From an uncultured Nitrososphaerota archaeon (GTDB lineage Archaea; Thermoproteota; Nitrososphaeria; Conexivisphaerales; DTJL01): a stretch of DNA of 64,000 nucleotides. The translations under genes were made by a program, and so were the position numbers. Where the stretch lies: positions 194,684-258,683 of the forward strand of contig CAWJIE010000003.1 in NCBI GenBank assembly GCA_963842885.1. The letters are read 5' to 3'. Of this stretch, positions 1 through 64,000 are shown in pieces (position 1 is the stretch's first letter; the number at the start of each line of letters is the position of its first letter). A model generated the notes under the pieces. That model was not told the DNA's origin. It searched no databases and saw only the letters and a list, made by a program, of their open reading frames with translations.

Positions 1-1140
1 GCTCTGCTTGCAGAAGCCAGGCAGATAGTTCGCAGCCTTTCCGGAGTTCACGCCTGTCGTCCCATAGCCCATGTCCTCGATGGGCGATACGACCATGCAT
101 GTATCCGCAACGACCCTACCTCCGGCTTTCTCTATGGTATGAACAAGACCCATCCTGGCGGCGCAATCCTTCGTCATCCTCGATGTGCATATCCACAGCG
201 GCTTCTTGACCTTCCGGCCCTTTAGCTTCTCAGCCAATTCGGTTATCTCGCGCAAGGACGCGTGCGGGCAACCGAGTATGACGATGTCGGCAACCTTTCC
301 CGTGTTCAGCTTGGCATAGGTCTCCTCCAGTTCTTTTTGGCCGATTTCGACCTTTTCCAGCCCGGCAGTCTCCCAGAGGTGTGCCTCGGGGGTCTGGTCT
401 CTTACATGGTACATCGCGACCGCTCCCGAGGCGGCCATCGCAGCCCCCAACGCCTTCAACTTGTCCGTGTCCGACTCCGGCAGCCCGACGAAATAGGGGT
501 TCTTATTCCTCACAATCTTACCAACGTGGTAACCCAGCGCACCGTAGTCCGCGCTCGATTTCAGCTCGGCTTTAACGTTAATCAGAAAGTCCGGCTTCCG
601 GTTCGCGTCCAGGTGCAAACCGTAGTTGGGCGTGACGCCGCACAGAGCGGCAGCCAGTGCGCTCGGGCCGCCCTCGCGGTTCGTCCGGGCGCCGATGACG
701 GAATTCGAGAATGCGATGGCGGAAGATTCTGACCAGGCTATGTGTTCCCGGTACCTCGGCAGGTTGCCAGCGAGGTAGGGCGTGCAAGTAGCGCTCGTCA
801 CGATGCCCATCTTCCCGAAAGCGTCCATGATGCGGGTTTGCTTCTCCGCGAACGCCTTGGGTATGCCCATAGCTTTCCAGTCGTCCATGTCCATGCCTGC
901 GGGGTTGAGGAAGGTGACAACCTTCACTCTTGCACCCTTCTTTGCCAAGTCCTCCAGGAACTCCATGCCGGGGTCCTCGATGGACTTGTAGGATACGCCA
1001 GCCACCTGGACCGAGCCGACGGGCACCATCTTGTCTGCTCCATAGATGTCGCCGAGCCTGACGAGGAGGCGCAGCATCCTCTCCAAGACCTCGCCGTGCT
1101 CCCCTGCCAGCGTCTTTTCCTCTTCCTTGGTCAGATACAT
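1..1140 (-). CDS. Aconitase-X (DUF521) large subunit, putative phosphomevalonate dehydratase large subunit; C-terminal end lies beyond the window
   Basis: Absent from the ORF track because it runs off the window. Manual reverse translation from ATG 1140..1138 (AAGGAG about 8 nt upstream) is open to position 1: MYLTKEEEKTLAGEHGEVLERMLRLL...HIAWSESSAIAFSNSVIGARTNREGGPSALAAAL...VILGCPHASL. Resembles AcnX large subunits and sits in a mevalonate operon. Confidence 0.7.
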   Translation of the reverse strand, partial: MYLTKEEEKTLAGEHGEVLERMLRLLVRLGDIYGADKMVPVGSVQVAGVSYKSIEDPGMEFLEDLAKKGARVKVVTFLNPAGMDMDDWKAMGIPKAFAEKQTRIMDAFGKMGIVTSATCTPYLAGNLPRYREHIAWSESSAIAFSNSVIGARTNREGGPSALAAALCGVTPNYGLHLDANRKPDFLINVKAELKSSADYGALGYHVGKIVRNKNPYFVGLPESDTDKLKALGAAMAASGAVAMYHVRDQTPEAHLWETAGLEKVEIGQKELEETYAKLNTGKVADIVILGCPHASLREITELAEKLKGRKVKKPLWICTSRMTKDCAARMGLVHTIEKAGGRVVADTCMVVSPIEDMGYGTTGVNSGKAANYLPGFCKQS

Positions 1141-1253
1141 TCTATCAGCTCCTTCTAACTCGCAAACAGTAGTTCTATTTCATCCTTGCTTGCATTGTCC
1201 ACGTGCACGCCGCCGACGGCGGCCACGGTCCGACCGTACTTCTTGCTCGCTGC

Positions 1254-1448
1254 CTAGGCTATCGGTTTCAGAACCATATACTCATAATGGTTGCCCAGCT
1301 TGACGACGCGCGCTTTCTTCCCAGGCTCCATGACTATGGCAGTACCAACGTGGGACCTCTCCCTACCGCCGAGGATGTAGACCAAGTCCTCGCCGACCTT
1401 CTCCTTCCTGAGCCAGACCTTGCACTTCCCCTTACCGTAGGTATTCAT
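1254..1448 (-). CDS. Small hypothetical protein (64 aa); an in-frame TAG is followed by 32 more open codons
   Basis: ORF track. Fills the gap between the UbiD-like gene and the AcnX gene. N-terminus GKCKVWLRKEKVGEDLV..LGG weakly recalls the AcnX small subunit (DUF126). Confidence 0.3.
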   Translation of the reverse strand: MNTYGKGKCKVWLRKEKVGEDLVYILGGRERSHVGTAIVMEPGKKARVVKLGNHYEYMVLKPIA

Positions 1449-2739
1449 CGAGGTTCACGCTAGAATACTTGACCTTGTCGTATTCCTTTGGCCCGACTTC
1501 AAGCGGCATCGTCGCATCGATGCCGACCTTAGCTGTCAGCGCCTTCTTGCCAGAATGGTCCGCAGACGGGTCCAGCGAGGAGCCGGGCTCCTTCTCCTTA
1601 ATGACGAGCCTCTTGTCACCCTGGAACCTCGTGGCGATTGCCCACTCGACGGCGTTCATATCGTAAATGTCAACATCATCGTCGATTATCACGACGTGCT
1701 TCATTGATTTGTGGCCCCTGAAGGCAGCCTCGATGGCGTTCTTGCCGTCCTCTGGCTTCTCCTTCTCTATCTGGACGATGCCGTGCAGCCATGAACCTCC
1801 TCCGATGGTGATGAGGACGTTCTTGCACTTGCAGACCTTGCTCACTTCGTCGTAAATCGTGGGCTCCTTCGGCATGCCCATCAGTATCTTGTGCTCCAAC
1901 CTGCCAGGCAGTAAGCATTGGTACATCGCGTCCTTCCTGTGCGTTATGCAGTCGACGACGAATACCGGCTCCTTCCTCTCGAAGTCGCGCATCTCTGTCA
2001 GGTCGACGAATGGCCCCTCCTTGTCCACGTCTTTCGTGAGCCGCCCCTCGAGGACGAACTCCGACTCAGCCGGGACTTCCAGATCCTTCGTCACACACTT
2101 GACCAGCTTCGTTTCGTCAAGGGCGTTGGCGATTGCCAGCTCGTCGACTCCCGGCGGCGGCCCGAGCGACGCCGCGACCATCACGGGAACAGAGCTTCCG
2201 ATGCATACCGCCATCTCCAAATCCCCCTGCAGCTTATCGTAGGTCGTCCTGGTCTGGCGCCCGGGTACAAGCCTCGCCGTGAACTTGTTCTTGCCGTGGA
2301 ACATCAGCCTATGGTAGGCCATGTTGCGCCCCGTCTCCGGGTCCTTTATGATTGCGCATGTCGCCGTCGCGTACGGCCCGCCATCCCCTGGCAAGTGCGT
2401 CAGCAGCGGCAGCATCGAGAGGTCGGGATCCTTGACGACGACTTCCTGGCATGGCCCCTCGCTCGCCACCTCCGGAGGCACTGGCTTGCGCAGAGCCTCT
2501 ACGAGCCTGAAGAGCATCCTATCCTTTGTAGTGTCGAGCCCCTCAGCGATGATATCCCTCGACGAAGTGATGCCGCCGAAGACCGGGAATCTGCTGCCCT
2601 GGACCTTCTCGAAAATCGCGGGCTTCTCGCCCATCGTGTTCAGGACGTTGCCCAGCTCGAACTGCAGGCTCACCTCCCTGCTTATCCTGGTCAGCTTTCC
2701 CTCCGACTCCAGCCTCTTGAGGAAACTCCTTAGATTCAT
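1432..2739 (-). CDS. UbiD-family decarboxylase, candidate anhydromevalonate-phosphate decarboxylase
   Basis: 437-aa ORF with UbiD-like length and blocks (FGGITSSRD, GDGGPYATATC, HRLMFHGKN, GGGSWLHG). ATG at 2739 lies just after the mvk stop (GTGTGAAAATG). Flanked by mvk and AcnX. Confidence 0.8.
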   Translation of the reverse strand: MNLRSFLKRLESEGKLTRISREVSLQFELGNVLNTMGEKPAIFEKVQGSRFPVFGGITSSRDIIAEGLDTTKDRMLFRLVEALRKPVPPEVASEGPCQEVVVKDPDLSMLPLLTHLPGDGGPYATATCAIIKDPETGRNMAYHRLMFHGKNKFTARLVPGRQTRTTYDKLQGDLEMAVCIGSSVPVMVAASLGPPPGVDELAIANALDETKLVKCVTKDLEVPAESEFVLEGRLTKDVDKEGPFVDLTEMRDFERKEPVFVVDCITHRKDAMYQCLLPGRLEHKILMGMPKEPTIYDEVSKVCKCKNVLITIGGGSWLHGIVQIEKEKPEDGKNAIEAAFRGHKSMKHVVIIDDDVDIYDMNAVEWAIATRFQGDKRLVIKEKEPGSSLDPSADHSGKKALTAKVGIDATMPLEVGPKEYDKVKYSSVNLDEYLR

Positions 2740-2741
2740 TT

Positions 2742-3722
2742 TCACACCCCTATCGTCGTCTTCAAAGCCTTAAATCCTGCCTTCTCCATCGCTGCGGCGA
2801 CCTTCTCCTGGGTCGCCTTCTCCGGCGTCAGCGCCACCATGTATCCACCGAGCCCACCGCCGGTCATCTTCGCCCCCGCGGCCCCGTTCTTCCGCGCTAT
2901 CCCGACGAGCTCGTCCAGCATCGGATGCGAGACCTCAATCTGCTGCAGAAGTGAGTGGTTCTCGTCCATGAGCCGCCCAACCTCAGCGACGTCGTACCTG
3001 TCGAGCGCTGCGCGCGCCTTGCCCGCCAACTCGAGGGCCTTCGCGAAGATAGCCTCGTATTTCTCAGGCTGCTCGGCCTTGCGCTTCCTCACGCCAGCAA
3101 CCGCGGCCTCGGTGTTCGTTGTCAGAAGGGTGTTGCCCATAACGATGCACAGCGGCTCCTTGATCTTCAGCTGCTCCATCGTATTCGGCCTTCCTTGGAG
3201 GTTCTTGGCAAACCATAGAAGGCCGCCGTAGGTCGAAGCGGTGTTGTCTATGCCAGAAGGCGTCCCAGCGTAGGCGCTGTCGCCGATGAATGCTATCTCG
3301 TTGATTTTCTTATCGTCGAAATCGAGTTTGAACTCTTCGTTTAGGGCTCTCGCCACCGAAACGCAAACAGCGGCGCTCGCCCCCACTCCGCCGACGGCGA
3401 TGAGGTCGCCCCCCAGAAGAATCTTAACAGGATTCTTCCTCGGGTCGACGCCCGCAGCCTGGAACACCAATTCTATTGACTTCTTCTGCTGAGGGAACTT
3501 CTCCGCCTTGTAGCCCGGATTCGCGGGCCTTTCATCTTCCATCACCCACCCATCGCCTGCCATGGAGCCCTCCTTGCCGGAAGGAGCTGGTAGCTGTCCT
3601 TTCACGCGCTCAACGGTAGCCACGGTAGTCGAGTTTATGGCTGAGGCGATGGACGGTATGCCGTAGACCACGAAATGCTCGTTGAACAAGATGACCTTGC
3701 CGTATCCAGAGCCTTTACCCAT
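2742..3722 (-). CDS. mvk: Mevalonate kinase (GHMP family)
   Basis: Internal ATG at 3722 preceded by GGAGG. MGKGSGYGKVILFNEHFVVYG N-terminus, GGDLIAVGGVGASAA and KMTGGGLGGYMVAL GHMP motifs. The longer 450-aa ORF extension is low complexity. Confidence 0.85.
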   Translation of the reverse strand: MGKGSGYGKVILFNEHFVVYGIPSIASAINSTTVATVERVKGQLPAPSGKEGSMAGDGWVMEDERPANPGYKAEKFPQQKKSIELVFQAAGVDPRKNPVKILLGGDLIAVGGVGASAAVCVSVARALNEEFKLDFDDKKINEIAFIGDSAYAGTPSGIDNTASTYGGLLWFAKNLQGRPNTMEQLKIKEPLCIVMGNTLLTTNTEAAVAGVRKRKAEQPEKYEAIFAKALELAGKARAALDRYDVAEVGRLMDENHSLLQQIEVSHPMLDELVGIARKNGAAGAKMTGGGLGGYMVALTPEKATQEKVAAAMEKAGFKALKTTIGV

Positions 3723-3933
3723 TCTCGACCCCTCCAGCGCGCTACCCCTCCGCCGACCCGTTCGGAAGGCGCTACGCGGGGCACGGTGGCATATCGTCGA
3801 GCTCGATAAAAACGTTATTGCGAGGGACCAGCGCCACTTTCCCCTCAGGTGGTCTTCCAGCCTCTTCCGCTCGTCCATCGTGAAGATGACCCCACGGTGG
3901 GGGCAGCGCACCGACTCGGCGACAATCTCCTCT

Positions 3934-4143
3934 CCCGAACTGGACTCCCTGGTCAAGGAAGCGAGGTTGGCCGGCTTCGCGGGGGCCAAGCTGACCGGCG
4001 CCGGCCGAGGGGGATGCATGATCGGCTGGCCGGGGACGGGCCTCTGGGAAGCCGCCTTCGAGGGCTTCCGCTCCAAACACCCAAATAGCTTCATCAGTTA
4101 CATACCTTCGGAAGGCGTGACCACTTGGGAGACACCGTCGTAG
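3934..4143 (+). pseudogene. Isolated C-terminal fragment of a second GHMP-family kinase (relic)
   Basis: Plus-frame translation PELDSLVKEARLAGFAGAKLTGAGRGGCMIGWPG...ISYIPSEGV matches GHMP motif III and the C-terminal tail. There is no room for an N-terminal domain (mvk starts at 3722 on the other strand). Differs from the C-terminus of the resident mvk. Confidence 0.5.
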
Positions 4144-4886
4144 TCAAGCTGGGCGGCTCCTTCATCACGCAGAAGGACAGGCTCTTCACATTCAGGGAGA
4201 AGGAAGTCAAGGAGGCGGTCTCGGCCATGAAGGGAACGGGCTGTGACTTCGCCATCGTCCACGGCGGAGGCTCCTTCGGGCACCCCGTGGCCAAGAGGTT
4301 CGGCCTTTCGGGGAGCACATTCAGCAAGTCGTCCGCCGGGGTGTCGGAGACCAGGCTGGCCATGCACAACCTCTCGTACCTTCTCTACATCCAGCTCGGG
4401 ACCGCGGGATTCAAACCCTACCTCATCAACTCGTCTTCGCTCATCAGGATGGACGGGGGTCCCCTTGCCGGATACTCCACATTGCTGGCGGAGATTGGTG
4501 AGGACGGGGCTGACGCCTCTCACGCACGGCGACGTCCAGCTCTTCTACGAAGGTTACAGGATAGTCAGCGGCGACCATCTGGCGTATCTTTTCTGTAAGG
4601 CCCTGAAGCCTTCCAGGATGGTGTACGTGTTCGACCAGCCGGGGATACTCAGAGACGGCGGGGGACCCGGCGAGCGTCATCAGGGAGCTTACGGTCGCCC
4701 AAGCGAAGGAGCTCCGTTTCGAAGGGGCCGAAGACGCGACGGGGGGACTTGCGACGAAAATCAAGACCGCCTGTGAAATCGCTTCGCTGGGAGTCGAAAC
4801 ATGCTTCGTGAGCGGGTTTGACAGAGATGGCCTTATTAGAGCCCTGACTGGTGAGAAGTTCTCGGGGACTGTTCTCAAGGGGTAGT
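4125..4886 (+). CDS. Isopentenyl phosphate kinase (amino-acid kinase fold); two apparent frameshifts
   Basis: TTG start. VVVKLGGSFIT and IVHGGGSFGHP in frame 1. GLTPLTHGDVQL..RIVSGDHLAY..VFDQPGIL in the next frame (shift at the GGGG run near 4507-4510). ASVIRELT..ATGGLATKIKTA..VLKG-stop in the third frame (shift at the GGGGG run near 4659-4663). Confidence 0.8.
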
Positions 4887-4891
4887 TTGGG

Positions 4892-5966
4892 ATGGGGATC
4901 GAAGAGAGGAAGGATAGTCATCTGGACATCTGCCTCCACGAAGAAGTCGGCGCGAAGGTCGAGACGACTCTTTTCGAGGATGTGTACCTAGTGCATCAGG
5001 CCCTCACGGAGCTCGACCTTGGCGCGGTCGACATGGGAACCACCTTCCTGGGCCACAAGCTGGCCGCGCCGCTTCTCATCGATTCTATGACGGGCGGGAC
5101 CACCATGGCGAAGGAGGTGAACAGGACACTCGCTCAGCTGGCCGAGAGGAACGCCATCGGAATAGGTGTGGGAAGCCAACGGGCAGGCCTTGCTAGGCCC
5201 GCCGTCGCGGAGACCTACTCCGTGGTGCGCAAAGAGGCGCCCCACGCCTTCGTGTTCGGAAACCTCGGCGGCGTGCAGCTGGTGCGAGGCATGACCGTGG
5301 CCGATGCCAGGAAGGCCGTCGAGATGATACAGGCCGACGCCCTGGCGGTGCACCTCAACCCCCTGCAGGAGGCGGTCCAAATGGGCGGAGAGGCGACCTA
5401 CAAGGGGATACTCGACAAGGTGGTTGAGATTGTCAACGGGCTGGAGGTCCCCATCATAGTCAAGGAAGTGGGTGCCGGAATCTCGAGGGAGACAGCCGCT
5501 CGCCTCGCCATGGCGGGGGTGAAGGCCATCAACGTCTCTGGGGTCGGCGGCACTAGCTGGGCTGGCGTCGAGAGCATAAGGGCGCGGCGAAAGGGGGAAA
5601 CGTCGACGGCTGAGCTGGGGGAGGCCTTCTGGGACTGGGGGATACCCACCGCAGCAGCTCTGATAGAGGTCAGATTCTAGCGTGAGCCTGCCGCTGATAG
5701 CCTCAGGCGGGATACGGAACGGCATAGATGCAGCCAAGGCCATCGCGCTCGGTGCCGACGTCGTGGCCATGGCCAGGCCTTTTCTTTACGCGGCATCGAT
5801 GGGAGGAGTCGAAGGTGCGCAGCGGATGACCGACGCCTTCACGTCTCAGCTGAAGCTCGCGACCTTTCTCACCGGGTCTTGGAGCGTCCCATCCCTGAAG
5901 AAGGCGAGGTACGTCCTGACCGGCAAGCTGCTCGACTGGAAACACAGCCTTGGTGACCATGCTTGA
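4892..5966 (+). CDS. fni: Isopentenyl-diphosphate delta-isomerase type 2 (FMN-dependent); one apparent frameshift near 5668-5672
   Basis: EERKDSHLDICL, IDSMTGGT, IVKEVGAGIS and VSGVGGTSWA, then LPLIASGGIRNGIDAAKAIALGAD in the +1 frame. Confidence 0.85.
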
Positions 5967-6949
5967 GCCTGCAGGATGAAACCAAGAGGATCGCGCTCGA
6001 AATCAACGCCTTCGTGGCCGAGCAAATCAAGGGGGATCCGCCTGCCCTATACGACGCCTCCCTCCATCTGATTCAGGCCGGGGGAAAGCGGCTGAGGCCC
6101 TTCATGACACTGAAGTTCCATTCCCTCTACAGTGATGACGAGTCGGCAGCCATACCCGCCGCGGCCGCTCTGGAGCTGGTTCACAATTTCACCCTGATTC
6201 ACGACGATATTATGGACAGGGATGAAATCAGGCACGGGGTGCCGACCGTCCACACGAGGTTCGGCGAACCTCTGGCCATCCTAGCCGGGGACGTGCTGTT
6301 TGCCGAGGCCTTCAGACTCGTCGCAGAGACGCCAGCCCTGGCGGGTGACTACGGCAGGCTGGACAGGGCGGTGAAGCTCCTGGCGGAATCCCTCGTCGTG
6401 CTCTGCGAAGGGCAGGCCATCGACGTGGAGGCTTCCACGGGAGAGCTGTACACTGAAGAGCGGTACTACGACATCATCAGGAAGAAGACGGCGGCGCTCT
6501 TTGAAGCGGCCTCGGTGATGGGCGTCATTACAGGAGGGGGGAACGAGGAGGATATGCACAGCGCCAGGATGTACGCCCGCAACGTTGGAATGGCCTTCCA
6601 GATCGTGGACGACCTCCTCGGCGTGGTGGGCGATTCCACCGTCACGGGAAAGCCGGTGGGCAACGACCTCAGGGAGGGGAAGAAGACGCTACCCATCTTC
6701 ATGGCCGTGCAGAGGAGCGACGATGGCGACCGGGGGCTGCTCCTCAAGGTCTGGGGGAAGGCCGATGCCAGACAGGAAGACGTGGAGGTTGCGGTGGAGG
6801 TACTTCGGAGGCTGGGGATCGACAAGGCCGCGCGGAATCTCGCGAATGACCACGTCGAGAAGGCCCTGGGCTTCTTGGGCAAGCTTCCAGGCGATGACAA
6901 GCATTGGCTTGCTGACCTGGCACACTTCGTCGTGAAAAGAAAGATATAG
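5963..6949 (+). CDS. idsA: Geranylgeranyl diphosphate synthase (trans-prenyltransferase)
   Basis: 328-aa ORF with both aspartate-rich motifs (LIHDDIMDRD and FQIVDDLLG). TTG start. Confidence 0.85.
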   Translation: MSLQDETKRIALEINAFVAEQIKGDPPALYDASLHLIQAGGKRLRPFMTLKFHSLYSDDESAAIPAAAALELVHNFTLIHDDIMDRDEIRHGVPTVHTRFGEPLAILAGDVLFAEAFRLVAETPALAGDYGRLDRAVKLLAESLVVLCEGQAIDVEASTGELYTEERYYDIIRKKTAALFEAASVMGVITGGGNEEDMHSARMYARNVGMAFQIVDDLLGVVGDSTVTGKPVGNDLREGKKTLPIFMAVQRSDDGDRGLLLKVWGKADARQEDVEVAVEVLRRLGIDKAARNLANDHVEKALGFLGKLPGDDKHWLADLAHFVVKRKI

Positions 6950-6979
6950 AAACACGCGGCCATTGCCCCTATCCATACC

Positions 6980-8732
6980 TTGGCCCTCGCGGAGCAGGTC
7001 CTTGACGCGATCAGGAGGAACGCCCTAGCCAACGCCTTCCGTCACGGCGGGAAGCCTGACGCTGGCGCCACGCTTGGGAAGACCCTCTCGGAGTATCCTG
7101 ACTTGAAACAGAACGTGAAGGAGCTCATGAAGGAAGTCGTCCGGGTCTGCGGGGAGGTGGGGAGCCTCTCCGCGCAGCAGCAGGAGGAGGAGCTCCGAAG
7201 GCGGTATCCCGAGGCGCTGGCGGAAAGGAAGCCGGTTAAGGAGGAGCGGAAGCTCCCTCCGCTGCCGAACTTCGACAGGTACAAGGAGATCAGAACGCGG
7301 TTCGCTCCCAACCCGGACAGCGTTCTCCACCTCGGTTCCACCAGGGCGATCATACTGAGCCACGACTACGCCAAGATGTATGGCGGCAAGTTCATACTCC
7401 GTTTCGAGGACACTGACCCTCGATTGAAGAAGTCGGTCCTTTCGTTCTACGGCTACATCCGCGAGGACCTGGCCTGGCTCGGCTGCGCACCTGACGAGGA
7501 GTACATCCAGAGCGACCGCATGGAGATCTACTACAGGTACGCCGAGGAGATCATCTCGAAGGGCGGCGCCTACGTGTGCACCTGCAACCAGGAGTCGTTC
7601 CACTCACTGGTCGAGAAGCGAGAGGCCTGCTCCTGCAGGGAGCTGGACGTGAAAGAGAACATTGGCCGCTGGGCAAAGATGCTGGATGGAACCTATGCAG
7701 AAGGAGAGGCCGTGATGCGCGTGAAGACTGATCTGAACCACCCCAACCCAGCCGTCAGGGATTGGCCTGCCCTCCGCATCATCGACACCAAGAGGCACCG
7801 CCACCCCCGAACCGGGTCAAAGTATCGTGTGTGGCCCCTCTACAACTGGGCGGCGGGCCTTGACGACCATCTACTGGGCGTGACGCACATAATCAGGGGG
7901 CAGGAGCACTACACGAACATGGTCAGGCAGAAGTTCTTCTACAAGAGGTTCGGCTGGGAGTATCCTGAGGCCATACACTACGGCCGTCTGAAGATAGAGG
8001 GAGGCGTGCTCAGCAAGAGCAAGATAGAGGCGGGCCTTCGGCAGAAACTCTACGAAGGCTACGACGACCCCCGCCTTGCGACCCTGAGGGCTCTGAAGAG
8101 GCGTGGAATCACGGTAGAGGCGATACGTCGGCTAATCTACGAGGTGGGACCTAAGGGAACAGACGCCGTCATAAGCTGGGACAACCTTCTCGCCGCGAAC
8201 AGGCAGATAATCGATGGCAGGAGCTCCAGGTACTTCGCTGTCCTAGGAAAGGGGAGTCCCGCTCTTGGTCAGAGGCCTGGTGAAGGACATCCGGGTCGAG
8301 ATGCCGCGCCATCCCGGGGTCTCCGATAGACCAGGGAGGGTCTTCGAGGTCGCCGTCGCTGACGGGGAAGCACACCTCCTGGTGAACGAATCCGACCTGA
8401 CGACGATCGCTGGTGGAGGCATGGTGCGCCTGATGGGGCTGATGAATGTAAAAGGGGGGAGGGCGGTCCTTGGGGGCCTGACCGTCGATTTCGACAGCTT
8501 TGGGGTCGACGAGGCGAGGCGTGCCGGAGCCCAAGCCATCCAGTGGCTGAACGCGGGGAAGAACGCAGAGATCTCGGTCAAGATGTCGGACGCGTCGGTC
8601 AAGGCGGGCCTGGCCGAGCCACAGATACTTGAAGAGAAGGTAGATGCCACGGTGCAGCTGGAGAGGCTCTTCTTCGCCAGAGTGGACTCCATCGGACCGG
8701 GGAAGGTCGGGTTGTACTTCACTTCACGCTGA
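6980..8732 (+). CDS. gltX: Glutamyl-tRNA synthetase (archaeal type); apparent frameshift near 8251-8258
   Basis: RFAPNPDSVLHLGSTRAIILSH (HIGH-like) and GGVLSKSKI (KMSKS-like). The C-terminal domain continues in ORF 8265..8732. Confidence 0.85.
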
Positions 8733-8750
8733 CGGCTTCGCTGTGAGTTC

Positions 8751-8768
8751 TGAAAAGTTTAAAACAGG
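8751..8768 (+). promoter_or_regulatory. Putative BRE/TATA promoter (TGAAAAGTTTAAAACAGG) for the L7Ae operon
   Basis: Purine-rich stretch plus TTTAAAA about 40 nt upstream of the 8807 start. The same 14-mer recurs at 14193-14206. Confidence 0.5.
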
Positions 8769-8806
8769 TTCCTTGCACGGTAGAGGTCAAGGGTGAGTAT
8801 GAAAAG

Positions 8807-9203
8807 ATGACCCCGTCGGAAAGTCCGGCCGGCAAGCCTTACTTCGTGAAGTTTGAAACACCTAAGGAGCTGGCCGAAGCCGCATATGAAGCCGTTCGTC
8901 AAGCCAAGCAGACAGGAAAGGTCAAGAAGGGAACCAATGAGACGACCAAGGCCATAGAGAGAGGCACGGCCAAGCTCGTCGTCGTCTCCGAGGACGTCGA
9001 GCCGCCAGAAGTCGTCGCACATCTTCCGATGCTCTGCACCGAAAGGAAGGTGCCATATCCTCTATGTGGCATCCAAGCAGCAGCTGGGTGCCTCCATGGG
9101 GATGGACGTCCCCTCGGCGGCCTGCGCCATAACCGAAGCTGGAGAAGCGCAGCCCCTCCTCGAACAGATCCTGACAAGCCTGAGCAAGATTCAGGTAGGC
9201 TGA
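8807..9203 (+). CDS. rpl7ae: Ribosomal protein L7Ae; apparent frameshift near 9059-9061
   Basis: [35 protein letters not shown], then [28 protein letters not shown]-stop in the next frame. Confidence 0.85.
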
Positions 9204-9209
9204 TCCTAG

Positions 9210-9428
9210 ATGAGCAGCAAGGCCACCGAAGAGAAGCTGACCCCAGCAGAGGTCATCCAGATCGTGGGAAGGACGGGGGTGGCCGGGGAGATCACGCAGG
9301 TCAGAGTGAAGATCCTTGAAGGCAAGGACAAGGGACGGATCCTGACAAGGAACGTCAAGGGGCCCATACGTGCGGGAGACACCCTTATCCTTCGCGAGAC
9401 CGAGCGCGAAGCTAGGAAGATCAAGTAG
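9210..9428 (+). CDS. rps28e: Ribosomal protein S28e
   Basis: 72 aa; [49 protein letters not shown]. Confidence 0.9.
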
Positions 9429-9438
9429 GGAATGACTC

Positions 9439-9633
9439 TTGCTGTCTCTTAGGAAGTGCAGTTTCTGCGGCAAGGACGTCACACCGGGGACTGGCATACA
9501 GATCGTGCGAAACGACGGCTCCGTGTTGTACTTCTGCTCGAACAAGTGCAGGCTGAACCAGCTCAAGCTCAAGAGGGACCCACGCAAGCTGAAGTGGACC
9601 TCAAAGCATGTGAAGGGTGGCAAGGGCATTTGA
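9439..9633 (+). CDS. rpl24e: Ribosomal protein L24e
   Basis: 64 aa; [22 protein letters not shown] zinc-ribbon motif. TTG start is forced because no in-frame ATG precedes the conserved Cys. Confidence 0.9.
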
Positions 9634-10110
9634 GCGCCGGCGCCTTTGACATCACAAAGGTCGGCACCTACTCCTCTGATGAGCTGAAGGGCAAGACCCT
9701 CGTCCTGGTCAAGCCTGACGCCTTCTCCAGGAAGCTCGCGGGCGAAATCATCGGCAGATTCGAAGCCAAGGGCTTCGGCCTCCTCGAAGTCAAGAAGCTC
9801 GAGCTGACGAGGGAGCAGGCAGAGGACTTCTATTCCGTGCACAGAGGGAAGCCCTTCTACGAGAAGCTGGTGGCGTCGATATCGGCGGGTCCCATCGTGG
9901 CCCTGGTGCTGGAGGTCCCGGCTGAGCAGAGACACCAAAGGGAAGACGGCCGTCGAGATCGTCCGCCTCATGGTGGGTTCGACCAACCCATCCGAAGCCG
10001 CTGCGGGCACCCTTCGAGGGGACTTCGGGCTGGACATAACGGACAACGTCGTCCACGCCTCGGACTCTGTTGAAAGCTTCGTCAAGGAATCCAAAGTCAT
10101 CTTCAAGTAG
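9630..10110 (+). CDS. ndk: Nucleoside diphosphate kinase; apparent frameshift around 9910-9945
   Basis: [52 protein letters not shown], then [35 protein letters not shown] in another frame. Confidence 0.85.
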
Positions 10111-10208
10111 CCTCGTTCTCAGGGGGTTTCCGTCATTCACCTCCATGGCCGGGGAGAACTCCGGGCCATGAGGAATAGGTTATATTTGCCACCACTAGCC
10201 CTTTTGCA

Positions 10209-12011
10209 TTGGATGCTGGTCCCGCCATGTCCTCACATATACGACAGCCCATCGTGGTCGTCCTTGGTCACACGGATGCGGGCAAGACCTCCATCTTGGA
10301 CAGGATCAGGGGCACCGGCGTCCAGGGTCGCGAAGCTGGAGGAATCACGCAGCAGATCGGTGCCAGCTACTTCCCTCCTGAGACGCTCTCTTCCATCTGT
10401 GGGCCCCTGCTGAAGAGCCTGGGGGGAGGCGTGAAAATCCCCGGCCTTCTCGTAATAGATACGCCGGGACACGAAGCGTTCAGCAACCTCCGCATCAGGG
10501 GTGGGTCGGCAGCTGACATCGCCGTATTAGTCGTGGACATCACCAAAGGTCTTGAACCCCAGACGTTGGAGAGCATCGAGATACTCAAGGGGCGGCGAGT
10601 TCCGTTCGTCGTCGCGCTGAACAAGATCGACCTCCTCGCTGGCTGGCGACCAAAGCCCAGCAGGCTTGTAGTAGCCGCCCAGAAGGAGCTGGAGCCCGCT
10701 ACCCTCGAGCTGCTGGACCAGGGGATCTACAAGGTCGTGGGGCAGCTTTCTAGGCTCGGCTTCAGCAGCGAAGCCTACTACAGGGTTCAGGACTTCACGA
10801 AGGAAATCTCAATCGTGCCAGTCTCTGCTCGCACGGGCGAGGGCACGGCCGAGCTGATGGCCATCATTGTGGGCCTGACCCAGCAGTTCATGACGGAACG
10901 CCTGAAGACCAGCCTGGGCCAGCCGAGGGGTATCGTGTTGGAAGTCAAGGACGAACCAGGTCTCGGCGAAACGGCGAACGTCATATTGGTCGACGGTGTA
11001 CTGAGGGTGGGCTCGACGGTGGTCGTTGGCAAGAAGGATGGGGCGCAGGGGGTGAAGATCAGGGCTCTCTTGGAGCCGAAGCCTCTCGACGAAATGAGGG
11101 ACCCACGGGACAGGTTCACACCCGTGCAGGAAGTCTACGCGGCTGCGGGAGTGAAGCTCTCGGCGCCGGACCTCGAAGGGGTACTGGCCGGCTCCCCCGT
11201 GGTCGGCGTCACACCGGAGCAGGACCTCGAGGAGGCGAGAAGGTTCGTCGATTCGGCCGTCAGGGAGGCGCTGGTCCAGACGGACGTGCTGGGCGTCGTC
11301 CTCAAGGCGGACACGCTGGGAGCCCTCGAGGCCATAACGACGGTGCTGAAGAAGAAAGAGGTCCCCGTCAGGATCGCTGACATCGGTCACGTGAACAAGA
11401 GGGACCTCGTCCAGGCGGAATCCGTCCTTGTTTCAGATAGGTACCTCGGAGTCATTCTGGCCTTCAACGTCAAGGTGCTGGAGGAGGCGGAGGAAGAGGC
11501 GAAAGAGAGGGGTGTGAGGGTCTTTGCCAGCGACGTAATCTACAACCTCATCGACGACTACATGACTTGGGCAGCGACGGAAAAGGAGAACGAGCAGAGG
11601 GCCGCCCTGTCGGCCATGACCCCTCCATGCAAGTTCCGGCTTGTCAAGGGCCTGGTCTTCCGCAGGAGCGGACCAGCGGTGTTCGGCATCGAAGTCATGG
11701 AGGGTACGCTTAGAAGCAAAGTGAAGGTCATGAACTCCGGAGGTGAGGAGGTGGGAGTCGTCCAGCAGCTGCAGACCGAGGGAAGTGAAGTGGAGACGGC
11801 GAGGAAAGGGGAGCAGGTGGCCATCTCCATGAAGGAACCGATCATCGGCCGCCAGATCAAGGAGGAGGAGGTCCTCTACACCCTGCCTTCGAGCGACGAC
11901 GCGAGGCTCTACAAGACGCGCTTCGCGGACCAGCTCTCCCCGCAGGAGCTGAAGCTCCTGGACAACATCATCTCCATGAGAAGAAAGGTCCAGTACATGT
12001 ACGCGTTCTGA
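10209..12011 (+). CDS. infB: Translation initiation factor aIF5B (IF-2)
   Basis: 600-aa ORF; VVVLGHTDAGKTSILD, IDTPGHEAF and LNKID GTPase motifs. The ATG at 10227 is an alternative start. Confidence 0.9.
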   Translation: MDAGPAMSSHIRQPIVVVLGHTDAGKTSILDRIRGTGVQGREAGGITQQIGASYFPPETLSSICGPLLKSLGGGVKIPGLLVIDTPGHEAFSNLRIRGGSAADIAVLVVDITKGLEPQTLESIEILKGRRVPFVVALNKIDLLAGWRPKPSRLVVAAQKELEPATLELLDQGIYKVVGQLSRLGFSSEAYYRVQDFTKEISIVPVSARTGEGTAELMAIIVGLTQQFMTERLKTSLGQPRGIVLEVKDEPGLGETANVILVDGVLRVGSTVVVGKKDGAQGVKIRALLEPKPLDEMRDPRDRFTPVQEVYAAAGVKLSAPDLEGVLAGSPVVGVTPEQDLEEARRFVDSAVREALVQTDVLGVVLKADTLGALEAITTVLKKKEVPVRIADIGHVNKRDLVQAESVLVSDRYLGVILAFNVKVLEEAEEEAKERGVRVFASDVIYNLIDDYMTWAATEKENEQRAALSAMTPPCKFRLVKGLVFRRSGPAVFGIEVMEGTLRSKVKVMNSGGEEVGVVQQLQTEGSEVETARKGEQVAISMKEPIIGRQIKEEEVLYTLPSSDDARLYKTRFADQLSPQELKLLDNIISMRRKVQYMYAF

Positions 12012-12012
12012 G

Positions 12013-12029
12013 CCGAAAAGCTATATAAG
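12013..12029 (+). promoter_or_regulatory. Putative BRE/TATA promoter (CCGAAAAGCTATATAAG) for rps6e
   Basis: A/T box about 40 nt upstream of the 12065 start, in an otherwise GC-rich context. Confidence 0.4.
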
Positions 12030-12064
12030 ATTCGTAAAGGAGGCTCCTAGGAGAGGAACGGCAG

Positions 12065-12478
12065 ATGCCAACGTTTCAAGTAGTCCTGTCGGAGCCGAAG
12101 ACCAGGAAGGCTGTCAAGCTGGAGCTGAAGGATCCGAAGTCTTCGTTCATGATCGGGCTGAAGCTCGGTCAGGTCGTGGACGCCAACCCTATTGGCATCA
12201 AGGGCAAGATCAAGATAACCGGAGGAAGCGACAAGGCGGGATTCCCAATGAGGATGGGCATACAGGGAAGCGGCAAGAAGTATGTGAACTTAGCCGACTC
12301 CCCGGGCTTCAAGCCGACGACTTCTGGTTTGCGAAAGAGGAAGCTACTAAGGGGGGAGACCGTCTCGGAAGACATCTACCAGATCAACGCCGTGCTGACC
12401 GAAGGGGAGATGCCGGAGGCGCCAGCTGAAACCAAAGCCGAAGCGGAGGCCGGCGCTAAGGCAGGCAAGAAGGCCTAG
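12065..12478 (+). CDS. rps6e: Ribosomal protein S6e
   Basis: 137 aa; KIKITGGSDKAGFPMRMGIQGSGKK..GLRKRKLLRG. Confidence 0.9.
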   Translation: MPTFQVVLSEPKTRKAVKLELKDPKSSFMIGLKLGQVVDANPIGIKGKIKITGGSDKAGFPMRMGIQGSGKKYVNLADSPGFKPTTSGLRKRKLLRGETVSEDIYQINAVLTEGEMPEAPAETKAEAEAGAKAGKKA

Positions 12479-12531
12479 CCGCCTTCATCCTGAACCTTTA
12501 TCAATGCATCTTCGGGATACCCTAAACGTAC

Positions 12532-13770
12532 ATGTCCAGCGGACCCAGCAAGCCTATTCCAAGGCAGCCGGAGGTCAACATCGGCACCAGCGGCCATGTG
12601 GACCATGGGAAGACCACCCTGGTGGAAGCCCTGACGGGGAAGTGGACCAGCGCCCACAGCGAGGAGCTTCGAAGGGGGATCACCATCAGAGTGGGCTACG
12701 CAGATGCTGGCATCTACCGCTGCGAAGGCGTGGCCCCTCCGTCATGCTACAACACTGACGGGGAGTGCGATGGTGGGGAAGCCCGGCTGCTCAGAGTGGC
12801 TTCTTTCGTCGACAGTCCAGGACACGAGAGCCTCATGGCCAATATGCTCAGCGGCGCTGCCATAATGGACGGTGCGATAATCGTTATCGCCGCCAACGAG
12901 CCCGTGCCCCAGCCTCAGACCAAGGAGCACGTCCAGGCGCTCAGGATGATCGGCGTCGACAAGGTGGTCGTCGCCCAGAACAAGGTGGACTTGGTCGCGT
13001 ACGAGCAGGCCATCCAGAACGAAGAAAAGATCAAAGGCTTCCTCGAATCGTTCGGCTACGGCGGAGCGCCGCTCGTCCCCATCTCCGCTCAGAAGCATCT
13101 CAACATCGATGCGCTGCTGGAGGCGATCGAAACGACCATACCTACTCCGCAGAGGGATGTCTCCGCGAAGCCGTTCATGCATGTGCTGCGTTCATTCGAC
13201 GTCAACAAGCCGGGGACCGCCATCGACAAGGTGCGGGGAGGTGTCCTCGGAGGCAGCCTCACGCAGGGCTCCCTCAAGCTGGGCGACGAAATCGAAATAA
13301 GGCCAGGCCTCTACGACCAAATCAAGACGAAGTACGTGCCGGTGGTTACCAAGGTCGTCAGCCTGGGCACCAGCGCGGGGCTCGTGGAATCGGTAAAGCC
13401 GGGGGGACTGGTGGCCGTGGGGACGACTCTGGACCCCTTCTACACGAAGAGCGACTCCCTGGTGGGCAGCGTGGCTGGGATTCCCGGGACTCTTCCCGAG
13501 GAGATCAGCGAGCTGGGGATGAAAGCCAGTCTCTTCGACACGGTCATTGGGGTGAACGAAACCATCAAGGTGGACCCAATCAAGATGAATGAAATCCTCA
13601 GGCTCAATATTGGCACGGCGACGACCGCGGGCAGCGTCGTGCAGATGAAGGGTGGGAACACATATGTCAAGTTGAGGAAGCCCGTGTGTCCGGCGCAGGG
13701 TGCTAGGGTGGCCATCAGCAGAAGAGTGGTCGACCGCTGGAGACTCATCGGCTCGGCCACACTGGTGTAG
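12532..13770 (+). CDS. eif2g: Translation initiation factor aIF2 gamma subunit
   Basis: 412 aa; NIGTSGHVDHGKTTLVEALTG, VDSPGHE and QNKVD; conserved position after rps6e. Confidence 0.9.
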   Translation: MSSGPSKPIPRQPEVNIGTSGHVDHGKTTLVEALTGKWTSAHSEELRRGITIRVGYADAGIYRCEGVAPPSCYNTDGECDGGEARLLRVASFVDSPGHESLMANMLSGAAIMDGAIIVIAANEPVPQPQTKEHVQALRMIGVDKVVVAQNKVDLVAYEQAIQNEEKIKGFLESFGYGGAPLVPISAQKHLNIDALLEAIETTIPTPQRDVSAKPFMHVLRSFDVNKPGTAIDKVRGGVLGGSLTQGSLKLGDEIEIRPGLYDQIKTKYVPVVTKVVSLGTSAGLVESVKPGGLVAVGTTLDPFYTKSDSLVGSVAGIPGTLPEEISELGMKASLFDTVIGVNETIKVDPIKMNEILRLNIGTATTAGSVVQMKGGNTYVKLRKPVCPAQGARVAISRRVVDRWRLIGSATLV

Positions 13771-13773
13771 CCA

Positions 13774-14145
13774 TTGCTTGTCCTTCTGGACACCAGCATC
13801 CTGATCTTCCTGGCCGGGAGGCCCTCCACATTCTTGGACGACCTTAGGGTAAAGATGGGCAACGTGGAGTTTGCAGTGCCTGACTCGGTCATAGGCGAGC
13901 TGAAAGGCCTGGCCGAGTCGAAGATGGCGAAGGCAAAGAAGGCCAAACTGGCGCTTTCATATGCGACGGGGCTGAAGTGCCTGAGACATGGGGGAGAGGC
14001 GGACGACGCTCTCGTGAGCCTGGCGGAAGAGAAGGATGCGCTGGTGGCGACCTTGGACAGGAAGCTCTTGTCTTCGCTCAGGAGGAGGGGCGTCCTAGTG
14101 GCCACCCTGAAGGACCATCGCCTGTTGCTGCTTGGGATGGAATAG
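13774..14145 (+). CDS. PIN-domain protein (Fcf1/COG1412-like)
   Basis: 123 aa; LLDTSILI N-terminus and acidic residues (EADDALV, ATLDRKL). Conserved archaeal position between aIF2-gamma and rpoE. Confidence 0.65.
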   Translation: MLVLLDTSILIFLAGRPSTFLDDLRVKMGNVEFAVPDSVIGELKGLAESKMAKAKKAKLALSYATGLKCLRHGGEADDALVSLAEEKDALVATLDRKLLSSLRRRGVLVATLKDHRLLLLGME

Positions 14146-14191
14146 TGGACTCGACGCAAGGGCGGATTATGGAGGCCAAGGTCTGGACATA

Positions 14192-14210
14192 TTGAAAAGT
14201 TTAAAATACG
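14192..14210 (+). promoter_or_regulatory. Putative BRE/TATA promoter (TTGAAAAGTTTAAAATACG) for the rpoE operon
   Basis: Shares the 14-mer TGAAAAGTTTAAAA with 8751-8764; about 60 nt upstream of 14266. Confidence 0.5.
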
Positions 14211-14265
14211 TGCGCCTGAGACCTCTTCGTGGAGCAGGGCCGCCAGGTCTTTGTGAGAGGGTAAA

Positions 14266-14862
14266 TTGTTCCAGTTAGTCAAGCTGAGGGATGTAGTTAG
14301 GGTTCCCCCAGACAAGTTCAGGGAGCCGCTGAAGGAGGTGGCCGAAGCGGTGCTAAAGATGAGGTACGAGAGCACGCTGACCCCCGAACACGGCTACATA
14401 ATCCTGGTGACCGGAGTCCAGGTCGAGCCCGTCGGCAAGATGGTTCACGGAGACGGCGGCATCTACCATCACGTCGAGTTCAGCGTACTGGCCTACGAGC
14501 CGAAGCTTCAGGAAATCGTAGAGGGAGAGGTCGTCGAAATCACGGAATTCGGCGCTTTCGTCAGGATTGGACCCGCCGACGCCCTCCTGCACGTGTCGCA
14601 GATCATGGACGACTACATATCTTCCGACCTCAAGCAGGGGATAATCCTGGGGAGCAGCACCAACAGGAAGCTGAAGGTGGGCTCCAAGGTGCGTGTGAGG
14701 ATAACCGCTGTAAGCCTCAGCCGGGGGATCAGCCTGGGGAAGATAGGCGTCACATGCAGACAGCCGTTCTTGGGAGCCCTTGAATGGATCGAAGAGGACC
14801 TGGCCAAGGCCGCGCCCAAGCGCGAGGCGAAGGAGCCGAAGGAACAGAAGGGCGGCAAATAG
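14266..14862 (+). CDS. rpoE: DNA-directed RNA polymerase subunit E (Rpo7)
   Basis: 198 aa; N-terminal Rpb7-like fold plus S1 domain (GEVVEITEFGAFVRIGPADALLHVSQI). Confidence 0.85.
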   Translation: MFQLVKLRDVVRVPPDKFREPLKEVAEAVLKMRYESTLTPEHGYIILVTGVQVEPVGKMVHGDGGIYHHVEFSVLAYEPKLQEIVEGEVVEITEFGAFVRIGPADALLHVSQIMDDYISSDLKQGIILGSSTNRKLKVGSKVRVRITAVSLSRGISLGKIGVTCRQPFLGALEWIEEDLAKAAPKREAKEPKEQKGGK

Positions 14863-14864
14863 AC

Positions 14865-15053
14865 TTGGCCAAGGAGCTCGCGTGCAGGAAGTGCATGTTC
14901 ATCAGCCAAGGGAAGGTCTGCCCGGCATGCGGTTCGGTCGACCTGACCGAGAACTGGAAGGGCCTCGTCGTCATATTCAACGTTGAGAAATCCGAGGTCG
15001 CTAAGACCCTGGGCGTATCCAAGCCTGGGAAGTACGCTCTGCAAGTGAGCTAA
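14865..15053 (+). CDS. spt4: Transcription elongation factor Spt4 (RpoE'')
   Basis: 62 aa from a TTG start; CRKC...CPAC zinc ribbon, NWKGLVVI. TTG is forced because the next ATG lies after the first Cys pair. Confidence 0.8.
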   Translation: MAKELACRKCMFISQGKVCPACGSVDLTENWKGLVVIFNVEKSEVAKTLGVSKPGKYALQVS

Positions 15054-15059
15054 GCACTC

Positions 15060-15578
15060 TTGCCATATTACAAGCTTGGCAACTACCTCAGAGAAGAGTT
15101 CAACAGGCCGCTGGGGGCCGTCATCAGGAACAGCGAGCTGGAGGCCTACTTCAAGAGCGTAGATGTCAAGGATTCGTCTCTAGTGACCGTGGGAGACAGG
15201 ACTACAGAGTATTTCGTGACTCACGGCCATCGGCCCAGGCTGCAGATCGTGGATTCGCTGGAGAAGAGGGCGAAGCGGACGGCGCCCGTCGGCGGGTTCG
15301 ACCACATCACCAGCGTCAGCAATCCGGCGGGGGGAATCTCAGGCGAGGCGATGGAACTGGTTAGGCTAGAACTAGGCCGGGGGGACGCGGCGAGAATCCT
15401 GGTCAACGGGGAGGAGGACCTTCTGGTCCTTCCCGCCGTCCTCTTTGCGGAGGAGGGAGCCGACGTTTTCTACGGGCAACCCAACGAGGGAATGGTGCAT
15501 GTGAGGGTTTCGTCTCAGACGAGGAAGAAGGTGACCGAGATGCTTGCCCAGATGGGCTACGCGGCAGCCACCCGATGA
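15060..15578 (+). CDS. DUF359/COG1909 protein, probable GTP-dependent dephospho-CoA kinase
   Basis: 172 aa; VTVGDRTT..RPRLQIVDSLEKR..ILVNGEEDLLVLPAV. Family assignment from memory of the Thermococcus DPCK family; conserved operon position. Confidence 0.65.
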   Translation: MPYYKLGNYLREEFNRPLGAVIRNSELEAYFKSVDVKDSSLVTVGDRTTEYFVTHGHRPRLQIVDSLEKRAKRTAPVGGFDHITSVSNPAGGISGEAMELVRLELGRGDAARILVNGEEDLLVLPAVLFAEEGADVFYGQPNEGMVHVRVSSQTRKKVTEMLAQMGYAAATR

Positions 15579-15649
15579 CCTCCCCGGATTGACGTTTCGT
15601 CATCTCTCCTACCATAAGCTTCTTAAATGCTTACGCTGGTAGGCGTTGG

Positions 15650-16009
15650 ATGACTATGTCCCTGCAGCGGACGAAGCTGTTCGAGAACACACTGCTCGGT
15701 CGCAAGGAGGGCACCTTCCTCTTCAAGGACGCGGCCGGCATGCTGACGAGGTCCCAGGCCATCAAGATGGTGGCGACCGACCTAGGCGCCAAGGAGGAGA
15801 ACGTGATGACGATAGCCATCAGGGGCAAGCATGGAACGCGCGATCTCGTCGGCACGTTCTACGTGTTCGACGACATGAAAGCGGCGAAGGACCAGCTGCC
15901 CAAGTACTACTTCCTCAGAAGCATGCCCAAGGACGAGAGGAAGAAGTACTTCGACGAACAGAGGAAGAGCAAGGCGAAGAAGGTGGCGCCGGCTCAGCAG
16001 AAGAAGTAG
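15650..16009 (+). CDS. rps24e: Ribosomal protein S24e
   Basis: 119 aa; NTLLGRKEGTFLF..TRSQAIKMVATDLGAKEENV..GTFYVFDD. Confidence 0.85.
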   Translation: MTMSLQRTKLFENTLLGRKEGTFLFKDAAGMLTRSQAIKMVATDLGAKEENVMTIAIRGKHGTRDLVGTFYVFDDMKAAKDQLPKYYFLRSMPKDERKKYFDEQRKSKAKKVAPAQQKK

Positions 16010-16031
16010 GGACATGGGGGGGAATTGAGTT

Positions 16032-16271
16032 TTGAGCGCTCCAGAAGCAGCACCGCCGGTGGAAGAGAAGAAGCCGAAGGCCGTCCGAAAGCCGAAGAAG
16101 CCGAAGGTCAGCCCTTCTGTGTACAAGTTCTACACTGTAAGCGGTTCGGTCCTGTCCAAGACGAAGCGCGAGTGCCCCAGATGCGGGAGAGGCACGTTCA
16201 TGGCGCAGCATAAGGATAGGTACTACTGCGGCAAGTGCGGATTCACCGAGTGGTTCGAAAGGAAGCGCTAG
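16032..16271 (+). CDS. rps27ae: Ribosomal protein S27ae
   Basis: 79 aa; CPRCGRGTFMAQHKDRYYCGKCG zinc ribbon. TTG start. Confidence 0.85.
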   Translation: MSAPEAAPPVEEKKPKAVRKPKKPKVSPSVYKFYTVSGSVLSKTKRECPRCGRGTFMAQHKDRYYCGKCGFTEWFERKR

Positions 16272-17890
16272 GGTATCTCCAACTCCTTCCTGATGGCGAT
16301 GGCCACGGGGGGCTGGACGAGTATCTGGAAGGGAAGGATATACTTGGAAGCCGAAGCAGATACCAGATTGGACTTGGGTCCGCTCTTCCCATAGCTCGAC
16401 TTGAATAGCCGCACGAGCTGGACCGCCGCTTCGGGGGAATCGGCCGTTATGGCAGAGTAATAGAGGTATTCGACTATGTCCCAGGGCTGCTCGCCCCCCT
16501 CCTCTGCCTGCTCGAGGTCCACTATGTTGACCCCTGCGTCGTTGATGAGCACGTTGCTGGGCTTCGTGTCGCCCAAGCAGTAGTTCATCGAGTGGATCCT
16601 GCCGAGGACCTCCGCGAACCGCTGCACCTTCGCCGCGGCAGTGAGGCTCCCCCTCATGGCTTCTCTCGTCAGCGGCTCCAGGTTCTCCCCTTCGACAAAC
16701 TCCTTGACGATGACCTTATCGTCCGGCGCGACAAGGACGATTCTAGGGGTCAGCGCGCCGGCACGTTTGATCGAGATGGTCCCCCTGTATTCCCTAGACA
16801 GCCTGAGGAGGGGCTTCGATTCGAACTGCTTCGCGGTGACGGTCATCATGTTGGCTACAACCCACTTGAAGCTCCAGAAATCCTGGTACTTCTTCGCCAC
16901 CAGCTTCGTCTCCCCACCAGGATGTTGTATGGTGTAGAGGGTGGCAGAAGAGAAGAAGTCGCCCAAGTTCTCGGTCCTGTACTGGTAGGGAGACCCTATC
17001 TTCAGCTCAACTATGGCCTCCTTGATCCAATCCGACGAGAAGACAAGCCGGCCGTGGGGGAGGAGGATCATGTCCTTCGGCTCCTCCAGCTCAGGAGGCA
17101 GCTTCTCGACGGCCCTGCTGCGGCCTATCTTGGAAGCAAGTTCCTTGAAGGCGGTGTTAGCGCCCACCATGCCGGCGAACCCGTGGGCGATGTACTGCTT
17201 GATGCCTCGCTCCGCCAGCCGCAGGGGTTCAGCGAAGAGAGGGGCCTTGATCTTCCTCCCGGCTTCGCTGGTGAGGACGCAGTAGTCCCCCTCCCGCCTC
17301 AAGAAGTCTTCATCCACAAGCTCCTTGATGACGCGCTCGAAGCCCACGAGAGAGCTGGCGACGTTCCCCTCCTTCAGATGGCCGCCGTAGGTCTTCGCGT
17401 AGGAGTAGATTACCGGCGGATAGACGAAAGCCCTCTTCTTCAGCTTCCCGAACAGGAAGTACGAAGGCGGGATGAGCATCTGTTGAGCGAAGGCGTCGTA
17501 CCTGTCCAGGAGCTCCTCTATGGCCTCCAGCACGACGCGGCGCTTCAGGATGTCCTCGACGTTCCTCAGGAGCTCGGCGCCCTCCAACGCCTGGTACGTG
17601 TTCAACAGCCTCCCCGCGACGAACTCGCCCAGAGAGGCTTCGCCGGCGTCCTTGTTCAGGGCCTCCTCGTCCACAAGGAGGGCCGAATACTCCTTGCCCT
17701 CTAGGTCTCCGTATACGTACTTGGCGCGGGGGCGCAGCTTGTCTACGACGACGATCAGATCGAAGTCGCTGTCGGGCCGCGAGTAGCCGGCGACCTTCGA
17801 CCCGTAGGCGGCGACGGCGAGGATCTTCTTTCCCTGGGCGGCACGACTCGCTGCCCTGAGGACGATCTCCTTCCCTTCGTCGCTGAGCAT
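16268..17890 (-). CDS. Fusion protein: N-terminal Pol-beta-type nucleotidyltransferase plus C-terminal Bud32/RIO-like protein-kinase domain
   Basis: 540 aa. N-terminus AAYGSKVAGYSRPDSDFDLIVVV (GS..D.D NTase signature). C-terminus LVAKKY, VKEFVEGENL, LGDTKPSNVLI and IVDLEQA (kinase VAIK / HRD-KPxN / DFG-like blocks). Confidence 0.6.
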   Translation of the reverse strand: MLSDEGKEIVLRAASRAAQGKKILAVAAYGSKVAGYSRPDSDFDLIVVVDKLRPRAKYVYGDLEGKEYSALLVDEEALNKDAGEASLGEFVAGRLLNTYQALEGAELLRNVEDILKRRVVLEAIEELLDRYDAFAQQMLIPPSYFLFGKLKKRAFVYPPVIYSYAKTYGGHLKEGNVASSLVGFERVIKELVDEDFLRREGDYCVLTSEAGRKIKAPLFAEPLRLAERGIKQYIAHGFAGMVGANTAFKELASKIGRSRAVEKLPPELEEPKDMILLPHGRLVFSSDWIKEAIVELKIGSPYQYRTENLGDFFSSATLYTIQHPGGETKLVAKKYQDFWSFKWVVANMMTVTAKQFESKPLLRLSREYRGTISIKRAGALTPRIVLVAPDDKVIVKEFVEGENLEPLTREAMRGSLTAAAKVQRFAEVLGRIHSMNYCLGDTKPSNVLINDAGVNIVDLEQAEEGGEQPWDIVEYLYYSAITADSPEAAVQLVRLFKSSYGKSGPKSNLVSASASKYILPFQILVQPPVAIAIRKELEIP

Positions 17891-18591
17891 CAGTCCCCGA
17901 TCTCCTTGATTTTCTTCAGAGCTGCCTGGTCGAAGTCGGCGTTAAGCACAGCTTCGAGAGGTATCTTCACCGAGTTGTCGTCAGGACGGACCACGGTGAC
18001 GGGGAGCTTCTGCTCGTACCAGCTGCTTAACGTCCTCCGGTTAAGTGCTTCATCTGTGAAGCCCTCTTCGAACTTGGCGTCGATGAGCGTGGAGAGGCTC
18101 TTGAAACGGCCGAAGATCCTCTGAGGAGGCATGGCCTCCTCCATGTCGCGGTATGTCGCCTCGAACATGGTGGAGGCCGCTGGCGCTGACACGGGCTGCT
18201 CTGAGAAGCGCCTGATGAGCTCGAGATAGTGCGTGAACTCATGCGCCACGACCGCGAGCACCGTCTTCCTCGAAGCGTAGAGCACCAGGGGGGCGGTGAA
18301 CTCAATCAGGAGGTGAAGCCTGTTGTTGACCGCGACGGGCACGTTTCTGGCATAGTAGATGCCTGTTGCGCCCGTCTCGACGGACGACCGGACCAGTATC
18401 AGGAGGGGCTGAATATAGTAGGGAGGATACGACAGCGAGGCGGCCTTCTCGACTCTCTGGATAGACTCCTGGAGGATGGAGGTCCTCTCTACGAGCTTCC
18501 CGTAGACCTCGGGCGGAAGCTTGCCCGACTGGAGCGCCTCCTTGGCCCTGACCAGCGGGTCCACCCGAAGCGGCATATTAGGAAAAGCCAA
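17890..18591 (-). CDS. Hypothetical HExxH protein (putative zinc metallopeptidase)
   Basis: 233 aa with a single VVAHEFTHYLE motif. Its stop overlaps the start of the downstream NTase-kinase gene at 17890. Confidence 0.45.
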   Translation of the reverse strand: MAFPNMPLRVDPLVRAKEALQSGKLPPEVYGKLVERTSILQESIQRVEKAASLSYPPYYIQPLLILVRSSVETGATGIYYARNVPVAVNNRLHLLIEFTAPLVLYASRKTVLAVVAHEFTHYLELIRRFSEQPVSAPAASTMFEATYRDMEEAMPPQRIFGRFKSLSTLIDAKFEEGFTDEALNRRTLSSWYEQKLPVTVVRPDDNSVKIPLEAVLNADFDQAALKKIKEIGD

Positions 18592-18592
18592 G

Positions 18593-19471
18593 ATGTGGAA
18601 CGTTAAAGGTTTTGCTCTCGACGCATTAGCCTGCGGTGGGATGCCGCTGACTGTCGCCTGTGAAACGGTTCCTTACCCAAGGTTTATATCAAATGACTCG
18701 GGGGAGTCAGCTTTGCTGGTCGGCACTTTGAAATGCGAAGCCTGCGGGGTTGAGGAGGCCTTCCCATTCAAGTGCGCCTACTGTGGGAAGTATTTCTGCG
18801 GAGAGCATAGGCTTCCCGAGAACCACGCGTGCGCCGCATATGCGTACGCCCTCCCTCCCAGGCAGTACACCTCCACAACCGAAGGTAGGATCTCTGTGTT
18901 CTCGGGCTTTGGAGGTCAGTCATCTTCCCAAAGAGAAGCGGTTTCCTTCGCCATAGGGGCGGCGTTGGTCTGGCTGGTCGGCATCTCTCTTCTTGGCTTC
19001 ATCCCCCACAGCTTCGCGATAATCGCCAACAGCATCCTCTTTGTGTTCGCCTTCCTTGGCCATGAGTATGCTCACAAGGTCGCCGCTCACCGCTTTGGTC
19101 TCTGGGCGGAATTCAGGCTCAATCCTTTCGGCGCCCTTTTGACGGGCCTCTCAATTATATTGCCCATAAAGTTCATCGCCCCCGGGGCCGTCATGCTTGG
19201 CGGATACAGCGACGACAGGACCCTGGGCGTGGTAGCCGCGTCCGGTCCCCTGGTCAACATCATGATGTCGGCTATCCTGCTGCCATTTGTCTTCTTTTCT
19301 GCTGCAGGCTATCTGTGGCCCGCGCTCTATGTCAGTTCCTTCATATCGGTCTTCAACCTCGTGCCCGTAGCCATTCTTGACGGGAAGAAGATTTTCGACT
19401 GGAGCAAGATCATGTGGGCCCTGATGTTTGCAGTCTCTATCGTCTTTCTAGGCATCGCCTGGTTCGGCTAG
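18593..19471 (+). CDS. AN1 zinc-finger fused to a site-2 protease (peptidase M50) membrane domain
   Basis: CEAC..FKCAYCGKYFCGEHRLPENHAC (AN1-type finger), then HEYAHK and FNLVPVAILDG M50 motifs in a multi-TM region. Start taken at the ATG for MWNVKG. Confidence 0.7.
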   Translation: MWNVKGFALDALACGGMPLTVACETVPYPRFISNDSGESALLVGTLKCEACGVEEAFPFKCAYCGKYFCGEHRLPENHACAAYAYALPPRQYTSTTEGRISVFSGFGGQSSSQREAVSFAIGAALVWLVGISLLGFIPHSFAIIANSILFVFAFLGHEYAHKVAAHRFGLWAEFRLNPFGALLTGLSIILPIKFIAPGAVMLGGYSDDRTLGVVAASGPLVNIMMSAILLPFVFFSAAGYLWPALYVSSFISVFNLVPVAILDGKKIFDWSKIMWALMFAVSIVFLGIAWFG

Positions 19472-19478
19472 GCGCCGC

Positions 19479-20123
19479 TCAAGGGATCCCTATCTCTTCA
19501 ACGAAGAGCCTGCCCACGACATCGGGTCTCCCGAAAAGCCCCGGCTTAGGGGCGTGGAGGGTCACCGTGACGTCGGCCTTGACGACGAGACCATGGTCCT
19601 CACCCGTATCGGAGTCCAAGCCAGAAGGAACGTCCACGGCCACGCGTAGTGCCTTGGCACCGTTGATCATCTCTATCGCCGAGGCGTGCGGTTCGCCCAC
19701 CTCGCCCTTTACGCCCGTGCCGAAAATGGCGTCGATGATGACCTGGGAGGATCGAAAGAGAGGCTCCAGCAGGCGGAGCTCGCCAGCCGTGCCCACTTCA
19801 ATCACTCGGACGTCAGCCATCGTGGAGAGCACCTGCCACTGCAGCGATGCCTCTTCAGCCTTTACCTTCTTCCGGTCACCCAGGAGGATGACCGTAACAG
19901 AGGCCCTGTCGTGGAGGTGCCGCCCGGCCGCGGCGCCGTCCCCTCCATTGTTGCCCGTGCCCGCGACCACAAGAACGGCTGGCTTCAAACTGAGGTCGTA
20001 CAGCCGTCCAACGACCTGGGCCAGAGCCTTCCCGGCGTTCTCCATCATCAGAAGCCTGGAGATGCCACTGGCGGCTGCCTTGTCCTCAGCCCTTCTCATT
20101 GAAGATGTGTCTACGGCCTTCAC
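19479..20123 (-). CDS. nnrE: NAD(P)H-hydrate epimerase (YjeF N-terminal domain)
   Basis: 214 aa; MENAGKALA and VLVVAGTGNNGGDGAAAGRHL. Confidence 0.75.
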   Translation of the reverse strand: MKAVDTSSMRRAEDKAAASGISRLLMMENAGKALAQVVGRLYDLSLKPAVLVVAGTGNNGGDGAAAGRHLHDRASVTVILLGDRKKVKAEEASLQWQVLSTMADVRVIEVGTAGELRLLEPLFRSSQVIIDAIFGTGVKGEVGEPHASAIEMINGAKALRVAVDVPSGLDSDTGEDHGLVVKADVTVTLHAPKPGLFGRPDVVGRLFVEEIGIP

Positions 20124-20932
20124 GGAGAGGCACCAAGGATGCCCACGGTGAAGGGGTGAACGCCCTTCTCGCGCAGGGCGCTGACGAACGGGTTTATCCC
20201 GACAGAATCCCCCGACTCGTGGCCCAGAAGAACCAAGTTCCTGCTCGTCGGGTCCTCTCGGAGCCTCTTGAGCTCCTCCGCGTCGATATGCATGTAGACC
20301 AGAGTGTCGATGCCATGAGTGAAATAAGCATTGCCGATGGCATATCCCCCATTGGTGCCGGCCGCGACCGCGAGCTTAGTCCTGCCTCGCTTGGCATCTG
20401 GGTCGCCGATGACAATCTCAGGCTTGATCTCGGACGCCCTGAACTCCGGCAGGGTCAAGAGGGTTTTGACGACGTCCCCAACCTTCGACCCGGCCTTGGA
20501 CAGGGCCGCGTCCATGACGTGTCTCCCGATTTCGTCGCAGGGGAGGTGGACGTTCATGAGCGGCATCTTCATCTTCTCTGCGGCCTCCACCACCTGGTTG
20601 TAGATGGAAGGATGCGTCTTCAGCCTCACCTTCTTTACGAGCTGGTCAACGGCCGCCCTTGCCTCGCTTTCGGGGACTCCTTCTTCCTTCAAGAACTCGA
20701 CGTGCCGGGCCAGGACCTTGTAGAAGTCGACGCTGGTCTTCCCCAAAGGATGGTGAGAAATCACGCTGTCGCAGCCCAACTGCCGCGCCAGAAGCAGCTC
20801 CCCAACGCCCACGTCAATAGAGAGCCACGGCCTTGTGATGTCTCCTCCCAAGACTTGGATCCCGGTGTCTGCGGGTATCTCCTTGAAACCTGACAGTTTC
20901 ACCGCGAGGTCGATTATCTCCGTCTGGTTCAT
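20120..20932 (-). CDS. NIF3-family dinuclear metal-centre protein (GTP cyclohydrolase 1 type 2 homologue)
   Basis: 270 aa; ARQLGCDSVISHHPL, MNVHLPCDE and LLGHESGDSVG. Confidence 0.75.
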   Translation of the reverse strand: MNQTEIIDLAVKLSGFKEIPADTGIQVLGGDITRPWLSIDVGVGELLLARQLGCDSVISHHPLGKTSVDFYKVLARHVEFLKEEGVPESEARAAVDQLVKKVRLKTHPSIYNQVVEAAEKMKMPLMNVHLPCDEIGRHVMDAALSKAGSKVGDVVKTLLTLPEFRASEIKPEIVIGDPDAKRGRTKLAVAAGTNGGYAIGNAYFTHGIDTLVYMHIDAEELKRLREDPTSRNLVLLGHESGDSVGINPFVSALREKGVHPFTVGILGASP

Positions 20933-21002
20933 ACAAACACGCCTTTCTCGTTCGATAAGCCGCTCACACTTTTTAAGCGTGGTGCTGCTTGCTGTCGTGC
21001 AA

Positions 21003-21779
21003 ATGAAGTTGATCGCCCTGCTGACGGACTATGGGTCGTCTGATCACTACGTGGGCGTAATCAAAGGCGTCATAAAAGGGGTTTCGCCGGAGTCCGAAAT
21101 CATTGACATAACTCATGAAGTCCGGGCGTACGACATCAAGGAGGGGGCCTTCCTCCTCCTGCAAGCTTCCAAGTACCTCCCCCTAGGTTGCACGGTGATG
21201 GCCGTGGTGGACCCGGGGGTCAACACCCGGAGGAAGGCGATTGCGGTGGAGACTAGGGAGAGGGTGTATGTGGGACCCGACAACGGGTTGTTGTATCCAG
21301 CCGCCTCGCGGGAAGGAATCATCTCCGTCTACGACGTGGGCAGAGGACCGCATGTGCTTGCGAGGTCGGGTACCTTCGCTGGGCGGGACATCTTCGCACC
21401 GGTCGCAGCTATGGTGAGCTTAGGGAGGTCCCCGGCCAACCTCGGAACGAAGGTGAGCGGCATGACCGTGTTGGAGCTCCCTAGTGCGGAATTCTCTGAC
21501 AGGTCCATCCGGGGGACAGTCCTCCACGTCGACCGCTTTGGAAACGCAATTACAAATGTTGAAAGCGGTAATTTCCATCGTTGGAGAAAACGGGCGTCCA
21601 CATTCCGACTCGTGGCTCGCAGGAGGAAGGTTAAGGCGAGCCTCGTCGCCTCATATCAGGCCATCAGAGGAGTCGGGCTCTTGGTCGGCAGTGGCGGCAC
21701 AATGGAGGTGTCGGGAAGGCAAGGGAGGCCCGGCATCGCGTTGTCGCCTGGGGAGAGCTTCTCGATAGAAACCGAATGA
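21003..21779 (+). CDS. SAM hydroxide adenosyltransferase / DUF62 (chlorinase-fluorinase-like) family protein
   Basis: MKLIALLTDYGSSDHYVGVIKGVI, AVVDPGVNTRR and VGPDNGLL. Internal ATG chosen over the ORF-track start. Confidence 0.8.
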   Translation: MKLIALLTDYGSSDHYVGVIKGVIKGVSPESEIIDITHEVRAYDIKEGAFLLLQASKYLPLGCTVMAVVDPGVNTRRKAIAVETRERVYVGPDNGLLYPAASREGIISVYDVGRGPHVLARSGTFAGRDIFAPVAAMVSLGRSPANLGTKVSGMTVLELPSAEFSDRSIRGTVLHVDRFGNAITNVESGNFHRWRKRASTFRLVARRRKVKASLVASYQAIRGVGLLVGSGGTMEVSGRQGRPGIALSPGESFSIETE

Positions 21780-21884
21780 AGGACGATTCTTGGGTGGACC
21801 GGGGTTGTCGCATTTGTTAAGAGTTCTTGTCGGAGACAGCTATTTAACATCGGGAATACCTGATATCTAGCTGCTGGACCTGTA

Positions 21885-22193
21885 TTGACAGTCAACGACG
21901 TCGTCACGGATATCGTGTCTAGGACGCTGGCCGACCTGTTCGGGCAGCAAACCACCGACATGATCTTCTCATTCTGCGAAAGGAACGGCTTACCCGCAGC
22001 TCTCATCCCGCAGCGTCTGGTCCCCTTCGGGCAGCTCCTGAACTCGCTGCTGGGAGACGTGACGGCCTCCTCCGTCTGCAATCTCATAGCCCGGAACATA
22101 CTCTCCGAGTTCCACATGACCATAAGCGGAGAGCAGCCCACCCTTGAAGAGGCTTCACGTGTGGTCTGGAACCAGCGCAAGCTGAAGGTCTAG
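21885..22193 (+). CDS. Hypothetical protein (102 aa)
   Basis: ORF track only; no recognisable motif. Confidence 0.3.
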   Translation: MTVNDVVTDIVSRTLADLFGQQTTDMIFSFCERNGLPAALIPQRLVPFGQLLNSLLGDVTASSVCNLIARNILSEFHMTISGEQPTLEEASRVVWNQRKLKV

Positions 22194-22208
22194 GGGTCCC
22201 TGGCATGC

Positions 22209-22685
22209 TTAGAGCTCCGTCTTGCCCTCGGCACGTTTCAACCACTCCCTGTACTCTCGGTACTTCGGACACTCCTGCTCAACCAGTCTCCAGAAACGCT
22301 TCGAGTGGTTGGGCTCTTTCAGATGCATCAGCTCGTGCAAGACGACATAGTCGATGACCTCCTGCGGCGCGGTGGCTAGCTTGAAGTTGAAGCTGAGGTT
22401 CCCCTGGCTCGAACAGCTCCCCCACCTGGTCTTCTGACTTCTAATCATGATCGTGTCGAACCTGAGGTCGAGTCGCCGGCTCATCCGCCAGACGCTCTGC
22501 TTGATTACGACGCTCGCTTCAGACCGGTACCATTCCTTGATGGCACGCGTGACCTCGCTGGTCGTTGCCCTTGGCACAAGAACGACGACCCGGCCATCCT
22601 CGAGGCGCACCTTGGGGCGGGGGTTGCCGTCGGCGACGACAAGGAGGGGGTACTCCATGCCTCTGAACAGGACTCTCGAAATCAA
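22209..22685 (-). CDS. DUF45/YgjP-like (M48-type) metal-dependent hydrolase
   Basis: 158 aa; RWGSCS and VVLHELMHLKEPNHSKRFW. Confidence 0.75.
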   Translation of the reverse strand: MISRVLFRGMEYPLLVVADGNPRPKVRLEDGRVVVLVPRATTSEVTRAIKEWYRSEASVVIKQSVWRMSRRLDLRFDTIMIRSQKTRWGSCSSQGNLSFNFKLATAPQEVIDYVVLHELMHLKEPNHSKRFWRLVEQECPKYREYREWLKRAEGKTEL

Positions 22686-22883
22686 AAGCGACTGAGCCTT
22701 CTCCGGGAACGTGTAAAGACTTCATAACGATTGCGGTAAGGAAGGACCGACGTCGAGGCGGCCTGTTGCGCATAGCGAACGATGGAGACCGGGGAAGAGG
22801 GATGGGGCCTCCCTTCGGCGACCAACCCTTGACCTTCAAGCAAGGCTGTCGGCGGCCGCGCGGCCTGCAAAGAGAAGGGAGGC

Positions 22884-23813
22884 CTACTCTGACTTGACGC
22901 TCTTTGTGACGTCGCTCGCAACGTCGGCGGTTTCAGAGAAGATCTCAGAGCTGACCTTGTGCTTGAGAGGATGCGTCGGTTCGGGCTTATCAAGGAGTTT
23001 CGTCAGTCTGAGATGCTCTCCGGTGCCTCCGCGTCGGAGCTTGATGATCTCAGCCATTATAGAGATGGCTATCTCCTCCGGGGTCTCGGCGCCGATGTCG
23101 ATGCCGACGGGGGCATAAATCTGGAACAGCCTCGCGGCCGGCACACCCTCCTTAACAAGGTCCCTGTAGGCAGCATTGACACGGTTCTTGCTTCCAACCA
23201 TGCCGACGTAACGAGCCTTGGTGTCAAGCACGGAGCGAAGCGCCTCTACGTCGTACCGGTGCTCTGTGATGACCAATATGCTGTCATAGGAGGTGATCTT
23301 GACCTCCTTTATCTTCTGGAGCACGTCCTGTGTATAGATCTCGGCGTTAGGGAATGCCGATTCAGTGGCGAAGGGATCCAGGACCATCACGCGCTGTCCT
23401 AGGATCTCGGCTATCCGGTAGCAGCCCTTGGCGATGTTGCCAGATCCGAACATAATCAGGCGCTCAGGAGGCTCCACTAGCTCCAGCGCGATCTTGACCG
23501 TACCGCCGCACGCCATCCCCAGGCCGCTCCAGCTCTCGTCTCCGAGATTGAAGGTCTTGACACGAGTCTGGCCGTCCTCGAACACAAAGCGCGCCTCCCG
23601 GACCACATACTTCTCGACACAGCCGCCGCCGATCGTGCCCACCGTGGGCCCCGACTCTGGGATGACCATCTTCGTGCTGACTCCCCTCGGGACGGAACCG
23701 TCAGCCTCGACGACAGTTGCTACGACAATGCGCAACCCGTCGCCCAACATCCTCGACACGACAGTGTAGATGTCTTCCAAGCGGCTACACCAAGACTTCC
23801 AGCTCAGTCCCAC
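22884..23813 (-). CDS. XdhC/CoxI-family molybdenum-cofactor chaperone
   Basis: 309 aa; ATVVEADGSVPRGVSTKMV..GTIGGGCVE, Rossmann-like LIMFGSGNIAKG and YVGMVGSKNR. Start overlaps the tusA-like stop by 10 nt. Confidence 0.8.
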   Translation of the reverse strand: MGLSWKSWCSRLEDIYTVVSRMLGDGLRIVVATVVEADGSVPRGVSTKMVIPESGPTVGTIGGGCVEKYVVREARFVFEDGQTRVKTFNLGDESWSGLGMACGGTVKIALELVEPPERLIMFGSGNIAKGCYRIAEILGQRVMVLDPFATESAFPNAEIYTQDVLQKIKEVKITSYDSILVITEHRYDVEALRSVLDTKARYVGMVGSKNRVNAAYRDLVKEGVPAARLFQIYAPVGIDIGAETPEEIAISIMAEIIKLRRGGTGEHLRLTKLLDKPEPTHPLKHKVSSEIFSETADVASDVTKSVKSE

Positions 23814-24100
23814 CTTTGCCCGCAGGGGCCGATGGCCGGGAGCGGCTTATCCGCCATCTTCTCGGGAGATTTCTTGACAACCAGATGAAAATCCTCACCC
23901 TCTTCTCTGGAGTTCACGATCTCCTGGCCATGGTTCCAGCAGTACCTTAGAACGTTGTCCTTAGACGTGTGGTCGTTGACGACGATCTCTATGACCTCTC
24001 CCATCTGGGCTCCTTCGATCGCCCGCTTTGTCATCAAAATGGGCTTGGGGCAGGGTTCGTTCCTCGCATCAACCACCAATTGCGCTGCCGTTTTGGTCAA
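23804..24100 (-). CDS. tusA: TusA/SirA-like sulfur-carrier protein
   Basis: 98 aa; DARNEPCPKPILMTKRAI (CPxP active-site motif). Confidence 0.75.
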   Translation of the reverse strand: MTKTAAQLVVDARNEPCPKPILMTKRAIEGAQMGEVIEIVVNDHTSKDNVLRYCWNHGQEIVNSREEGEDFHLVVKKSPEKMADKPLPAIGPCGQRWD

Positions 24101-24304
24101 CAGTAATCCTTTGCATTTACGTGCAGGTGGTTTAAAATGTTATCCATGCGGGTCGAATGTAAAATAAATGCGATATGAACCTAGGACGTGGACGCGGCTC
24201 TGTGGCGAGCAAGTGGCAAGAGCTCCTCAGACGCAGGATGTGTAGGCCTTCATATTGACGAGGCAGATATCGTGTCCGGTACTTGTCGTCTTCTCTCGCC
24301 GCTT

Positions 24305-24320
24305 ACAATACTAATATAGC
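24305..24320 (+). promoter_or_regulatory. Putative TATA box (ACAATACTAATATAGC) upstream of the NapH-like gene
   Basis: AT-rich box about 15-25 nt upstream of ATG 24334, implying a short or absent leader. Confidence 0.35.
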
Positions 24321-24333
24321 TAGCAGGCAATTC

Positions 24334-25546
24334 ATGTCCCGGAACACCATGTTCAGGAAGCTGTTCCCGACCAGCAATGCTGCGACTGACCTCGTGGTGG
24401 TTATTGCAATCGTGGTTGCCGTCAGCTTCTTCATCTACTCGGCATCCGGCATCTTCATCGGAGGCATCCTGGCTTTCCTGTTCGGGCTGGCCACATGGAC
24501 CCTCATGACTTCGCCGAAGCCTTACAGGCTGAGGAGCATTTTCGTGTTCGGCCTTACTCTGGCGACCTGGACCGCCTTCCTGGCGTTCCTCGCCGAGCTG
24601 GGCCCCTCGTACTTGGGCAGGTGGCTCAGCACGCACGAGAGGGTCCCGCTGACGCCTGCCCCCATCACCACCAGCGGCTTCGTCTCCATCCTGTGCCCCT
24701 ATCTCCTCCCCGCGGCCCTGGGGCAGCCTGTGACCGTCTCTGTTCCCGTCTATATCAAGTTCTTCTCGTCTTTTCCGCCCAGCATCGACCTCTTCTCCGT
24801 AATCTTTCTATCCTACGTCGCCACCGCATTCGTGCTCGGCAAGGGCTGGTGCGGATGGCTGTGCCCATTCGGCGGGCTTGGAGAGACTCTGCGCCAACGC
24901 CACGAGCCCCTCAAGGTCTACACGAAGTCAGTGAAATGGATCAAGGATGTCTCGTCGCGGAGAGGCTTCGACCTCGAAGGCATGGAGCCGGGCCAGATGC
25001 TCCGCGACGTGAAGTACGCCTTCCTCGTCGTCACCCTCCTCCTGGCCCTCTTCTACTCAGTGCAATGGTTCTGCGTCTTCTGCTGGGCCGGGATCCTGGG
25101 GTGGTTCAGGTCGTCACTCAACATCTACGATCTTCATGGTCATCATGGGCGCCCTCTTCCTCGGGCTTCCTCTGCTCAGCACCAAGAAGTGGTGCCATTC
25201 CATCTGCCCGGTGGGCGCCGGCCTGAGCTTGGTGGACAGGGCCACTCCTTTCAGGATATCCGTGGACGAAGCCAAATGCAACGAATGCTATGACTGCTTG
25301 AACATCTGCCCCACCTTCGGGTTCGCCACGAAGGCAGACGGCGCGGTATACGTGACCGACACCTGCGACAAATGCTTGGTCTGCGTGTACAAGTGCCCCA
25401 GCAAGGCCATAGACCTGCACCTGTACAACATCAAGACAGATGCAAAGAAGTTCCTCATCCCTAGCGCGACGATCCTTGGCGCCTTCTGGTTCTACTGGTT
25501 CATCGTCGTGGTCTACAATCTCATCACGCTGAGGGTGCTCTTCTGA
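24334..25546 (+). CDS. NapH/MauN-like polytopic membrane iron-sulfur protein; apparent frameshift near 25115-25130
   Basis: KGWCGWLCPFGG and KKWCHSICPVG motifs, plus C-terminal CNECYDCLNICP and CDKCLVCVYKCP ferredoxin motifs. Several TM stretches. Confidence 0.65.
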
Positions 25547-26239
25547 TGGCTCTCGACACGCTGGCGGCAGGCCTCCTTCTCGGGCTCAGCAGCGGAGTGC
25601 AGTGCACCGTTACCTGCCTGCCCCTCCTGCTCACCCAGCTCACCGGGGGAAAAAGGACCGCGAGGGACGGCCTGCGCATATCTGTTCTTTTCTCACTGGG
25701 GAGGCTGGTGGTCTACTTCACTCTGTCCTGCCTTCTCTACTATTCCTTCAGGGCGTTCAGCGGAGCCTTAGGCAACCCCGTACCCGAATCGATTACGACG
25801 GCGCTGATGGGCGCGATCCTGATCTACTATTGTTTTCGAGCGATCGAAAGGAAGAAGGACACATCTTGCGCGGCAAGGTCCAAGGCCAAGCTCATCCGCC
25901 TGCCGTTCACCTCCCTTGCCGTGACCGCCAAGCCAGGGAGGAGCTGGACCGCTCTCTTCCTCGGCATCGTCTCGAGCATGAGCGTCTGCCTCCCGCTCGT
26001 GGCACTGATCTCCATTTCGGTCGCCTCTGACCTGGTCACCACCTTCACTTCGGTATCGATGTTCTGGCTGGGTTCGTCCGTCTACTCGATCGGGCTCGCG
26101 TTGGCGTTGGCTGGTGTCTCCCGCGTCAGGATAGGGGCGTCGCTGAGCAAGAGGGTGGGCTTCGTCGGAAGCCTTTCTGGCATCTTGCTGGGAGCGTTCA
26201 TGCTACTCGCAGGCTCTGGGCTCGCTGGCCCTTCCCTAG
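25546..26239 (+). CDS. DsbD_2/CcdA-like membrane protein; C-terminus uncertain
   Basis: LGLSSGVQCTVTCLPLL in the first TM helix, six or more hydrophobic segments. Start overlaps the upstream stop (TGATG). The track ORF runs to 26529 across the convergent YeeE gene; a TAG at 26237-26239 is one frame off. Confidence 0.5.
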
Positions 26240-26703
26240 AACAGCCGCGTGAAGACGCTGACGTAGTTCACAACCACGAACTGGAAGAAGAGGATCCCGA
26301 TGTAGAATCCTACCAGATAGATGATGGCGGCTCCGTTGCCAGTGGTGGCGTTGACGTGCTGCCTCAGTGGACATCCTTCCGCCATCACCGAGAAGAAGGC
26401 ATAGCCCAGGCCGCCTATCACCGACAGGATCAATGTGGCGACGGAGCTCGCGCCAGGTTCGTTATGCAGCATCAGAGGGAAATCAGCCATATGCGGAGAG
26501 AACCTGAAGAACAGAAGGTAGCCGACTAAGGCTCCGAGCGCCATGCCTACGATGGTCCTCATGAAAAGCGTGTCCCTGAAAAGGTAGAAGTCGCGGTATC
26601 CCGATATGGAACACGACTTCGACCTCTGCCATAGGTAGCCTATGATACCCCCAGCCGCGAGCGTGGTCAAGCCGATTTCCAGAGTCAAAGGCGGACCCTC
26701 CAT
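26236..26703 (-). CDS. YeeE/YedE-family sulfur/selenium transport protein, C-terminal-half homologue
   Basis: 155 aa, multi-TM; SKSCSISGYRDFYLFRD and AEGCPLRQH motifs typical of the family. Confidence 0.7.
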   Translation of the reverse strand: MEGPPLTLEIGLTTLAAGGIIGYLWQRSKSCSISGYRDFYLFRDTLFMRTIVGMALGALVGYLLFFRFSPHMADFPLMLHNEPGASSVATLILSVIGGLGYAFFSVMAEGCPLRQHVNATTGNGAAIIYLVGFYIGILFFQFVVVNYVSVFTRLF

Positions 26704-27173
26704 TTGATGTAGTTCGCTGAAATCACCACGCCGGAGATCATGCCGATGAGCCCCACGAGCGCTACGAAACTGCCGTACATCAAGGCCATTATGATGTGGA
26801 CGGAGCAGTAGCCCAACGTCAGCCCGAACATGGCCACGAAGAAACCGTTGATGAAATGATCCAGTGGATGCCTGGGCATGCGGAAGCTGAACTCCTTGTT
26901 CCGGAAGGTGGAGATGGAAGCGCCCACCAGCACGCCTACCACCGTCAGCACGGGGATGTCCACCGACGGATCATGGACATAGAGCGTCGTCCCGAACAGA
27001 TGGTTCACGATCCAGTCAATGAGGTCACTGGGGTGGCTGATGAAGCAGATGCCGAACGCCGACGGAGGGGCGACGTACACCCAAGCCTGGGCCACGGCGG
27101 CCCACAGGCCGGTCACGAACCCAGCTGTAAGCTTGTCTACCTTCAAGTGCATGCTCACCCTAGAAGGTATCAA
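26685..27173 (-). CDS. YeeE/YedE-family sulfur/selenium transport protein, N-terminal-half homologue
   Basis: 162 aa, multi-TM; PSAFGICFISHP and LGYCSVH conserved-Cys motifs. Overlaps the next gene by 19 nt. Confidence 0.7.
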   Translation of the reverse strand: MIPSRVSMHLKVDKLTAGFVTGLWAAVAQAWVYVAPPSAFGICFISHPSDLIDWIVNHLFGTTLYVHDPSVDIPVLTVVGVLVGASISTFRNKEFSFRMPRHPLDHFINGFFVAMFGLTLGYCSVHIIMALMYGSFVALVGLIGMISGVVISANYIKWRVRL

Positions 27174-28032
27174 CTACCTTGACCACAGCCTCCCCGATGT
27201 GCTTTATGATTTCAAAGACCTGCGTAGCAGGCGTAGGGTTCGTCATCTGGCCTGCCAGGCGATTGGCGTGCCCCGCTATGAGGCAGGCGCGAATCGGCTC
27301 ATAGCCTCCTGAGATGAGCGCGGAGACCATCCCGGTAATCGTGTCCCCCGTCCCACCAATGGGCTCCAGGGCAGGGATGTTGGGCTCAGAGATGGTGTAC
27401 ATAATCTTGCCGTCGTCGACGATGAAGTCGGTGGGCCCCTTGATGAGGAGATACCGAGGAGCGTTGCCGCCGGCATAGGCCTTCTCTATGAGCTTGGGCA
27501 CCTCCGTCGTGTCTATGTCGAAGAGCATGGATTTCACGTAGGCCGGGTGACCGGCCTCGGGATCGGCGAGGAAACATATCTCTCCGGCGTCGGGGGTGAA
27601 CAGGTCGAACTTCTTGCACGCGCCCGTGGCCTTCGCTATGAGCATGGAGCCCGCGTCGGCGATCATGAAGGGCCTCTTCTCCCAGTAGTCGAGCATCTCG
27701 ACGAACTCCATGAACGGTTTCCTGATGGGGAGGATGTAGTGCATGGTCACGGCGTTGGCGCCCAGCGCCCCGGCCTTCTCCGTGAGGTATGCGTACAGGG
27801 CGGCCGAACCGGCGCCCTTTCCCATGTCGCCGGCCACCACCCCCATGGGTGCCTCTATGCCCAAGGCCTCGGCCGCGGTGGCGGACGCGGCCATCATGGC
27901 CATGGCGCCTATGGAGCCCAGCTCCTTGGGGATGTACTTGTCTCCCAGCGAGATGGACCTGCCATCGTACTTTATCGTGCCGAAGATGAGGGAACTGTCC
28001 TCGACGGGCAGCGTCCCCGAAAGGAGGAGCAT
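27160..28032 (-). CDS. YjeF_C-like carbohydrate-kinase-fold protein (related to ADP-dependent NAD(P)HX dehydratase)
   Basis: 290 aa; FMIADAGSM, LFTPDAGEICFLAD, LLIKGPTDFIV and EPIGGTGDTITGMVSALISGG. Confidence 0.55.
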   Translation of the reverse strand: MLLLSGTLPVEDSSLIFGTIKYDGRSISLGDKYIPKELGSIGAMAMMAASATAAEALGIEAPMGVVAGDMGKGAGSAALYAYLTEKAGALGANAVTMHYILPIRKPFMEFVEMLDYWEKRPFMIADAGSMLIAKATGACKKFDLFTPDAGEICFLADPEAGHPAYVKSMLFDIDTTEVPKLIEKAYAGGNAPRYLLIKGPTDFIVDDGKIMYTISEPNIPALEPIGGTGDTITGMVSALISGGYEPIRACLIAGHANRLAGQMTNPTPATQVFEIIKHIGEAVVKVVDTF

Positions 28033-28593
28033 CTATTTCATCTTCTTCCAAGCTTGCAGGGCGGCTTCGTATGCCTTCTGCAAAGTGTATGCGCAGAGAG
28101 TGAAGCCCAGCTCGTTGGGCGAAACAGCCTTGTCGAGCGGCTGCCCTATCATCCTGAGAGCGAGGAGGGGGATGTCCGGGCATCCTCCACCAGATATGTT
28201 CACGATGACGCCCGTGGCCTTCTCGAACGTAAGCTTCATGTTCCCGACGCGGATCATCAGGTACTTCCCGAAGTCGACCTTCTTGACAAGTTTGCTGACC
28301 TGAAGCGGAGGGAGGTCGCCTTCGGATGCGAACACGACATCGAGTATGGGTATCCCGTCCGCCCTGAGCACCTTCTCTGCGGCGTTGACCTGGTTGCTGG
28401 GGACTGACATGGCGATGTCGCAGCCCGTCCTGACTTCAGGAGGTGGGGCGCCGGCCTTGGTATCGAGACCGGCTCGCTTGAGGACATGCTCGGCCCTCAT
28501 GGCATCCCTGAAAAGCTCGAAGAGGAAGAGAGACCTGGAGAGGCCGTATTGATCGGTCCGCTTATGCGGGGAAGACAACGCGTCGCTCGACAC
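28033..28593 (-). CDS. DUF3343 (putative Se/S-carrier-like) domain protein with an extra C-terminal Cys domain
   Basis: 186 aa; LFLFELFRDAMRAEHVLKRAGLD..PPPEVRTGCDIAMSV fits DUF3343. The C-terminal half has NISGGGCPDIP. Confidence 0.55.
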   Translation of the reverse strand: MSSDALSSPHKRTDQYGLSRSLFLFELFRDAMRAEHVLKRAGLDTKAGAPPPEVRTGCDIAMSVPSNQVNAAEKVLRADGIPILDVVFASEGDLPPLQVSKLVKKVDFGKYLMIRVGNMKLTFEKATGVIVNISGGGCPDIPLLALRMIGQPLDKAVSPNELGFTLCAYTLQKAYEAALQAWKKMK

Positions 28594-28725
28594 ATCATCG
28601 ACACCGTATGATATAATCGTTTGACTCGTCCGATACGCAATTCGTATTTATTCTATCTATCATGCTACAGATGCCTGGTTCCGCCCTGTGCACGCAGCCC
28701 AGTCCGGGTTGTGACTGAACCCGAA

Positions 28726-29206
28726 CTATGCCATCTTTGCGGTCTCCGAATCCAATCCCTCAAGCGTCTCGGCCAGCTTCTTGACGGCGACGACGACCTC
28801 AGGCGTGGGCTTCCCCTTCATCTTCCTGACTTGGACCCCTAGCGAGCATGATTCTGGTGCCCTCCAGCTCAGAGGCGATTACATGCGCCAGCACGGACAA
28901 CGGGAACTTGTGCACCAGAAAGAACTTGGTCTCCTGTCTCAGAAGGTCCTCCAGCACCAATTCGCCCGGCGCCAGGTTCCTGTCGACGGCATTGACCATC
29001 AGTATGACTTCAGGCCGGGCCTCCAAGACGTTAGGGACGAACTTCTCTGGCGCCGTTTCGCAGAGGAGTGCCCTGATGTTCACTAGGTGTCTGTGGACCT
29101 TTCTAAAAAGAAGAGGGCCAGCGACGTCGTCTCCGAAGTCGCTGCCTACGCACATCATCAAGGTTCGCCGGCCCTTTATAAGCCGGCGAATCTCTGCTGG
29201 GTCCAT
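28726..29206 (-). CDS. [NiFe]-hydrogenase maturation endopeptidase; apparent frameshift near 28838-28848
   Basis: LMMCVGSDFGDDVAGPLL, ILMVNAVDRNLAPGE, then GVQVRKMKGKPTPEVVVAVKKLAETL in the next frame. Confidence 0.7.
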
Positions 29207-29219
29207 TAGTGAGCTACGG

Positions 29220-30087
29220 TCAGGCGGTCTGGGCGGCCGGGGCTATTTGCTTTGCGTCCTTCAGCATCGCGTTGTACATGCCGACGAAGTTGAACGAGAA
29301 CGGGCAGACCCCTGCGCATAGGTTGCATTGGGTGCAGGTAGCCATCTGTTCCGAGACGTACTTCACCTCGGTCGGCGTCAGCCCCCTGCTCCTCTGTATC
29401 TGGTAGTACTTCCTCAGCTTCAGCACGGGCGCCTCCATTGGGTCGTGGTTGAAAGCTTCGTAGGTGGGGCATACCTCCACGCATCTCCCGCACCTTCCGC
29501 AGGCGGACGCGAAGGCGAGCATGTTGGTGCCAGTGTCGGCCTTTGTGACCCTCCAGTACAGGGTGGCGATGCCGTGCCTTACGGCCCCTCCTGCGAAGAA
29601 GGAGACCACCAGCCACACGTATATCAGCAGCAGGTGGAGCGTGCCGAAGTAGGCGTAGGCGGGTGTCCCGAAGCTCGACTAGCGACACGAAGCCGAAGAC
29701 CTCGATTGCCTGCACGAGGCCGACGACCGCGATGGGCACAAGGAACACCAGATCGACGAAGAACACCTTGCCATAGGCGACCCTGAAGAAGGGGTTCCTC
29801 ATGTATCGGAGCACCAGCCCGATCCCACCCGCGATGATGAGGATGCCGGTGATGCCGTGTATCCAGGAGAGGAGCCATCCGTAGCCTCCAAACACGTCGG
29901 CCGTGCCGGCGAGCAGGAAGGGGACCTCCATCACGAGACCCGTGATTATGTTGCCCCAGAGGCCGAGATGAAATACGAAGTCGCTCAGACCGACCGTGAA
30001 GCTTCTCGAGAAGAGGAGCGACAGGAGCCCTGGTTTCTGGGCGTGCAGCGAAGACAGTTTGTACTTCTGTTCCTTGCTCTTTGCCAT
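29220..30087 (-). CDS. Membrane di-haem-b-like (NarI/DsrM/HdrE-type) subunit fused to a 2x[4Fe-4S] (HdrC-like) domain; apparent frameshift near 29668-29672
   Basis: Four His in predicted TM helices (FVFHLG, SWIHGI, GTLHLL, AVRHGI). C-terminal CGRCGRCVEVCP and CTQCNLCAGVCP. No CCG-type domain seen. Confidence 0.6.
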
Positions 30088-30088
30088 T

Positions 30089-31012
30089 CTACTTCACCAC
30101 TTTCTCCTCTTTCTTGACGACCATCGGCGTCTCTTCCTTCCTGTTGTCGCGCCATCTGAGCGCGAAGAATGCCACTCCAGCCAGCAGAGGGATCCATGCG
30201 AGCCTCACCCACTGTTCGGCCGTCGAGAAGAGCTTGTTCTGGGCTGGGTAGGCGGACTTCACCACCGTGACCTCGGGCGTGGTGGACATTGTCTTGAATT
30301 CGTCGGCCGTAAGGACGTAGAAGGTTGACGTGTCGTTCTGGTAGAGCATCGTCGCGCCGTTGCCCAGTGCTGTGACCACATCTTGTCCGGTCGAAACCAT
30401 TTCGCTGCACGAACCCCAGTTCTTGGCGGTGGTGGTGAGGTTCGCGGCCTGGAGAGTCATGGCCGTCGGTCCCCCGCCGGGGCAGACCTGTACGCAGAAG
30501 GGCTGGTGGTGCCGTCCTCCGTGAAGTTGACGCAATGGTCGCACTTCAGGATCTTCTTGTTGACGTTGTCTGTGGTTATCGAGCCGAATGGGCAGACCGA
30601 CGTGCAAAGGAAGCAGCCGATGCACCTGTCCTTGTCATAGGACACCGTGCCCGACGGCAGTTGGGTCAGCGCGTGCGTCTGGCAGACGGTGGCGCAGGGT
30701 GCGTCGTTGCAGTGGAGGCAGTTCTCTGGAATGGGCAATGTGCCGTTAGGGCCTGGCGTGGCGACCCTGGTGTAGGCGTTGCTTGACGGGGTATTTTCTG
30801 ACAGTGCTCAGGTCTGGCTTCGTCATGCCGCTGTGGTACTGGTTGCAGGCTTCGACGCAATGGTCGCACCCGATGCAGTTCCCCACGACGATCAGCATGG
30901 CCCTCTTGGGTGTGTTGGCTTGGACCAGCTTCGGCGCCATGGCCGCCGTGACCACGACGAGGCTGCCGCCTGCGGCCGCGGTCTTCATGAAGGTCCTTCT
31001 ATCCATGTTCAT
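30089..31012 (-). CDS. Tat-signal 4x[4Fe-4S] HybA/DmsB/DsrO-like ferredoxin with C-terminal membrane anchor; two apparent frameshifts
   Basis: MNMDRRTFMKTAAAGG (twin-arginine motif). CIGCDHCVEAC, CLHCNDAPCATVC, CIGCFLCTSVCP and CDHC..CVQVCP. C-terminal LAWIPLLAGVAFFALRW helix. Pieces lie in three frames (shifts near 30745-30790 and 30495-30510). Confidence 0.7.
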
Positions 31013-31013
31013 C

Positions 31014-32428
31014 CTAATTCCCTCCAATAACCCGTTTCACCTTGCCATCCTCGTCCATCAGCTCGACCTTCAGGGCTTTCTCGAGGTGCGTAGCGCACGA
31101 GATGCACGGGTCGTAGGCTCTGATGACCAGGCCCACTTCATGCCATAGGTTGTCCTCGTTGACCTTCCCTGGGCTGACGTTCCGGTTCGCCGCGCTCCAG
31201 AGCGAAGCCTCGAAACCGTTGGCGTTGACGACGGTGGGCGTGATTATGTTGGCCTTGGTGATGTAGCCCTCGTCATTCCACTTGTAGTTGTGGATGACCG
31301 TTCCCCTTGCCGCCTCGCAGCAGCCGGCTCCTTCACCGGCCTTCATCTTGAAGGGGGTCTTGAGCTCTCCCTGGGTGATCGATGTGTCCGAGAGCAGCTG
31401 CTCGAGCCTTTCAGCGGCGTACACCAGGCAGACGTACCTGGCGAGGTTGTACTGCAGGGTCCCATGAACCGGGGAGCCGTACTTGCCCCTCAGTTCCTTG
31501 AGGAGCTTGTCGGCCATGTCGGTGCCGGCGCTCTTGGCTACGTTGACGCGAGCCAGAGGTCCGGTGCGGATGAAGGCCCTGTCCTTCTGCTGTCCCTTCA
31601 CCGTGACGCTCTTTCCGTAGGAGTATTCGCAGGGGTTCCTCCGCTATCTGGTTCATGTAGTCGGAGATCTTGAACTCGGAGATCTTGGCGCCCGCCTTGT
31701 CGATGATGGTGATGTCCCCCTTGTAGAAGCTGATGTTCCCTGCGTCGCTCATCGCCATGTAGCCTGACTCCACCTTGCCGAGTTCGATGTTGTCGTCCAC
31801 GAACTTCTGCAGCACCGGGGCGATGGCGGCGTCGTACCAGCCTATGACGTTCTTCTTCGCCTCCAGGACGTAGCCGAGGAGCTTCTTCCTAGTTTCCTCG
31901 TCGATTCCCCTGTTGAACCCGCCTGGGACGGCGGTCATCGGGATGGACGGCCTGAACGCCGATGGTCTCGATTATCTTCTGGCCCACCGCACGCGTGTAA
32001 ACGACCTGCTTGGCGACCTCGGGGAACTTCCTGTAGACCCCTATGATGTCGCGCTGCTTGAAGGGTAGCTCCGGGAGCAGGTAGTCGGGCCCCGCCAGTA
32101 TGAACAGATGCAGCGTGTGGTCGCCGAGTATCTCGCCCATCAGCATAAGCTCCCTGAGCTTCTCCGCCCGCTCTGGTATCTCGAGGCCAAGGCCGTTGTC
32201 GATGGCCTTGGCGCTGGCCAGGTGGTGGGGGATCGGGCAGACCCCGCAGATTCTGGTCACGATTATGGGGGCCCTGTGGACGAGCCTTCCTTCCAGGAAT
32301 CGCTCGAAGCCCCTGAACTCGGCAAAGTCTGCCATAGTCTTCGTGACCTTGCCCTTCTGATCTAGCTGCACCTTGACGTTAAGGTGCCCTTCGATTCTTG
32401 TTACCGGATCGATTTCAATTTGACTCAA
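31014..32428 (-). CDS. [NiFe]-hydrogenase large subunit (about 470 aa); two apparent frameshifts
   Basis: VTRIEGH, RICGVCPIPHH and DPCISCATH followed by a 23-aa C-terminal extension. Three ORF pieces joined at about 31938-31941 and 31632-31635 (C/G runs). Confidence 0.85.
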
Positions 32429-32434
32429 GTCTTG

Positions 32435-32914
32435 CTAACCTCCCAGTAGTTCGCTCAACAGCTCCTTGATTACCGGTCCCGGAGGGGGGCATCCAGGTAT
32501 CACATAGTCGACCTTGACGTGCTTGGAAAGTGGTTCCAGCTTGTCGAGGATCTCAGCGCCCTGGGTGGGCGCCTTGCCATCGTAGGCCGCTGTCAACAGC
32601 TCCTCGTTGGTACTCAGGTTCGCCAGACCGGCCAGCCCGCCGGTGCTCGGGCAGGTCCCGAACGAAACGAGGATCTTCGACTTCTTCCTTGCCGCTTGAA
32701 CTCTCTCCAATTCATGCTTAGTCCGCACCACGCCTATCACGAAGGTGACGTCTGCCTGGTCATAATCGATGGCGCTAGCCAAGACGGGTGCATAGACAAG
32801 ATCGACGCTCTTGTCTAACACCTTCAGCAGGCCGACGCCAAGATCAGCCAAAGCTATTTCACATCCTCCGCAGATAGCACAGTCTTCGATTGCGAGTTTT
32901 GCTTTAGCCGCCAT
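32435..32914 (-). CDS. [NiFe]-hydrogenase small subunit, minimal form (159 aa, proximal cluster only, no Tat signal)
   Basis: CAICGGCE, FGTCPSTGG and IPGCPP. N-terminus MAAKAKLAIED lacks a twin-arginine. Confidence 0.8.
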   Translation of the reverse strand: MAAKAKLAIEDCAICGGCEIALADLGVGLLKVLDKSVDLVYAPVLASAIDYDQADVTFVIGVVRTKHELERVQAARKKSKILVSFGTCPSTGGLAGLANLSTNEELLTAAYDGKAPTQGAEILDKLEPLSKHVKVDYVIPGCPPPGPVIKELLSELLGG

Positions 32915-33121
32915 AGCCTATAACTCAACCTATGAGTCGTTGTTACTCTAATAAGTCTAACCTACTGGTAATAATTACAGACTCTGGGTGAATGAAGAAG
33001 AACGTAGTGTAATTATAGCAAGCGTATAGCGATTAAATTCCTTCAAGCCCTTCAGGCTGCAACAGGCTCCCGAGGCATCCGCAAAGGCTTAAAGCCGTTA
33101 AAGGGGACGTGAGCTACACCG

Positions 33122-33673
33122 ATGCAATCGTTCAAGGTCATCGTTCTGTCTTCGGCCGGAGTGGCCATCGCCCTCCTTCTATCCCACTACACGATGACGT
33201 ATCAATTCGGCGTGTTGGTGGCCCTGCCGCAGCTGGGCGTATTCCTTGCTGCCGGGGCAGGCGGGCCCATATGGGGTCTGCTCGCAGGAGCGGCAGGAGG
33301 GCTGGGGCTCTATTACGGTCATTCTGACACCACGTGGCTGACCGTCTTGACCCTGACTGGGCTTACAGCAGGGCTCTTGTCCACCAAGTTCAGACCGACG
33401 GCGGCGGCCTTCGTGTCGTGGTTGACGGTGGGCCTGGTAGCCTCGTATGTCATCTACGCGCAGAACGGCCAGCCCAGCCAAGCCTTCTACTCCTGGCTCG
33501 CGACCTTCTCCTACGAGGTCGTGATATCGGCCACCGTCGTGGATGTACTGCTGTCGCTGTTTCGCGTGAGCAGAATAAAACAGAAAAAGGTTGAAAGCAG
33601 TGAAGTGGCGGCAGGCTCAGAAGCTCAGACAGAGGTCGGCCTCTATCATACGCCTGCTAATCTCGGCCCTTGA
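33122..33673 (+). CDS. Hypothetical polytopic membrane protein
   Basis: 183 aa, about five hydrophobic segments, Gly/Ala-rich helices. Divergent from the hydrogenase operon across an AT-rich spacer. Confidence 0.45.
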   Translation: MQSFKVIVLSSAGVAIALLLSHYTMTYQFGVLVALPQLGVFLAAGAGGPIWGLLAGAAGGLGLYYGHSDTTWLTVLTLTGLTAGLLSTKFRPTAAAFVSWLTVGLVASYVIYAQNGQPSQAFYSWLATFSYEVVISATVVDVLLSLFRVSRIKQKKVESSEVAAGSEAQTEVGLYHTPANLGP

Positions 33674-33967
33674 AGCGATGGCGAAGTCGTCTGCGAGGAG
33701 CTTGGGGTCAATCCCCTCCTCCCTGAGGGATTCCTCTTCGACGAGGAACTTCTTCCCTCCTTCGTCAGGGAAGAACTCGAGGAACTTCAAGGCGTATTCC
33801 CTGTCAACCCCCTTGACGGCGCAGCGAGCCCCCTTCCCCACGAAGGCTGCTGTCACCGTGTGGTTCTCATCGCCGCTAAGCATTCCAGCTGAGACCCTAA
33901 GCCCTTCCACGAAATAGGCACTGCTTACAGGAGGACGGAGGAACAGGACGAGGATGTTCTTGGACAA
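33617..33967 (-). CDS. DsrF/TusC-like protein
   Basis: 116 aa; ILVLFLRPPVSSAYFVEGLRV..AAFVGKGARC and C-terminal DLCLSF; DsrE/F-fold pattern. Confidence 0.6.
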   Translation of the reverse strand: MSKNILVLFLRPPVSSAYFVEGLRVSAGMLSGDENHTVTAAFVGKGARCAVKGVDREYALKFLEFFPDEGGKKFLVEEESLREEGIDPKLLADDFAIASRAEISRRMIEADLCLSF

Positions 33968-33979
33968 TTCTCGAGCCCC

Positions 33980-34240
33980 CTAGAGGAAGTTCACGACCTT
34001 GTCGGTCTCCATCATGCCGACCAAGTCGTCGAAGCCGATCGGATGGGCACCACTGGGGAAGGAGTCCCCAAGGCCACGGCGCGCAGCGTCGTCGCGGATG
34101 TAGTACACCTCTCCCTTGAAAGCACCTCTCTTTGCGACGTAGACTCCGTCCTGGAGCAAGACAACTCGGGCTCCCGGGTCGTTGGCAGCGTACGCAAAGG
34201 CCAGGTTCGCGAAAGGCTCGTCGATTAGATACAAAGTCAA
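33980..34240 (-). CDS. DsrH/TusB-like protein
   Basis: 86 aa; VVLLQDGVYVA..VYYIRDDAARRGL pattern. Confidence 0.6.
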   Translation of the reverse strand: MTLYLIDEPFANLAFAYAANDPGARVVLLQDGVYVAKRGAFKGEVYYIRDDAARRGLGDSFPSGAHPIGFDDLVGMMETDKVVNFL

Positions 34241-34253
34241 TCCACATCTCTTC

Positions 34254-34631
34254 CTATATCGTTATCAGTCTGCCACACTTGCTGGCCATGCCTGAGACGA
34301 AAGCGACGCTCACGATCTTCACGCCCTTGTAGTAGTCCTTCCCCTCGTCGAGCCCTCGGTTGTAGCTGCAGACCTCGCAGGCGTATATCTCGGCCCCCTT
34401 GGCCAACAGCGCCTTAAAGGAGTCCATGGGTAGCCTCTGCAGCACGGGAAACACCTGCGTCCCCAGAGCGTTGTAGATGCCGTCCAAGAACAGGAAGAAG
34501 GTGACCTTGTGTGATCTGTTCAAGGCGGCATCGGCGATCTTGCAGGCCGTGTCCCATCTTTGAGTCTGATACGGTCCTCCTGTCAGTATAATCCCAATGT
34601 CGGTCAATCTGAGTCTGTTGGACAGGGGCAT
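34254..34631 (-). CDS. DsrE/TusD-like sulfurtransferase
   Basis: 125 aa; IGIILTGGPY, VTFFLFLDGIY and IYACEVCSYNRGL (conserved Cys position). Confidence 0.65.
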   Translation of the reverse strand: MPLSNRLRLTDIGIILTGGPYQTQRWDTACKIADAALNRSHKVTFFLFLDGIYNALGTQVFPVLQRLPMDSFKALLAKGAEIYACEVCSYNRGLDEGKDYYKGVKIVSVAFVSGMASKCGRLITI

Positions 34632-34909
34632 GAATTAAACCTTTTTGTTTACGTATGGCGGCCGAAGGCCCTTCGTGAGCTGTCTTCTGAAAGTACTTGC
34701 CTACGTCGAGCGAATCTTTGATATCAGCCATGTGTAGATGAGGCGCTGCCAAACCCACGACGCCGCCGGCCAGTGGTCGACGTGTGTTGACTTACCAAGA
34801 GCGTGGGTTATAGGGCGAACAGAAAGCGGAGAGTTCGGTTGTTCTCTCCGTCAACAGGCTGTCTTCTGCTCCTCTCTCTGCCGTCAAAAGGCCACCATGT
34901 CAGTCAAAT

Positions 34910-35117
34910 GACACGTTTTTTCACGTCTGGAAACGACGGCAAAACACGTCAGACCGGGGCATCACACGCCAGTGAGTCGTCGGCTTCATCTCACACTTCA
35001 GGGGGTAATCCCTTGATCTATGTTGACCAACATAATGCCAGAGTCAGCGGACGATCGAGGAGCCGACGTGTCAGGGCACACGCCACAAGACCGCGGCGAC
35101 GTGTCTGACGTGTCCCC
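34910..35117. repeat. Cluster of short ACGTGTC/GACACGT motif copies in a 500-nt non-coding spacer
   Basis: GACACGT at 34910-16. ACACGTCAGA at 34944-53 (reverse complement of TCTGACGTGT). CGACGTGTCAG at 35064-74. CGACGTGTCTGACGTGTCC at 35097-115. CACACGCC occurs twice (34963-70, 35077-84). Confidence 0.5.
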
Positions 35118-35149
35118 AAGCGGAGTTCTGACTCGCATTTCTGAAGCGA

Positions 35150-35227
35150 TGGTGCGAGGCGCGGGATTTGGACCCGCGTTGCCACCTTGGGAGGGTGACG
35201 TCCTGGACTAGGCTAGACCAGCCTCGC
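35150..35227 (-). tRNA. tRNA-Gly (anticodon CCC), CCA encoded
   Basis: Manual fold: acceptor GCGAGGC/GCCTCGC. D stem GTCT/GGAC. Anticodon stem TCACC/GGTGG with loop CTCCCAA. T stem GCGGG/CCCGC with loop TCCAAAT. Discriminator A, then CCA. Confidence 0.85.
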
Positions 35228-35260
35228 CCACCGGAGCTATCGGTTCCGCGTATTTTACCT

Positions 35261-35821
35261 TTAGTCTCTGCGTGAAAGGGGGCCATCGGAGGGCGACTCA
35301 TCGGCAGAACCTCCGGCGCCCTTTCCTTCGCTTGCAGCGTTCATCCTAGAAACCACTTCCTCCACATACTCCAAGGTGACGACGCCAGAATTGATCAAGT
35401 TGGTGAGAGCGTTGGCCGACGCGACACCGGTCACCCTTCCGGAGGACCCCCCGATCTGCCTCCAACGAAGCTTCGTATTGCCGCTCTTGGATTCGTATAT
35501 CACTCCGAGGACGTCTCTGGCGTCGACGAAATCGATGTCCCTAATCTTCTTCAGGCTAGCCTTGTCCGTGGCCTCCACATAGATGGCCCCCTGACCGATG
35601 TCACGTTCAGGGAAGACCTGAGAATCGTGGAAGTAGCTCTCAGGAATATAGGACCGGCAGGTGCTGTAAATGAGGAACATCCTAAACCTCTCTAGAGTGG
35701 CTTCAATGCTAATCTCGACCATGGATGTGCCACTTACAGCCCTTAACCTAGGTAAGTCAAGTAGATAACGGCTATGCCGTCGCATGAACAGGGTAGGATT
35801 CCAGCAGTCCAATCGAGTCAC
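35261..35821 (-). CDS. Hypothetical protein (alternative start at Met-34, position 35722)
   Basis: ORF track only; no recognisable motif. Overlaps the sfsA stop by 4 nt if the long form is real. Confidence 0.35.
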   Translation of the reverse strand: MTRLDCWNPTLFMRRHSRYLLDLPRLRAVSGTSMVEISIEATLERFRMFLIYSTCRSYIPESYFHDSQVFPERDIGQGAIYVEATDKASLKKIRDIDFVDARDVLGVIYESKSGNTKLRWRQIGGSSGRVTGVASANALTNLINSGVVTLEYVEEVVSRMNAASEGKGAGGSADESPSDGPLSRRD

Positions 35822-36567
35822 TCGGATGGGGCTCTGCCCAATCTGAGGTGTCTGGTCAGCGAGACCCCAGAGTCATCGATGCACATGTTGATCTGCCAGC
35901 TCTCGACCCCCCGGGCCGACGCAGCCTCCGCCGCATCGATGATCTTGCCGTTGAACCTGTCTCGGGCTGGCCGAACGAACGGGGGTGCGTCGTAGAGGTA
36001 GCAGAGGGCCACTATGGCCCTCCCGCCGCCGGCCAAGGACGAAGATAGCTCGGCGAAGTGCTTGATCAGCCTGTCGAAGGAGTCGAACCTCGCATGCTTG
36101 ACCTTCGAACGACCTGCGGACGGGAGCATTATGAGGGGGGTCTTCACCTCCAAGAAAGTGTCGCCGACCTTGAAGTCGATCCGAGAATGTCCCAGCTTGA
36201 CCTCCCGTCGCACCTCCCCTGTAACCATGTCCGAGAGCTGCCCGGAGACCAAAAAGAAGTTGACGTAGGCGTTGGCGGCCGTCTGGTTGATTCCGATCCA
36301 AGTCCTAGCCTTCCTTCTCGCGGGGTCAGGTGAAATGGCTTCGACTGTGTAGGCGGTCTTGCGGCCGGCCCTAGCTTTCCTGGAAGCAAGGCAGCGCAGA
36401 CCAGAGAGAGGCAGGTCCCCGATCCTCCCCGTCGTGGGGCAGTGGCATCTCTCGACCCGCCCTTCCAGTTCCACAAGCATGACGAACCTGTTGGGACGCG
36501 ACCTGATGACCCCCTCCGACAACCTGGCGGGGAAGAGCAGTTTGGTCGACCGAGTCGTGCGCTTCAT
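35818..36567 (-). CDS. sfsA: SfsA-family (sugar fermentation stimulation protein A-like) nuclease-fold protein
   Basis: RPNRFVMLVELEGRVERCHCPTTGRIGD, RIDFKVGDTFLEVK and ALCYLYDAPPFVRP. Internal ATG (MKRTTRS) chosen; the upstream 79 codons are low complexity. Confidence 0.75.
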   Translation of the reverse strand: MKRTTRSTKLLFPARLSEGVIRSRPNRFVMLVELEGRVERCHCPTTGRIGDLPLSGLRCLASRKARAGRKTAYTVEAISPDPARRKARTWIGINQTAANAYVNFFLVSGQLSDMVTGEVRREVKLGHSRIDFKVGDTFLEVKTPLIMLPSAGRSKVKHARFDSFDRLIKHFAELSSSLAGGGRAIVALCYLYDAPPFVRPARDRFNGKIIDAAEAASARGVESWQINMCIDDSGVSLTRHLRLGRAPSE

Positions 36568-36909
36568 AATCTTCCCTCTTCCCACATGAGCAGGAGGAAG
36601 GAGCTTATCAACGGCTAGAGGATTCGGGGCTGATGGCCAGGTCGCCCGAACCCCTGAGATATGATTATTAAGCGAGGGCCGCGGTCTGGCAAGTGGCGAT
36701 GAAGACTCTAGCCCATGCGACTTCGGGATGAGCTGGATCTTGAGTTCTGAGCCGACCTTAGTCTTTGCAAGCAAGGGGGACCGCGTCGAGGTCGCCATTC
36801 GCAAGATGGGTCGCGGCGAAGCCTGACGTTCGACTCAGGGTTCCAAATGGGCGGGCAAGCGCCTGAAACGATGGGGCATGGTCAATTGGCGGTCTCAACG
36901 GTGAACGAG

Positions 36910-36926
36910 TTGAAAAGTTCATAAGC
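36910..36926 (+). promoter_or_regulatory. Putative BRE/TATA promoter (TTGAAAAGTTCATAAGC)
   Basis: Same GAAAAGTT core as the 8751 and 14192 elements; about 40 nt upstream of ATG 36964. Confidence 0.4.
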
Positions 36927-36963
36927 AGTGCGGGAAAACACCACTGCCGGAGGTTAATTAGGG

Positions 36964-38564
36964 ATGGAGATGCAGGCTAGACAGGAATCGAAGAACCTGA
37001 TTAGCGCCACGAAGAGCATCTGCCCAGAATGCAACAGGACCATCCCGGCGGAAATCTCCGCCAAGGATGGCAAGGTCTACATATCGAAGACCTGTCCCGA
37101 CCACGGGTATTTCGAAGACTTGTACTTCGGGGACTACGACATGTACGTCAGGTTCTCCAAGTACGCCAAGGATGGCAGGGGCATCGAGAACCCCGACATC
37201 GTGGCGGCAGCCGTGAACTGCCCCGCGAGCTGCGGCCTCTGTTCCAACCATCTCAGTCATACCGCACTTGCCAACATCATTGTGACGAACCGCTGCGATC
37301 TCAACTGCTGGTACTGCTTCTTCTACGCCGAGAAGGCCGGTTACATCTACGAGCCGTCCCTGGACCAGATACGCGGCATGGTCAGGAAGATGCGAGCTGA
37401 GAAGCCTATCCCGGGTGCCGCCCTCCAGCTGACGGGAGGCGAACCTACGCTGAGGGAGGACCTATGGATATCATCAAGATAGCAAAGGAGGAGGGCGTAG
37501 AGCATGTCCAGCTTAACACGGACGGCATAAACCTCGCCAACGACGCCCTTCTTGCGCAAAAAGTGAAGGAGGCGGGGGTCAACACCGTATACCTGAGCTT
37601 CGACGGCGTCACTCCAAAGACCAACCCCAAGAACTACTGGGAGATCCCATCCGTCCTCAAGAACGCGAGGGCTGCGAGGCTGGGTCTGGTCCTTGTCCCC
37701 ACCGTGATCAGGGGCGTAAATGACCATGAAGTCGGGGACATGATCCGCTTCGGGTTCAAGAACAAAGACATAGTCAGATCTGTCAACTTCCAGCCGGTAT
37801 CTCTCGTGGGCCGTATGTCTAGGGGAGACCTGAGCAAGTACAGGATCACCATACCCGATGTCATAAGAAGGGTGGAGGAGCAGACGGACGGCGTGATTCA
37901 GAGGGACGACTGGTTCCCCGTCCCAGCCTCCATGCCGTTCTCCTCCTTCGTAGAGGCGTGGGTGGAGACGCCCAAGTACGAGCTGACAACGCACTTTGCC
38001 TGCGGGGCGGCGACCTACGTCTTCGAAAAGGACGGCAAGATGGTTCCGCTGACTAGGTTCATCGACATCCCTGGATTGCTGGAGTTCCTCTCGACCGAGT
38101 CCGTCGCTCTCGAGCATGGACGGTCAAAGGTCGTTTCCGGGGCTAAGCTCCTCTTGAAGCTCAGAAAGCTCGTGAACTCTGAGAGGGCGCCGGAGGGCTT
38201 GAAGCTGGGAGACATCCTCTACGACGCCATTGTCAAACATGACTACTCTTCGCTCGGAGAGTTCCACAAGCGCTCGCTGTTCGTCGGGACAATGCATTTC
38301 ATGGACAAGTACAACCATGACGAAGAAAGGGTCCGCCGGTGCGACGTCCACTACCTCACTCCCGACAATCGCATCATACCTTTCTGCAGCTTCAATGTCA
38401 TACCTGAATGGTACAGGGACGCAATACAGAAGAAGTACTCTATCTCCATCGAAGAATGGGAGAAGCGGACGGGGAGGACCTTGAAGTCTGGATACTACAA
38501 GCGCACACGTGCCCCTACCGGCGAGGACCAGAACCTCCTCAACCTTCCCAGAGTGCCTTCGTAA
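36964..38564 (+). CDS. Radical SAM protein of the COG1964 / tetraether lipid synthase (Tes, GDGT-MAS)-like family; apparent frameshift near 37459-37463
   Basis: N-terminal CPEC..CPDHG ribbon, CPASCGLCSNH, radical-SAM NRCDLNCWYCF, GGEPTLRED and a long C-terminal domain. About 530 aa after joining the two ORFs. Confidence 0.65.
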
Positions 38565-38696
38565 TCCCTTTTCCCAATCCACTTTCGGCTATCCGGCCTT
38601 CACGAAAGCGGCAATACTTTCATGGAACCCCGCATAGATAATGCACCCCAAACCATGATAAATGTTATAACCAGTAAAACTGTATTCCCATGACAG

Positions 38697-39842
38697 ATGG
38701 GCCCCTCCGTCTTCAGGGAGGAGTACAAGCTCCTCCCCGACTACCTTCCAGGGAAGATCCCCCACCGGGAGGGCGAGCTCGAGCAGCTGAGGAGGACATA
38801 CGCATCGGTCCTATCTTCGGTCCCCACGCCAGCGACCTCGTTTCTCCTGGGACCCGTGGGCACGGGCAAGACGATGCTAGCTCGAAAGCTCTGCAGCGGG
38901 CTGGAGGAGGACGGCAGGAGGGATGGCGTCATCGTCAAGGCCATTACGGTGAACTGCAGAATCGACAAGGGACCTTCTTCGGTGCTGAACAGGATGGTGG
39001 AGTCCTTGGGCCTCACCTTCCCCAAGCGCGGTTACGAGGTACAGGAGACGCTGCGCTTCCTGATGGACGAGCTCCTTCAGATGAAGGCCAGGCTTCTCCT
39101 TGTCTTGGATGAAGTGGATAGCCTCGTATCGACCAGCGGCGTTGCCTTCCTCTACACGTTGGCTAGGATAAACGAGACGGTGAGCTCCCCCGTCCTCTCC
39201 CTCTTGATGATTTCTAAGGACTTGCGCTTCTTCTGGGAGGTGGACGCCAGCACAAGGAGCTCGCTGCAGAAGGCCGTCGTGAAGCTCCCTCCATATACCG
39301 CTGATCAGCTCCTTTCGATCGTCCTGAGCAGGAGCGAAGAAGCCCTTAACCCTGGGGTGCTGGACGAAGACACGGCCCGCCTGATCGCGGGCGCGGCTGG
39401 TGATTCGGGGGACGCCCGGTACGGCCTAGAGCTGCTGTACAGGTCTGCGAAGATGGCCGACTACAACGGCGCCGAGAGGGTGAGGGCTGCCGATGTGCAG
39501 GAGGCGAGGAACAGCCTCCCCCCTCAGGTCAGCCTCGAAGAGCTGAGCTACCTCAACCGCCATGAGCGCATCATACTGATGGCTGCGGCGCGCCTCCTGA
39601 AGCCCGCCGACAGGGCGTTCGTGTCGACGGGGGAGCTGGAGAGCGAATACGGCTCCATCTGCTCCTCCATGGGCATCAGGCCTCGCCGGCACACCATGGT
39701 CTGGATGTCCATCCAGAACCTCAAGGCCAGGGGTTTCTTCGTCGCGTCTCAGTCGGGCAAGGGAAGGAGGGGAAGGACCACGTTGATCGGCCTGAACATG
39801 TCCCCATTGGAAGTGATAAGGACATGTTCGGGGGAAGAGTGA
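38697..39842 (+). CDS. cdc6: Orc1/Cdc6 replication initiator
   Basis: 381 aa; HREGELEQL, Walker A GPVGTGKT, Walker B LLLVLDEVD, GDARYGLELL and a C-terminal winged helix. Confidence 0.9.
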   Translation: MGPSVFREEYKLLPDYLPGKIPHREGELEQLRRTYASVLSSVPTPATSFLLGPVGTGKTMLARKLCSGLEEDGRRDGVIVKAITVNCRIDKGPSSVLNRMVESLGLTFPKRGYEVQETLRFLMDELLQMKARLLLVLDEVDSLVSTSGVAFLYTLARINETVSSPVLSLLMISKDLRFFWEVDASTRSSLQKAVVKLPPYTADQLLSIVLSRSEEALNPGVLDEDTARLIAGAAGDSGDARYGLELLYRSAKMADYNGAERVRAADVQEARNSLPPQVSLEELSYLNRHERIILMAAARLLKPADRAFVSTGELESEYGSICSSMGIRPRRHTMVWMSIQNLKARGFFVASQSGKGRRGRTTLIGLNMSPLEVIRTCSGEE

Positions 39843-39848
39843 GACGAA

Positions 39849-40148
39849 ATGGAATCCCTGCATCTGGAGGAGGTCTTCGGCACGGCGGGCCGGGTGAAGG
39901 TACTCCTTATGCTCATAGACCAGGAGGAGATGAACATCTCCCAGATAGTCAGGCTGTCGGGGCTGGAGCACTCGTCCGTGCAGAAGTACCTGAAATCGCT
40001 CTGCGAGCAGCACCTCATTCACGAAAAGAGGTACGGCAGGATCCGCATATTCGCGATCGAGGAGAAGAACCCCTACGTCGTGCTGCTCAAGAGATTCTTC
40101 GCGGACTGGCGAAGGATGGCGGAGGTCCAGGGCGCGGGCTACCTCTAG
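39849..40148 (+). CDS. Winged-helix (ArsR-like) transcriptional regulator
   Basis: 99 aa; RVKVLLMLIDQEEMNISQIVRLSGLEHSSVQKYLKSL. Confidence 0.6.
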   Translation: MESLHLEEVFGTAGRVKVLLMLIDQEEMNISQIVRLSGLEHSSVQKYLKSLCEQHLIHEKRYGRIRIFAIEEKNPYVVLLKRFFADWRRMAEVQGAGYL

Positions 40149-40204
40149 ATTGCCAACGATAGCATTTTAACCAATGGATGGGGTATCGGAGGATGTGAAT
40201 CCTA

Positions 40205-40642
40205 TTGGCTAGGATGGTGGACGTGTCCTCGAAGCCCGTCGTTAGGAGGGAGGCTGTCGCCGAGGGTTTTATCAAACTCAACAGCCGAACCCTGAAGGTC
40301 ATCAGGGAGAAGGGTCTCGAGAAGGGAGATGCCGAGGAGATAGCGAAGCTGGGGGCGATCACGGCCGCCAAGCGGACATCTGACATCTTGATGTTATGCC
40401 ATCCCATCCCCATCGAGGCCGTGGAAGTGGAGGTTGATGTGGAGAAGGACGGCGTAAGGGTCACCAGCCACGTCGTCGCACAGGCCAAGACAGGCGTGGA
40501 AATGGAGGCGCTTACGGCAGTCGCTATCGGGCTTCTCAACGTCTGGGACGTTACCAAGAGGTACGAGAAGGACGCCCAGGGGCAGTACCCTTCCACCGCT
40601 CTGCGGGACATCCACGTCGTGCGTAAGGTGAAGAAACAGTGA
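40205..40642 (+). CDS. moaC: Cyclic pyranopterin monophosphate synthase accessory protein MoaC
   Basis: 145 aa; KGDAEEIAKLGAITAAKRTSDILMLCHPIP and TGVEMEALTAVAIGLLNVWD. Confidence 0.85.
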   Translation: MARMVDVSSKPVVRREAVAEGFIKLNSRTLKVIREKGLEKGDAEEIAKLGAITAAKRTSDILMLCHPIPIEAVEVEVDVEKDGVRVTSHVVAQAKTGVEMEALTAVAIGLLNVWDVTKRYEKDAQGQYPSTALRDIHVVRKVKKQ

Positions 40643-41166
40643 GCTACACATCTGAGCACCACCACCGCGACAGGAAGGACCTGCGCCTCGGCATCATCAC
40701 CGTGAGCTCTTCACGGTCCGCAGCTGCCAGGGACGGAAAAGAAGTCATAGACGAATCCGGGGACAGGGCCTGCGCCATGACCAAGGAACAGGGTTTCCGC
40801 GTGACCTTCAGGAAGCTGGTGGGTGACGACATGATTGACATCCGCCTTGCCTTGTCGGAAGGGTTGGCGGCCGGCCTTGTCGATGCCCTGGTATTCATCG
40901 GCGGCACCGGGGCCGCTTCATCGGATGTGACGCCTGAGGCGGTGGAGCCAATCCTGAAGAAGGATCTCCCGGGCTTCGGCGAACTGTTTCGCCAGAGGAG
41001 CAGCCAGACGATCGGCTCTGCTTCGACCCTCAGCAGGGCGATGGCAGGGACTGTGGATACGGTCGCCGTCTTTTGCCTGCCGGGTTCTCTTGACGGGTCC
41101 GCCCTAGGGATGGAGATAGTCTTGGAAATCCTGCCTCACCTCAGGGCTGTGCTAGGGCCGCCCTAG
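40639..41166 (+). CDS. moaB: Molybdenum cofactor biosynthesis protein MoaB/MogA family
   Basis: 175 aa; LGIITVSSSR, FIGGTGAASSDVTPEA and AVFCLPGS. Overlaps the moaC stop. Confidence 0.8.
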   Translation: MSYTSEHHHRDRKDLRLGIITVSSSRSAAARDGKEVIDESGDRACAMTKEQGFRVTFRKLVGDDMIDIRLALSEGLAAGLVDALVFIGGTGAASSDVTPEAVEPILKKDLPGFGELFRQRSSQTIGSASTLSRAMAGTVDTVAVFCLPGSLDGSALGMEIVLEILPHLRAVLGPP

Positions 41167-41508
41167 CGAGCTGCTCCACTTCCTCGTGTATGCGTCAAGG
41201 TCATCGCGGGAGCACTTCAAACATATGCATCTCCCGCCCACCTGCTCGACGGAGCAGACGCTCCTGTATGAACAGTCGGCGCAGGAAGCCTCGTTCCCGC
41301 AGACATAACACCTGAAGAGGAAGTACACGTCCCCGCCGACGGCGACCGAGATGACCTGCTTGGCACTCCGGAGGTCGATGCTGGACCCGATGAAGAAGCC
41401 CTTGCCTGTGGTGTACTCCACTCCCGCCTTCATCAGCTCCTTGAACGCCTCCTTGCCCAACCTGGGCAGGTTCACCCAGGTATCCAGCTGGATCCTGGCG
41501 TCGCTCAT
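41152..41508 (-). CDS. Hypothetical Cys-rich protein
   Basis: ORF track; CYVCGNEASCADCSYRSVC..CICLKC cluster. Start at MSDARIQ assumed. Confidence 0.35.
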   Translation of the reverse strand: MSDARIQLDTWVNLPRLGKEAFKELMKAGVEYTTGKGFFIGSSIDLRSAKQVISVAVGGDVYFLFRCYVCGNEASCADCSYRSVCSVEQVGGRCICLKCSRDDLDAYTRKWSSSLGRP

Positions 41509-42245
41509 GAGTATACGAGCACCCCGAAAGAAAGCAGTATGCCCGCCCACGCGGCCACAGTCATTACGAGAGCAGCATAGTCACGCGACGCCAGCCGAAG
41601 CGCGTAAAGAGACGTGGGCTTCTTGACGGCACCGTAGCCCCTCGACTCCATGGCCTCCGCCAGCTCGCCGCTGCGAACGAGGGCGTTGACGATGAGAGGG
41701 ATGAGGACAGGAATCAGGTTTCGGAGGCGCTTGACCGGTCCTCCCCTGTCCAACTCAAGGCCTCTCGACTTCTGAGCGTCGATGATCTGAGTCAAGTCAA
41801 GCATCAGGACCGGCACGAACCTGACGGCCGTTACAAAGGCGAATACGAAGTCCCTGGGCAGCCTGAACCATCTCATTACGTACTCGAGCTCGTCGGGGGA
41901 GGTCGTGACGAAGAAGAGCGAGGTCGATGCCACTATGGCCATAAACCTAAGGGTCAGCGTAGCGCTCCTAAGCAACCCATAGCCGAAGACTAGGTTGATT
42001 ATGAAGATGAACGCGGCGAAGGTCAGCGAAACGCTCATCACCTTTCCAAGCCTTCGAAGAGACTTGGCCAGAGCAGCCGGAACGACGATGGCGCCGAAGA
42101 CCACAGCCAGCTGGTAGAGGTTCGAACTCAGCAGTGCTATTGAGAAGAGTGCGATGGAGATTAGCAGTTTTATGCGCGGGTCCAGCCTGTGGATCAGCGT
42201 GTCCTGGTGCCTGAACCTCAGACCGTCGGCGAGGAGATGTGCCAA
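41505..42245 (-). CDS. ecfT: ECF transporter transmembrane (T) component, EcfT/CbiQ family
   Basis: 246 aa; LIHRLDPRIKL and multiple TM segments. Adjacent to the ATPase gene. Confidence 0.75.
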   Translation of the reverse strand: MAHLLADGLRFRHQDTLIHRLDPRIKLLISIALFSIALLSSNLYQLAVVFGAIVVPAALAKSLRRLGKVMSVSLTFAAFIFIINLVFGYGLLRSATLTLRFMAIVASTSLFFVTTSPDELEYVMRWFRLPRDFVFAFVTAVRFVPVLMLDLTQIIDAQKSRGLELDRGGPVKRLRNLIPVLIPLIVNALVRSGELAEAMESRGYGAVKKPTSLYALRLASRDYAALVMTVAAWAGILLSFGVLVYS

Positions 42246-42250
42246 TCTGA

Positions 42251-43903
42251 CTACCTCCCCGACAGCCAGTTCGCGGCGTCGGAAACATCCCTGAAAGGGG
42301 GACTCTTGCCAAATAGCTTCGAGATGGTGACGAGCTGAGGCTGCCTGAGCCCCGCGCCCTCGAGGAGGGACGAGTCCGAGAAGATAGTCTGCGAGTCGCC
42401 GTCCGCCACCACCTTCCCTCCCTTCATCACGACAGTCCTGGCGTCCAGAGGCCAGAGGAACTCCAGGTCGTGCGAAACCACTATGACGGTCTTCTTTGCC
42501 GCCACCAGCTGCCTTATCGTATCGAGGATGCGGCTCTTGCTAGGGTAGTCCTGGCCCACGGTGGGCTCGTCCAGCACTAGGACCTCCGGGTTCCAAGCCA
42601 TGACGGCGGCGATGCAGAGGCGCTTCTTCTCTCCGCCGCTGAGGGTCAGCGGAGCCCTCTGTCTCAGAGAGTCGAGGCCGAAGTAGCTGAAGACCTCCCC
42701 TGCCCGACGGACGGCGTCCTCCTCGAGGAATCCGAAGTTCCTGAGGCCGAAGAGCACCTCCGATTCGGCGGTTTCGGAGAAGAACTGATGGTCGGAGTTC
42801 TGAAAGACGAGGCCAATCTTACGGGACAGTTCGGCGACGCTCTGCTCCTTTGTCTCCCTTCCGAATATCTTCACCGAGCCGGAGGTGGGCTTTCAGGAGG
42901 CCGTTCAGGTGCTTGAGAAGGGTCGTCTTGCCGGCGCCGTTGCCTCCGACGATGGCCAATACTTCGCCCGTGTCGACTTCCAAGCTCACGTCGTCCAGGG
43001 CCACCACGCCGTTGAGCTGTTTGAACGTGACGTTCCTTAGCTCGATTATCGCCAAGTCTCCTTCGCCTCCGAATAGAACGCGTCGACGCTGAGGTCGATC
43101 TTGCCCGACCATCGCCCTAGAGACCGGAGCTGCCGCTGCAGCTCCACGACCGTGGGCGCGGAAAGGCCGACTTCGTGAATGCCCTCTGATGCCAGCACCT
43201 CTACGGGAGGACCCGACTTCCAAACCCGCCCGTCTGAAAGGATGATGAGCTGATCGGCGATGGGGGCGACCAGCTCCAGCCTGTGTTCTACGAGGAGGAC
43301 GCTCAAGCCCAGCTCGGCGTTGAGCTCCTTGACGAGGGCGACAACATCGGTGGCCGTCCTCGGGTCGAGAAGTGAAGTGGGCTCGTCCAGCACAAGGAGC
43401 TCGGGCCCCATGGCCAGAGCGCCCGCGATGGCCACCCGCTGCTTCTGGCCGTCAGAGAGCTCGCTGGGGGACCTGTTGCGAAGGTCCTCGATGTTCAGGA
43501 GCCTCAGCGACTCGTCGACCCTGCGGGCGATCTCCGACCGCTCCACGCCGAGGTTCTCCAGGCCGAAGGCGATATCCCGCTCGACGGTGAACATGAAGAT
43601 CTGGTTCTCGGGGTTCTGGAAGAGGAAGCCTATCTTCTTCGCCAGCTCGTAGGTGGGTGTGTCCTGGGCCACCAGCCCGTCCACCACGACCCTTCCCGAA
43701 TACTCTCCGGGGTAGATGTGTGGGATGAGGCCGTTGATGCACCTAAGAAGGGTGGTCTTCCCGCTGCCGCTGGCACCGGCCAGGACAGCGATCTCCCCCC
43801 TCCGAACTGACAGGTTGACGTTTTGAAGGGTGGGGAGGCCCAGGCCCATGTAGCTGAACGAGAGGTCTTCGAACCTCAGAATCTCGTCTGCCGCCCCCCA
43901 CCA
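42251..43903 (-). CDS. Fused tandem ECF/ABC ATPase (EcfA1-EcfA2-like); apparent frameshifts near 42890-42897 and in the C6 run 43893-43898
   Basis: Two full ATPase cassettes: GASGSGKTT/LSDGQKQR/LLVLDEP and GGNGAGKTT/LSGGEKKR/VLVLDEP. The conserved ILRFEDLSFSY lies upstream of the track ATG, so a GTG start near 43903 is inferred. Confidence 0.75.
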
Positions 43904-43955
43904 CCTTCGCGAAAGGTGAAGGGCTTGGAGTAGCTTATTAAACTGTTGTGGGAGG

Positions 43956-44966
43956 TCAGGTCAGCTCTTTTAGTTGCAGGCCCAGCTTCGCCTCAAGCGT
44001 CTCCTTGAACGCCTGAATGATGACCTCGGGCTTGGCAGGGACGTTCATGGAGGCGGCCGTGGGGTGCCCGCCACCTGCGCCCCCGAAACGTTCGGAGAAG
44101 GCCTTGCAGAAATCGGTTCCCAAATGGATGCCCGTCTTCTCCTTGAAAATCTGCGTGGAGCGTAGGCTGGCGCGTGTCTCGTCCTCCACCTCTCCCAGCG
44201 CCAACGAAACGTCGGCACCGACGTCTATCAAGGCACGAGCGACCGAGGCCTGAAAGGAACCCACTGTCGTGACCGCGGCCAGCCATTCGCCGGCCCTATA
44301 GTAGGCGGCCCTCTTCGACGCCTTTATCCTGGCGATGGATTCGGACACATCCCTCCTGGTGCGCAGAACGCTTCTCGCCTTCTCCACGTCGCCCCCAAGG
44401 CCGCACAACCGGTCCACGCAGGAGATCGTCCTGTTGGAGGCTATGGTGAGGAACTGGGAGTCGGCCATTATCCCCAGGAGGAGAGCCTTCGCCGTCTCCC
44501 TCGTCACCTTGATGGCAGCGCTCTCCGCCAACTGGAAGACGAGCTCGCTCGCGGACGAGGCCTTGACGTCGATGACGACCGAATTCACAATGCCCTTCAT
44601 GCTGTCGTCGGGCGGGTGATGGTCGATGAGCACCCTGTAGGAGTTCATCGACTTGATCACTTCGGTCTGGGCGCTGAGAAGCGAAGAGTGGCCGGTATCG
44701 GTGATGATGACCAGGTCGTATCTCTGGCTGGGTATCTCTTCAAGGAAGGCGGCCTTCAGGACCGACAGGACCTTCCGGGACTGCAGCGTGACGCCTTCGG
44801 GGGACACGAGGGTGACGCGTTTCCCGGGGCCCGATGCTGAGGCCAGCCGCTTGATGGCCACCGCAGAGGCGACGGCGTCCACGTCGGCGTTCCTGTGGGT
44901 GACGACGAGAATCCTTCGCGCTCCAGCCAGCCGCCTAAGCGGGTTCCGGTTGAGAGAAGCGTTCAA
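43956..44966 (-). CDS. DHH/DHHA1-family phosphoesterase (NrnA-like)
   Basis: 336 aa; VVTHRNADVDAVAS, LIDHHP and GGGHPTAAS. Confidence 0.8.
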   Translation of the reverse strand: MNASLNRNPLRRLAGARRILVVTHRNADVDAVASAVAIKRLASASGPGKRVTLVSPEGVTLQSRKVLSVLKAAFLEEIPSQRYDLVIITDTGHSSLLSAQTEVIKSMNSYRVLIDHHPPDDSMKGIVNSVVIDVKASSASELVFQLAESAAIKVTRETAKALLLGIMADSQFLTIASNRTISCVDRLCGLGGDVEKARSVLRTRRDVSESIARIKASKRAAYYRAGEWLAAVTTVGSFQASVARALIDVGADVSLALGEVEDETRASLRSTQIFKEKTGIHLGTDFCKAFSERFGGAGGGHPTAASMNVPAKPEVIIQAFKETLEAKLGLQLKELT

Positions 44967-44969
44967 CGT

Positions 44970-45335
44970 TCAGCTGGCAGGAGGCTCTTGCTTGCTCTTT
45001 AAAGCTTCGTTGACCTTGTTCTGCACTTCTTGGAGGTTGGAACGTATCCGCTCCTCCTGCTTGGCCAGGACCAAGATCCTCGTGTTCGTGAGGTCGGTCT
45101 TCTCCTCCAACTCTTTCAAGAGGTCGTCCCGGTTGGCCTTGACAAGCACCGATCCAGCGTTCTTGTACACGATGGCGTCGGAGGCCGCCTTCTTCAGCTC
45201 CTCCGTCGCCCTGTCGGCCTCGGCCTTCTCTGCTTCCAGAAGCTGCTTTTGGCTCACGATGGCCTGGAGGTTCTGCTGAAGCTGGTCATAACGTGCCAGC
45301 TGTTCCTTGAGCCATGGTGGTATCTCTGTGCTCAG
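44970..45335 (-). CDS. pfdB: Prefoldin beta subunit; start codon unclear
   Basis: The track ORF starts at GTG 45257, but the conserved IPPWLKEQLARYDQLQQNLQAI lies in frame upstream. No ATG/GTG/TTG before it, so either a CTG start or an indel. Confidence 0.7.
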   Translation of the reverse strand: MSTEIPPWLKEQLARYDQLQQNLQAIVSQKQLLEAEKAEADRATEELKKAASDAIVYKNAGSVLVKANRDDLLKELEEKTDLTNTRILVLAKQEERIRSNLQEVQNKVNEALKSKQEPPAS

Positions 45336-45336
45336 T

Positions 45337-45573
45337 TCAATCTACCGCCTGAATGCTCTCTCTGGCTGCCTTTAAAAGTCTTAGAATCGAATTCGTAAAG
45401 ACCCTCGCGTCGCTCAACGACCTTCCGGTGACCTTCAAGACCAGGCCATCACGCGTGAGGGAGATGCGGAAGGGGGCGCGGCCATATTCGGATTCGGGGC
45501 GCAAGGCGTCGAGCAGAGCCTTCGCCTCGCCCCTGGCCGCTTCCACTTCGATCTCCACATAGGCCCTATTCAA
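45337..45573 (-). CDS. Pcc1-like (COG2892) KEOPS subunit candidate
   Basis: 78 aa; EIEVEAARGEAKALLDALRPE..LSDARVFTNSILRLLKAA. Typical position in the archaeal exosome superoperon. Confidence 0.55.
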   Translation of the reverse strand: MNRAYVEIEVEAARGEAKALLDALRPESEYGRAPFRISLTRDGLVLKVTGRSLSDARVFTNSILRLLKAARESIQAVD

Positions 45574-45775
45574 AGGAGTACGCCCCGCCGGCTGCCTTGA
45601 ACCCGCACTTCTCGCACTGCCACACTCCGGCGGCCGCGCGACGGAACTTCAAGGAACCGCAGCTGGGGCACTTCCTCTTTGCCTTGAGCAGCCTGTAGAC
45701 CCGGCTGTATCTCTTCCTGACGGTGGCCCCGTACCTCTGGCCCAGACCCTTAAGGGCTTGATCCTTCTTTGGCAC
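45566..45775 (-). CDS. rpl37ae: Ribosomal protein L37Ae (L43e)
   Basis: 69 aa; RYGATVRKRY and a CPSCG..CEKCG zinc ribbon. Confidence 0.9.
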   Translation of the reverse strand: MPKKDQALKGLGQRYGATVRKRYSRVYRLLKAKRKCPSCGSLKFRRAAAGVWQCEKCGFKAAGGAYSFE

Positions 45776-46590
45776 TTCCCACTACCTCCCTGATCCTTGC
45801 CTCTATCTCCTTGGACTTCAACAGTGCTGTATCCAGAGCCTTTAAGACTTGCTCTGGGGAGAAGCTCCCCTGGCCGCCCTTCTGGGCAGCACAGACCTGG
45901 CCGTTGGCAATGGCGAACGTCAGCCTCGCCTCTTGGACGGCCTCCTCTTCGGTCGTGGGGTCCATCAGCAGGAAGTCGCCGGCCTTAGAGGTCGTGATTG
46001 ACACGGGGATGGTCTGCACCGGCAGAGAAGACATCTCCTCCAGCTCCACCACCTTGTCCTCCTTCAGCGTCATCTTCTTGTACTTGGCGCTGGCCAGAGC
46101 GGACACCACCGCGTACGAAGTGGCGTCAAGGAGGTTCCCGTCAACGTTCACTACCGCGACGTCGACGAAGACAGAGTAGACCTTCTTCCCCTCCTCTATG
46201 ACCATCTGGTGCATGTCGACCATATGCGACTCGCGGACTCCGCGGTCCACGACGCGGGCTAGCTCGATGGAGTCTTCGTCCGGCGGCCCGGGCTCTGCGT
46301 AAGCGGATGCGATAGGCAGCACCTCGGCTCCCACGATGAGCAAGCCCTCGTCAGGGCGTGTCGGGGAACGGCGTCCCGACGGCCACTTTCACTCCGGCCA
46401 CGACCCTGGTGTCTCCGAGGTCCACGGTCGCGGAGCCGTTGGCCTTGATCATCGTGCCCACCTGGATCTTCAGCTCGCGGTAGTCTTCAAGGCCGCGTCC
46501 GTCCGCCCTTCTTCCCTGCGAGTACTGCTCCAGGATCTGCTCCCTGCGGAGGTTATCCACGAACAGGGCCTTCCTGTATGAAGTGGACAT
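45750..46590 (-). CDS. rrp42: Exosome complex subunit Rrp42 (RNase PH-like); apparent frameshift near 46349-46352
   Basis: RADGRGLEDYRELKIQVG..NGSATVDLGDTRV, then DEGLLIVGAEVLPIASA..DATSYAVVSAL in the next frame. Confidence 0.8.
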
Positions 46591-46593
46591 CTT

Positions 46594-47322
46594 CTAGGCC
46601 CCCTTGTTCTTCGGCGTGGAATCCCCGAAGTACTTGCTTATGACGGCCTCTCTCTGAATCTTGTACACCGTCTTGCAGGCCTCCTTTGCCATGTTGAACG
46701 CCTGCTCAAACTCGTCCCTCGTCAGGTATCCGTCCATCTGCAGAAGGGTGACTTGGTCCAAGTTGGGCATGTAGGCCACTGGCAAATCCACCTGACCCTC
46801 CTTGTCCTCTTCGTCGCAGAGGTCCAAGATGAGGTGGTCCTGAGCCTTTCCGGCGGCTACGGCCACCACAAGATCTCTCATGGTGATTCCGGCGTCGGCA
46901 AGGGCGGCAGCCGCAGCGGTGATGCTGGCTGCCCTCGAGCCTCCGTCGGACGTCAGCACCTCAACATAGATCTCGATGGCCGTGCGCGGGTACTCCTCGA
47001 GTATCAGGGCGGGCGTCAGTGCCTCCCTGATGACCTTGGATAGCTCGATCTCGCGCCTCGAAGGCTGCGGCGCCTTCCTGTCGGGCACGGAGAACGGAGT
47101 CATGTGATACCTGCACTTCAGGACGGCCCTGTCAGCCATCGCGATGTGCTTCGGGTGGCATTCCTTGGGGCCGTGCACGGCGGCGAAGATCTTGTTCTTC
47201 CCCCATTCGATGTACGCGGACCCGTCGGCGTTCTTCAGCACGCCGACTTCGATCTTGACGGGCCTGAGTTCGTCGAACTTTCGCCCGTCAATCCTCAACC
47301 CGTTTTCGTCTATCAGGTTCAT
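46594..47322 (-). CDS. rrp41: Exosome complex exonuclease Rrp41 (RNase PH)
   Basis: 242 aa; RIDGRKFDELRPVKIEVGVL..DGSAYIEWGKNK..LTSDGGSRAASITAAAAALADAG. Confidence 0.9.
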   Translation of the reverse strand: MNLIDENGLRIDGRKFDELRPVKIEVGVLKNADGSAYIEWGKNKIFAAVHGPKECHPKHIAMADRAVLKCRYHMTPFSVPDRKAPQPSRREIELSKVIREALTPALILEEYPRTAIEIYVEVLTSDGGSRAASITAAAAALADAGITMRDLVVAVAAGKAQDHLILDLCDEEDKEGQVDLPVAYMPNLDQVTLLQMDGYLTRDEFEQAFNMAKEACKTVYKIQREAVISKYFGDSTPKNKGA

Positions 47323-48125
47323 TCTTTTTTCTCCTCCAATGAATCTTCATCCTGTGCTGGCGCCTCAGTCGGCGCGCCTGCACTGGTCGCGGCGGCAGCC
47401 GCTTCAGCCTTTGGAGCCTGCTCCTGGTTCACAGGAGGCTCTTCGGTGAGGCCCAGCCTCTCCGCCAGGAACCTCTCTATCTTCTCCGTCAGGCCCGATG
47501 TGTGGGCCAGGTCCTCCACCATATGGATGGCTTCGGACGCGAGGGCTGCCCCTTCTGGCGAACCCGACACGATGATGTATCCGTTCTGGCCGATGATGAG
47601 CTTGCATCCAGACGCGTCCTCAATCATCTTGGTCATGCTCCCTCTCCTGCCGATCAACCTGGGGACCTTGACGGGCTCGATCTTGATGACTTCGCCCCTC
47701 GGTGCCAGGCCCAGCCTGGGTCCCGAGACCGAAAGCATCGGGTCCTTGGACCTGTCAAAAGCGGCCACTATGGCTATGATCGTCTCTCCTACGTCGAACT
47801 TGCTACGGAGGTCGTCCTTTTCGGCACTGAACCTGCGCCCGTAGACGCCTGACGCCGGCAAGAAGGCCGGGAAGAACGAGTTGATGTCGACAGTCCATGC
47901 GAATGCGGAAACATCCGTCACAACCCCGACGACCACATCGTCGGGCTTGGGGACGTAGGGCCCCGAAAGCGGGATCACTTTAACCTTGTTTCCTTCAAGC
48001 TCGCACAGTCCGACGCGCATCGCGTAGATCTTGTTCCCTATCGAGTAGGCGTTGCTAACCGGAACGAAGTCCCCTTCGGCTATAACGTCGCCTGGGACAA
48101 CATACTTTCTTTCCACTTTGCTCAA
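47319..48125 (-). CDS. rrp4: Exosome RNA-binding subunit Rrp4 (S1 plus KH domains)
   Basis: 268 aa; VVPGDVIAEG N-terminus, an S1 block and KH block RLIGRRGSMTKMIEDASGCKLIIGQNG. Confidence 0.85.
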   Translation of the reverse strand: MSKVERKYVVPGDVIAEGDFVPVSNAYSIGNKIYAMRVGLCELEGNKVKVIPLSGPYVPKPDDVVVGVVTDVSAFAWTVDINSFFPAFLPASGVYGRRFSAEKDDLRSKFDVGETIIAIVAAFDRSKDPMLSVSGPRLGLAPRGEVIKIEPVKVPRLIGRRGSMTKMIEDASGCKLIIGQNGYIIVSGSPEGAALASEAIHMVEDLAHTSGLTEKIERFLAERLGLTEEPPVNQEQAPKAEAAAAATSAGAPTEAPAQDEDSLEEKKE

Positions 48126-48137
48126 TTTGGTTTCTAT

Positions 48138-48827
48138 TCACTCCACGGGAGAGACTTGGGCTGTCCCTTTCGTCGCCGATCCGAGCCTGTCGAGGAGGCT
48201 TCTCTGGGTGGCGATCGGTATCTCGATGATGGCATCGAGGCCACCGTCGCTGCGCCATTCCTCTTTCAGGATCTCACCGAAGCTCTTCAGGGTGCCCAGC
48301 GTCTGCGGCGCGTGAATAGCGTCGGCGTGCACCTTCAGCCTGATGTTCCCTGTCTTCAGAGGTAGGATGGCCCTGAGCTCGTCTATGATCTTCTTCGCCT
48401 GCTCTTCGGCATCCTTGTTCGGGTCGATCACAACGCGTACCTGCTGCAAGGCCTGCTCTATCCTCATCGGAGGATGAGGCAGGTTGGTCTTCGGGTCGAC
48501 GTAGTTCTTGGAGATGAAGCTAACTATCTGCTTCCGCTTCTCATCGACCATCTTTCTTCGCTGGTCGGTGGTCAGCTGGATGTCACCCTTCTGAAGGATC
48601 GCCTGGGCCACTTGCTCGAAGTTGGAAGTCTTGAAACTTCTCATCAACTTCTCCTCCGAAGCCCTCTGGCCCTTGTTTGAATCCGTGTAGATTTCGTCGG
48701 CGGCCAGTATCTGGCTCAGGTCCACCTTCTTGCCCAGCTTGTAGTTCAGAGCCGCATCAGGATCGACAAGTATCTCGAACCTGTCGCCTCCCACCACAAA
48801 GCGGACGGTGGTCAGCTTATCAGCCAA
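48138..48827 (-). CDS. SBDS-family ribosome maturation protein (Sdo1)
   Basis: 229 aa; RFEILVDPDAALNYK, EIYTDSNKGQRASEE and QIVSFISKNYVDPKT. Confidence 0.85.
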   Translation of the reverse strand: MADKLTTVRFVVGGDRFEILVDPDAALNYKLGKKVDLSQILAADEIYTDSNKGQRASEEKLMRSFKTSNFEQVAQAILQKGDIQLTTDQRRKMVDEKRKQIVSFISKNYVDPKTNLPHPPMRIEQALQQVRVVIDPNKDAEEQAKKIIDELRAILPLKTGNIRLKVHADAIHAPQTLGTLKSFGEILKEEWRSDGGLDAIIEIPIATQRSLLDRLGSATKGTAQVSPVE

Positions 48828-48913
48828 TTCTCTCCTTCACTAGGCGATAAGTCGTGGGTAATATAAAGATATACTCCTTCTTGTTCATACGAAACGATAA
48901 CGAAAGGAGTGGT

Positions 48914-49658
48914 CTACTTGGGAGTTTCAGCGGGTTCGCCGGGCTTCGATACCTTGGCGATGAAGGAGTTGATCTCCTCTTCAGTGAGTTTCCGCATTGT
49001 CTTCGTCTTGGCGTCGACGACGGCCATCTTGATGTGCTTTGGCTCGGCCTTGTCCTCGCCGCTCTTCCCTACGCTCTCCACCGCGAGAATGCAGGCGGCT
49101 TCCAAGGACATTCCACGGGAGTACTTCTGTTCCAAGAGCTCGTTCACTTGGTCGCCTCCGCCTCCGATGGCGATGGCGTCGTATCCGAGATACGTCCCAC
49201 TGGGGTCCGTAACGAAGATGGAGGGCCCGTTCTTGTCCACGCCAGCGATGATGAGTGAGACACCGAAGGGTCTCACGCCGGCGTACTGCGTGAACTGCTG
49301 TGCGGCGTCGCCAAGATGGCGGGCGATCCCTTCAACGTCGATCGGCTTCGTCGTAGATCAGCCTGTTGTTCTGGGCCTGGGTCCTCGCCTGGTCCACCAT
49401 GACTCGGGCATCGGGGACGTAACCGGCAGCTGCGATGCCGATATGGTCGTCCACCTGAAAGAGCTTCTGGCTCAGCTCGCCGTTCTGAAGCTTCCTGACG
49501 CGTTCCTCAGCGCAGAGCACGACTCCTTCCTCGCACTTGATGCCGATTGCGAGGGTCCCCCGCCTGACCGTCTCGATGGCATACTCAACCTGGTAGAGGC
49601 GACCATCGGGCGAGAATATAGTTAGTGCCCTGTCATATCCGGCTGATGGAGCAAACAC
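48914..49658 (-). CDS. psmA: Proteasome alpha subunit; apparent frameshift near 49346-49348
   Basis: YDRALTIFSPDGRLYQVEYA..GIAAAGYVPDARV, then PIDVEGIARHLGD..RPFGVSLIIAGVD in the next frame. Confidence 0.85.
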
Positions 49659-49766
49659 TGTAGATATTCACCGACTTAGTTAGCCTAGAAAATCGGTTCT
49701 TTTTAACTCTTTTTGGACTTCGTAACAATGCGTTTAAGACCTCGGCGTGTCTCTCCAGACTGAACC

Positions 49767-50795
49767 TTGAAGCCCATTCTTTGGGAGGACGGCTCTCTGT
49801 CGGTTCTGGACCAGCGTCTCCTCCCGACCAGGAAGGTCTGGCGCCGGGTCGAGGACGCCCAGGACGCCCATGATTTCATTAGCGACATGGTAGTGAGGGG
49901 AGCGCCCCTTATCGGAGTCGTCGCGGCCTTCGGCGTCGCCCTGGAAGCCGGCCGTTCGCGCGAATCTGACCCAGCGGCCCTTAGGAAGAGACTGAAAGGC
50001 GTGGCTGACATGATTTCTTCGGCGAGGCCTACTGCCGTGAACCTCGCGTGGGCCGCCCGCCGAGTCTCCGAATCCATCAGCGGAGCATCGTCGGTGAAGG
50101 AGATCAGGCGGAGAGCCTTGGAGGAGGCCGTCTCCATTATGGAGGAGGAGCGGGCCATGAATGAGAAGATCGGCGAGCATGGTGCATCGCTTATCAGTGA
50201 TGGCGACACCGTGCTGACCCACTGCAACGCCGGCTCTCTCGCCACCGTCGACCTTGGGACGGCCCTGGCCCCCATCAGGACGGCCATGGCACAGGGAAAG
50301 GAGGTCAAGGTGTTCGCGACGGAGACCAGGCCCGCCCTGCAGGGAGCCCGGCTGACGGCATTTGAGCTGATGGAGGACCACATCGACGTTACTTTAATCT
50401 GCGACACCATGGTGGGTTTGACGATGTCAAGGGGTCTGGTGGACAAGGTGCTCCTGGGTGCAGACAGGGTCCTCGCCGACGGCACTGTCTACAATAAGAT
50501 CGGAACATATCAGATAGCGGTCCTGGCCCAGCGGCACGGCATACCGTTCTACTCCGTCTTCCCGAAGTCCACCTTCGACTTCAAGAGCCGGGCCGATCAG
50601 GTGCATATCGAAGAGCGCAATCCCGTGGAGGTCACTACCATCCGGGGAAGGCGCATCGCTCCAAAAGGCGTGAAAGTCTTCAACCCGGCCTTCGACGTGA
50701 CGCCACCGGAGCTCGTGACCGCATATGTGACCGATCGTGGCATCGAACGACCTCCGTTTGAAAAAACGATAATTCATGAGCTCCGACGAGGGTAA
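49767..50795 (+). CDS. mtnA: Methylthioribose-1-phosphate isomerase (eIF-2B alpha/beta/delta family)
   Basis: 342 aa; LDQRLLP, MVVRGAPLIG, ARPTAVNL, THCNAGSLAT, ETRPALQGARLTAFEL, GADRVLADG..YNKIGTY. TTG start. Confidence 0.8.
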   Translation: MKPILWEDGSLSVLDQRLLPTRKVWRRVEDAQDAHDFISDMVVRGAPLIGVVAAFGVALEAGRSRESDPAALRKRLKGVADMISSARPTAVNLAWAARRVSESISGASSVKEIRRRALEEAVSIMEEERAMNEKIGEHGASLISDGDTVLTHCNAGSLATVDLGTALAPIRTAMAQGKEVKVFATETRPALQGARLTAFELMEDHIDVTLICDTMVGLTMSRGLVDKVLLGADRVLADGTVYNKIGTYQIAVLAQRHGIPFYSVFPKSTFDFKSRADQVHIEERNPVEVTTIRGRRIAPKGVKVFNPAFDVTPPELVTAYVTDRGIERPPFEKTIIHELRRG

Positions 50796-50880
50796 ATATG
50801 GTCCTTATTTGCGTTCTACTGTACATAAGAGGGATAACCAAGCAATATTATTAAGGCACGCGTCGTATGCATCGGTTGGT

Positions 50881-51997
50881 TTGTCTGCTGCAGCTATCCA
50901 CAGAGGTCTGGAGGACGTCTTAACTGGAGAGAGCAGGATCTGCTACATCGACGCCATCAAGGGGACTCTTCTCTACCGGGGTTACGACGTGGAGGAGCTG
51001 GTGCAGAAGTCCACGGCTGAAGAGGTGGCCTACCTCCTCCTCTACGGCAACCTGCCCAAGAAGTCCGAGTTGGATCGTTTCAAGCAGGAGCTCCTGAGCA
51101 GGTGCGCCGTCCCCAACCAGGTGCTCACGATAATCGGGAGCTTCCCCGCCGAACGGAACGCGATGGATATGCTGCGGACAGCTGTCTCGGCCCTCTCCCT
51201 CTACGACGTGGTCCCCAACGACCCCCTTAAGCAGAGCATGTCGATCGTCGCGAAGATGCCCAACCTGATATCCGCAGTTTACAGGCAGAAGCAGGGCGAA
51301 TGGTTCGTACCCCTCCGCAAGGACCTGTCTTTGGCGGCGACCTTCCTCTACTCAAGCTATGGGACGGAGCCCGACCCTCAGGACTCGAAGGTCCTGGACG
51401 CCCTGCTGATACTCCATGCAGACCACGAGCTCAACGCGTCGACCTTTACGGCCAGGGTGGCTGCCTCCACCCTCTCCGACGTCTATTCATCTTTCGTCAG
51501 CGCCATAGGCGCCCTCAAAGGACCCCTCCACGGAGGGGCCAACCAGATGGCATTCGAGATGCTCGAGGAGATAGCCGAGCCCGGCAGGGCAGAGCAGTAC
51601 GTCCTGGGCAGGCTGGCCGAGAAGAAGAAGATCATGGGCTTCGGCCATCGCGTCTATCGGCTCCAGGACCCGAGGGCGGCCATAATGCGGGGCTTCCTCC
51701 AAGACATATCCAAGAGGAAGGGGAACAACACATACCTCGAGATCATAGACGAGCTCGAGAAGGTCATGAAGAAGGAGAAGGGCCTCTACTCCAACCTCGA
51801 CCTCTACACTGGCTCCATCCTGCACCTGTTGGGATACCAGTCGTACATGGACCCGCTCTTCTTCGCGGTGGGCAGGTCCGCCAGGCTGGCTGGCTCACAT
51901 TCTCGAGCAATACCAGGACAATAAGATCATACGCCCCAGGGCCGAATACGTGGGCGAGATGTACAGGCCCTACATGCCCATCGAGAAGAGGATGTAG
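50881..51997 (+). CDS. gltA: Citrate synthase; apparent frameshift at about 51883
   Basis: GLEDVLTGESRICYIDAIKGTLLYRGY, ILHADHELNASTF, GPLHGGANQ and GFGHRVY. The tail AGWLAHILEQYQDNKIIRPRAEYVG lies in the next frame. TTG 50881 chosen because 50790-50880 is AT-rich and promoter-like. Confidence 0.85.
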
Positions 51998-52048
51998 GTC
52001 TCAGGACGAGGATATCTCTTTTAAGCCTATTACGGGTAGAAAGCACGC

Positions 52049-52141
52049 GGGCCCGTCGTCTAGCTTGGATTAGGACGCTGAATCCATCGATGCGCAAGCC
52101 TTCGGAGCCGGAGATCGGGGGTCCGAATCCTCCCGGGCCCG
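52049..52141 (+). tRNA. tRNA-Arg (anticodon UCG) with a 17-nt intron at the non-canonical 29/30 position; CCA not encoded
   Basis: Manual fold: acceptor GGGCCCG/CGGGCCC. D stem GTCT/GGAC. T stem GGGGG/CCTCC with loop TCCGAAT. Removing 52081-52097 (AATCCATCGATGCGCAA) gives anticodon stem CTGGC/GCCGG and loop CTTCGGA. A bulge-helix-bulge with symmetric cut sites can be drawn. Confidence 0.7.
52081..52097 (+). other. Predicted tRNA intron (17 nt) inside the anticodon stem
   Basis: The gene is 17 nt longer than a standard tRNA of this layout. The excised form gives 5 perfect or wobble anticodon-stem pairs, U33 and G37. Proposed BHB: bulges UG|A and AA|G flank a 4-position helix (ACGC:GCGC, one A.C mismatch), with inner hairpin AUC[CAUC]GAU. 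Confidence 0.6.
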
Positions 52142-52453
52142 CTGAAATTTATCTATTCTTGACCATATTCTTCCATGTCACTCACAATAGATCTCCTATT
52201 ATGTTGGGTTCTGTACATACCGTGGAGCGCCGATTCTCTGATCGCGTGTGGTATGGGAATCCAAATCTGGGCGGATTCCAGCATCCTGCTGGGGCCGAAT
52301 CCCCAGCGGTGCGGGCTCGCGCAGGTCCCAGCCAATGCTCGGGATGTACGGTAAGGGCCTAGAGTTGCCTTGGGCTACTGCCTTCACAGCCCACTCCATT
52401 CTAACGGAGTTGCTTTTTCGGCTTCGGGGGATAAAGCCGAGGATGGTCTTGCA

Positions 52454-52470
52454 AAATCCCTTTTAAAAGA
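52454..52470 (+). promoter_or_regulatory. Putative TATA promoter (AAAATCCCTTTTAAAAG) for the P-type ATPase
   Basis: TTTTAAAAG lies about 35 nt upstream of GTG 52503. Confidence 0.4.
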
Positions 52471-52502
52471 CCACCAAGCGGCGTTCTCTCGAGGAGAGTA
52501 GG

Positions 52503-54918
52503 GTGGCGCCCAAGGAGACCTCCGATTACAGGGGAGCGTCGGTGGAAGAAGTCCTCGGGGCGCTACATTCAAGCCTCCAACGGGCTAGGATGAGGCCGAG
52601 GTTCAGGCCCGCCTGAAGAGGTTCGGATACAACGAAGTATCAGAGAAGAAAAGGAATCCCGCCAGGGAATTCCTCATTCGGCTGTGGGGTCCCATGCCTT
52701 GGCTGCTGGAGCTGGCAGCGGTCCTGGCCTATCTTCTGGGGCATGGAATTGAAGCGGCCATAATCGTGGTCTTGCTCCTGATGAACTCAGTAATCGGCTT
52801 CAGACACGCCCAGAGCTCGACGAAGGCTCTAGAGCTCTTGAAGTTGAGACTGGCCATCAGGGCGAAGCTGCTGCGTGACGGAAGGTGGACGACCAAGGAG
52901 GCGAGGGAAATCGTGCCAGGCGACATCTTCGTCGTCGGCCTGGGCGACTTGGTGCCCGCCGACGCGATGGCGCTTGATGGGGAGCTCTCGGTTGACCAGT
53001 CGGCGCTGACCGGTGAATCAATGCCGGTCCGGGTCACCCCTCAGGGCATAGTCTACTCTAGCTCCGTCGTGACCAGGGGGGAAGCCAAATGCGTGGCGCT
53101 CAACACCGGCGCGAACACGTTCTTCGGTAAGACCGCGGAGCTCGTGAAGGTGTCCAAGCCCAAGTCGCACCAGGAAGGGATCATGCTGGGCATCATCAGG
53201 TACATGATGTACGTGAGCATAGTCGCCCTGGCGTTGGTGACGGCTTACGCCTTCTACATCAACGAGGACTACGCATCCATCCTCACCTTCGCCGTCATCT
53301 TCCTCCTGGCGGCCGTACCCGTGGCACTCCCGGCGGTGCTGACCGTCGTCCAGGCGGTGGGCGCGATGCAGCTCGCCAAGCGTGGAGCGCTGGTGACAAG
53401 GCTGGACTCGGTTGAGGACGCGGCCTCCATGGACGTGCTCTGCCTGGACAAGACGGGGACCATAACCCAGAACAAGCTGTCAGTGACCGGCGTGGTCGCC
53501 TTCTTCGGTCACAGCAACGAGGAAGTCATGGAGATGGCTGCGCTCGCCTCAAAGTCCGAGAGCAAGGACCTCATCGACCTGGCCGTCATCGACTACGCTA
53601 GCGTCTTTGAAGGCCTCGCCAAACGGCTTTCAACAGGTGGCCTTTACGCCGTTCGAGCCTTCAACTAAGGTCGCCGAAGCGATGGTAAAGCGCGGCGACC
53701 ACAGCTTCAGGACAGTGAAGGGATCGCCACAGACGGTTGTCACCATGTGCTCCGGCCTTTCCCGAGACGATGCGACAGAGGTGACCGAAGCAGTCGAAGA
53801 GCTGTCAAGGAAGGGGTACAGGTCTCTGGGCGTGGCCCAATCCTCCGACGATCCCAGGGACCTGCGCTTCTTGGGAATCATTTCCTTGGCGGACCCGGTC
53901 AGGCCGGATTCGAAGGAGATGATCGAAGACGCCAAGGAGCTGGGCATAAGGCCCATCATGCTGACTGGCGACAGCATCGCCATAGCTGAGGAGATAGCTC
54001 AGCAGGTCTCCATAGGCGGTAAGATCGTGGAAGTTGAGGAGCTGAAGAAGCTGGGCGACCAGCAGCAGGGAAGGCTCGTCGAAGAGTGTGGAGGCTTCGC
54101 CCAAATCTACCCGGAGGACAAGCACCGCATAGTCAAGCTGTTGCAGTCGAACGGCCATGTGGTCGGCATGACCGGCGACGGCGTGAACGATGCCCCTGCG
54201 CTCAAGCAGGCCGAGATGGGAATAGCTGTTAGCACGGCCACGGACGTAGCCAAGTCATCTGCCAGCGTCGTCCTGACTGAGCAGGGGGTGGGGGTCATAA
54301 TCGACGCGGTCAGGCTCAGCAGGCAGACATACCAGAGGATGCTGTCTTGGGTGATAAACAAGGTGACCAAGACGATTCAGGTGGTAGGCCTGCTGACCAT
54401 CGGGTTCTTCTGGACACATGAAGTGCTCCTTTCTCTTTTAGGGATGACCCTCCTCGTCTTCGCTAACGATTTCGCCACCATGTCCCTCTCGACCGACAAC
54501 GTCAAGCACACGATTAGCCCTAACGTATGGAACATACGCAGGATTACCTTCGCTTCATTGATTATCGGGCTGTTCCTTGTGCTGGAGGGCGTCGTCGGGG
54601 CCTACGTGGGAATGACATACTTCCATCTCGACCTTCCACAGTTGCAAACCCTGGTGCTCGTGCTGCTGGTCTTCACCAGCCAATTCAGGGTACTTATCGT
54701 GAGGGAGAGGAAGCATTTCTGGTCCTCCATGCCCGGGGCGGGACATGCTCATCTCCTCGGTGGCGACCACCGCGGCCTTTGTAGCCCTGGGCACGTTCGG
54801 CCTGATAATCCCCGCCATCCCGTTCTATCAGGTGCTATCGATGTTGGGCTTTGCACTGGTCTTCATCGCCCTTCTGGACCTGCCGAAGTATTTGGCTTTC
54901 AAGAAGTTCGGGCTGTAG
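52503..54918 (+). CDS. P-type (type IIIA-like) H+-transporting ATPase; at least three or four apparent frameshifts
   Basis: N-terminus SVEEVLGALHSS..DEAEVQARLKRFGYNEVSEKK, PGDIFVV, TGES, CLDKTGTITQNKL, MLTGDSIAIA and GMTGDGVNDAPALKQA. Frame changes near 52575-52590, 53612-53620 and 54735-54745. Confidence 0.85.
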
Positions 54919-55126
54919 TCGAAGACGGAGTTCGGCCGGCGAGCGTCCAATTGACCTATTGCTTTCAATGACACGAAGATGAAGGAAGTCATCGCATTAG
55001 CAGGTCCAAGCCTACGTCTAGGAGTCTGCATCCTCAATCCCACTCTTATTCAAAGGTGCCCAAAATCGTCGCAGTTTCTTCCGACTGGCACATAGGGCGG
55101 TAGGCCGCGTAGATAATCGGTCGAGG

Positions 55127-56515
55127 TTGGGGATGGTTCTCCTTCCTGCATCTGGCTCGGCGTCGGTTCACAGGGAAGATGAAGGGGTGATTGTGGACTC
55201 CGACCACAAGGTCCCATTCGACCTCCTTATTGTGGGAGGAGGAATACTCGGGATTTCGGTCGCGGCCTGGATGGCGAACCTGTTTGAAGGGAGGATGGCG
55301 ATCCTCGAAAAGGAGCAGGCATTTGCCATCCACACCACCAGCCGAAACACCGGCGTCGTTCATCGGCCTTTCTATCTCGACCCCGTCAAGAAGAAGACAT
55401 TCGCTCGGTCAGCTCAGATCTCGTTCCCCTTCTGGAGAGAGTGGGCAAGACGGAAGGGCCTTCCTTGGGTACAGCGCGGAACGCTCGAAGTGGCCACCGA
55501 ACCGAGTCAGCTGGCAACTATCAGGCGATACCTCGAATGGGGCAAGGCTAACGGGATGGAGGACTCCGAGCTCGAAATCCTCGACGCGAAGGAAGTTGCC
55601 AGGCTGGAACCCAGGGTCAGCTGCGAGGGCGCCATCCATTGTCTCACCGATACCTGCGTGAACTACTTCGACCTTGCTGCATCTCTTCTTGAAGAAGCCC
55701 GCTCTAAGGGCATGGCCGCGTTAGGGGGCTCTCGGGTCACCGGATTGTCCGAAAGAGATGGGATGGTCGAAGTACGTATCGAGGGCCTCCCTACGCCCTT
55801 CTATGCGAAATGCTTGGTCAATTGTGCCGGTGGAAGCTCTCTCGATTTGGCTCGAATGTTGAACGTTGGGGGAGAATATGAAGACCTCCACTTCAGGGGC
55901 GAGTACAGGCTGGTCGACGCGGACTTCGGAAAATCGGTCAGCAGGAACGCGTATTCTGTCCCGAGGCATACGGAGTTCCCGTTTCTGGATCCCCATTTCA
56001 TCGTCAGGGCGGACGGCCGCCGTGAGGTCGGCCCCAACGCCGTGCTTGTCGGGGGTCCCTACGTCTATAGGGGCATCGCGAATAGCCCGATGGAACTCAT
56101 ATCCAAGCTCGTGGAGAGGCCGATGATGCCGAAGCTCAGGCTCATTACTAGCTCGAGTTTCATCTCCTTGGTCTCTCAGGAGTGGAGAAGCTCCCTTTCA
56201 GCTTCAGAGATGTGCGCCCGCGTCAAGCGTTTCATCCCGTCCCTTACGACCGCCAATTTCGTTGGGAGGGGCATCGCCGGGGTGCGCAGCTCAGTCATCG
56301 GACCCAAGGGCTTCGTCCCCGAAGCGATCGAACTGTCGACCGCGCACTCGTACCATGTATTGAACTACAATTCTCCAGGCGCTACAGGCGCTCCCGCCTA
56401 TGCGGCGCTCGTGGTTTCAAACATGATGCGTAGCGGCCATTTGGAGGGTCTGAAACCGAAAGGCGCGAAACCCTTCTGGGATTTCGACGACGTGATGACG
56501 GCCTTCAGAAGGTAG
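55127..56515 (+). CDS. FAD-dependent oxidoreductase (DAO family, L-2-hydroxyglutarate oxidase-like)
   Basis: FDLLIVGGGILGISVAAW dinucleotide-binding motif, AILEKE and SRNTGVVH. The true start is probably downstream of the track start. Confidence 0.65.
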   Translation: MGMVLLPASGSASVHREDEGVIVDSDHKVPFDLLIVGGGILGISVAAWMANLFEGRMAILEKEQAFAIHTTSRNTGVVHRPFYLDPVKKKTFARSAQISFPFWREWARRKGLPWVQRGTLEVATEPSQLATIRRYLEWGKANGMEDSELEILDAKEVARLEPRVSCEGAIHCLTDTCVNYFDLAASLLEEARSKGMAALGGSRVTGLSERDGMVEVRIEGLPTPFYAKCLVNCAGGSSLDLARMLNVGGEYEDLHFRGEYRLVDADFGKSVSRNAYSVPRHTEFPFLDPHFIVRADGRREVGPNAVLVGGPYVYRGIANSPMELISKLVERPMMPKLRLITSSSFISLVSQEWRSSLSASEMCARVKRFIPSLTTANFVGRGIAGVRSSVIGPKGFVPEAIELSTAHSYHVLNYNSPGATGAPAYAALVVSNMMRSGHLEGLKPKGAKPFWDFDDVMTAFRR

Positions 56516-56574
56516 CACGGGGAGGTGACTCGTCGCCGTCGCTCGCATACCTTCGGCTGGCTTAAAGGATCTTT

Positions 56575-57455
56575 CTATGAGATTCGCGAAGTCTCCAGCC
56601 GACGCCCTTGGGCGTAGAGCGCCAGTGGCTTGCTCGTTCCCTTCCTGAAGTGGGCCAATACTTCGGCCAGAACGCTCACGGCGATCTCCTGAGGCGTCGA
56701 TGCACCTATGTCCAGCCCTACAGGGGCGTGAACCCTTGAAGAGAGGGAGGAGACGTCCAGTCCAGTCTCCTTCGCCACGCGGGCAAAAATGGTCTGAACC
56801 CTGTGGCGGCTCCCTATCATACCTATGTAGCCAGCCCGCGTTTTCAGTGCCGCCGTCAGCGCCGGGACATCATTCTTGTGCCGGGTCACGATGACGATCC
56901 CGGACAGGTCGTCGACATGGACCTTCGGCAGCCCCTCTTCATGGCGCGCCTTCAAATAACTGCTGGAGCTGGGGAGGACCACCGACGGAGGTATGGGATC
57001 CACCAGCACGGTCCCCATTTCAAGGAAATGGGCCAGCTCTACGATGCTCGTTGCCACGGGCCCCGACCCCAGCACCACCAGCCTCAACTCTGGCCTGACG
57101 AGCTCCACAAGGACGTCCACCTTCCCGCCGCAGAGCATGCCTACGCCACCCGTTTCCTGCTCCTCTAGAAGCATTGAGCGCACCTCTACGACCGACTCCG
57201 CCCTGCTCCTGTCTTCGGGCCCTTTCTCCCTTTCCTTGGCCAGCATCTGGAGAGCCAAGTCGACGGCATCATTCTCAAGACAATCGCCTCCGATGGTCCC
57301 TATCCGCGAGCCGTCCTCCAGGACCACCATCTTGGCCCCCAGACCCCTGGGGCTAGAGCCCTTGCTCCCGATGATCGTGATCGTAGCGAAGGGCTCACCC
57401 CTAGCTCGAGAGCTCCGCCATCTTGCCGTAGAGGTCCGAGGCCCGCAAACTTATC
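56575..57455 (-). CDS. Second XdhC/CoxI-family protein; apparent frameshift near 57390-57400
   Basis: GEPFATITIIGSKGSSPRGLGAKMVV..GTIGGDCLE, VVLGSGPVAT and YIGMIGSRHR. The N-terminal helix (DLYGKMAELSS) lies in a different frame upstream. Confidence 0.7.
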
Positions 57456-57908
57456 CGAGGGACGAACTCCGCCCAGCTCCGTAAAAGCTTAATGCAATTT
57501 TCCCGGCTGACCCGTCCCTTGCTGACGGAGTGGAGCAGTGTTCGTTAGTCGAAGAGGTTACCGCAGAGTTCCCCAGTTGAAGTTCGTCAGGCCTTCATAT
57601 GACGAAATCAGGGTCGACGCACCACAACCCTTCAAGGCCATCAAGTCTAGCGGCTACATCCCCCACGTGAATGTCGGCGTCGGCCGGGGAGGCTTATTCG
57701 TCCTCAGGTGCCTCCAGGACTTCTACGCGGCGGGGAGTATTGTCCCATGGCCGGAGCGCGGTGGTCGCGATCGTCATCTCTGGAGTGACGCCGGCGAAGC
57801 CCAATGATTTCCTCAGTAGTCCTTTCTGTCGACGTCTTAGGCTCATGTCAAGATTAAGGTCCTCTTCTGCAGCTGGCAATAAGGTATAGGCAACCGCGAC
57901 GGAATGCG

Positions 57909-58874
57909 TCACGGTATCAGGACCGTCTTGCCGAAGGCGCCGAGTTCGAGTATTTCGCGGTGGGCTCGAGGCGCCTCCCCAAGCGGGATCTCCTTACTGA
58001 CGACGGGGCGAAGCGTTCCGTTTTCCAGCCCCTCAGCAAGGGCGGCATGAATGCCCGTCACCTCCGCTTGTGCAACGTTGAAAAGGAGCATGCCTTGGAT
58101 TGAAGCATCGCGCATCATCGCGTCGCGGGGATCAATCTCTACCCTACCCCTGCTGCCGATTACGACCACGCGCCCGCGCATCGCCAAGACCTTCAGGTCC
58201 CTGTCGAGATTGACGTTCGCCAGCATCTCCACGATTACATCGACGCCGCGGCCCTGGGTGAGTGCCTGGATTTGATCGAGGTAGCCTGGCGCGCGATGGT
58301 CGAACACGTGTTGAGCTCCCTGTTCGACCACCATGGCCCTCCCCCTTTCGGTCCCCCCCGTCCCGATGACCCGCATTCTCGCAGCGCACGCCATCTGAGT
58401 CGCAGCTATACCGACGCCGCCTGTCGCCCCATGGACAAGGACGGTCTCACCAGGCACGGCCCTGGCAAGCTGAAAGAGAGCGCGGTAGGCGGTGGCATAA
58501 GGAACGCCGATCGCCGCGCCCTGGGCGAACGACAACCTCTCGGGTAGCCGGTGTACCTGATATTCCTCGCAGAGCGCCTCCTCCGCATACGCGCCGCTTA
58601 TCGTGCCTGCTACGTACACGCGCGTGCCAACTTTCACGGTCGTGACGTCTTCTCCAACGGATTCGACGATGCCGGCCGCATCAATGCCAGGCGTATAGGG
58701 CAAAAGAGGGCTCCTTGACGTGCCTGCCCTTGTGTAGGTGTCGGTGGGATTGACGCCTGCGGCCTTGACACTGACGAGGACCTGCTTGGAGCCGGGATGA
58801 AGGTCCGGTATCTCCTCGAGCAGCATGACCTCGGGACCACCAAACTCGTGAACTCGGATCGCCTTCACTACCAT
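57909..58874 (-). CDS. NADPH:quinone oxidoreductase (zeta-crystallin/MDR family)
   Basis: 321 aa; VKAAGVNPTDTY, PYTPGIDAAGIVESVG and VLVHGATGGVG. Confidence 0.8.
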   Translation of the reverse strand: MVVKAIRVHEFGGPEVMLLEEIPDLHPGSKQVLVSVKAAGVNPTDTYTRAGTSRSPLLPYTPGIDAAGIVESVGEDVTTVKVGTRVYVAGTISGAYAEEALCEEYQVHRLPERLSFAQGAAIGVPYATAYRALFQLARAVPGETVLVHGATGGVGIAATQMACAARMRVIGTGGTERGRAMVVEQGAQHVFDHRAPGYLDQIQALTQGRGVDVIVEMLANVNLDRDLKVLAMRGRVVVIGSRGRVEIDPRDAMMRDASIQGMLLFNVAQAEVTGIHAALAEGLENGTLRPVVSKEIPLGEAPRAHREILELGAFGKTVLIP

Positions 58875-59175
58875 CTCCCCGCTATCTCAAGACTCAAACC
58901 GGCTATGCCAGGCAGTCCAATCCCGGGGAATCTTCCCAGCGCTCCGGTTGCGTCCTTGCTGCTGCATATCCATTGACTGGTTCCCATTTCGAGTGAGGTT
59001 ATATTCGTTGTGCGGAAACACTGGGATAGAATGGATGAGCGCCACTTGATCTTCTATTTGAACGATGGAATCTTATTCAAGATGACAGATGGACACTTTT
59101 GCATCAAGAAACCGTTTATATTTAACGAAGTAAAACCGATACCATTCGAAACCAAAACCGAGATGAATTCGCCTT

Positions 59176-60084
59176 ATGACCAGCACGCCTCCGTGGATAA
59201 GAGAGATGAGAGCCCCATTCGTTCTCCTCATTCTGGGCACATCTCTCGCAGCGACAGCGATGGCTGCGTACGATGGATATTTCGATTGGCCTATGGCCCT
59301 AAGCTGCGTCGTTGGCCTTGTAGCCATACACGCCAGCGTGAACGTTTTCAACGATTATTTTGATTTTAAGAGTGGAATCGATGTCATTACAAAAGCGACT
59401 CTATTCAGCGGCGGAAGCCGAGTCCTTCCTGAAGGGTTGATGACGTCCAATCAGGTTCTAGTGGAAGGTCTGATCCTCCTTTGCATCGGGCTCAGCTTCG
59501 GTTTCTACGTTCTCTACGCAACAGACTTCAGCGTCACGATCATTTTGCTCATAGCATTTGCGATAGCCTGCTCCGTAGGTTATTCCCCCATATTCGCCAA
59601 CAAGGGGATCGGCGAGGCTATGGCGTTTCTCGGTTTAGGCCCCGCGCCCACCATAGGGACGTACTTTGCCATAACCCGCGTGCTAGATTTGAATCCTCTA
59701 CTTCTGGGCATCATTGCTGGCGCCATGGGCAGCGCTGTCCTCTACGTCAACGAATTCCCCGACTTTGATGCCGACCAAGCCAAGGGCAGGTTGAACCTGG
59801 TCATCAGGATGGGAAAGGCCCGAGCATCAAAGTATCTGAAGGCCTTCTTCGTACTAGCTTACATAACTGCGCTTGTAATGATGTTATTGCAGATTGCCCC
59901 GCTCACATTGGTCATAACTTTCGTAACAATCCCTTGGACAGCCAAAGCCAGCGGCGTATTGGAAAGGAACTTCGAAAAGGTCGAGAATCATCTTTCTTCC
60001 AACGCCTTGACCATCAAGGCCGCCGTGAGTACAGGTTATTTGCTGGCAGCAGGTTACGCTGTTTCCGTTCTGATTCATCTCTGA
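59176..60084 (+). CDS. UbiA-family prenyltransferase, MenA-like
   Basis: 302 aa, about 8 TM segments; NVFNDYFDFKSGID and YVNEFPDFDADQAKG aspartate-rich motifs. Confidence 0.7.
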   Translation: MTSTPPWIREMRAPFVLLILGTSLAATAMAAYDGYFDWPMALSCVVGLVAIHASVNVFNDYFDFKSGIDVITKATLFSGGSRVLPEGLMTSNQVLVEGLILLCIGLSFGFYVLYATDFSVTIILLIAFAIACSVGYSPIFANKGIGEAMAFLGLGPAPTIGTYFAITRVLDLNPLLLGIIAGAMGSAVLYVNEFPDFDADQAKGRLNLVIRMGKARASKYLKAFFVLAYITALVMMLLQIAPLTLVITFVTIPWTAKASGVLERNFEKVENHLSSNALTIKAAVSTGYLLAAGYAVSVLIHL

Positions 60085-60413
60085 GAATTCTATTGTGTTC
60101 GCTTCATTCAGGCCATCCTGTCCTACCCCAAAGTTATCCTAAGCACCCCGTCGGCTTGGTGGCGTCTCTGAGGACGAGATCAAAGTCGAGAGAGGCTTAC
60201 TTCGCTTCGGGGCCCCATGATGCGGCGACATGGACGCCGGGAATAGGATGGGAACAGGGAGAGCTCTAAGACCTGAGTGGTCATCCCAGTATGGAAGGGG
60301 CCCTCAGGCTTCGAGCACTTGCTTCCGAGCGGTGGAAGCATTTCAGGAATCTTGAGCAAGGCTCTAATGCCCCAATGCTGTTCAGGCGCTACTCTCGAGA
60401 GAGGTGCGTTCGA

Positions 60414-60737
60414 ATGGCCCTACGCGTTACCCAAGCCGATTTCGGCGCCTTCCTGACCACCCTAGTGGGGAGACAGATGCTCGATGCCGCAACCACCATC
60501 TTCATAGTCCTCTGGGGCGGCTCGGAGACGAATCCCGTGATGTCGGCGCTGCTTGGGGAGGGATACGTCGCCTTTGTGCTGGGGAAGTTGGTCCTCACCA
60601 TGGGGGTCGGCGTGGGGGCGTACTTTGTTTCAACGAGGGCTTCGGGGTACTTCCTCTTGACCGCAGCGGTGGCTCTCGTAGGGACCTACATCGGCGTCTT
60701 CTCCAACGTCATCGCGATAGGCGTGCACATTCTCTAG
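60414..60737 (+). CDS. Small membrane protein (DUF5658-like)
   Basis: GGSETNPVMS motif and three hydrophobic helices. Start at the internal ATG assumed. Confidence 0.4.
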   Translation: MALRVTQADFGAFLTTLVGRQMLDAATTIFIVLWGGSETNPVMSALLGEGYVAFVLGKLVLTMGVGVGAYFVSTRASGYFLLTAAVALVGTYIGVFSNVIAIGVHIL

Positions 60738-61766
60738 TCCGTCGCCTGCCGAGCCAGATTGCTTGTGAATGACGAGCACGGAAGGCATGGCGCTACGTAT
60801 ACAGGCATGTCCTAGGAGCCGATGGAGTCCTTCAGGGCCGTCGCCGACTACTACGCTAATCACTAGGACTCGCTCGTGTTTTTGCAAAGACATCAATTCC
60901 CCGTGCGATCGAATCGGCCAACAGTCATCGGCGGCCCCTTCTGGAGAGATTAGTGGCCGGCTGGGTACTAGACCCACCAGAGACAGGATTTCCGCGTTGC
61001 AAGAACCCGAGGGCTATTGGCGCCTTCTCTGGTGCTAAGCAGACCGAGATCGTTGTTGACATCATGTCAGTAGAATTTAGTAACTACCAATAAGATGGTT
61101 CCTGCACTAGGCTCATATAACGGACCACCTCTCCGTAGTCGATTTGATGCGGGTTCGCTTCGAATGTGGTCACGAATCGTACATGCTTGAAGACTGCCCC
61201 TATGAGAAAGCGGAGTGTCCGACTTGCCACCAATACCTTTCCTGGATAATCGTGTTAGAACCAGCGTCAGAGCAGATGGAAGCGATCTACTCAGGCCGTG
61301 GCACAGGTCCGCCTGGCGTGAGCTACTTCTCATAGCTGTAGTAGTACTGAAATTCGAGCGAAATCGCTTGTTCTGAGCCACGTTGGCGTGCCTTTCCTTT
61401 TGAAAAGCGTCTCGGCTCGGTGCTCTGCGGTCTTCGATTGATGAGACGAGAAACTTATTCGTTAGCAAGCGACAACTTCACAGAGCTCTATATGACTTTC
61501 AGAATGGATGCGAGGGTTGTAAGAAAGCTGAAGAAGGCAAGTAACGACGACACGGCTAGGTAGGAGTTTGCGTTAGTCCCTAAATATCTCGCCCCCAATC
61601 TCTCGGTCTCAGTATTGAAGAGCCTGGCATGAAACGTGCCTTCTATAAGATGGCCTGAAATCGCCTGACTGTGTGGATGGGTGATACTCTGGCGATCGTG
61701 CATAGCAAAGTGAAATGCAGAGTAGGCGTCGCTGGGCCTTGCGCCAAGGGTGAGCCTAGGCGGGTC

Positions 61767-62204
61767 CTAGCTCAGCTGCAACGGCGCGTGTCTCCTCAAA
61801 AGACCCGCGATCGCCAGCGGGAAGACTTCCTTTTCTTCGGCTGACTGATGCGCATCCAGAACGTCAGCAAGGTGATGAAGCTCCTTGAGCGCTCCCGCCC
61901 AATCATCCTTCGCCATGGCGGCCTCCATGCGTGCAAGGCCATCTGTCACTTCTTGATGCTGCTGCATTATCGCGCTGACTGAAAAGTCCAGCAGCCCCAT
62001 CCTGGCTACCTCCGGGTAGACCTCCGACTCTTCGTCAATCACGTGCTGCATCAGAGAGTCCTTGAAACCTTTGAATTCAGCTCTGAGCTGAGCAACATCC
62101 ACGTTGCGGGCGCCCAGCATTCTTTCCAGCGAATCAATCATCAAGGGATAAGTGAGGTGCTCGCTCGCCAGCCTGTCCAAAAGCTCCCCTAGGGAATCTG
62201 ACAT
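61767..62204 (-). CDS. Hemerythrin-like (HHE cation-binding) domain protein
   Basis: 145 aa; HVIDEESEVYPE and HQSAEEKEVFP repeats of the H..E..E pattern. Confidence 0.6.
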   Translation of the reverse strand: MSDSLGELLDRLASEHLTYPLMIDSLERMLGARNVDVAQLRAEFKGFKDSLMQHVIDEESEVYPEVARMGLLDFSVSAIMQQHQEVTDGLARMEAAMAKDDWAGALKELHHLADVLDAHQSAEEKEVFPLAIAGLLRRHAPLQLS

Positions 62205-62236
62205 CTCCCTTCACCTCTTGGCTTCCGACGTTGCCC

Positions 62237-62557
62237 TCAGCCTAGCCTGGGCAAGCCGCTCATCGGGCCAGTAGGCCCCCCGGGGTTACTGAAGCTTATG
62301 GCCAGCCGGTTCCATCCGTTTATCGCGATTATGGCCATCGGGAGATCCACCAGTTCTCCCTCCGAAAAGTGTAACCGTGCGTCAATACAGTAGGCACAAT
62401 CATTCATCCGAGAGGCCTTGGTCTTCACAAGATTGAGCAGGCCTTCCTCAAGCCCTAAGGGGCGGACGTAGGCCTCCATCCCGTCCATTGCTTCGACCGC
62501 GCCCGGGGCCGCCTTTGAATAGTAAATACGCATTCGCTCTATCCTTTCTTGAGACAA
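62237..62557 (-). CDS. Carboxymuconolactone decarboxylase/AhpD-like family protein (short)
   Basis: 106 aa; NDCAYCIDA (CxxC) and INGWNRLA. About 40 residues shorter than the family members I recall. Confidence 0.5.
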   Translation of the reverse strand: MSQERIERMRIYYSKAAPGAVEAMDGMEAYVRPLGLEEGLLNLVKTKASRMNDCAYCIDARLHFSEGELVDLPMAIIAINGWNRLAISFSNPGGPTGPMSGLPRLG

Positions 62558-62748
62558 TTTGTCACACCAACAGAATACGCGGCACTATGACGTATACGGC
62601 TTGCCTAGAATTCCTGAATATGGCAGTCCACAGCGTCATGGCACACGCCTGATACAAGGGCTCTTTGCGAGCCACCTCCAGTCAATCCGTCTGCGTGAAC
62701 GGATTGGTAGATTCGTTTTTACCCCACGATGACCACGACAGCATCGTC

Positions 62749-63189
62749 ATGACCCTGAAGAAACCTGATTCGCTTGAAGTGGAGCATCACGAAATTCACT
62801 CCCGCCTCGCAGCGCTTGTCAACTCAAAGGGCAAGACGGCGGAGAAGGCAAAGAAGGTCGAGGACCTCCTCCAACATCACTTCGAGAAGGAGGAGGAGCT
62901 ATCCATCCCTGTCTTGGGTGCACTGAGGCCCAGCCTCGAGGGGAAGCTGACGCGCGCCGACGCGAAGGAGGTAGGCTGTCTCTCTAAGAAGTTCAAGGCG
63001 AGGTACCGGAAGATGCTCTCAGAACATGTTGAGATTGTTAGGGCTCTCGAAGAGCTTGATGTGGCTGCCAAGAAGGAGAAGAGAGACGACGCTCTGGAGT
63101 TCTCCGAGGCACTCAGGAACCACGCCCGCACGGAAGAGGAAGTCCTCTATCCTGCTACCGTGCTCCTAGGGAACCTCATCTCGAAATAG
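62749..63189 (+). CDS. Hemerythrin-like domain protein
   Basis: EVEHHEIHSRL, HHFEKEEELSIP and NHARTEEEVLYP. Internal ATG chosen. Confidence 0.5.
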   Translation: MTLKKPDSLEVEHHEIHSRLAALVNSKGKTAEKAKKVEDLLQHHFEKEEELSIPVLGALRPSLEGKLTRADAKEVGCLSKKFKARYRKMLSEHVEIVRALEELDVAAKKEKRDDALEFSEALRNHARTEEEVLYPATVLLGNLISK

Positions 63190-63795
63190 AGCGAAGGGGG
63201 TCTTTACGCCGTCAGACGGTCCAGGATAGGTTAGCGCACGACCTTCCACCTTCGCGAAAGGGGTGATAGCATGAGGATGGAGCTTCCCTTGTCCCATGAT
63301 GTGCCACACGCTCCAGCCACGAATCGTCAGGGCGTCGGAAATGAGGGATCGGTGGCATTTCCAAGGCAACGCTTCTGCGCACATTACGCACGTGACCCTC
63401 TTGTTGGCCTCCTGCATAAGTAGATTCAAGTTCGTTTCGAATTCGTCAGACAGCATATAGTCGGCGAACCCTCTGAAACTCGGATTGCGCCAGCCCAAGT
63501 TGACGGAGTCCCTCCTCGCATGCCTCAATCCTCCCAAACCCGCCATGTGCTGGTATTCCACTCCCTTTCTCATCAATTCCGAGGGGAGGACGTCTTGATT
63601 GAATTGAGGGTTCCTCCTAGACCGAGGGATCGTCCTTACGTCCACAAGCGCTTCAATATTCTGCTCTTTCAGTAGTCGCACGACCTCATCGATCGTGCGA
63701 GTGGAATGGCGCACAGTGTAGACTGTCAGCTCCGGCTTCGCCGTCTGTCGATTCCCAACCATTTGGGGATCTACCTTGGGCTTGTACCATCCCAA
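63166..63795 (-). CDS. DUF488-family protein
   Basis: 209 aa; TVYTVRHSTRT, LVDVRTIPRSRRNPQFN and VTCVMCAEALPWKCHRSLISD. Confidence 0.75.
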   Translation of the reverse strand: MGWYKPKVDPQMVGNRQTAKPELTVYTVRHSTRTIDEVVRLLKEQNIEALVDVRTIPRSRRNPQFNQDVLPSELMRKGVEYQHMAGLGGLRHARRDSVNLGWRNPSFRGFADYMLSDEFETNLNLLMQEANKRVTCVMCAEALPWKCHRSLISDALTIRGWSVWHIMGQGKLHPHAITPFAKVEGRALTYPGPSDGVKTPFALFRDEVP

Positions 63796-63841
63796 TGTTC
63801 AGCCTTTCAGCATCGTGGACCGCAGGGCGTAGGGACCTTGG

Positions 63842-64000
63842 CTAGCGCTTGGGCTTGACCCACCTGTGGAAATCGATGACCTCACCTCTCCCCTTCCTCA
63901 CGCTGGTCGCGACTATGTGTGCTAGCCTTTCGGAGTCCCTGACCAGCGGGACGAGGGTGGCATCGCACCAGACCTGAAACAGGTCGAGATCCCGCTTGGC
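63842..64000 (-). CDS. C-terminal end of an unidentified protein (5' part beyond the window)
   Basis: Manual reverse translation is open from the window edge to TAG at 63844..63842: ...DLFQVWCDATLVPLVRDSERLAHIVATSVRKGRGEVIDFHRWVKPKR. Confidence 0.3.
   Translation of the reverse strand, partial: AKRDLDLFQVWCDATLVPLVRDSERLAHIVATSVRKGRGEVIDFHRWVKPKR

Follow-up and report, generated by a model that had tools for sequence, protein, structure and literature searches.

Separable chalcogen-carrier and hydrogenase modules in a conserved Conexivisphaerales gene island, with an exported molybdoenzyme as a candidate common client

Carrier and chaperone genes of the island

The window, the whole 64-kb stretch of DNA analyzed here, comes from a soil/hot-spring archaeon of the Conexivisphaerales (Nitrososphaerota). 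All 17 of the 17 genes that a first-pass annotation had listed at positions 22884-34631 are present, each in the family and at the place given (Pfam/NCBIfam), and, as had also been stated, no unrelated gene lies among them. The genes form six transcription-unit-like blocks separated by gaps of 182-207 nt; within a block, neighbors are at most 13 nt apart or overlap. The GC content of 0.57-0.60 is the same as that of the flanks, and the region is therefore not a compositional island. Genes for MoaC and MoaB are found 6 kb away, inside the window; no cysteine desulfurase or other primary sulfur donor is encoded within the island.

The two outer groups of carrier genes are on the minus strand. 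The XdhC-family molybdenum-cofactor chaperone (PaoD/XdhC-like; 22884-23813; Pfam XdhC_CoxI 1.3e-19, XdhC_C 1.5e-31) best matches the NCBIfam XdhC-family aldehyde-oxidoreductase maturation factor (217 bits; cut-off 350), and two of its cysteines are invariant across 10 archaeal orthologues. As first described, its gene overlaps that of a TusA-type sulfur carrier closest to the YedF N-domain (23804-24100; Pfam TusA 1.2e-19; sub-threshold NCBIfam scores of 52.5 bits for YedF and 33 bits for TusA); the overlap measures 10 nt. This carrier has an additional conserved C-terminal motif, GPCGxRWD, and its CPxP and C-terminal cysteines are invariant in 11 of 11 sequences. At the opposite end lie DsrF/TusC-like (33617-33967; Pfam DsrE/DsrF-like 4.5e-06), DsrH/TusB-like (33980-34240; Pfam DsrH 2e-05; TusB 27.5 bits, below cut-off), and DsrE/TusD-like subunits (34254-34631; Pfam DsrE 2.9e-18; TusD 33 bits, below cut-off). 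The three genes are kept together in 10 archaeal loci, and both cysteines of the invariant ACxxC in the DsrE-like protein are conserved in 10 of 10 sequences.

The remaining carrier genes, also on the minus strand, adjoin the hydrogenase operon. YedE/YeeE is split into a C-terminal half (26236-26703; Pfam Sulf_transp 3.6e-07), which scores 64.7 bits with TIGR04112 seleno_YedE (model positions 186-304) versus 22.8 bits with TsuA, and an N-terminal half (26685-27173; Sulf_transp 8.1e-06; TIGR04112 39.1 bits, model positions 6-134). The next gene encodes a divergent ribokinase-superfamily protein (YjeF_C/ThiM-like; 27160-28032; Pfam Carb_kinase 30 bits) with invariant motifs GGTGDT and FDLFTPD; the best PDB folds for its AF2 model (pLDDT 89.5) are the NAD(P)HX dehydratase TM0922 and ThiM (TM 0.54-0.59, 15-17% identity). 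This protein is the constant partner of a two-domain cysteine carrier composed of DUF3343 (Se/S carrier-like) and DUF8182 (28033-28593; Pfam Se_S_carrier 1.1e-12; DUF8182, PF26554, is annotated on its orthologues). The carrier has three invariant cysteines (C58, C138 within NISGGGCPD[IV]P, and C167), and its AF2 model (pLDDT 85.7) has no significant match among PDB folds. In the literature, no paper was found on DUF8182, and the DUF3343 papers found name no kinase-like partner.

The hydrogenase operon and its membrane proteins

The hydrogenase operon (28799-32914, minus strand) has the order small subunit, large subunit, HybA-like protein, cytochrome b-FeS protein, HycI. The small subunit (32435-32914; Oxidored_q6 1.1e-24) is only 159 aa long, comprises the proximal-cluster domain alone, and has no signal peptide in the window. 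In the L084 counterpart (L numbers designate related loci), the small-subunit domain comes after a signal peptide, a domain of about 270 aa on the outer side, a transmembrane helix, and a KR-rich stretch, and is therefore predicted to be cytoplasmic. The large subunit is Mvh/Vhu-like (group 3c-like; 31014-32428), with MvhA (5odc, 1.8e-95) as its best PDB match; it has the motifs RICGVCP and DPCISCATH (with Cys rather than Sec) and is extended at the C-terminus, and its L004 orthologue scores 335 bits with NCBIfam VhuA (cut-off 800). The HybA/DsrO-like 4x[4Fe-4S] protein (30089-31027; HybA 2.9e-22 and DsrO 9.2e-20, both below cut-off) is Tat-exported with a C-terminal membrane anchor, and no other ORF of the window carries a Tat signal. 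Nine lineages conserve its RRxF motif, its 16 cysteines, and a hydrophobic C-terminal helix with W[RT] after it; the Tat motif and the anchor are invariant. The membrane subunit (29206-30087; Fer4_8/Fer4_17) fuses a cytochrome-b-like portion of about four transmembrane helices with conserved histidines to a 2x[4Fe-4S] domain predicted to be cytoplasmic. H40 and H77, and no other histidine, are strictly invariant, H171 is at least 90% conserved, and eight cysteines are invariant or at least 90% conserved. The HycI-type maturation endopeptidase (28799-29206) has a weak Pfam HycI match, and its orthologues are annotated as HycI. This hydrogenase type is rare; among 5.8e9 clusters the cytochrome b-FeS family has 36 matches, and a set of 1.84e9 contains about 12 full-length 50% clusters of it.

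Three membrane proteins are encoded on the plus strand. A NapH/NosR-type membrane polyferredoxin (24283-25546; Fer4_5 and Fer4 matches; NapH 5e-21, below cut-off) has two CX3CP motifs and 2x[4Fe-4S], and its stop codon overlaps by 1 nt the start of a DsbD_2-family protein with a CxxxC in TM1 (25546 to about 26250; Pfam DsbD_2 3.7e-10), whose 3' end is uncertain (the ORF extends to 26529, the orthologue alignment to 26214). The two are adjacent as first described, and they accompany the hydrogenase rather than the carriers. A small polytopic membrane protein (33122-33673; no family above cut-off) has homologues only in hydrogenase-bearing loci (L003, L004, L082, and L094).

Relative to the intact orthologues of L001/L003/L004, seven 1-nt indels are present, and these frameshifts are probably assembly errors. 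Two lie in the large-subunit gene (~31940 and ~31630; read in three frames), two mutually compensating ones in the HybA-like gene (~30790 and ~30503), and one each in the genes for cytochrome b-FeS (near 29680), HycI (C-terminal, near 28843; a 1-nt insertion versus three relatives), and NapH (near 25125, where tblastn with the intact L004 orthologue gives two frames at 25122/25130).

Recurrence and separability across related loci

Compared with about 100 related loci, the island consists of separable modules. The same neighborhood is found again in lineages with 57-94% protein identity and differing flanks, so the co-localization is conserved and exceeds chance, in keeping with the first-pass annotation. 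In the window clade, L082/83, L005/L094, and L085, whose surroundings are rearranged, DUF3343-YjeFC-YedE follows immediately downstream of the hydrogenase operon and shares its strand. The HycI-DUF3343 gap measures 99-218 nt in all lineages and DUF3343 has a TATA-like box 24 nt ahead of its start, which suggests that the hydrogenase and the DUF3343 group are separate transcription units.

Co-occurrence of all modules across relatives, which the first-pass annotation had suggested checking, is borne out only in part: the adjacency recurs, but the carrier core stands without any hydrogenase in 6 archaeal and 67 bacterial loci, and six loci have the hydrogenase without the carrier core. In Nitrososphaerota the core joins the carrier pair to TusA-XdhC and DsrEFH; L006-L011 keep it in compact form (dsrEHF / DUF3343-YjeFC-TusA-XdhC), without hydrogenase, YedE, or NapH. 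The six carrier-free hydrogenase operons have AOR, Mo-bisPGD enzymes, or unrelated genes as neighbors: AOR with MoeA/MoaD/ModE-like genes (L091), Mo-bisPGD/PsrB/NrfD (L089), Mo-bisPGD with NosR/ApbE (L084), and FdhD with a NarJ-like gene and Sulf_transp (L086); no recognizable pterin enzyme is near those of L087 and L090.

The YjeF_C-like protein has 473 related loci among GTDB species representatives. DUF3343 adjoins its gene in 79 of 80 loci, and the pair ranges over Dehalococcoidia, Desulfobacterota, Nitrospirota, Moorella, and archaea, usually in the company of YedE (65 loci) and TusA. Since XdhC or a molybdoenzyme is near the pair in only 1-2 of 67 bacterial loci and SelD lies directly downstream in 11, its general role is upstream of the molybdenum cofactor (Moco) and not specific to it.

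An exported molybdoenzyme as candidate common client

At least five loci of different lineages (L082/83, L005/L094, L085, L010, and L011) encode, within the island or next to it, a Tat-exported molybdoenzyme of the xanthine dehydrogenase (XDH) family. In L082/83/88 its CoxS/L/M-like genes are placed between NapH and TusA-XdhC; in L005 they share the strand of the hydrogenase small subunit and immediately precede it; L085 and L094 have them next to the hydrogenase. A paralogue adjoins XdhC in L010 and L011, as the enzyme genes also do in L082. Every CoxS-like subunit carries a twin-arginine signal (TIGR01409 27 bits, cut-off 16.7; PaoA-like match), and the best PDB match of the large subunit is 4-hydroxybenzoyl-CoA reductase (2.3e-77).

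A tentative reading, to which we give somewhat less than an even chance, is that three modules are kept together by serving the same type of Tat-exported molybdo-pterin oxidoreductase, which would be matured by the relay and have the hydrogenase as its electron partner across the membrane. The split YedE channel, DUF3343-DUF8182, its ribokinase-fold partner (probably providing an ATP/ADP-dependent step), the specialized TusA, and DsrEFH would mobilize and relay a chalcogen as persulfide or possibly perselenide. XdhC chaperones bind Moco, which is sulfurated by a persulfide donor and then inserted (PMC2997495, PMC3909100). The presence of XdhC suggests that the relay ends in sulfuration of the cofactor. 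XdhC would take the chalcogen atom to form a sulfido (or selenido) cofactor and insert it into the XDH-family enzyme before export. The Mvh-like dimer, its small subunit retaining only the proximal cluster, may dock from the cytoplasmic side on the 2x[4Fe-4S] domain of the membrane subunit, with the HybA-like ferredoxin on the outer face and NapH/DsbD_2 and the small membrane protein as accessories. The whole would conduct electrons across the membrane, linking H2/H+ in the cytoplasm with a redox enzyme outside it. Given this inferred topology, the energy-conserving direction would be inward, with substrate oxidized outside and H2 formed from protons inside (a redox loop); the opposite direction may also occur.

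The first-pass annotation had instead proposed a single H2-linked chalcogen trafficking system, and direct coupling, in which H2 drives chalcogen reduction, is a possible alternative. It would also explain why, of all adjacencies in hydrogenase-bearing Conexivisphaerales loci, that of the hydrogenase and DUF3343 is the most constant. Moreover, the proposed client is unobserved in this genome, as tblastn probes for Mo-bisPGD, NrfD, AOR, and CoxL have no match in the 64-kb window, and no molybdoenzyme lies within 10 kb in the window or its closest relatives (L001-L004, L092). The same probes bear out the earlier statement that a terminal reductase is lacking, for the four families just named. 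Against direct coupling stand the separability of the modules and the XDH-family enzyme encoded at the island in sister lineages, which make this third party the likeliest account of the carrier-hydrogenase link. In the window lineage the enzyme genes may have been lost from the island or moved, and their absence makes hydrogenase and chalcogen genes look directly coupled; the link is thus probably indirect, and hydrogen directly driving sulfur trafficking is unlikely.

No description of this combination was found in the literature, in keeping with the first impression that it is undescribed. Its parts can be set beside known systems. The hydrogenase small subunit aligns with MvhG/VhuG over their N-terminal half alone. 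The 2x[4Fe-4S] domain of the membrane subunit is like the N-terminus of TmcB, HmcF, and DsrK but lacks the CCG domain (the TmcB match, 4.5e-10, is confined to model positions 21-118 of 430). The molybdoenzyme large subunit differs from form-I CODH in lacking its motif. PaoD is an XdhC-type chaperone that acts for a periplasmic enzyme, PaoABC (PMC2997495, PMC3909100).

Gene content and conservation of the island

Genes for aIF5B, aIF2-gamma, Rpo7, Spt4, exosome subunits, and the mevalonate pathway mark the window as archaeal, and its nearest proteins belong to Conexivisphaerales and other Nitrososphaerota MAGs of peat, soil, and acid springs. The GC content is about 59% throughout, and the island (window 22884-34631) has the same composition as the rest, which speaks against a compositional island or a recent transfer. 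Pfam and NCBIfam matches recover from the island exactly the families that the first-pass annotation had named there: XdhC, TusA, a NapH-like polyferredoxin, a DsbD_2-family protein, two half-size YedE proteins, a YjeF_C/Carb_kinase-like protein (hereafter YjeFC-like), DUF3343, a five-gene hydrogenase operon, a small membrane protein, and DsrE-, DsrH-, and DsrF-like genes. The XdhC gene overlaps the TusA gene, and the stop of the NapH-like gene overlaps the start of the DsbD_2-family gene. Gaps and overlaps define six units: dsrE-H-F (unit 1), the small membrane protein alone (unit 2), the hydrogenase small subunit (SSU)-large subunit (LSU)-HybA-cyt b/FeS-HycI operon (unit 3), DUF3343-YjeFC-YedEb-YedEa (unit 4), NapH-DsbD_2 (unit 5), and TusA-XdhC (unit 6). 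YedE, tusA, and dsrEFH all lie within 12 kb, but in separate units. The sole Rfam match in the window, tRNA-Gly(CCC) at 35150-35227 (-), is located just past the DsrE end of the island, and MoaC and MoaB/MogA-like genes of molybdenum-cofactor biosynthesis are found at 40205-41166 (+), 6 kb from the island.

Conservation was assessed with the YjeFC-like gene as the synteny anchor. A profile scan of one genome per species (GTDB species representatives) yielded 473 related loci, and the best 80 were analysed with 10-kb flanks by a tblastn matrix and all-against-all ORF clustering; compared loci carry the handles L001-L094, of which L001-L004 and L092 form the window clade. The YjeFC-like gene and the DUF3343 gene, whose product has Pfam DUF8182 as its second domain, are adjacent in 79 of these best 80 loci, including loci of Dehalococcoidia, Desulfobacterota, Thermodesulfovibrio, and Neomoorella. 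YedE is near this carrier pair in 65 of the best 80, often together with TusA, and SelD (TIGR00476, 361 bits) is the next gene 3' of the YjeFC-like gene, at a distance of 100-1300 bp, in 11 bacterial loci of the same set. The Nitrososphaerota core (L006-L011, 60-69% identity) consists of a compact dsrE-H-F cluster divergent from DUF3343-YjeFC-TusA-XdhC; these six loci are without hydrogenase, YedE, NapH, and DsbD_2, and their flanks are unrelated.

DUF3343-YjeFC-YedE directly follows the hydrogenase operon in the window clade, in L082, L083, and L088 (77%), in L005 and L094 (~72%), and in L085, and the hydrogenase-DUF3343 junction is kept at 57-77% identity while its surroundings have been rearranged in each lineage. 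Each module also occurs alone: the carrier core is found without hydrogenase in 6 archaeal and 67 bacterial loci of the best 80, and the hydrogenase without carriers in L084, L086, L087, L089, L090, and L091. Among the archaeal loci, YedE halves are confined to those with the hydrogenase. Most of the more distant hydrogenase loci also have NapH-like genes, to which a few bacterial carrier loci show weak matches (24-32%). The adjacency of chalcogen genes and hydrogenase on which the first-pass annotation was built is therefore real and conserved, as the junction recurs across lineages with differing flanks. The synteny comparison that it had called for gives a divided answer: the junction is retained in hydrogenase-bearing Conexivisphaerales, but at greater distance the modules are separable.

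Several further neighbours of the carrier pair were observed. A second, more divergent set of YedE halves, DUF3343-DUF8182, and YjeFC-like genes directly follows the first copy in L005 (L005:11891-14252; 31-46% identical to the first) and in L085 (L085:13644-16877). Genes resembling 2-hydroxyglutaryl-CoA dehydratase D adjoin the DUF3343/YjeFC pair in eight loci (L006, L007, L009, L035, L038, L054, L062, and L067), an echo of the STRING links of DUF3343/YedF in Slackia (PMC5322559); such a gene also stands, with a BcrAD/BadFG-type activase gene, beside the hydrogenase module at L086:1-4952. In Dehalococcoidia (L012-L025 and L030) a gene for a GcvH-like lipoyl carrier adjoins the pair in 14 loci, and one resembling dihydrolipoamide dehydrogenase does so in 10.

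The hydrogenase and its membrane partners

Both catalytic subunits are closest to Mvh/Vhu (LSU against PDB 5odc_F, 1.8e-95; VhuA and VhuG are the best NCBIfam models, with a VhuA score of 335 bits that is below the 800-bit cut-off). With its 159 aa, the SSU covers no more than residues 1-166 of MvhG/VhuG, a three-cluster protein of about 290-310 aa in the case of MvhG; a subunit of this length would retain the proximal cluster only. It starts with MAAKAKLAIEDCAICGGC and has neither an RR motif nor a signal peptide. Selenocysteine in the hydrogenase was ruled out, since the LSU motif DPCISC carries Cys and the ORF breaks are frame changes rather than in-frame TGA codons. The HybA/DsrO-like protein, with 16 Cys, has an invariant twin-arginine motif and a conserved C-terminal anchor; it is the sole Tat ORF in the window, and its HybA score (2.9e-22) is below the cut-off.

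In the membrane subunit, conserved histidines are combined with a 2x[4Fe-4S] domain at the C-terminus, which is similar to the N-terminal part of TmcB/HmcF/DsrK; the subunit differs from both HybB/NrfD and HyaC. In family-model matches, the CCG domain (the disulfide- or persulfide-reducing domain of DsrK/HdrD) is absent from its cytoplasmic part. The family is rare: 36 matches were found in 5.8 billion clusters, about a dozen full-length 50% clusters are present among 1.84 billion representatives, and a metagenome scan for further loci gave only 11. The NapH-like protein of the neighbouring unit scores 75 bits against a NapH cut-off of 234, with the GWCGWLCP and KWCHSICP motifs present.

In two distant loci (L084:6306-7772 and L086:7706-9175; the latter has no large-subunit gene beside it), the SSU domain follows, within one fused protein, a signal peptide, some 270 aa of extracytoplasmic domain, and a TM helix. 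The sidedness of the complex is suggested by L084, where a Lys/Arg-rich stretch separates the TM helix from the SSU domain, an order that would place the SSU domain in the cytoplasm. By this topology, which is read from sequence, the catalytic dimer and the HybA-like subunit probably lie on opposite sides of the membrane; for the same reason, export of the [NiFe] dimer by hitch-hiking on the Tat signal of the HybA-like protein was judged less likely. Such an arrangement of catalytic dimer and electron-exit subunit would fall outside the usual group 1/group 3 classification. Neighbours of the hydrogenase in the distant lineages include AOR, MoeA, MoaD, and a regulator of ModE type (L091); Mo-bisPGD, FeS, and NrfD genes in a Psr-like set, along with genes for a NapH-like protein and a NarJ-like chaperone (L089); Mo-bisPGD enzymes and NosR/ApbE (L084); and FdhD, a NarJ-like gene, and a Sulf_transp gene (L086); nothing recognisable adjoins it in L087 and L090. 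Literature searches for hydrogenase or sulfur genes of Conexivisphaerales or Gagatemarchaeaceae gave nothing specific.

Five island genes (LSU, HybA-like, cyt b-FeS, HycI, and NapH) contain frame changes in the window. Nucleotide alignment to relatives locates seven window-specific 1-nt indels, near 31940, 31630, 30790, 30503, 29680, 28843, and 25125. Close relatives cover 21.4 kb, in which there are eight 1-nt indels; seven of them hit the hydrogenase and NapH genes, which make up 4.9 kb (binomial P ~2e-4), and the 4.6 kb occupied by carrier and XdhC genes has none. The same genes are single intact ORFs in L001, L003, and L004, and the hydrogenase orthologues are also intact in L082 and L085. 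Many 1-nt indels are carried by this assembly, and housekeeping or essential genes are also split by frame changes (window 4125-8732, 36964-38564, and 52694-54971): IPK (isopentenyl-phosphate kinase) is truncated, and splits occur in type-2 IPP isomerase (IDI2) at 5680/5682, in GluRS near 8270, in a radical-SAM gene (HMPTM-type) near 37470, and in a P-type ATPase near 53640. Because these genes are split alike, the indels are treated as locally clustered assembly errors. Island-specific pseudogenisation, raised by the clustering, was down-weighted on this ground and on that of the intact orthologues, and real decay of the hydrogenase genes is a minor rival to assembly error.

Chalcogen carriers, XdhC, and an exported molybdoenzyme

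The DUF3343-DUF8182 protein has three Cys that are invariant across archaea and bacteria: C58, C138 in the motif NISGGGCPD[IV]P, and C167. Its predicted structure (pLDDT 85.7) has no significant match among solved structures. A cryptic TusA domain in DUF8182, suggested by single-linkage clustering and the GGGCPD motif, is not supported, as neither a Pfam TusA match nor a significant PDB fold match was obtained. The model of the YjeFC-like partner (pLDDT 89.5) has a ribokinase fold; among solved structures it comes closest to NAD(P)HX dehydratases and thiazole kinases (TM 0.54-0.59, 15-17% identity), and the GGTGDT motif of the nucleotide site is invariant. No publication naming DUF8182 or the pair was found. 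A stand-alone gene for YjeF_N (NAD(P)HX epimerase) is present at window 19479-20123 (-), 7 kb from the YjeFC-like gene. The usual archaeal NAD(P)HX repair enzyme is a YjeF_N/YjeF_C fusion, so that NAD(P)HX repair by the divergent island protein is worth asking about.

Among the other carriers, the cysteines of the ACxxC motif in DsrE and of CPKP in TusA do not vary among 10-11 archaeal orthologues, and TusA proteins of the archaeal core have an extra invariant C-terminal GPCGxRWD motif. DsrE (66.5 bits) and DsrH (25.1 bits) both score above their Pfam cut-offs, with TusD and TusB as the best NCBIfam matches. The island TusA scores best on the N-domain of YedF, and the YedE halves score higher on the selenium-linked YedE model TIGR04112 than on the thiosulfate model TsuA; all of these YedE and YedF scores are below the cut-offs.

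The TusA-XdhC pair is constant in the archaeal core. XdhC matches XdhC_CoxI (1.3e-19) and XdhC_C (1.5e-31), below the equivalog cut-offs for XdhC and for the AOR maturation factor, and two of its cysteines are invariant in archaeal orthologues. XdhC proteins bind Moco, on which a persulfide donor exchanges an oxo ligand for sulfur before insertion into the enzyme (PMC2997495, PMC3909100). No Aminotran_5 family occurs in the Pfam lists of the archaeal island loci and no cysteine desulfurase was recognised in the island; TusA, DsrEFH, and DUF3343 are the candidate carriers present in its place. A second XdhC paralogue, 34% identical to the island copy, is found at window 56575-57330 (-), with a DAO-type FAD oxidoreductase and a Zn-dependent dehydrogenase as neighbours and no molybdoenzyme adjoining.

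In relatives of the window, the likely client of XdhC is encoded in or beside the island. A three-gene xanthine-dehydrogenase-family (XDH-family) enzyme, consisting of a [2Fe-2S] subunit, a 749-aa Moco subunit, and an FAD subunit, lies between NapH and TusA-XdhC in L082, L083, and L088. In L005 it is immediately upstream of the hydrogenase SSU on the same strand; in L085 and L094 it is beside the hydrogenase; and in L010 and L011, which have no hydrogenase, a paralogue adjoins XdhC. XdhC is encoded with such an enzyme in L082, L083, L010, and L011 and has one nearby in L005 and L085; tblastn probes found none in the window, and no molybdoenzyme is encoded within 10 kb in L001-L004 and L092. 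Every [2Fe-2S] subunit starts with a twin-arginine signal (T/SRRxFL); the Tat model scores above its cut-off, and the match extends over PaoA. The Moco subunit is closest to 4-hydroxybenzoyl-CoA reductase, nicotine-pathway dehydrogenases, and CoxL, below all equivalog cut-offs, and form-I CO dehydrogenase was ruled out by the absence of the AYRCSFR motif. Two small genes accompany the exported enzyme (L082:17855-18573; L005:14306-14940; next to CoxM in L010 and L011), one with a product of about 70 aa; the product of the second, of about 169 aa, has a weak match to Asp_protease_2.

Interpretation and relation to known systems

The evidence favours an indirect rather than a direct link between the hydrogenase and the chalcogen genes. 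The relay would end in XdhC, that is, in sulfuration or possibly selenation of a cofactor, and the hydrogenase would be the transmembrane electron partner; both would have been kept beside an exported pterin enzyme, the genes for which would since have been lost from the island of the window lineage or moved out of it. Of the H2-linked chalcogen trafficking system proposed at first pass, the conserved adjacency stands, whereas the direct link is not what the evidence favours. As a tentative possibility, a cytoplasm-facing group-3-type [NiFe]-hydrogenase may be hard-wired to exported pterin enzymes (XDH-family, AOR, and Mo-bisPGD) alongside a DUF3343-DUF8182/ribokinase-fold pair for chalcogen activation, both being undescribed. 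The wire would be the cytochrome-b/2x[4Fe-4S] fusion and the Tat-exported HybA-like ferredoxin, in a redox loop that makes H2 inside from aldehyde or heterocycle oxidation outside, or the reverse; from the sidedness of the subunits we infer that oxidation outside and H2 formation inside would be the energy-conserving direction. The widespread three-cysteine carrier would work with an ATP-dependent ribokinase-fold enzyme, feeding SelD in bacteria and, in Nitrososphaerota, a TusA-DsrEFH-XdhC route to sulfuration or selenation of the molybdenum cofactor. If true, this would show how non-ammonia-oxidising Nitrososphaerota of peat and acid springs mature and wire an extracellular molybdoenzyme, and would give their unexplained hydrogenase a role. 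The carrier pair, with its 473 loci among GTDB species representatives, goes unmentioned in the selenium- and sulfur-trafficking literature found, and is a concrete candidate for the missing step of carrier loading with selenium or sulfur.

Under the direct reading of the first-pass annotation, the hydrogenase with NapH/DsbD_2 would provide the electrons for reducing an S or Se species of external or imported origin (S0, polysulfide, thiosulfate, or selenite) that enters through YedE, and the product would be loaded on DUF3343, TusA, or DsrEFH. All hydrogenase-bearing Conexivisphaerales lineages examined have the hydrogenase and DUF3343-YjeFC-YedE on one strand, with the hydrogenase immediately upstream, and Conexivisphaera is described as a sulfur- and iron-reducer in an entry of the reference list of PMC9635834. 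However, the two operons are set apart by an intergenic gap that contains a TATA-like box, the cytoplasmic FeS domain is without the CCG domain, and the modules also occur apart in the 73 carrier and six hydrogenase loci. Window probes found no Psr, Sre, or other Mo-bisPGD enzyme, and no reductase for S0, thiosulfate, or selenite, which agrees for these probed families with the earlier remark that no terminal reductase is encoded here. Direct H2-driven reduction is unlikely on this balance; it keeps some weight because the hydrogenase-DUF3343 junction is the most constant feature and YedE in the archaeal loci occurs only with the hydrogenase. That there is no functional link at all, the adjacency being inherited history in one archaeal family or the hydrogenase a decaying pseudogene cluster here, would agree with the separable modules and the clustered indels, but it is rather improbable given the persistence of the junction among differing flanks, the intact orthologues (L001, L003, L004, L082, and L085), and the splitting of GluRS, IDI2, and IPK, which points to assembly error rather than decay.

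Two other readings concern what the relay carries and where it leads. If it carried selenium, the island would mature a selenium-dependent molybdenum hydroxylase, a third selenium trait, which would be new to Nitrososphaerota. The YedE and YedF-type scores, the XDH-family enzyme in the island of relatives, the bacterial SelD adjacency, and the comparative-genomic linkage of DUF3343, YedE, and YedF to SelD (PMC5322559; bioRxiv 10.1101/2022.04.13.486033) agree with this. Against it, SelD was not found in the window or in any archaeal locus compared, XdhC has no match to the YqeB model, no YqeC-like gene was recognised in the island, and all YedE and YedF scores fall below curated cut-offs; DUF3343 has no Se-specific subfamily (PMC5322559), reports of archaeal Sec use are limited to Methanococcales, Methanopyrales, and Lokiarchaeota (PMC11097638), and the default function of XdhC is sulfuration. 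The selenium reading as a whole is quite improbable; on the element itself, the YedE/YedF scores and bacterial SelD adjacency lean toward selenium, and the absence of SelD, YqeB, and YqeC from the archaeal loci, with known XdhC biology, leans toward sulfur. Very improbable is a YTD-type module for dissimilatory sulfur oxidation or disproportionation that feeds DsrC/Hdr-type enzymes elsewhere, with XdhC incidental. YedE, TusA, and DsrEFH are the defining set of the YTD/dsrEFH type II cluster, known from 985 genomes in 20 phyla (PMC13293266; PMC8780430), and the active-site Cys of DsrE is conserved; but TusA overlaps and constantly accompanies XdhC, the six core loci have no YedE, DsrE and DsrH are caught by classical Pfam models, and, besides the negative probes, no Dsr, Hdr, Apr, or Sat stood out in the window ORFs as read or in the Pfam lists of the archaeal loci.

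Comparison with known hydrogenases shows a mixture of features. As in group 3c Mvh/Vhu (5odc), the best match of both catalytic subunits, the L1/L2 motifs are shared, the LSU has a C-terminal extension with a HycI-type protease, and the dimer, lacking a signal peptide, would be cytoplasmic. Unlike in group 3c, the SSU is without the medial and distal cluster domain, and neither MvhD nor HdrABC occurs in the Pfam-annotated hydrogenase loci; the operon has instead the membrane cyt b-FeS fusion and the Tat-exported ferredoxin. E. coli Hyd-2 (HybOABC-D), Isp-type group 1e hydrogenases (HynSL-Isp1-Isp2), and the DsrMKJOP, Hmc, and Tmc complexes share its operon logic of SSU, LSU, Tat-FeS protein (HybA/DsrO-like), membrane subunit, and protease, and this group of systems also shares the pairing of a cytochrome-b-like membrane protein with a DsrK/HmcF/TmcB-like FeS domain on the cytoplasmic side. 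The island complex differs from them in its group-3-like dimer with no Tat signal, which would give it the opposite sidedness, and in its rare membrane protein, whose DsrK-like part is without the CCG catalytic domain. The HybA-like protein could fill the role of NapG in a NapGH-like quinol dehydrogenase; NapAB is not present.

The maturation side resembles paoABCD of E. coli, where the XdhC-family protein PaoD matures a periplasmic enzyme (PMC2997495, PMC3909100), and the R. capsulatus XdhC/NifS4 system: a three-subunit XDH-family enzyme with a Tat signal on the [2Fe-2S] subunit (L082, L005, L085, L010, and L011) has its own XdhC-family chaperone, with the gene in the vicinity, and a persulfide donor is required in both cases. 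It differs in that the donor would be a TusA/DsrEFH/DUF3343-DUF8182/kinase-like set rather than a cysteine desulfurase, that all subunits of the relatives score below the PaoABC, XDH, and 4-HBCR equivalog cut-offs, and that the enzyme genes are not in the window. Like the YTD cluster (yeeE/yedE-tusA-dsrEFH; PMC13293266, PMC8780430, PMC9751629), the island combines, within 12 kb though in separate units, a membrane protein of the YedE/YeeE family, a TusA that has the CPxP cysteine, and a DsrEFH-like carrier of three subunits in which the DsrE cysteine is conserved. Unlike in YTD, YedE is encoded by two half-size genes, and the deeper archaeal core has none; XdhC, a protein of ribokinase fold, and the DUF3343-DUF8182 carrier are added; and no Dsr, Apr, or Qmo is among the neighbours in the Pfam lists of related loci. 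Type II DsrEFH, compared here by description, is less than 30% identical to type I and too divergent for sequence-based annotation (PMC13293266), whereas the island DsrE and DsrH match classical Pfam models and the gene order is E-H-F. The two "conserved hypothetical proteins" of YTD are type II DsrF and DsrH (PMC13293266), which rules out their identity with DUF3343 and the YjeFC-like protein.

The island is likewise similar to the YedE/YedF/DUF3343/SelD neighbourhood (PMC5322559), in that YedE-like, YedF-N-like, and DUF3343 proteins are encoded together and SelD follows the YjeFC-like partner in bacteria, and to the selenium-dependent molybdenum hydroxylase trait (Haft & Self 2008, as cited in PMC11097638), in that an XDH-family enzyme is nearby in relatives. 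The archaeal loci, unlike both, yielded no SelD, YqeB, or YqeC, and the DUF3343 protein carries DUF8182 in addition and has an obligatory partner with a ribokinase fold, which goes unmentioned in this literature. The remark at first pass that the combination was not recognised as a described system agrees with these comparisons, as the region departs from each of the closest known systems in at least one defining feature; the pieces that stand out are the opposite-sided membrane hydrogenase, as predicted here, and the DUF3343-DUF8182/ribokinase-fold pair.

Follow-up and report, generated by a model that had tools for sequence, protein, structure and literature searches.

A conserved module of split YedE channel, two-domain carrier and ribokinase-fold enzyme points to a possible ATP-using step in sulfur or selenium uptake

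Introduction

The locus analysed here has its closest described counterpart in a selenium-associated gene neighbourhood built from a YedE-type membrane protein, TusA/YedF sulfurtransferases and a DUF3343 carrier with a conserved cysteine, which in bacteria often lies near selD. DUF3343 has been described as a stand-alone protein of 80-100 amino acids, with no mention of a kinase-fold partner, and YedE as occurring exclusively in selenium-utilising organisms (Lin et al. 2015, PMC5322559). A second relative is the YeeE/YeeD (TsuA/TsuB) system, whose channel belongs to the same family, and whose thiosulfate uptake requires a TusA-like protein in the cytoplasm to capture the substrate (literature cited in PMC13293266). 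The YTD cluster, or DsrEFH type II, also combines a YeeE/YedE-like gene with tusA and DsrE-family genes, and its two “conserved hypothetical proteins” were identified as DsrF/H-like subunits (PMC13293266). Chalcogen delivery genes likewise cluster with XdhC-family chaperones and xanthine-dehydrogenase-family enzymes, both in the selenium-dependent Mo hydroxylase set (SelD, YqeB, YqeC) and in XdhC-type sulfuration. We know of no ATP step in the YeeE/YeeD system.

The present locus lies in a 64,000-nucleotide stretch of DNA from an uncultured Nitrososphaerota archaeon (hereafter the window) and is made of the same blocks as the selenium neighbourhood, from which it differs in that its DUF3343 domain is fused to DUF8182 and always paired with a ribokinase-fold protein, labelled KIN below, and in that its YedE is split and its host is without SelD. 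Whereas YeeD alone serves as the partner of YeeE, the channel is here accompanied by a DUF3343-DUF8182 carrier and an ATP-type enzyme. Unlike in the selenium-dependent Mo hydroxylase set, SelD, YqeB and YqeC were not found in the host genome (87% complete). No kinase-fold gene belongs to the YTD cluster, neither the carrier nor KIN is a DsrE/F/H protein, and a DsrE-H-E trio is encoded separately in the window, at 33617-34631. Our search for a publication describing the carrier-KIN pair found none.

Results and discussion

Layout of the four-gene set

Four intact ORFs occupy positions 26236-28593 of the minus strand in the ORF listing: the two-domain carrier (28033-28593; 186 aa, GTG start), KIN (27160-28032; 290 aa), a YedE-like N-half (26685-27173; 162 aa) and a YedE-like C-half (26236-26703; 155 aa). 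A preliminary description of this DNA had given the same coordinates, which the listing matches exactly, and the motifs it quoted (RTGCD, GGGCPDIP and GGTGDTITG) all occur in the predicted proteins. It had also proposed that the genes abut or overlap at each of three junctions. Two of these stand: the carrier stop codon TAG (28035-28033) abuts the KIN ATG at 28032 with a gap of 0 nt, and the reading frames of the YedE halves share 19 nt (26703/26685). At the third, KIN and the YedE N-half overlap (by 14 nt) only if the latter starts at the TTG at 27173. The ATG at 27152, which aligns with the start codon in a 94%-identical relative (L003), is the more likely start and gives a protein of 155 aa and a 7-nt gap to KIN; the two genes are tightly packed whichever start codon is used. 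On the upstream side, the spacer between a hydrogenase operon and the carrier gene (28594-28725, minus strand) reads as containing an AT-rich, TATA-like ATTATATC at 28610-28617; lying some 17-24 nt ahead of the GTG start codon, it is a candidate for the carrier gene's own promoter.

The split YedE channel

The YedE C-half passes the PF04143 cut-off of 27 with 30.5 bits, and the N-half falls just below it with 26.0 bits. For both halves, seleno_YedE (TIGR04112) is the top NCBIfam model and TsuA models score lower; seleno_YedE is matched over positions 6-134 by the N-half, at 39.1 bits, and over positions 186-304 by the C-half, at 64.7 bits, scores that lie below the 200 bits or more expected of one undivided protein some 340-400 aa long. 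Aligned with full-length YedE, the halves cover residues 15-146 and 201-320, respectively, and all four of their conserved cysteine motifs, namely Cys43 (GIC) and Cys123 (GYC) in the N-half and Cys31 (RSKSC) and Cys111 (EGCPLRQ) in the C-half, have counterparts in the full-length protein. Together with the PF04143 match, these pore cysteines, which are also conserved in the YeeE/YeeD channel, place the pair in the YeeE/YedE family, in agreement with the earlier reading of two half-size proteins with conserved Cys motifs.

That reading had left undecided whether the split was real or an indel artefact. A single gene broken by an assembly indel would be in keeping with the visible frameshifting of its neighbours in the window, where a hydrogenase large subunit falls into three pieces, a polyferredoxin into three and a NapH-like gene into two, all of them single ORFs in L003. 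However, the identical two-gene layout with its 19-nt overlap is present in four assemblies (the host, L003, L004 and L007), about 18 Dehalococcoidia loci carry separate YedE halves with different junctions, the host genome contains three split pairs, two of them outside the module, and the point of division coincides with the boundary between the internal repeats of YedE. The split is genuine, and these observations leave a negligible probability for the indel.

A two-domain carrier with a cysteine/selenocysteine site

Residues 22-86 of the carrier (28336-28530, minus strand) match the Se_S_carrier profile PF11823 with 47.7 bits (cut-off 25) in the Pfam search, so that the DUF3343 assignment proposed earlier passes its threshold. 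This domain contains Cys58 (codon 28420-28422) in the motif RTGCD, with G57, C58 and D59 invariant (Cys58 in a 50-sequence alignment). The second domain, noted before for its GGGCPDIP motif, is DUF8182 (PF26554; residues ~95-186, 28036-28311, minus strand), an assignment made through the precomputed Pfam hits of homologues 57-62% identical, the window protein's own search having returned no PF26554. It contributes two of the carrier's three conserved cysteines, Cys138 (28180-28182), part of the motif N-x-S-G-G-G-C-P-D where a predicted helix begins, and Cys167 (28093-28095). The AlphaFold2 (AF2) model of the carrier (pLDDT 85) had no match among PDB folds at E<0.01.

In at least 12 Dehalococcoidia loci, an in-frame TGA replaces the Cys138 codon (GGGUPD, selenocysteine), the downstream frame is conserved, and a SECIS-like hairpin follows the TGA site. 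As read from these genes, the position of Cys138 is a selenocysteine/cysteine site.

KIN has a ribokinase-like fold and stands apart from NnrD

By its PF01256 match, predicted fold and motifs, KIN is a YjeF_C-derived enzyme of the ribokinase superfamily. Its AF2 model (pLDDT 93) gave 109 PDB matches at E<=0.001, and among the matches listed all were ribokinase-superfamily proteins. The top Foldseek match is TM0922 Nnr (TM 0.56), with ribokinase, PdxK, ThiD and ThiM close to it, KIN being roughly equidistant from every ribokinase subfamily. The sequence contains IADAG (residues 124-128), FTPDxGE (145-151), LIKG..D (195-202) and GGTGDTITG (226-234; D230 codon 27343-27345), with GGTGD invariant in 78 sequences, and KIN has no conserved cysteine. 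The modelled alpha/beta fold, GxGD anion hole and catalytic Asp are those of the ribokinase-like superfamily.

NnrD (YjeF_C; PF01256, TIGR00196; PDB 2ax3, 3rph), which phosphorylates and then eliminates a hydroxyl, is the nearest solved structure to KIN by sequence (E 4e-8) and by fold. Both proteins have the superfamily fold and the C-terminal nucleotide-site and catalytic motifs (DADA-like, TP[H/D]xGE, KG..D and GGxGDxxxG; in KIN ADAG, TPDxGE, KG..D and GGTGD). As KIN also marginally passes the gathering score of PF01256 Carb_kinase (30.2 bits, cut-off 27; residues 120-264 only, profile positions 93-223 of 242), and as its relatives are publicly annotated as ‘NAD(P)H-hydrate dehydratase’ or ‘sugar kinase’, it could be taken for a second, divergent NAD(P)HX dehydratase placed by coincidence among sulfur and selenium genes. 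Against this, KIN scores 32.6 bits with TIGR00196 (residues 110-264 only), missing the equivalog cut-off of 129.85 by about 97 bits, and hhalign aligns only the C-terminal 123 columns with NnrD, at 27% identity, leaving the N-terminal 110 residues unalignable. KIN further has TPD where NnrD has TPH, carries a conserved D-x-x-A-x-HPAY insert, and forms its own clade with a very long branch to NnrD. The true NnrD of the same genome (154 bits) lies on another contig (G000:C5:392963-393700), and the separate YjeF_N gene reported in the window at 19479-20123 is real (149.6 bits). Finally, KIN is paired with the Cys/Sec carrier in effectively all members of a survey set of 83 KIN genes in 79 loci, and carrier-KIN fusions exist. 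Score, alignment, separate NnrD and carrier pairing effectively refute a second NnrD, which we consider highly improbable. Of the signature first proposed for KIN, the kinase fold is thus retained and the NAD(P)HX-dehydratase membership is not, and, judged on these comparisons, the label of NAD(P)H repair enzyme is wrong. We place high confidence in the identity of the module and in KIN not being NnrD.

Conservation of the carrier-KIN-YedE arrangement

The 79 loci are spread over archaea and six or more groups of bacteria, their sources including Nitrososphaerota, Bathyarchaeia, Dehalococcoidia, Thermodesulfobacteriota, Nitrospirota, Cyanobacteria and Gammaproteobacteria. The carrier gene lies directly upstream of KIN in 81 of the 83 cases, the remaining two being ORF-calling artefacts, while YedE is within operon range of KIN in 63 and TusA or YedF within 3 kb in 40. 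Because it recurs in 79 loci and two domains of life, the arrangement goes far beyond chance. It is also fixed in fusions: three loci (L067, L075 and L081) encode YedE-DUF3343-DUF8182 proteins, and carrier-KIN proteins of 514-588 aa are present in five representative clusters. The linkage to YedE/YeeE and DUF3343 on which the preliminary description had built is therefore conserved, and YedE, carrier and KIN very probably work as a unit. Bacterial modules are partnered by bona fide YedE and YedF, which score 491 and 225 bits, respectively.

To our knowledge, all characterised members of the ribokinase superfamily phosphorylate carbon-bound hydroxyls. The fold and motifs of KIN would suit a small-molecule kinase acting on an alcohol of a metabolite or cofactor precursor, from which carrier-delivered sulfide or selenide would displace the phosphate to form a C-S or C-Se bond, in a biosynthetic cassette rather than an uptake system; in loci of the Desulfobulbaceae type, KIN is followed by a MoaD/ThiS-like gene and by unknown genes. 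This is improbable in our view: no enzyme for a displacement step is conserved across clades, the only universal partners being the carrier and, mostly, YedE, and the fusion of the channel through the carrier fits trafficking better than biosynthesis.

Sulfur or selenium

Selenium genes adjoin the module in several bacteria. The selD gene is immediately downstream of KIN in at least four loci (L053, L056, L060 and L061) and within about 400 nt of it in G081 and G106. SelD is present in five of the six KIN-bearing Dehalococcoidia genomes against a background of 71%, a co-occurrence that is not discriminating. Cyanobacteria and a gammaproteobacterium, while without SelD, encode the carrier in fusion with a bona fide YedE that scores 423 bits; in Calothrix this fusion is part of an xdh-like operon, with xdhA-like and xdhB-like genes on either side of the module.

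In the host, the best hit to the SelD model reaches 73 bits (cut-off 125), and neither tRNA-Sec nor YqeB and YqeC (no hits to TIGR03172 or TIGR03309) was found in the 87% complete genome. The combination of traits expected for selenium use (SelD plus tRNA-Sec or YqeB/YqeC) is thus missing from the assembly, absences that are provisional since the genome is only 87% complete; SelD is also absent from 10 of 10 KIN-bearing Nitrososphaerota. From these absences the cargo in the host is most likely sulfur, which we regard as probable. Two points count against sulfur, the better fit of the YedE halves to seleno_YedE than to TsuA models and the selenium-linked Dehalococcoidia sister clade.

The same two points, the second through its selenocysteine-containing carriers and the bacterial modules adjoining selD and YedF, favour a selenium module even in this SelD-less archaeon. 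Selenium would then be imported by YedE, activated by the carrier and KIN independently of SelD, and delivered by TusA and XdhC to the Mo cofactor of Mo hydroxylases, there to serve as a labile ligand, a scheme into which the SelD-less YedE-carrier fusions and the xdh-like operon of Calothrix would fit. Yet every specific use of selenium known to us requires selenophosphate made by SelD, and SelD, tRNA-Sec, YqeB and YqeC are all unfound in the host. Moreover, selD, if present, often shares an operon with KIN, which argues that KIN is no replacement for SelD in such cases. We consider selenium use of this kind unlikely.

Neighbouring genes and the proposed fate of the imported chalcogen

Two kilobases from the four-gene set, the minus strand encodes a TusA-like sulfurtransferase (23804-24100; assigned by Pfam, and TusA/YedF-N-like by NCBIfam) and an XdhC-family Mo-cofactor maturation factor (22884-23813), assigned by Pfam and having as nearest model XdhC_rel_AOR (NF045664), with 217 bits, below its cut-off. 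These two are likely downstream acceptors. In other Nitrososphaerota, TusA-XdhC directly follows KIN, and in sister archaea the gene order is DsrE-H-E | carrier-KIN-TusA-XdhC, a Mo hydroxylase being encoded no more than 4 kb away. The DsrE-DsrH-DsrE(F)-like trio of the window (33617-34631, minus strand; Pfam) recurs as a divergent trio adjoining carrier-KIN-TusA-XdhC in L008-L013 and L070. Two plus-strand genes (24283-26239) run towards the YedE C-half and encode a NapH-like FeS membrane protein, frameshifted in the assembly, and a DsbD_2-like thiol-disulfide membrane protein, both by Pfam; the DsbD_2 alignment extends to residue 223 out of 327. This convergent arrangement is conserved in L003-L006.

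About ten Mo-hydroxylase large subunits are encoded in the host genome, and we see even chances that XdhC and the Mo cofactor are the sink. A normal cysteine desulfurase (496 bits) is also encoded in the host, and sulfuration of the Mo cofactor would thus have no obvious need of a dedicated sulfur supply. Since 21 of 45 KIN-bearing genomes are without a Mo hydroxylase, such a sink cannot be the general role of the module.

Transport by this YedE/YeeE subfamily might run in either direction, and several selenocysteine-containing transporter-associated proteins are implicated in metalloid resistance according to a review (PMC13188914), so that the module might export or detoxify a chalcogen oxyanion, for instance sulfite or selenite. 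Export is nevertheless very unlikely given the co-operonic selD, YedF and TusA, which are assimilatory partners, the linkage to XdhC and Mo hydroxylases, and the induction of yedE by selenium starvation in Methanococcus maripaludis (PMC11097638).

A proposed route from channel to acceptor

We lean slightly towards viewing the four genes as one conserved module by which a chalcogen, sulfur or selenium, would be taken into the cell and loaded onto a protein. The two half-size membrane proteins would assemble into a YedE-type channel, at the cytoplasmic side of which the DUF3343-DUF8182 carrier would bind the incoming species on its reactive cysteines, the key one being Cys138 in GGGCPD (selenocysteine in some bacteria); channel, carrier and KIN may form a physical complex. 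KIN would spend ATP (or ADP) on the carrier-bound species and make its capture irreversible. By analogy with its relative NnrD, the likeliest chemistry would be that KIN phosphorylates an -OH or -S(e)- of the adduct, which could then be displaced as a leaving group by a second cysteine of the carrier. In the host, sulfur would then travel by way of TusA, and perhaps also of the DsrEFH-like trio, to XdhC for maturation of the Mo cofactor of its Mo hydroxylases. The preliminary description had suggested that the imported chalcogen, or else a carrier, undergoes activation, and the genomic evidence favours this reading. We advance ATP-driven capture or activation tentatively, as somewhat less than an even proposition, and we know of no ribokinase-superfamily enzyme that acts on protein-bound or inorganic chalcogen species.

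The module recurs, at times in fused form, across bacteria and archaea, and it points to an undescribed ATP-using step in sulfur or selenium uptake.

Organisation of the four-gene module

The ORF listing places four minus-strand genes exactly where the preliminary description had put them, namely a carrier with DUF3343 and DUF8182 domains (28033-28593, 186 aa), a ribokinase-fold protein hereafter called KIN (27160-28032, 290 aa), and the N- and C-terminal halves of a split YedE-type membrane protein (26685-27173, 162 aa, and 26236-26703, 155 aa). The genes said to abut at 28033/28032 do so, the KIN ATG directly following the carrier TAG stop in the sequence read, and the overlap claimed for the two YedE-half genes (26703/26685) is real and measures 19 nt. 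The overlap reported at 27173/27160 holds, with 14 nt, only if translation begins at the TTG. An alternative ATG, at 27152, aligns with the start of the N-half in the 94%-identical relative L003 and would give instead a protein of 155 aa and a 7-nt gap after KIN.

In an HMM scan, the DUF3343 assignment was upheld by a PF11823 score of 47.7 bits on carrier residues 22-86 (cut-off 25), and PF01256 reached just 30.2 bits on KIN, over residues 120-264 only (cut-off 27). The top model for both YedE halves was TIGR04112 (seleno_YedE), covered at positions 6-134 by the N-half and 186-304 by the C-half. The spacer upstream of the carrier (28594-28725) harbors a TATA-like ATTATATC at 28610-28617 and a hairpin (CGGGTT...AACCCG, ~28700-28722) just past the point where the frame of the hydrogenase maturation protease seems to end. 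In the related locus L007, this protease ORF instead extends over the start of the carrier gene, a hint that some relatives may read through from the hydrogenase operon into the module.

A genuinely split YedE among frameshifted neighbors

The split YedE is genuine, the first of two options initially considered. The recurrence of the two-gene layout with an identical 19-nt overlap in L003, L004 and L007 speaks against the other option, an indel artefact, and separate YedE halves with other junction types occur in ~18 Dehalococcoidia loci. Two further split YeeE/YedE pairs were found in the window's own genome (G000:C3:21815-22713 and G000:C3:446218-447122), one of which carries a TAG within the frame searched. 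Relative to full-length YedE, the halves correspond to residues 15-146 and 201-320, and all four Cys motifs are kept.

All four module genes are intact, spared by the frameshifts seen in their neighbors. The segments 29206-32428, 24283-25546 and 25546-26529 of the window are broken relative to single ORFs in L003, with the hydrogenase large subunit and the polyferredoxin each in three pieces, and the haem-b/FeS protein and the NapH-like gene each in two; the 3' end of DsbD_2 is also frameshifted and reads ~100 aa beyond its expected stop. These broken neighbors look like assembly indels or decay.

KIN is distinct from NnrD

The possibility that KIN is an NAD(P)HX dehydratase (NnrD) was ruled out by its failed score against the NnrD equivalog model (32.6 bits for a cut-off of 129.85), by the presence of a true NnrD (154 bits) on another contig of the same genome, by the KIN tree, and by a profile comparison with that NnrD, in which only the C-terminal 123 columns align, at 27% identity. 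The separate YjeF_N gene inside the window (19479-20123) scores 149.6 bits. The AlphaFold2 (AF2) model of KIN (pLDDT 93) adopts a ribokinase-superfamily fold, with TM-scores of only ~0.5-0.6 that are alike for Nnr, ribokinase, PdxK, ThiD and ThiM.

KIN and NnrD have in common the nucleotide-site and catalytic motifs IADAG, FTPDxGE, KG..D and an invariant GGTGD, whereas the N-terminal third of KIN is unalignable to NnrD and a D-x-x-A-x-HPAY block after TPDxGE is specific to the KIN family; KIN has no conserved cysteine. From the retained motifs and this divergence, we infer that KIN is an active phosphotransferase with a substrate other than that of NnrD. A homology search retrieved 2,599 proteins related to KIN at E ≤ 0.001, and the names in use among the matches listed, where the source is named, are 'NAD(P)H-hydrate dehydratase' or 'sugar kinase'. 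For the KIN clade such labels are probably an annotation error.

The carrier and its Cys/Sec site

Precomputed Pfam matches assign the C-terminal domain of the carrier to PF26554 (DUF8182), on which we found no paper. The AF2 model of the carrier (pLDDT 85) retrieved only generic ferredoxin-like folds from the PDB, with nothing below E 0.017, and a profile search of PDB sequences gave no match. Among 50 carrier homologues, Cys58 (RTGCD) and Cys167 are conserved, and in the N-x-SGGGCPD motif Ser134, Gly135 and Gly136 are invariant while Gly137 and Cys138 are kept in at least 90%. Cys138 is predicted to lie at the N-terminus of a helix.

In at least 12 Dehalococcoidia loci, where the carriers are seemingly truncated, translation revealed an in-frame TGA as the codon for residue 138, with conserved coding continuing beyond it (GGGUPDIP...TICAYT). 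These Sec-form carriers (GGGUPD) are found in L022, L023, L026, L029-L033, L036, L038, L039 and L044, the TGA lying for instance at L023:5840-5842. The hairpin that lies 17 nt downstream of the TGA is short and has a G(G/A)U loop; it is modest evidence, being itself inside coding sequence. SelD is present in all host genomes searched (6 of 12). The occurrence of Sec and Cys at the same position marks residue 138 as the likely reactive centre of the carrier. The Sec-form family is absent from a 2026 selenoproteome review (PMC13188914) under PF11823, PF26554 or a GGU/GUP motif.

Conservation and fusions of the carrier-KIN pair

A genome scan yielded 79 loci, distributed over Nitrososphaerota, Bathyarchaeia, Dehalococcoidia, Thermodesulfobacteriota, Thermodesulfovibrio/Nitrospirota, Thermoanaerobacterales, Nostoc/Calothrix and one gammaproteobacterium. 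Considering the 83 KIN genes having enough upstream sequence, the carrier lies directly upstream in 81, mostly with a gap of -20 to +9 nt, and the remaining two are ORF-calling artefacts. YedE is in operon range of KIN in 63/83 cases, and TusA or YedF within 3 kb in 40/83. The bacterial partner proteins are bona fide YedE (491 bits for a threshold of 200) and YedF (225 bits for 110).

YedE-DUF3343-DUF8182 fusions of 543-588 aa occur at L067:4238-6004, L075:4367-5998 and L081:4349-5998, and carrier-KIN fusions of 514-588 aa form five representative protein clusters (P0131, P0132, P0136, P0138 and P0148). Both kinds of fusion suggest that the carrier stands physically between the channel and the KIN enzyme. 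The linkage of the YjeF_C-like protein to YedE and DUF3343, on which the preliminary description depended, is thus conserved in both gene order and fusions.

Phylogeny and genomic neighborhoods

In the KIN tree, the window protein belongs to a Nitrososphaerota clade whose sister, termed 'split-YedE downstream', comes from Dehalococcoidia and includes the loci with Sec-containing carriers. The closest relatives (L003-L007) conserve the whole island, in the order hydrogenase operon; carrier, KIN, YedE-N, YedE-C; convergent DsbD_2 and NapH-like genes; TusA and XdhC. Another archaeal subclade (L008-L013, L070) displays DsrE-DsrH-DsrE divergent from carrier-KIN-TusA-XdhC, and in L012 and L013 genes for Mo-hydroxylase subunits and a MocA-like protein are found less than 4 kb away. 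The window has a DsrE-DsrH-DsrE(F)-like trio as well (33617-34631), matching the divergent trio of these seven Nitrososphaerota loci; it may correspond to the recently described DsrEFH type II.

Other arrangements were observed. L007:5466-10255 carries tandem modules whose internal orders mirror each other, carrier-KIN-YedE_N-YedE_C being followed by YedE_N-YedE_C-carrier-KIN; in the tree, the KIN of the second module sits on a long branch that diverges deeply. In many Dehalococcoidia two paralogous modules adjoin, one with a full YedE and YedF, the other with a split YedE and a Sec carrier. In Calothrix, xdhA-like and xdhB-like genes flank a YedE-carrier fusion and KIN; between the xdhA-like gene and the fusion are encoded two conserved proteins (L093:3235-6051), of 422 and 407 aa, that match no Pfam or NCBIfam model. 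Desulfobulbaceae-type loci (L040, L042, L045, L047, L049, L050, L052, L058, L066 and L069; e.g. L042:4784-5047) feature three genes after KIN: one for a small protein resembling MoaD/ThiS, one for a conserved product of 189 aa that matches no family, and one for a protein with a Rossmann fold and a weak match to ThiF. These genes could represent a branch of the pathway that uses a thiocarboxylate.

Links to selenium and molybdenum

The selD gene lies immediately downstream of KIN in L053, L056, L060 and L061, and within ~400 nt of it in two randomly sampled Dehalococcoidia (G081 and G106). In bacteria, where selD shares an operon with KIN, a replacement of SelD by KIN is therefore unlikely. 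SelD is encoded in 31/45 KIN-bearing genomes, the 14 others being all ten Nitrososphaerota, both cyanobacteria, the gammaproteobacterium and one Desulfobacterales. Co-occurrence within Dehalococcoidia was discarded as uninformative, with SelD in 86 of the 121 sampled genomes and KIN in only six.

Searches of the window's genome (an 87%-complete MAG) for SelD, tRNA-Sec, YqeB and YqeC found none, and the canonical Se-dependent Mo-hydroxylase trait was rejected there because its SelD, YqeB and YqeC were not found. The same genome encodes a normal cysteine desulfurase and ~10 xanthine-dehydrogenase-family large subunits. In this archaeon we favor sulfur over selenium as the more probable cargo; the main rival, a use of selenium independent of SelD, seems unlikely. 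Mo-cofactor maturation was dismissed as the general role of the pair: 21/45 KIN-bearing genomes have no match to the Mo-hydroxylase family PF02738, so that the Mo cofactor would be a sink in particular lineages only.

Proposed function and significance

We propose that the YedE-type channel would have as its cytoplasmic partner the Cys/Sec carrier with its two domains. This carrier is coupled to an NnrD-derived phosphotransferase, in some cases by fusion, and ATP-driven trapping of the imported chalcogen is the simplest interpretation. A hydroxyl or chalcogenide of the carrier-bound adduct would receive a phosphate from KIN, and a second carrier cysteine would displace this phosphate to give a persulfide, selenotrisulfide or similar species. 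The loaded species would pass to TusA/YedF and then to SelD or XdhC; in this archaeon, TusA would hand it on to XdhC, possibly by way of the DsrEFH-like trio. To our knowledge, phosphorylation of a protein-bound chalcogen adduct is a chemistry not known for the ribokinase superfamily. More speculatively, and with little confidence, the pair might provide an energised first step that has been missing from the picture of Se/S assimilation via YedE in prokaryotes, KIN phosphorylating a protein-bound chalcogen adduct at the Cys/Sec site. In SelD-less lineages (Nitrososphaerota, some cyanobacteria), the pair might also furnish Mo hydroxylases with a chalcogen ligand, which could be selenium, with no need for selenophosphate.

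According to literature cited in PMC13293266, substrate capture by YeeE-family channels is thought to depend on a cytoplasmic partner. The module is not the published YTD cluster: the two hypothetical proteins encoded there are subunits of DsrEFH type II (PMC13293266), unlike the carrier and KIN. YedE, YedF and stand-alone DUF3343 were put forward as selenium-related candidates by Lin et al. 2015 (PMC5322559) with no mention of a kinase-fold partner; a selD-neighborhood mining study has only yedF and duf3343 in its list, and the YedE/YedF/DUF3343 literature examined likewise mentions no such partner. A 2024 study (PMC11097638) states that a selenium-specific transporter is not known in any organism and reports that selenium starvation induces yedE in M. 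maripaludis, its deletion having no clear phenotype.

The module bears on the uptake of trace selenium by prokaryotes and on its transfer to SelD. A near-obligate pair, fused to YedE in certain genomes, joined into one protein in others, and co-operonic with selD, provides a concrete partner set for YedE, which may account for the uninformative phenotype of YedE alone. The natural fusions are suited to single-chain structure prediction of the complex, and the Sec/Cys site gives one residue to probe by mutation. For this archaeal lineage, the module suggests a path of sulfur to XdhC and the many Mo hydroxylases.

Follow-up and report, generated by a model that had tools for sequence, protein, structure and literature searches.

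A five-gene operon on the minus strand (28726-32914) of the 64,000-nucleotide stretch of DNA analysed here (the window), from an uncultured Nitrososphaerota archaeon, appears to encode a hydrogenase located inside the cell; a membrane protein containing haem would relay its electrons to an iron–sulfur protein exported to the outside. The enzyme is probably a [NiFe] hydrogenase of group 3c descent, bound to the membrane with the catalytic dimer facing the cytoplasm. We found no detailed description of an inward-facing hydrogenase wired to an exported iron–sulfur protein in the searchable literature.

Results

All five genes proposed in an earlier note on this DNA are present in the window, and all five are intact in relatives from Conexivisphaerales and other groups. 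Since the operon is conserved across many independent assemblies, it is real and not a chance arrangement. The genes for the small subunit, the large subunit and the membrane cytochrome-b/FeS fusion were found together in 12 of 12 related loci (L001/L002, L003, L004, which is partial, L005, L006, L007, L008, L040, L041, L042 and L044). What differs among the loci is the module on the outside, which can be a ferredoxin, a Psr-like molybdoenzyme, a Tat-exported AOR-family enzyme or multihaem c cytochromes. In the window it is the ferredoxin alone, and no outside catalytic partner is encoded beside the operon, a point against the electron path proposed below. L042 lacks the Tat ferredoxin and keeps the cytochrome-b/FeS fusion, and its three multihaem cytochromes carry 10, 16 and 13 CxxCH motifs; L040 and L041 likewise keep the fusion and have no separate Tat ferredoxin. 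In L044 the genes run on the same strand in the order Tat-ferredoxin, AFOR, Tat-ferredoxin, cytochrome-b/FeS, small subunit, large subunit.

The small-subunit gene (32435..32914, minus strand) is intact and matches Pfam Oxidored_q6 at 87 bits. Its 159-residue product was claimed to hold the proximal cluster only, and this was borne out by comparison with the 299-residue MvhG (5odc_E), where alignment is confined to residues 1-166, the proximal-cluster domain (97 bits against the N-domain). Similarly, only residues 1-155 of 9sfi_I are aligned, and the score against the NCBIfam VhuG model is 108 bits, with a cut-off of 450. Four cysteines (the CGGC pair, FGTC and PGCPP) are conserved among the relatives compared; the first cysteine of CAICGGC is not, and is a histidine in L005. 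In agreement with the claimed absence of a twin-arginine signal, no signal peptide was found. The small subunit of relatives is either short (159-182 residues) or carries an N-terminal extension ending in a membrane helix, and a three-cluster small subunit with a Tat signal was present in none of the relatives examined. Nor was there any sign that the window's true protein is longer, with a Tat signal and medial and distal clusters.

The large subunit (31014..32428, minus strand; Pfam NiFeSe_Hases, L1/L2/L5 motifs) comprises 470 residues after frame repair, close to the length expected, and has RIEGH, RICGVCPIPHH and DPCISCATH, as well as a C-terminal tail of 23 residues that would be cleaved. 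It is 96% identical to the intact P0001. The best solved relative is MvhA (5odc_F, 329 bits), and the NCBIfam score is 324, with a cut-off of 800. In a neighbour-joining tree P0001-P0045, including every member with gene context checked, form one clade, separate from that of Methanocella Mvh, which has a 306-residue small subunit. Judged by its sequence, the large subunit is MvhA-like, with group 3c nearest, but belongs to a separate clade that has a distinct type of operon, and does not nest in a well-described subgroup with the same partner genes.

The membrane subunit (29220..30087, minus strand; 288 residues, one frameshift) has the four histidine-bearing helices and the two CxxCxxCxxxCP motifs attributed to it. 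AF2 places the helices at 34-58, 63-97, 108-130 and 142-164 (pLDDT 65, moderate). Among 31 aligned relatives His40 and His77 are invariant, and position 151 is histidine in 29. His171, the putative inner-haem ligand, is histidine in 26 of the 31 and glutamine in the other 5, a replacement that counts against the electron path proposed below. The conserved histidines would be the ligands of two b haems. The cysteines of the two motifs are essentially invariant and lie in a C-terminal Fer4_8 domain (Pfam; two [4Fe-4S]); as expected, a Pfam search did not find a CCG domain. The suggested likeness to NarI, DsrM and HdrE holds to the extent that remote homologues combine Nitrate_red_gam, Fer4_8 and CCG; the relationship is remote. 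The mean number of K+R is 6.6 at the N-terminus, 4.1 in loop 2 and 3.6 after helix 4, versus 0.1 and 0.0 in loops 1 and 3, a distribution indicating that N-terminus, loop 2 and FeS C-domain all lie inside.

The ferredoxin (30089..31012, minus strand; a HybA/DsrO/FdnH-like beta subunit, ~307 residues, two frameshifts) has, as described before, a DRRTFM twin-arginine motif, four clusters and a C-terminal anchor; the anchor is a hydrophobic helix, after which comes a tail rich in K/R. However, only two of its four cluster motifs are strictly CxxCxxCxxxC, the remaining two being usual variants, and what had been taken for an insert of ~90 residues is the ordinary C-terminal segment of the beta-subunit family, with the stretch ...LLYP..T.TLYV... 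common to all relatives. A close orthologue in L004 passes the TIGR01409 Tat model (23.4, cut-off 16.7); the window's own stitched protein scores 16.5 with Pfam TAT_signal, under the cut-off of 22.7. The RR motif is present in 7 of 7 unfused relatives checked. The closest solved protein is FdnH (1kqf_B, 59 bits), and the HybA model gives 76 bits, against a curated cut-off of 263. The predicted maturation endopeptidase is also present (28726..29206, minus strand; HycI-like, ~159 residues, one frameshift), with a weak match to Pfam HycI (for the L001 orthologue, TIGR00072 45.4 versus 47.45, and TIGR00142 46.8).

The side of the membrane on which the dimer lies is indicated by natural fusions in sister lineages. 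In one type (9 clusters at 90% identity) a PsrB-like Fer4_11 domain is followed by a membrane helix, an R/K-rich stretch and the small subunit; in the other (8 clusters) a signal-anchor and a sequon-rich outside domain precede the helix, the R/K-rich stretch and the small subunit. Counted over 19 fusion proteins within 15 residues of the helix, K+R number 20 on its outer flank and 122 on the flank that leads to the small subunit. The small subunit is thus on the K/R-rich side of the helix, which places the catalytic dimer in the cytoplasm. This topology, read from the fusions of sister lineages (large subunit and cytochrome ~50% identical to the window's; AF2 model of a fusion protein at pLDDT 39), probably carries over to the unfused proteins of the window. 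In L040 the fusion gene adjoins one whose product is PsrA/PhsA-like (326 bits against 2vpw, 408 bits against PhsA) and bears a Tat signal, and a TorD-like chaperone gene lies near.

Discussion

The comparative evidence, with sidedness set by the fusions, favours the arrangement first suggested in the earlier note: a cytoplasmic dimer that FeS centres and haem b connect with a Tat ferredoxin on the exterior. The H2/H+ chemistry would take place at the large subunit in the cytoplasm, and the proximal [4Fe-4S] of the small subunit would exchange electrons with the two [4Fe-4S] of the membrane subunit's cytoplasmic C-domain. We suppose that the small subunit docks on this Fer4_8 domain because no other cytoplasmic FeS module occurs in every case. 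Two b haems, predicted from the conserved histidines and the remote NarI/DsrM/HdrE homology, may be stacked across the membrane within the four-helix domain, the outer one communicating with the membrane-anchored, four-cluster ferredoxin on the exterior. The whole would be a transmembrane electron wire that joins the H2/H+ couple in the cytoplasm to redox chemistry on the extracytoplasmic side; whichever way the electrons run, we hold this to be the likely explanation.

The operon carries six frameshifts, exactly as counted before: two in the large-subunit gene (single-base insertions at ~31943 and ~31630-31637) and, from frame repair, two in the ferredoxin gene (~30784-30788, +1; ~30502-30504, -1), one in the membrane-subunit gene (~29680, +1) and one in the protease gene (~28844, +1), all on the minus strand. 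Their packing into 4.2 kb might suggest a decaying gene cluster that is inactive in the organism. This is very improbable, as every one is a single-base indel, the repaired large subunit is free of stop codons and differs from L004 by 96 synonymous and 20 non-synonymous codons, and close relatives have intact operons. Since essential genes elsewhere in the window are affected too (outside the operon, frameshifts were also found at 48917-49667, in the gene for proteasome alpha, and at 24349-25540, in one that is NapH-like), the six are window-wide sequence errors and neither decay nor a property of the operon. Hardly credible is an ordinary soluble Mvh-type (group 3c) enzyme that lies by chance beside unrelated membrane genes. 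Both subunits do match MvhA/VhuA and MvhG/VhuG best, and the JGI annotation of the large subunit is F420-non-reducing hydrogenase; however, the small subunit lacks two of three clusters, MvhD or HdrABC were seen in none of the loci examined, and the cytochrome-b/FeS fusion, a small family (12 representatives at E<1e-30 among 1.84 billion), accompanies the hydrogenase at all 12 loci, in archaea and bacteria.

Two further readings accept a membrane-bound complex. The signal-less dimer might attach to the Tat ferredoxin before export and leave the cytoplasm with it, so that H2 is oxidised outside, the ferredoxin replaces the missing medial and distal clusters, and electrons pass through it to the haems and on to quinone or the cytoplasmic FeS domain, a route modelled on Hyd-2, Fdn-N or Isp-type and DsrMKJOP systems. 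In its favour, it is established that signal-less partners can hitch-hike through Tat, the ferredoxin's signal and anchor resemble those of HybA and FdnH, the layout is bioenergetically sensible, being an energy-conserving redox loop, and the Methanonatronarchaeia literature draws an outward electron-input module (PMC9796771). We nevertheless consider such export unlikely: the 17 fusion clusters have the small subunit opposite Tat-exported or sequon-rich domains, the cytochrome-b/FeS fusion persists in L042, L040 and L041, which have no separate Tat ferredoxin, and the cytoplasmic Fer4_8 domain would be left without a partner in the operon. Unlikely, too, is a cytoplasm-facing H2:quinone (or methanophenazine) oxidoreductase in which the cytochrome-b/FeS fusion reduces the quinone pool with electrons from H2, while the Tat ferredoxin gives outside enzymes on the shared cytochrome an independent second port of entry or exit. 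The operon does co-occur with HdrDE in Methanonatronarchaeia, for which reviews model H2 -> methanophenazine -> HdrDE, and one of them (PMC7374477) names the cytochrome 'FdhI' and treats it as part of a formate dehydrogenase; the membrane domain bears a remote likeness to the quinol-handling NarI/HdrE family; and UbiA-family prenyltransferase genes adjoin the operon in L007 and L042. Yet a quinone site is not identifiable from sequence, and with its identical topology this is a variant of the wire rather than a true alternative.

Among known systems, MvhAGD/VhuAGD (group 3c; 5odc) shares the ~470-residue large subunit, the lack of a Tat signal and the cytoplasmic location, but has a small subunit of ~300 residues, where the window's 159 lack the medial and distal clusters, and the window operon has membrane partners instead of MvhD and HdrABC. 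HoxY/HoxH (group 3d, 5xf9) and HydS/HydL (bifurcating NiFe, 7t2r) likewise have minimal, proximal-only small subunits (179-189 residues) that depend on a separate FeS partner; theirs are soluble NuoEFG-like or HydABC modules, in contrast to the membrane cytochrome here. HdrED, DsrMK(JOP), HmeCD, Isp1/Isp2 (group 1e) and mycobacterial EtfD have the NarI-type dihaem domain and cytoplasmic Fer4_8 module predicted for the window's membrane subunit, and DsrO/HmeA-type exterior Tat ferredoxins are counterparts of the window's; the likeness is one of functional analogy, in electron transfer between outside and cytoplasm. Unlike these, with five or six helices, the window's membrane subunit has four and no CCG catalytic domain, a functional position filled by the hydrogenase dimer, and DsrP/NrfD and DsrJ are missing from the operon. 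The hydrogenase of Isp-type enzymes belongs to group 1 and is Tat-exported. In Hyd-2 (HybA) and FdnH/FdnI of E. coli a four-cluster, C-terminally anchored beta subunit sits on a dihaem cytochrome b, as is predicted for the window, but the window's cytochrome has an additional cytoplasmic FeS domain, and the Hyd-2 catalytic subunits are outside, the small subunit having the Tat signal of its own that the window's lacks. With Salmonella PhsABC and Thermus PsrABC, L040 shares the Tat-exported PsrA/PhsA-like catalytic subunit and PsrB-like beta; it has no PsrC/PhsC, its beta subunit is joined to the hydrogenase small subunit, and the window's operon has no adjacent PsrA/PhsA-like gene. For PhsABC, outward electron transfer via two haems, driven by the proton-motive force, has been reported.

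The Methanonatronarchaeia 'HyaAB/HyaD/FdhI' hydrogenase belongs to the same family, with a different gene order; Ca. Methanohalarchaeum thermophilum (L005) has all five genes, its large subunit being 45% identical, and RS02990-RS03005 are listed for M. thermophilum AMET1 (PMC7374477). This family was mentioned loosely as a 'membrane-bound [NiFe] hydrogenase' HyaAB with 'FdhI', and its description goes no further than a membrane-bound module for input to methanophenazine; neither the truncation of the small subunit nor the ferredoxin's Tat signal nor sidedness is discussed there (PMC7374477, PMC9796771). Counting against the wire, the same literature has H2 as an extracellular donor and the membrane-bound hydrogenase reducing methanophenazine (PMC7374477, PMC9796771).

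Electrons crossing the membrane imply charge movement. Inward-facing uptake with an outside acceptor would, at this step, conserve no energy and dissipate the proton-motive force, a bioenergetically odd outcome that also counts against the wire. If H2 is the donor, the proton-motive force would assist the transfer and be consumed by it, the mechanism reported for Salmonella PhsABC; H2 oxidation could be electroneutral if the cytochrome had a site for quinone or methanophenazine. If, alternatively, the outside donor has a very low potential and H+ is reduced inside, the complex would generate proton-motive force.

Gene content and reading frames of the operon

The operon comprises five minus-strand genes in head-to-tail order, from 32914 to 28726. 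The small-subunit gene (32914-32435, minus) is intact and encodes 159 aa that match Pfam Oxidored_q6. The large-subunit gene (32428-31014, minus; NiFeSe_Hases match) and the ferredoxin gene (31012-30089, minus; Fer4_11 match) are each spread over three frames, and two frames each are used by the gene of the membrane protein (30087-29220, minus), the C-terminal third of which matches Fer4_8, and that of the maturation protease (29206-28726, minus; weak HycI match). The sole RNA gene near the operon is tRNA-Gly(CCC) at 35150-35227. Intact copies of all five genes are present in a Conexivisphaerales MAG (loci L001/L002, GCA_035543015.1) and on other contigs, which are syntenic with the window over >11 kb; in the gene order of the window, the intact relatives are 160, 470, 307, 288 and 159 aa long. 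Gene calls, motifs and these intact relatives together confirm the five-gene operon described in an earlier note.

The earlier note had called for repair of the broken frames. Base-level alignment showed that every break in the operon is a single-base insertion or deletion. Relative to the closest relative, locus L004 (88% nucleotide identity), the large-subunit gene of the window differs by exactly two one-base insertions. With these removed, it contains no stop codon and has 96 synonymous versus 20 non-synonymous codon differences from L004, and we therefore rejected a pseudogene reading. The NapH-like gene at 24349-25540 (plus) and the essential proteasome alpha gene at 48917-49667 (minus) are also split by single-base frameshifts, so that the indels belong to the whole sequence record. 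Indel errors seem to occur throughout the window and do not reflect decay of the operon. A P-type ATPase gene at 52589-54968 (plus) is probably frameshifted too, with two long ORFs overlapping in different frames.

The hydrogenase dimer and its class

The repaired large subunit is 470 aa long, as the earlier note had estimated, and carries RIEGH, RICGVCPIPHH and DPCISCATH followed by a 23-residue tail; a group 1 large subunit would be about 550-600 aa. Its best PDB and NCBIfam matches are MvhA/VhuA, with 324 bits to the VhuA model against a cut-off of 800. Among solved structures, MvhA (5odc, 329 bits) is followed by the large subunit of a bifurcating NiFe enzyme (7t2r, 316 bits), a chain annotated as F420-reducing hydrogenase alpha subunit (9sfi, 302 bits), F420-non-reducing hydrogenase subunit A (9sw2, 285 bits) and HoxH (5xf9, 270 bits). 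F420-reducing FrhA-type, sulfhydrogenase and group 1 enzymes score about 85-120 bits, and the group 1 matches (about 85-116 bits) mostly cover the N-terminal region alone. A neighbour-joining tree of the best 120 database matches of the large subunit separates into two clades. One (proteins P0001-P0045) holds every protein whose gene context was examined; the other includes named methanogen Mvh proteins, one of which, from Methanocella, has a small subunit of 306 aa.

The small subunit begins MAAKAKLAIEDC, lacks an RR motif and has one cluster in 159 aa, which sets it apart both from the three-cluster, Tat-exported small subunit of group 1 and from the group 3c subunit MvhG, with three FeS clusters in about 300 aa. 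It aligns solely to the first 155-170 residues of MvhG/VhuG (1-166 of MvhG), the proximal-cluster domain, as expected from the earlier description of a subunit with the proximal cluster only and no Tat signal. HoxY and the small subunit of 7t2r are of similar size. In relatives, the small subunit is 159-182 aa long, or the same domain lies behind a membrane helix. Neither MvhD nor HdrABC was found around the operon of the window or in 12 related loci. The L001 orthologue of the protease scores 45.4 (vs 47.45) with the maturation endopeptidase model TIGR00072 and 46.8 (vs 119) with HycI, and the window protease matches Pfam HycI at E 0.004; the position of its gene in the operon and the tail after DPCISCATH are consistent with a maturation endopeptidase.

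The Tat-signal ferredoxin and the membrane subunit

The ferredoxin carries a DRRTFM motif, has four cluster motifs and ends in a hydrophobic helix with a K/R-rich tail, corresponding to the Tat signal, four [4Fe-4S] motifs and C-terminal anchor of HybA/DsrO/HmcB-type proteins. The RR motif is found in seven of seven unfused ferredoxin relatives, and the close L004 orthologue passes the TIGR01409 Tat model; the stitched ferredoxin of the window falls below the Pfam TAT_signal cut-off. Its closest solved relative is FdnH, and its best NCBIfam matches are far under the equivalog cut-offs (HmcB 77/420, HybA 76/263, DsrO 67/200). The signal, motifs and anchor that the earlier note had recognised hold. 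What it took for an additional insert is a C-terminal stretch that beta subunits of this kind normally have.

The first 190 residues of the membrane protein belong to no Pfam family. An AF2 model built from a 31-sequence alignment is of moderate quality (pLDDT 65) and contains four long helices. In this alignment, His40 and His77 are present in 31 of 31 sequences, His151 in 29 and His171 in 26 (Gln in the other five), and the window protein has all four. These residues correspond to the four axial His expected for two b haems, the binding of which is predicted from the sequence. In the five fusions with Gln171 (P0139, P0141, P0146, P0150 and P0158), the inner haem may be bound differently or not at all. 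Both CxxCxxCxxxCP motifs have essentially invariant Cys (eight in all), and neither the window protein nor any of 60 relatives matched a CCG domain. The mean number of K+R per segment is 6.6 at the N-terminus, 0.1 in loop 1, 4.1 in loop 2, 0.0 in loop 3 and 3.6 after helix 4, which places the N-terminus, loop 2 and the FeS domain in the cytoplasm.

When 1.84 billion cluster representatives were searched exhaustively with a profile, only 12 full-length relatives were found at E<1e-30. Distant matches of the family profile (E 1e-5 to 1e-9) include proteins with Nitrate_red_gam, Fer4_8 and two CCG domains, the same architecture as in DsrMK/HdrED/EtfD. The best Foldseek matches, with the pLDDT-65 model as query, are weak (NarI, E 0.47, TM 0.37; EtfD, E 0.9), and a profile search of PDB sequences with the cytochrome fusion gave no meaningful match. 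From its four helices and 1+1+2 His pattern, we first took the membrane domain to be of FdnI/HyaC type; we dropped this assignment because remote homology points to the NarI/HdrE superfamily. The earlier description, NarI/DsrM/HdrE-like with two ferredoxin motifs and no CCG domain, is right, although the homology behind it is remote. P0312 (820 aa) joins the same four-helix domain to a ferredoxin domain and a GltD-like Fer4_20 + Pyr_redox_2 flavoprotein, which replace the Fer4_8 domain. The membrane module may serve other cytoplasmic redox partners too.

Natural fusions and sidedness

The decisive evidence on sidedness was found in relatives whose large subunits are about 50% identical, rather than in the window proteins. 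In locus L040, a 442-aa protein is encoded before the large subunit; it comprises a PsrB-like four-cluster domain, the hydrophobic helix LSALAVKWAPWIGSIAALLVLGPLLGVYA, then RKRKRLFPKAERLK and the small-subunit domain. Preceding this fusion is the gene of a 744-aa molybdoenzyme with the Tat signal TRRKFIAA (best matches Thermus PsrA, 2vpw, 326 bits, and PhsA), and a TorD-like chaperone gene follows the protease gene. In locus L006, the small subunit is 488 aa long, with an N-terminal hydrophobic segment, about 270 sequon-rich residues (N-x-S/T), a helix similar to that of L040, TRARKRKP and the small-subunit domain. JGI, ENA and NCBI assemblies yielded nine fusion clusters of the PsrB-like type and eight of the sequon-rich type. 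Within 15 residues of the helix, the K+R of 19 fusion proteins add up to 20 on the outside and to 122 on the flank towards the small subunit. With a stop-transfer helix and a positive patch ahead of it, and a Tat-exported partner across the membrane, an FeS domain must be cytoplasmic. We regard as established the cytoplasmic location of the small-subunit domain in the fused forms, and likewise that of the Fer4_8 domain. AF2 modelling of the PsrB-helix-small-subunit fusion (nine sequences) gave an unusable model (pLDDT 39).

The sequon-rich outside domain (L006 4538-6004; P0197-P0204) matches no Pfam family; it has a conserved D/G-C-Y-C-H motif near the N-terminus and 6-8 N-glycosylation sequons. 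Cytochrome-c assembly and radical-SAM genes lie just upstream of the fused small subunit in L006. In one branch of PsrB-helix-small-subunit proteins (P0187-P0189), the small-subunit domain is about 20 residues shorter and has altered motifs (CALCDVC; YGACPVFG), and may be degenerate or re-purposed.

Outside modules and neighbouring genes

Every locus examined has the small subunit, the large subunit and the cytochrome-b/FeS fusion, with the protease gene adjoining in most. The outside module is a Tat ferredoxin in the window, L001/L002, L003, L004 (partial) and L006; a Tat ferredoxin with an AOR-family enzyme adjoining or inside the operon in L005, L007, L008 and L044; and a PsrAB-like module fused to the small subunit in L040, and likely in L041, which is cut at the contig edge. 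L042 has no ferredoxin and encodes three multihaem cytochromes (10, 16 and 13 CxxCH motifs).

The AOR-family (AFOR_N/AFOR_C) genes occur in four unrelated lineages (L005 176-2170; L007 533-3410; L008 170-2173; L044 2057-4715). In L007 and L044, the ferredoxin that partners the AOR-family enzyme itself has a Tat signal; in L005 and L008, the DNA analysed stops short of the N-terminus of this partner. An exported AOR-family enzyme recalls E. coli YdhV/YdhX. The L042 multihaem c cytochromes (732-1787, 2291-3832 and 8536-9918) are archaeal, have Thr/Pro-rich linkers and flank the hydrogenase genes, a composition that suggests hydrogen-linked extracellular electron transfer. In two distant lineages (L007 7408-8214; L042 4043-4855), the hydrogenase genes have as their immediate neighbour a UbiA-family prenyltransferase gene, which could be tied to quinone or haem modification. 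NapH-like (Fer4_5) membrane FeS proteins recur near the operon (window 24349-26529, plus; L040 10871-12377; L041 4726-6508). A DsbD_2 protein accompanies them in Conexivisphaerales; in L040 and L041 it is a NapG-like ferredoxin, which has a Tat signal in L040.

Within Conexivisphaerales, DsrE, DsrH and DsrE-like genes lie upstream of the operon, and Se/S-carrier, Carb_kinase-like, two half YeeE/YedE, DsbD_2, NapH-like and TusA genes downstream. In the window this sulfur-trafficking set occupies 33617-34631, 26236-28593 and 23807-24100 (all minus) and includes Se/S-carrier + DUF8182 and two half-size YeeE/YedE (Sulf_transp) proteins; its synteny is kept in L001 and L003. The flanking genes point to sulfur chemistry. 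Since the synteny is confined to Conexivisphaerales and is not conserved outside that order, we dropped the DsrE/TusA/YeeE neighbours as members of the complex and took them as context.

Discussion

The earlier note proposed a cytoplasmic dimer wired through FeS centres and haem b to an outside ferredoxin, and the fusions, the K+R distribution and the varying outside module support this. We consider an inward-facing, membrane-wired hydrogenase to be the probable architecture. Alternatively, the hydrogenase could be exported by hitch-hiking on the Tat signal of the ferredoxin; a hydrogenase reliant on that signal could not work in L042, which has no Tat ferredoxin, and we regard this route as improbable. 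In the inward-facing arrangement, the unfused proteins of the window would assemble like their fused relatives, and the lone proximal cluster would hand electrons to the Fer4_8 clusters. The four His would bind two b haems spanning the membrane, the outer of which would exchange electrons with the anchored ferredoxin, and the outcome would be a wire joining cytoplasmic H2/H+ and the outside.

The energetics can be considered from established chemiosmotic principles. Electron flow outwards from H2 would release protons inside and move negative charge out, so that it would be driven by, and dissipate, the proton-motive force. Such flow would make sense only with hard-to-reduce acceptors (thiosulfate or polysulfide, or acids for the AOR-family enzyme), with energy conservation at another step, or with a quinone or methanophenazine step that gives neutrality. 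Proton-motive-force-driven reduction of thiosulfate or polysulfide, as a hard-to-reduce acceptor, is reported for Salmonella PhsABC. If electrons ran inwards, from an outside donor of very low potential to protons, proton-motive force would be generated. Because the AOR-family link recurs, the loci suggest that low-potential electrons are the point of the system; the aldehyde/acid couple is near -580 mV.

More tentatively, the system is possibly a modular 'hydrogen wire', in which the inward-facing [NiFe] hydrogenase and a dedicated dihaem/FeS subunit form, with swappable outside enzymes, a charge-moving redox loop that works in either direction. The outside enzymes would be a Psr/Phs-like molybdoenzyme, a Tat-exported tungsten AOR-family enzyme, multihaem cytochromes or a bare polyferredoxin. 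In one direction, very low-potential outside donors would reduce protons inside and generate proton-motive force; in the other, H2 would drive proton-motive-force-assisted reduction of very low-potential outside acceptors. If true, this would be a hydrogen-linked energy coupling unlike that of group 1 (outside uptake) or group 4 (ion-pumping).

In the searchable literature, the hydrogenase family is mentioned only for Methanonatronarchaeia. One review assigns AMET1_RS02990-03005 to 'HyaAB, HyaD' and a b-haem 'FdhI', and in its model a membrane-bound hydrogenase feeds methanophenazine and HdrDE (PMC7374477). A membrane [NiFe] hydrogenase complex using extracellular H2 has also been reported for Methanonatronarchaeia (PMC9796771). 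In surveys of archaea from hot springs and elsewhere, group 3c enzymes are simply tallied as cytosolic and Hdr-linked (PMC11094006, PMC12787533). We found no description in the searchable literature of the truncated small subunit, the Tat signal of the ferredoxin, the fusions or the sidedness. Taken singly, the parts are familiar; their assembly and proposed orientation are not.

Current classification files such enzymes as 'cytoplasmic, bifurcating group 3c', and physiology predicted from that label in metagenome surveys would be wrong for the P0001-P0045 clade. Should the topology be borne out, the family would show a third way to attach a [NiFe] hydrogenase to the membrane, neither exported (group 1) nor complex-I-like (group 4), with swappable outside partners that include sulfur-, metal- and tungsten-enzyme modules. 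Since a cultured organism, Methanonatronarchaeum thermophilum AMET1, carries the operon, the sidedness of the hydrogenase is testable now. The finding bears on energy conservation from H2 in the cultured methanogen Methanonatronarchaeum, on how the thermoacidophilic Conexivisphaerales couple H2 to sulfur or iron reduction, and on whether electrons taken up from outside the cell can drive H2 formation.
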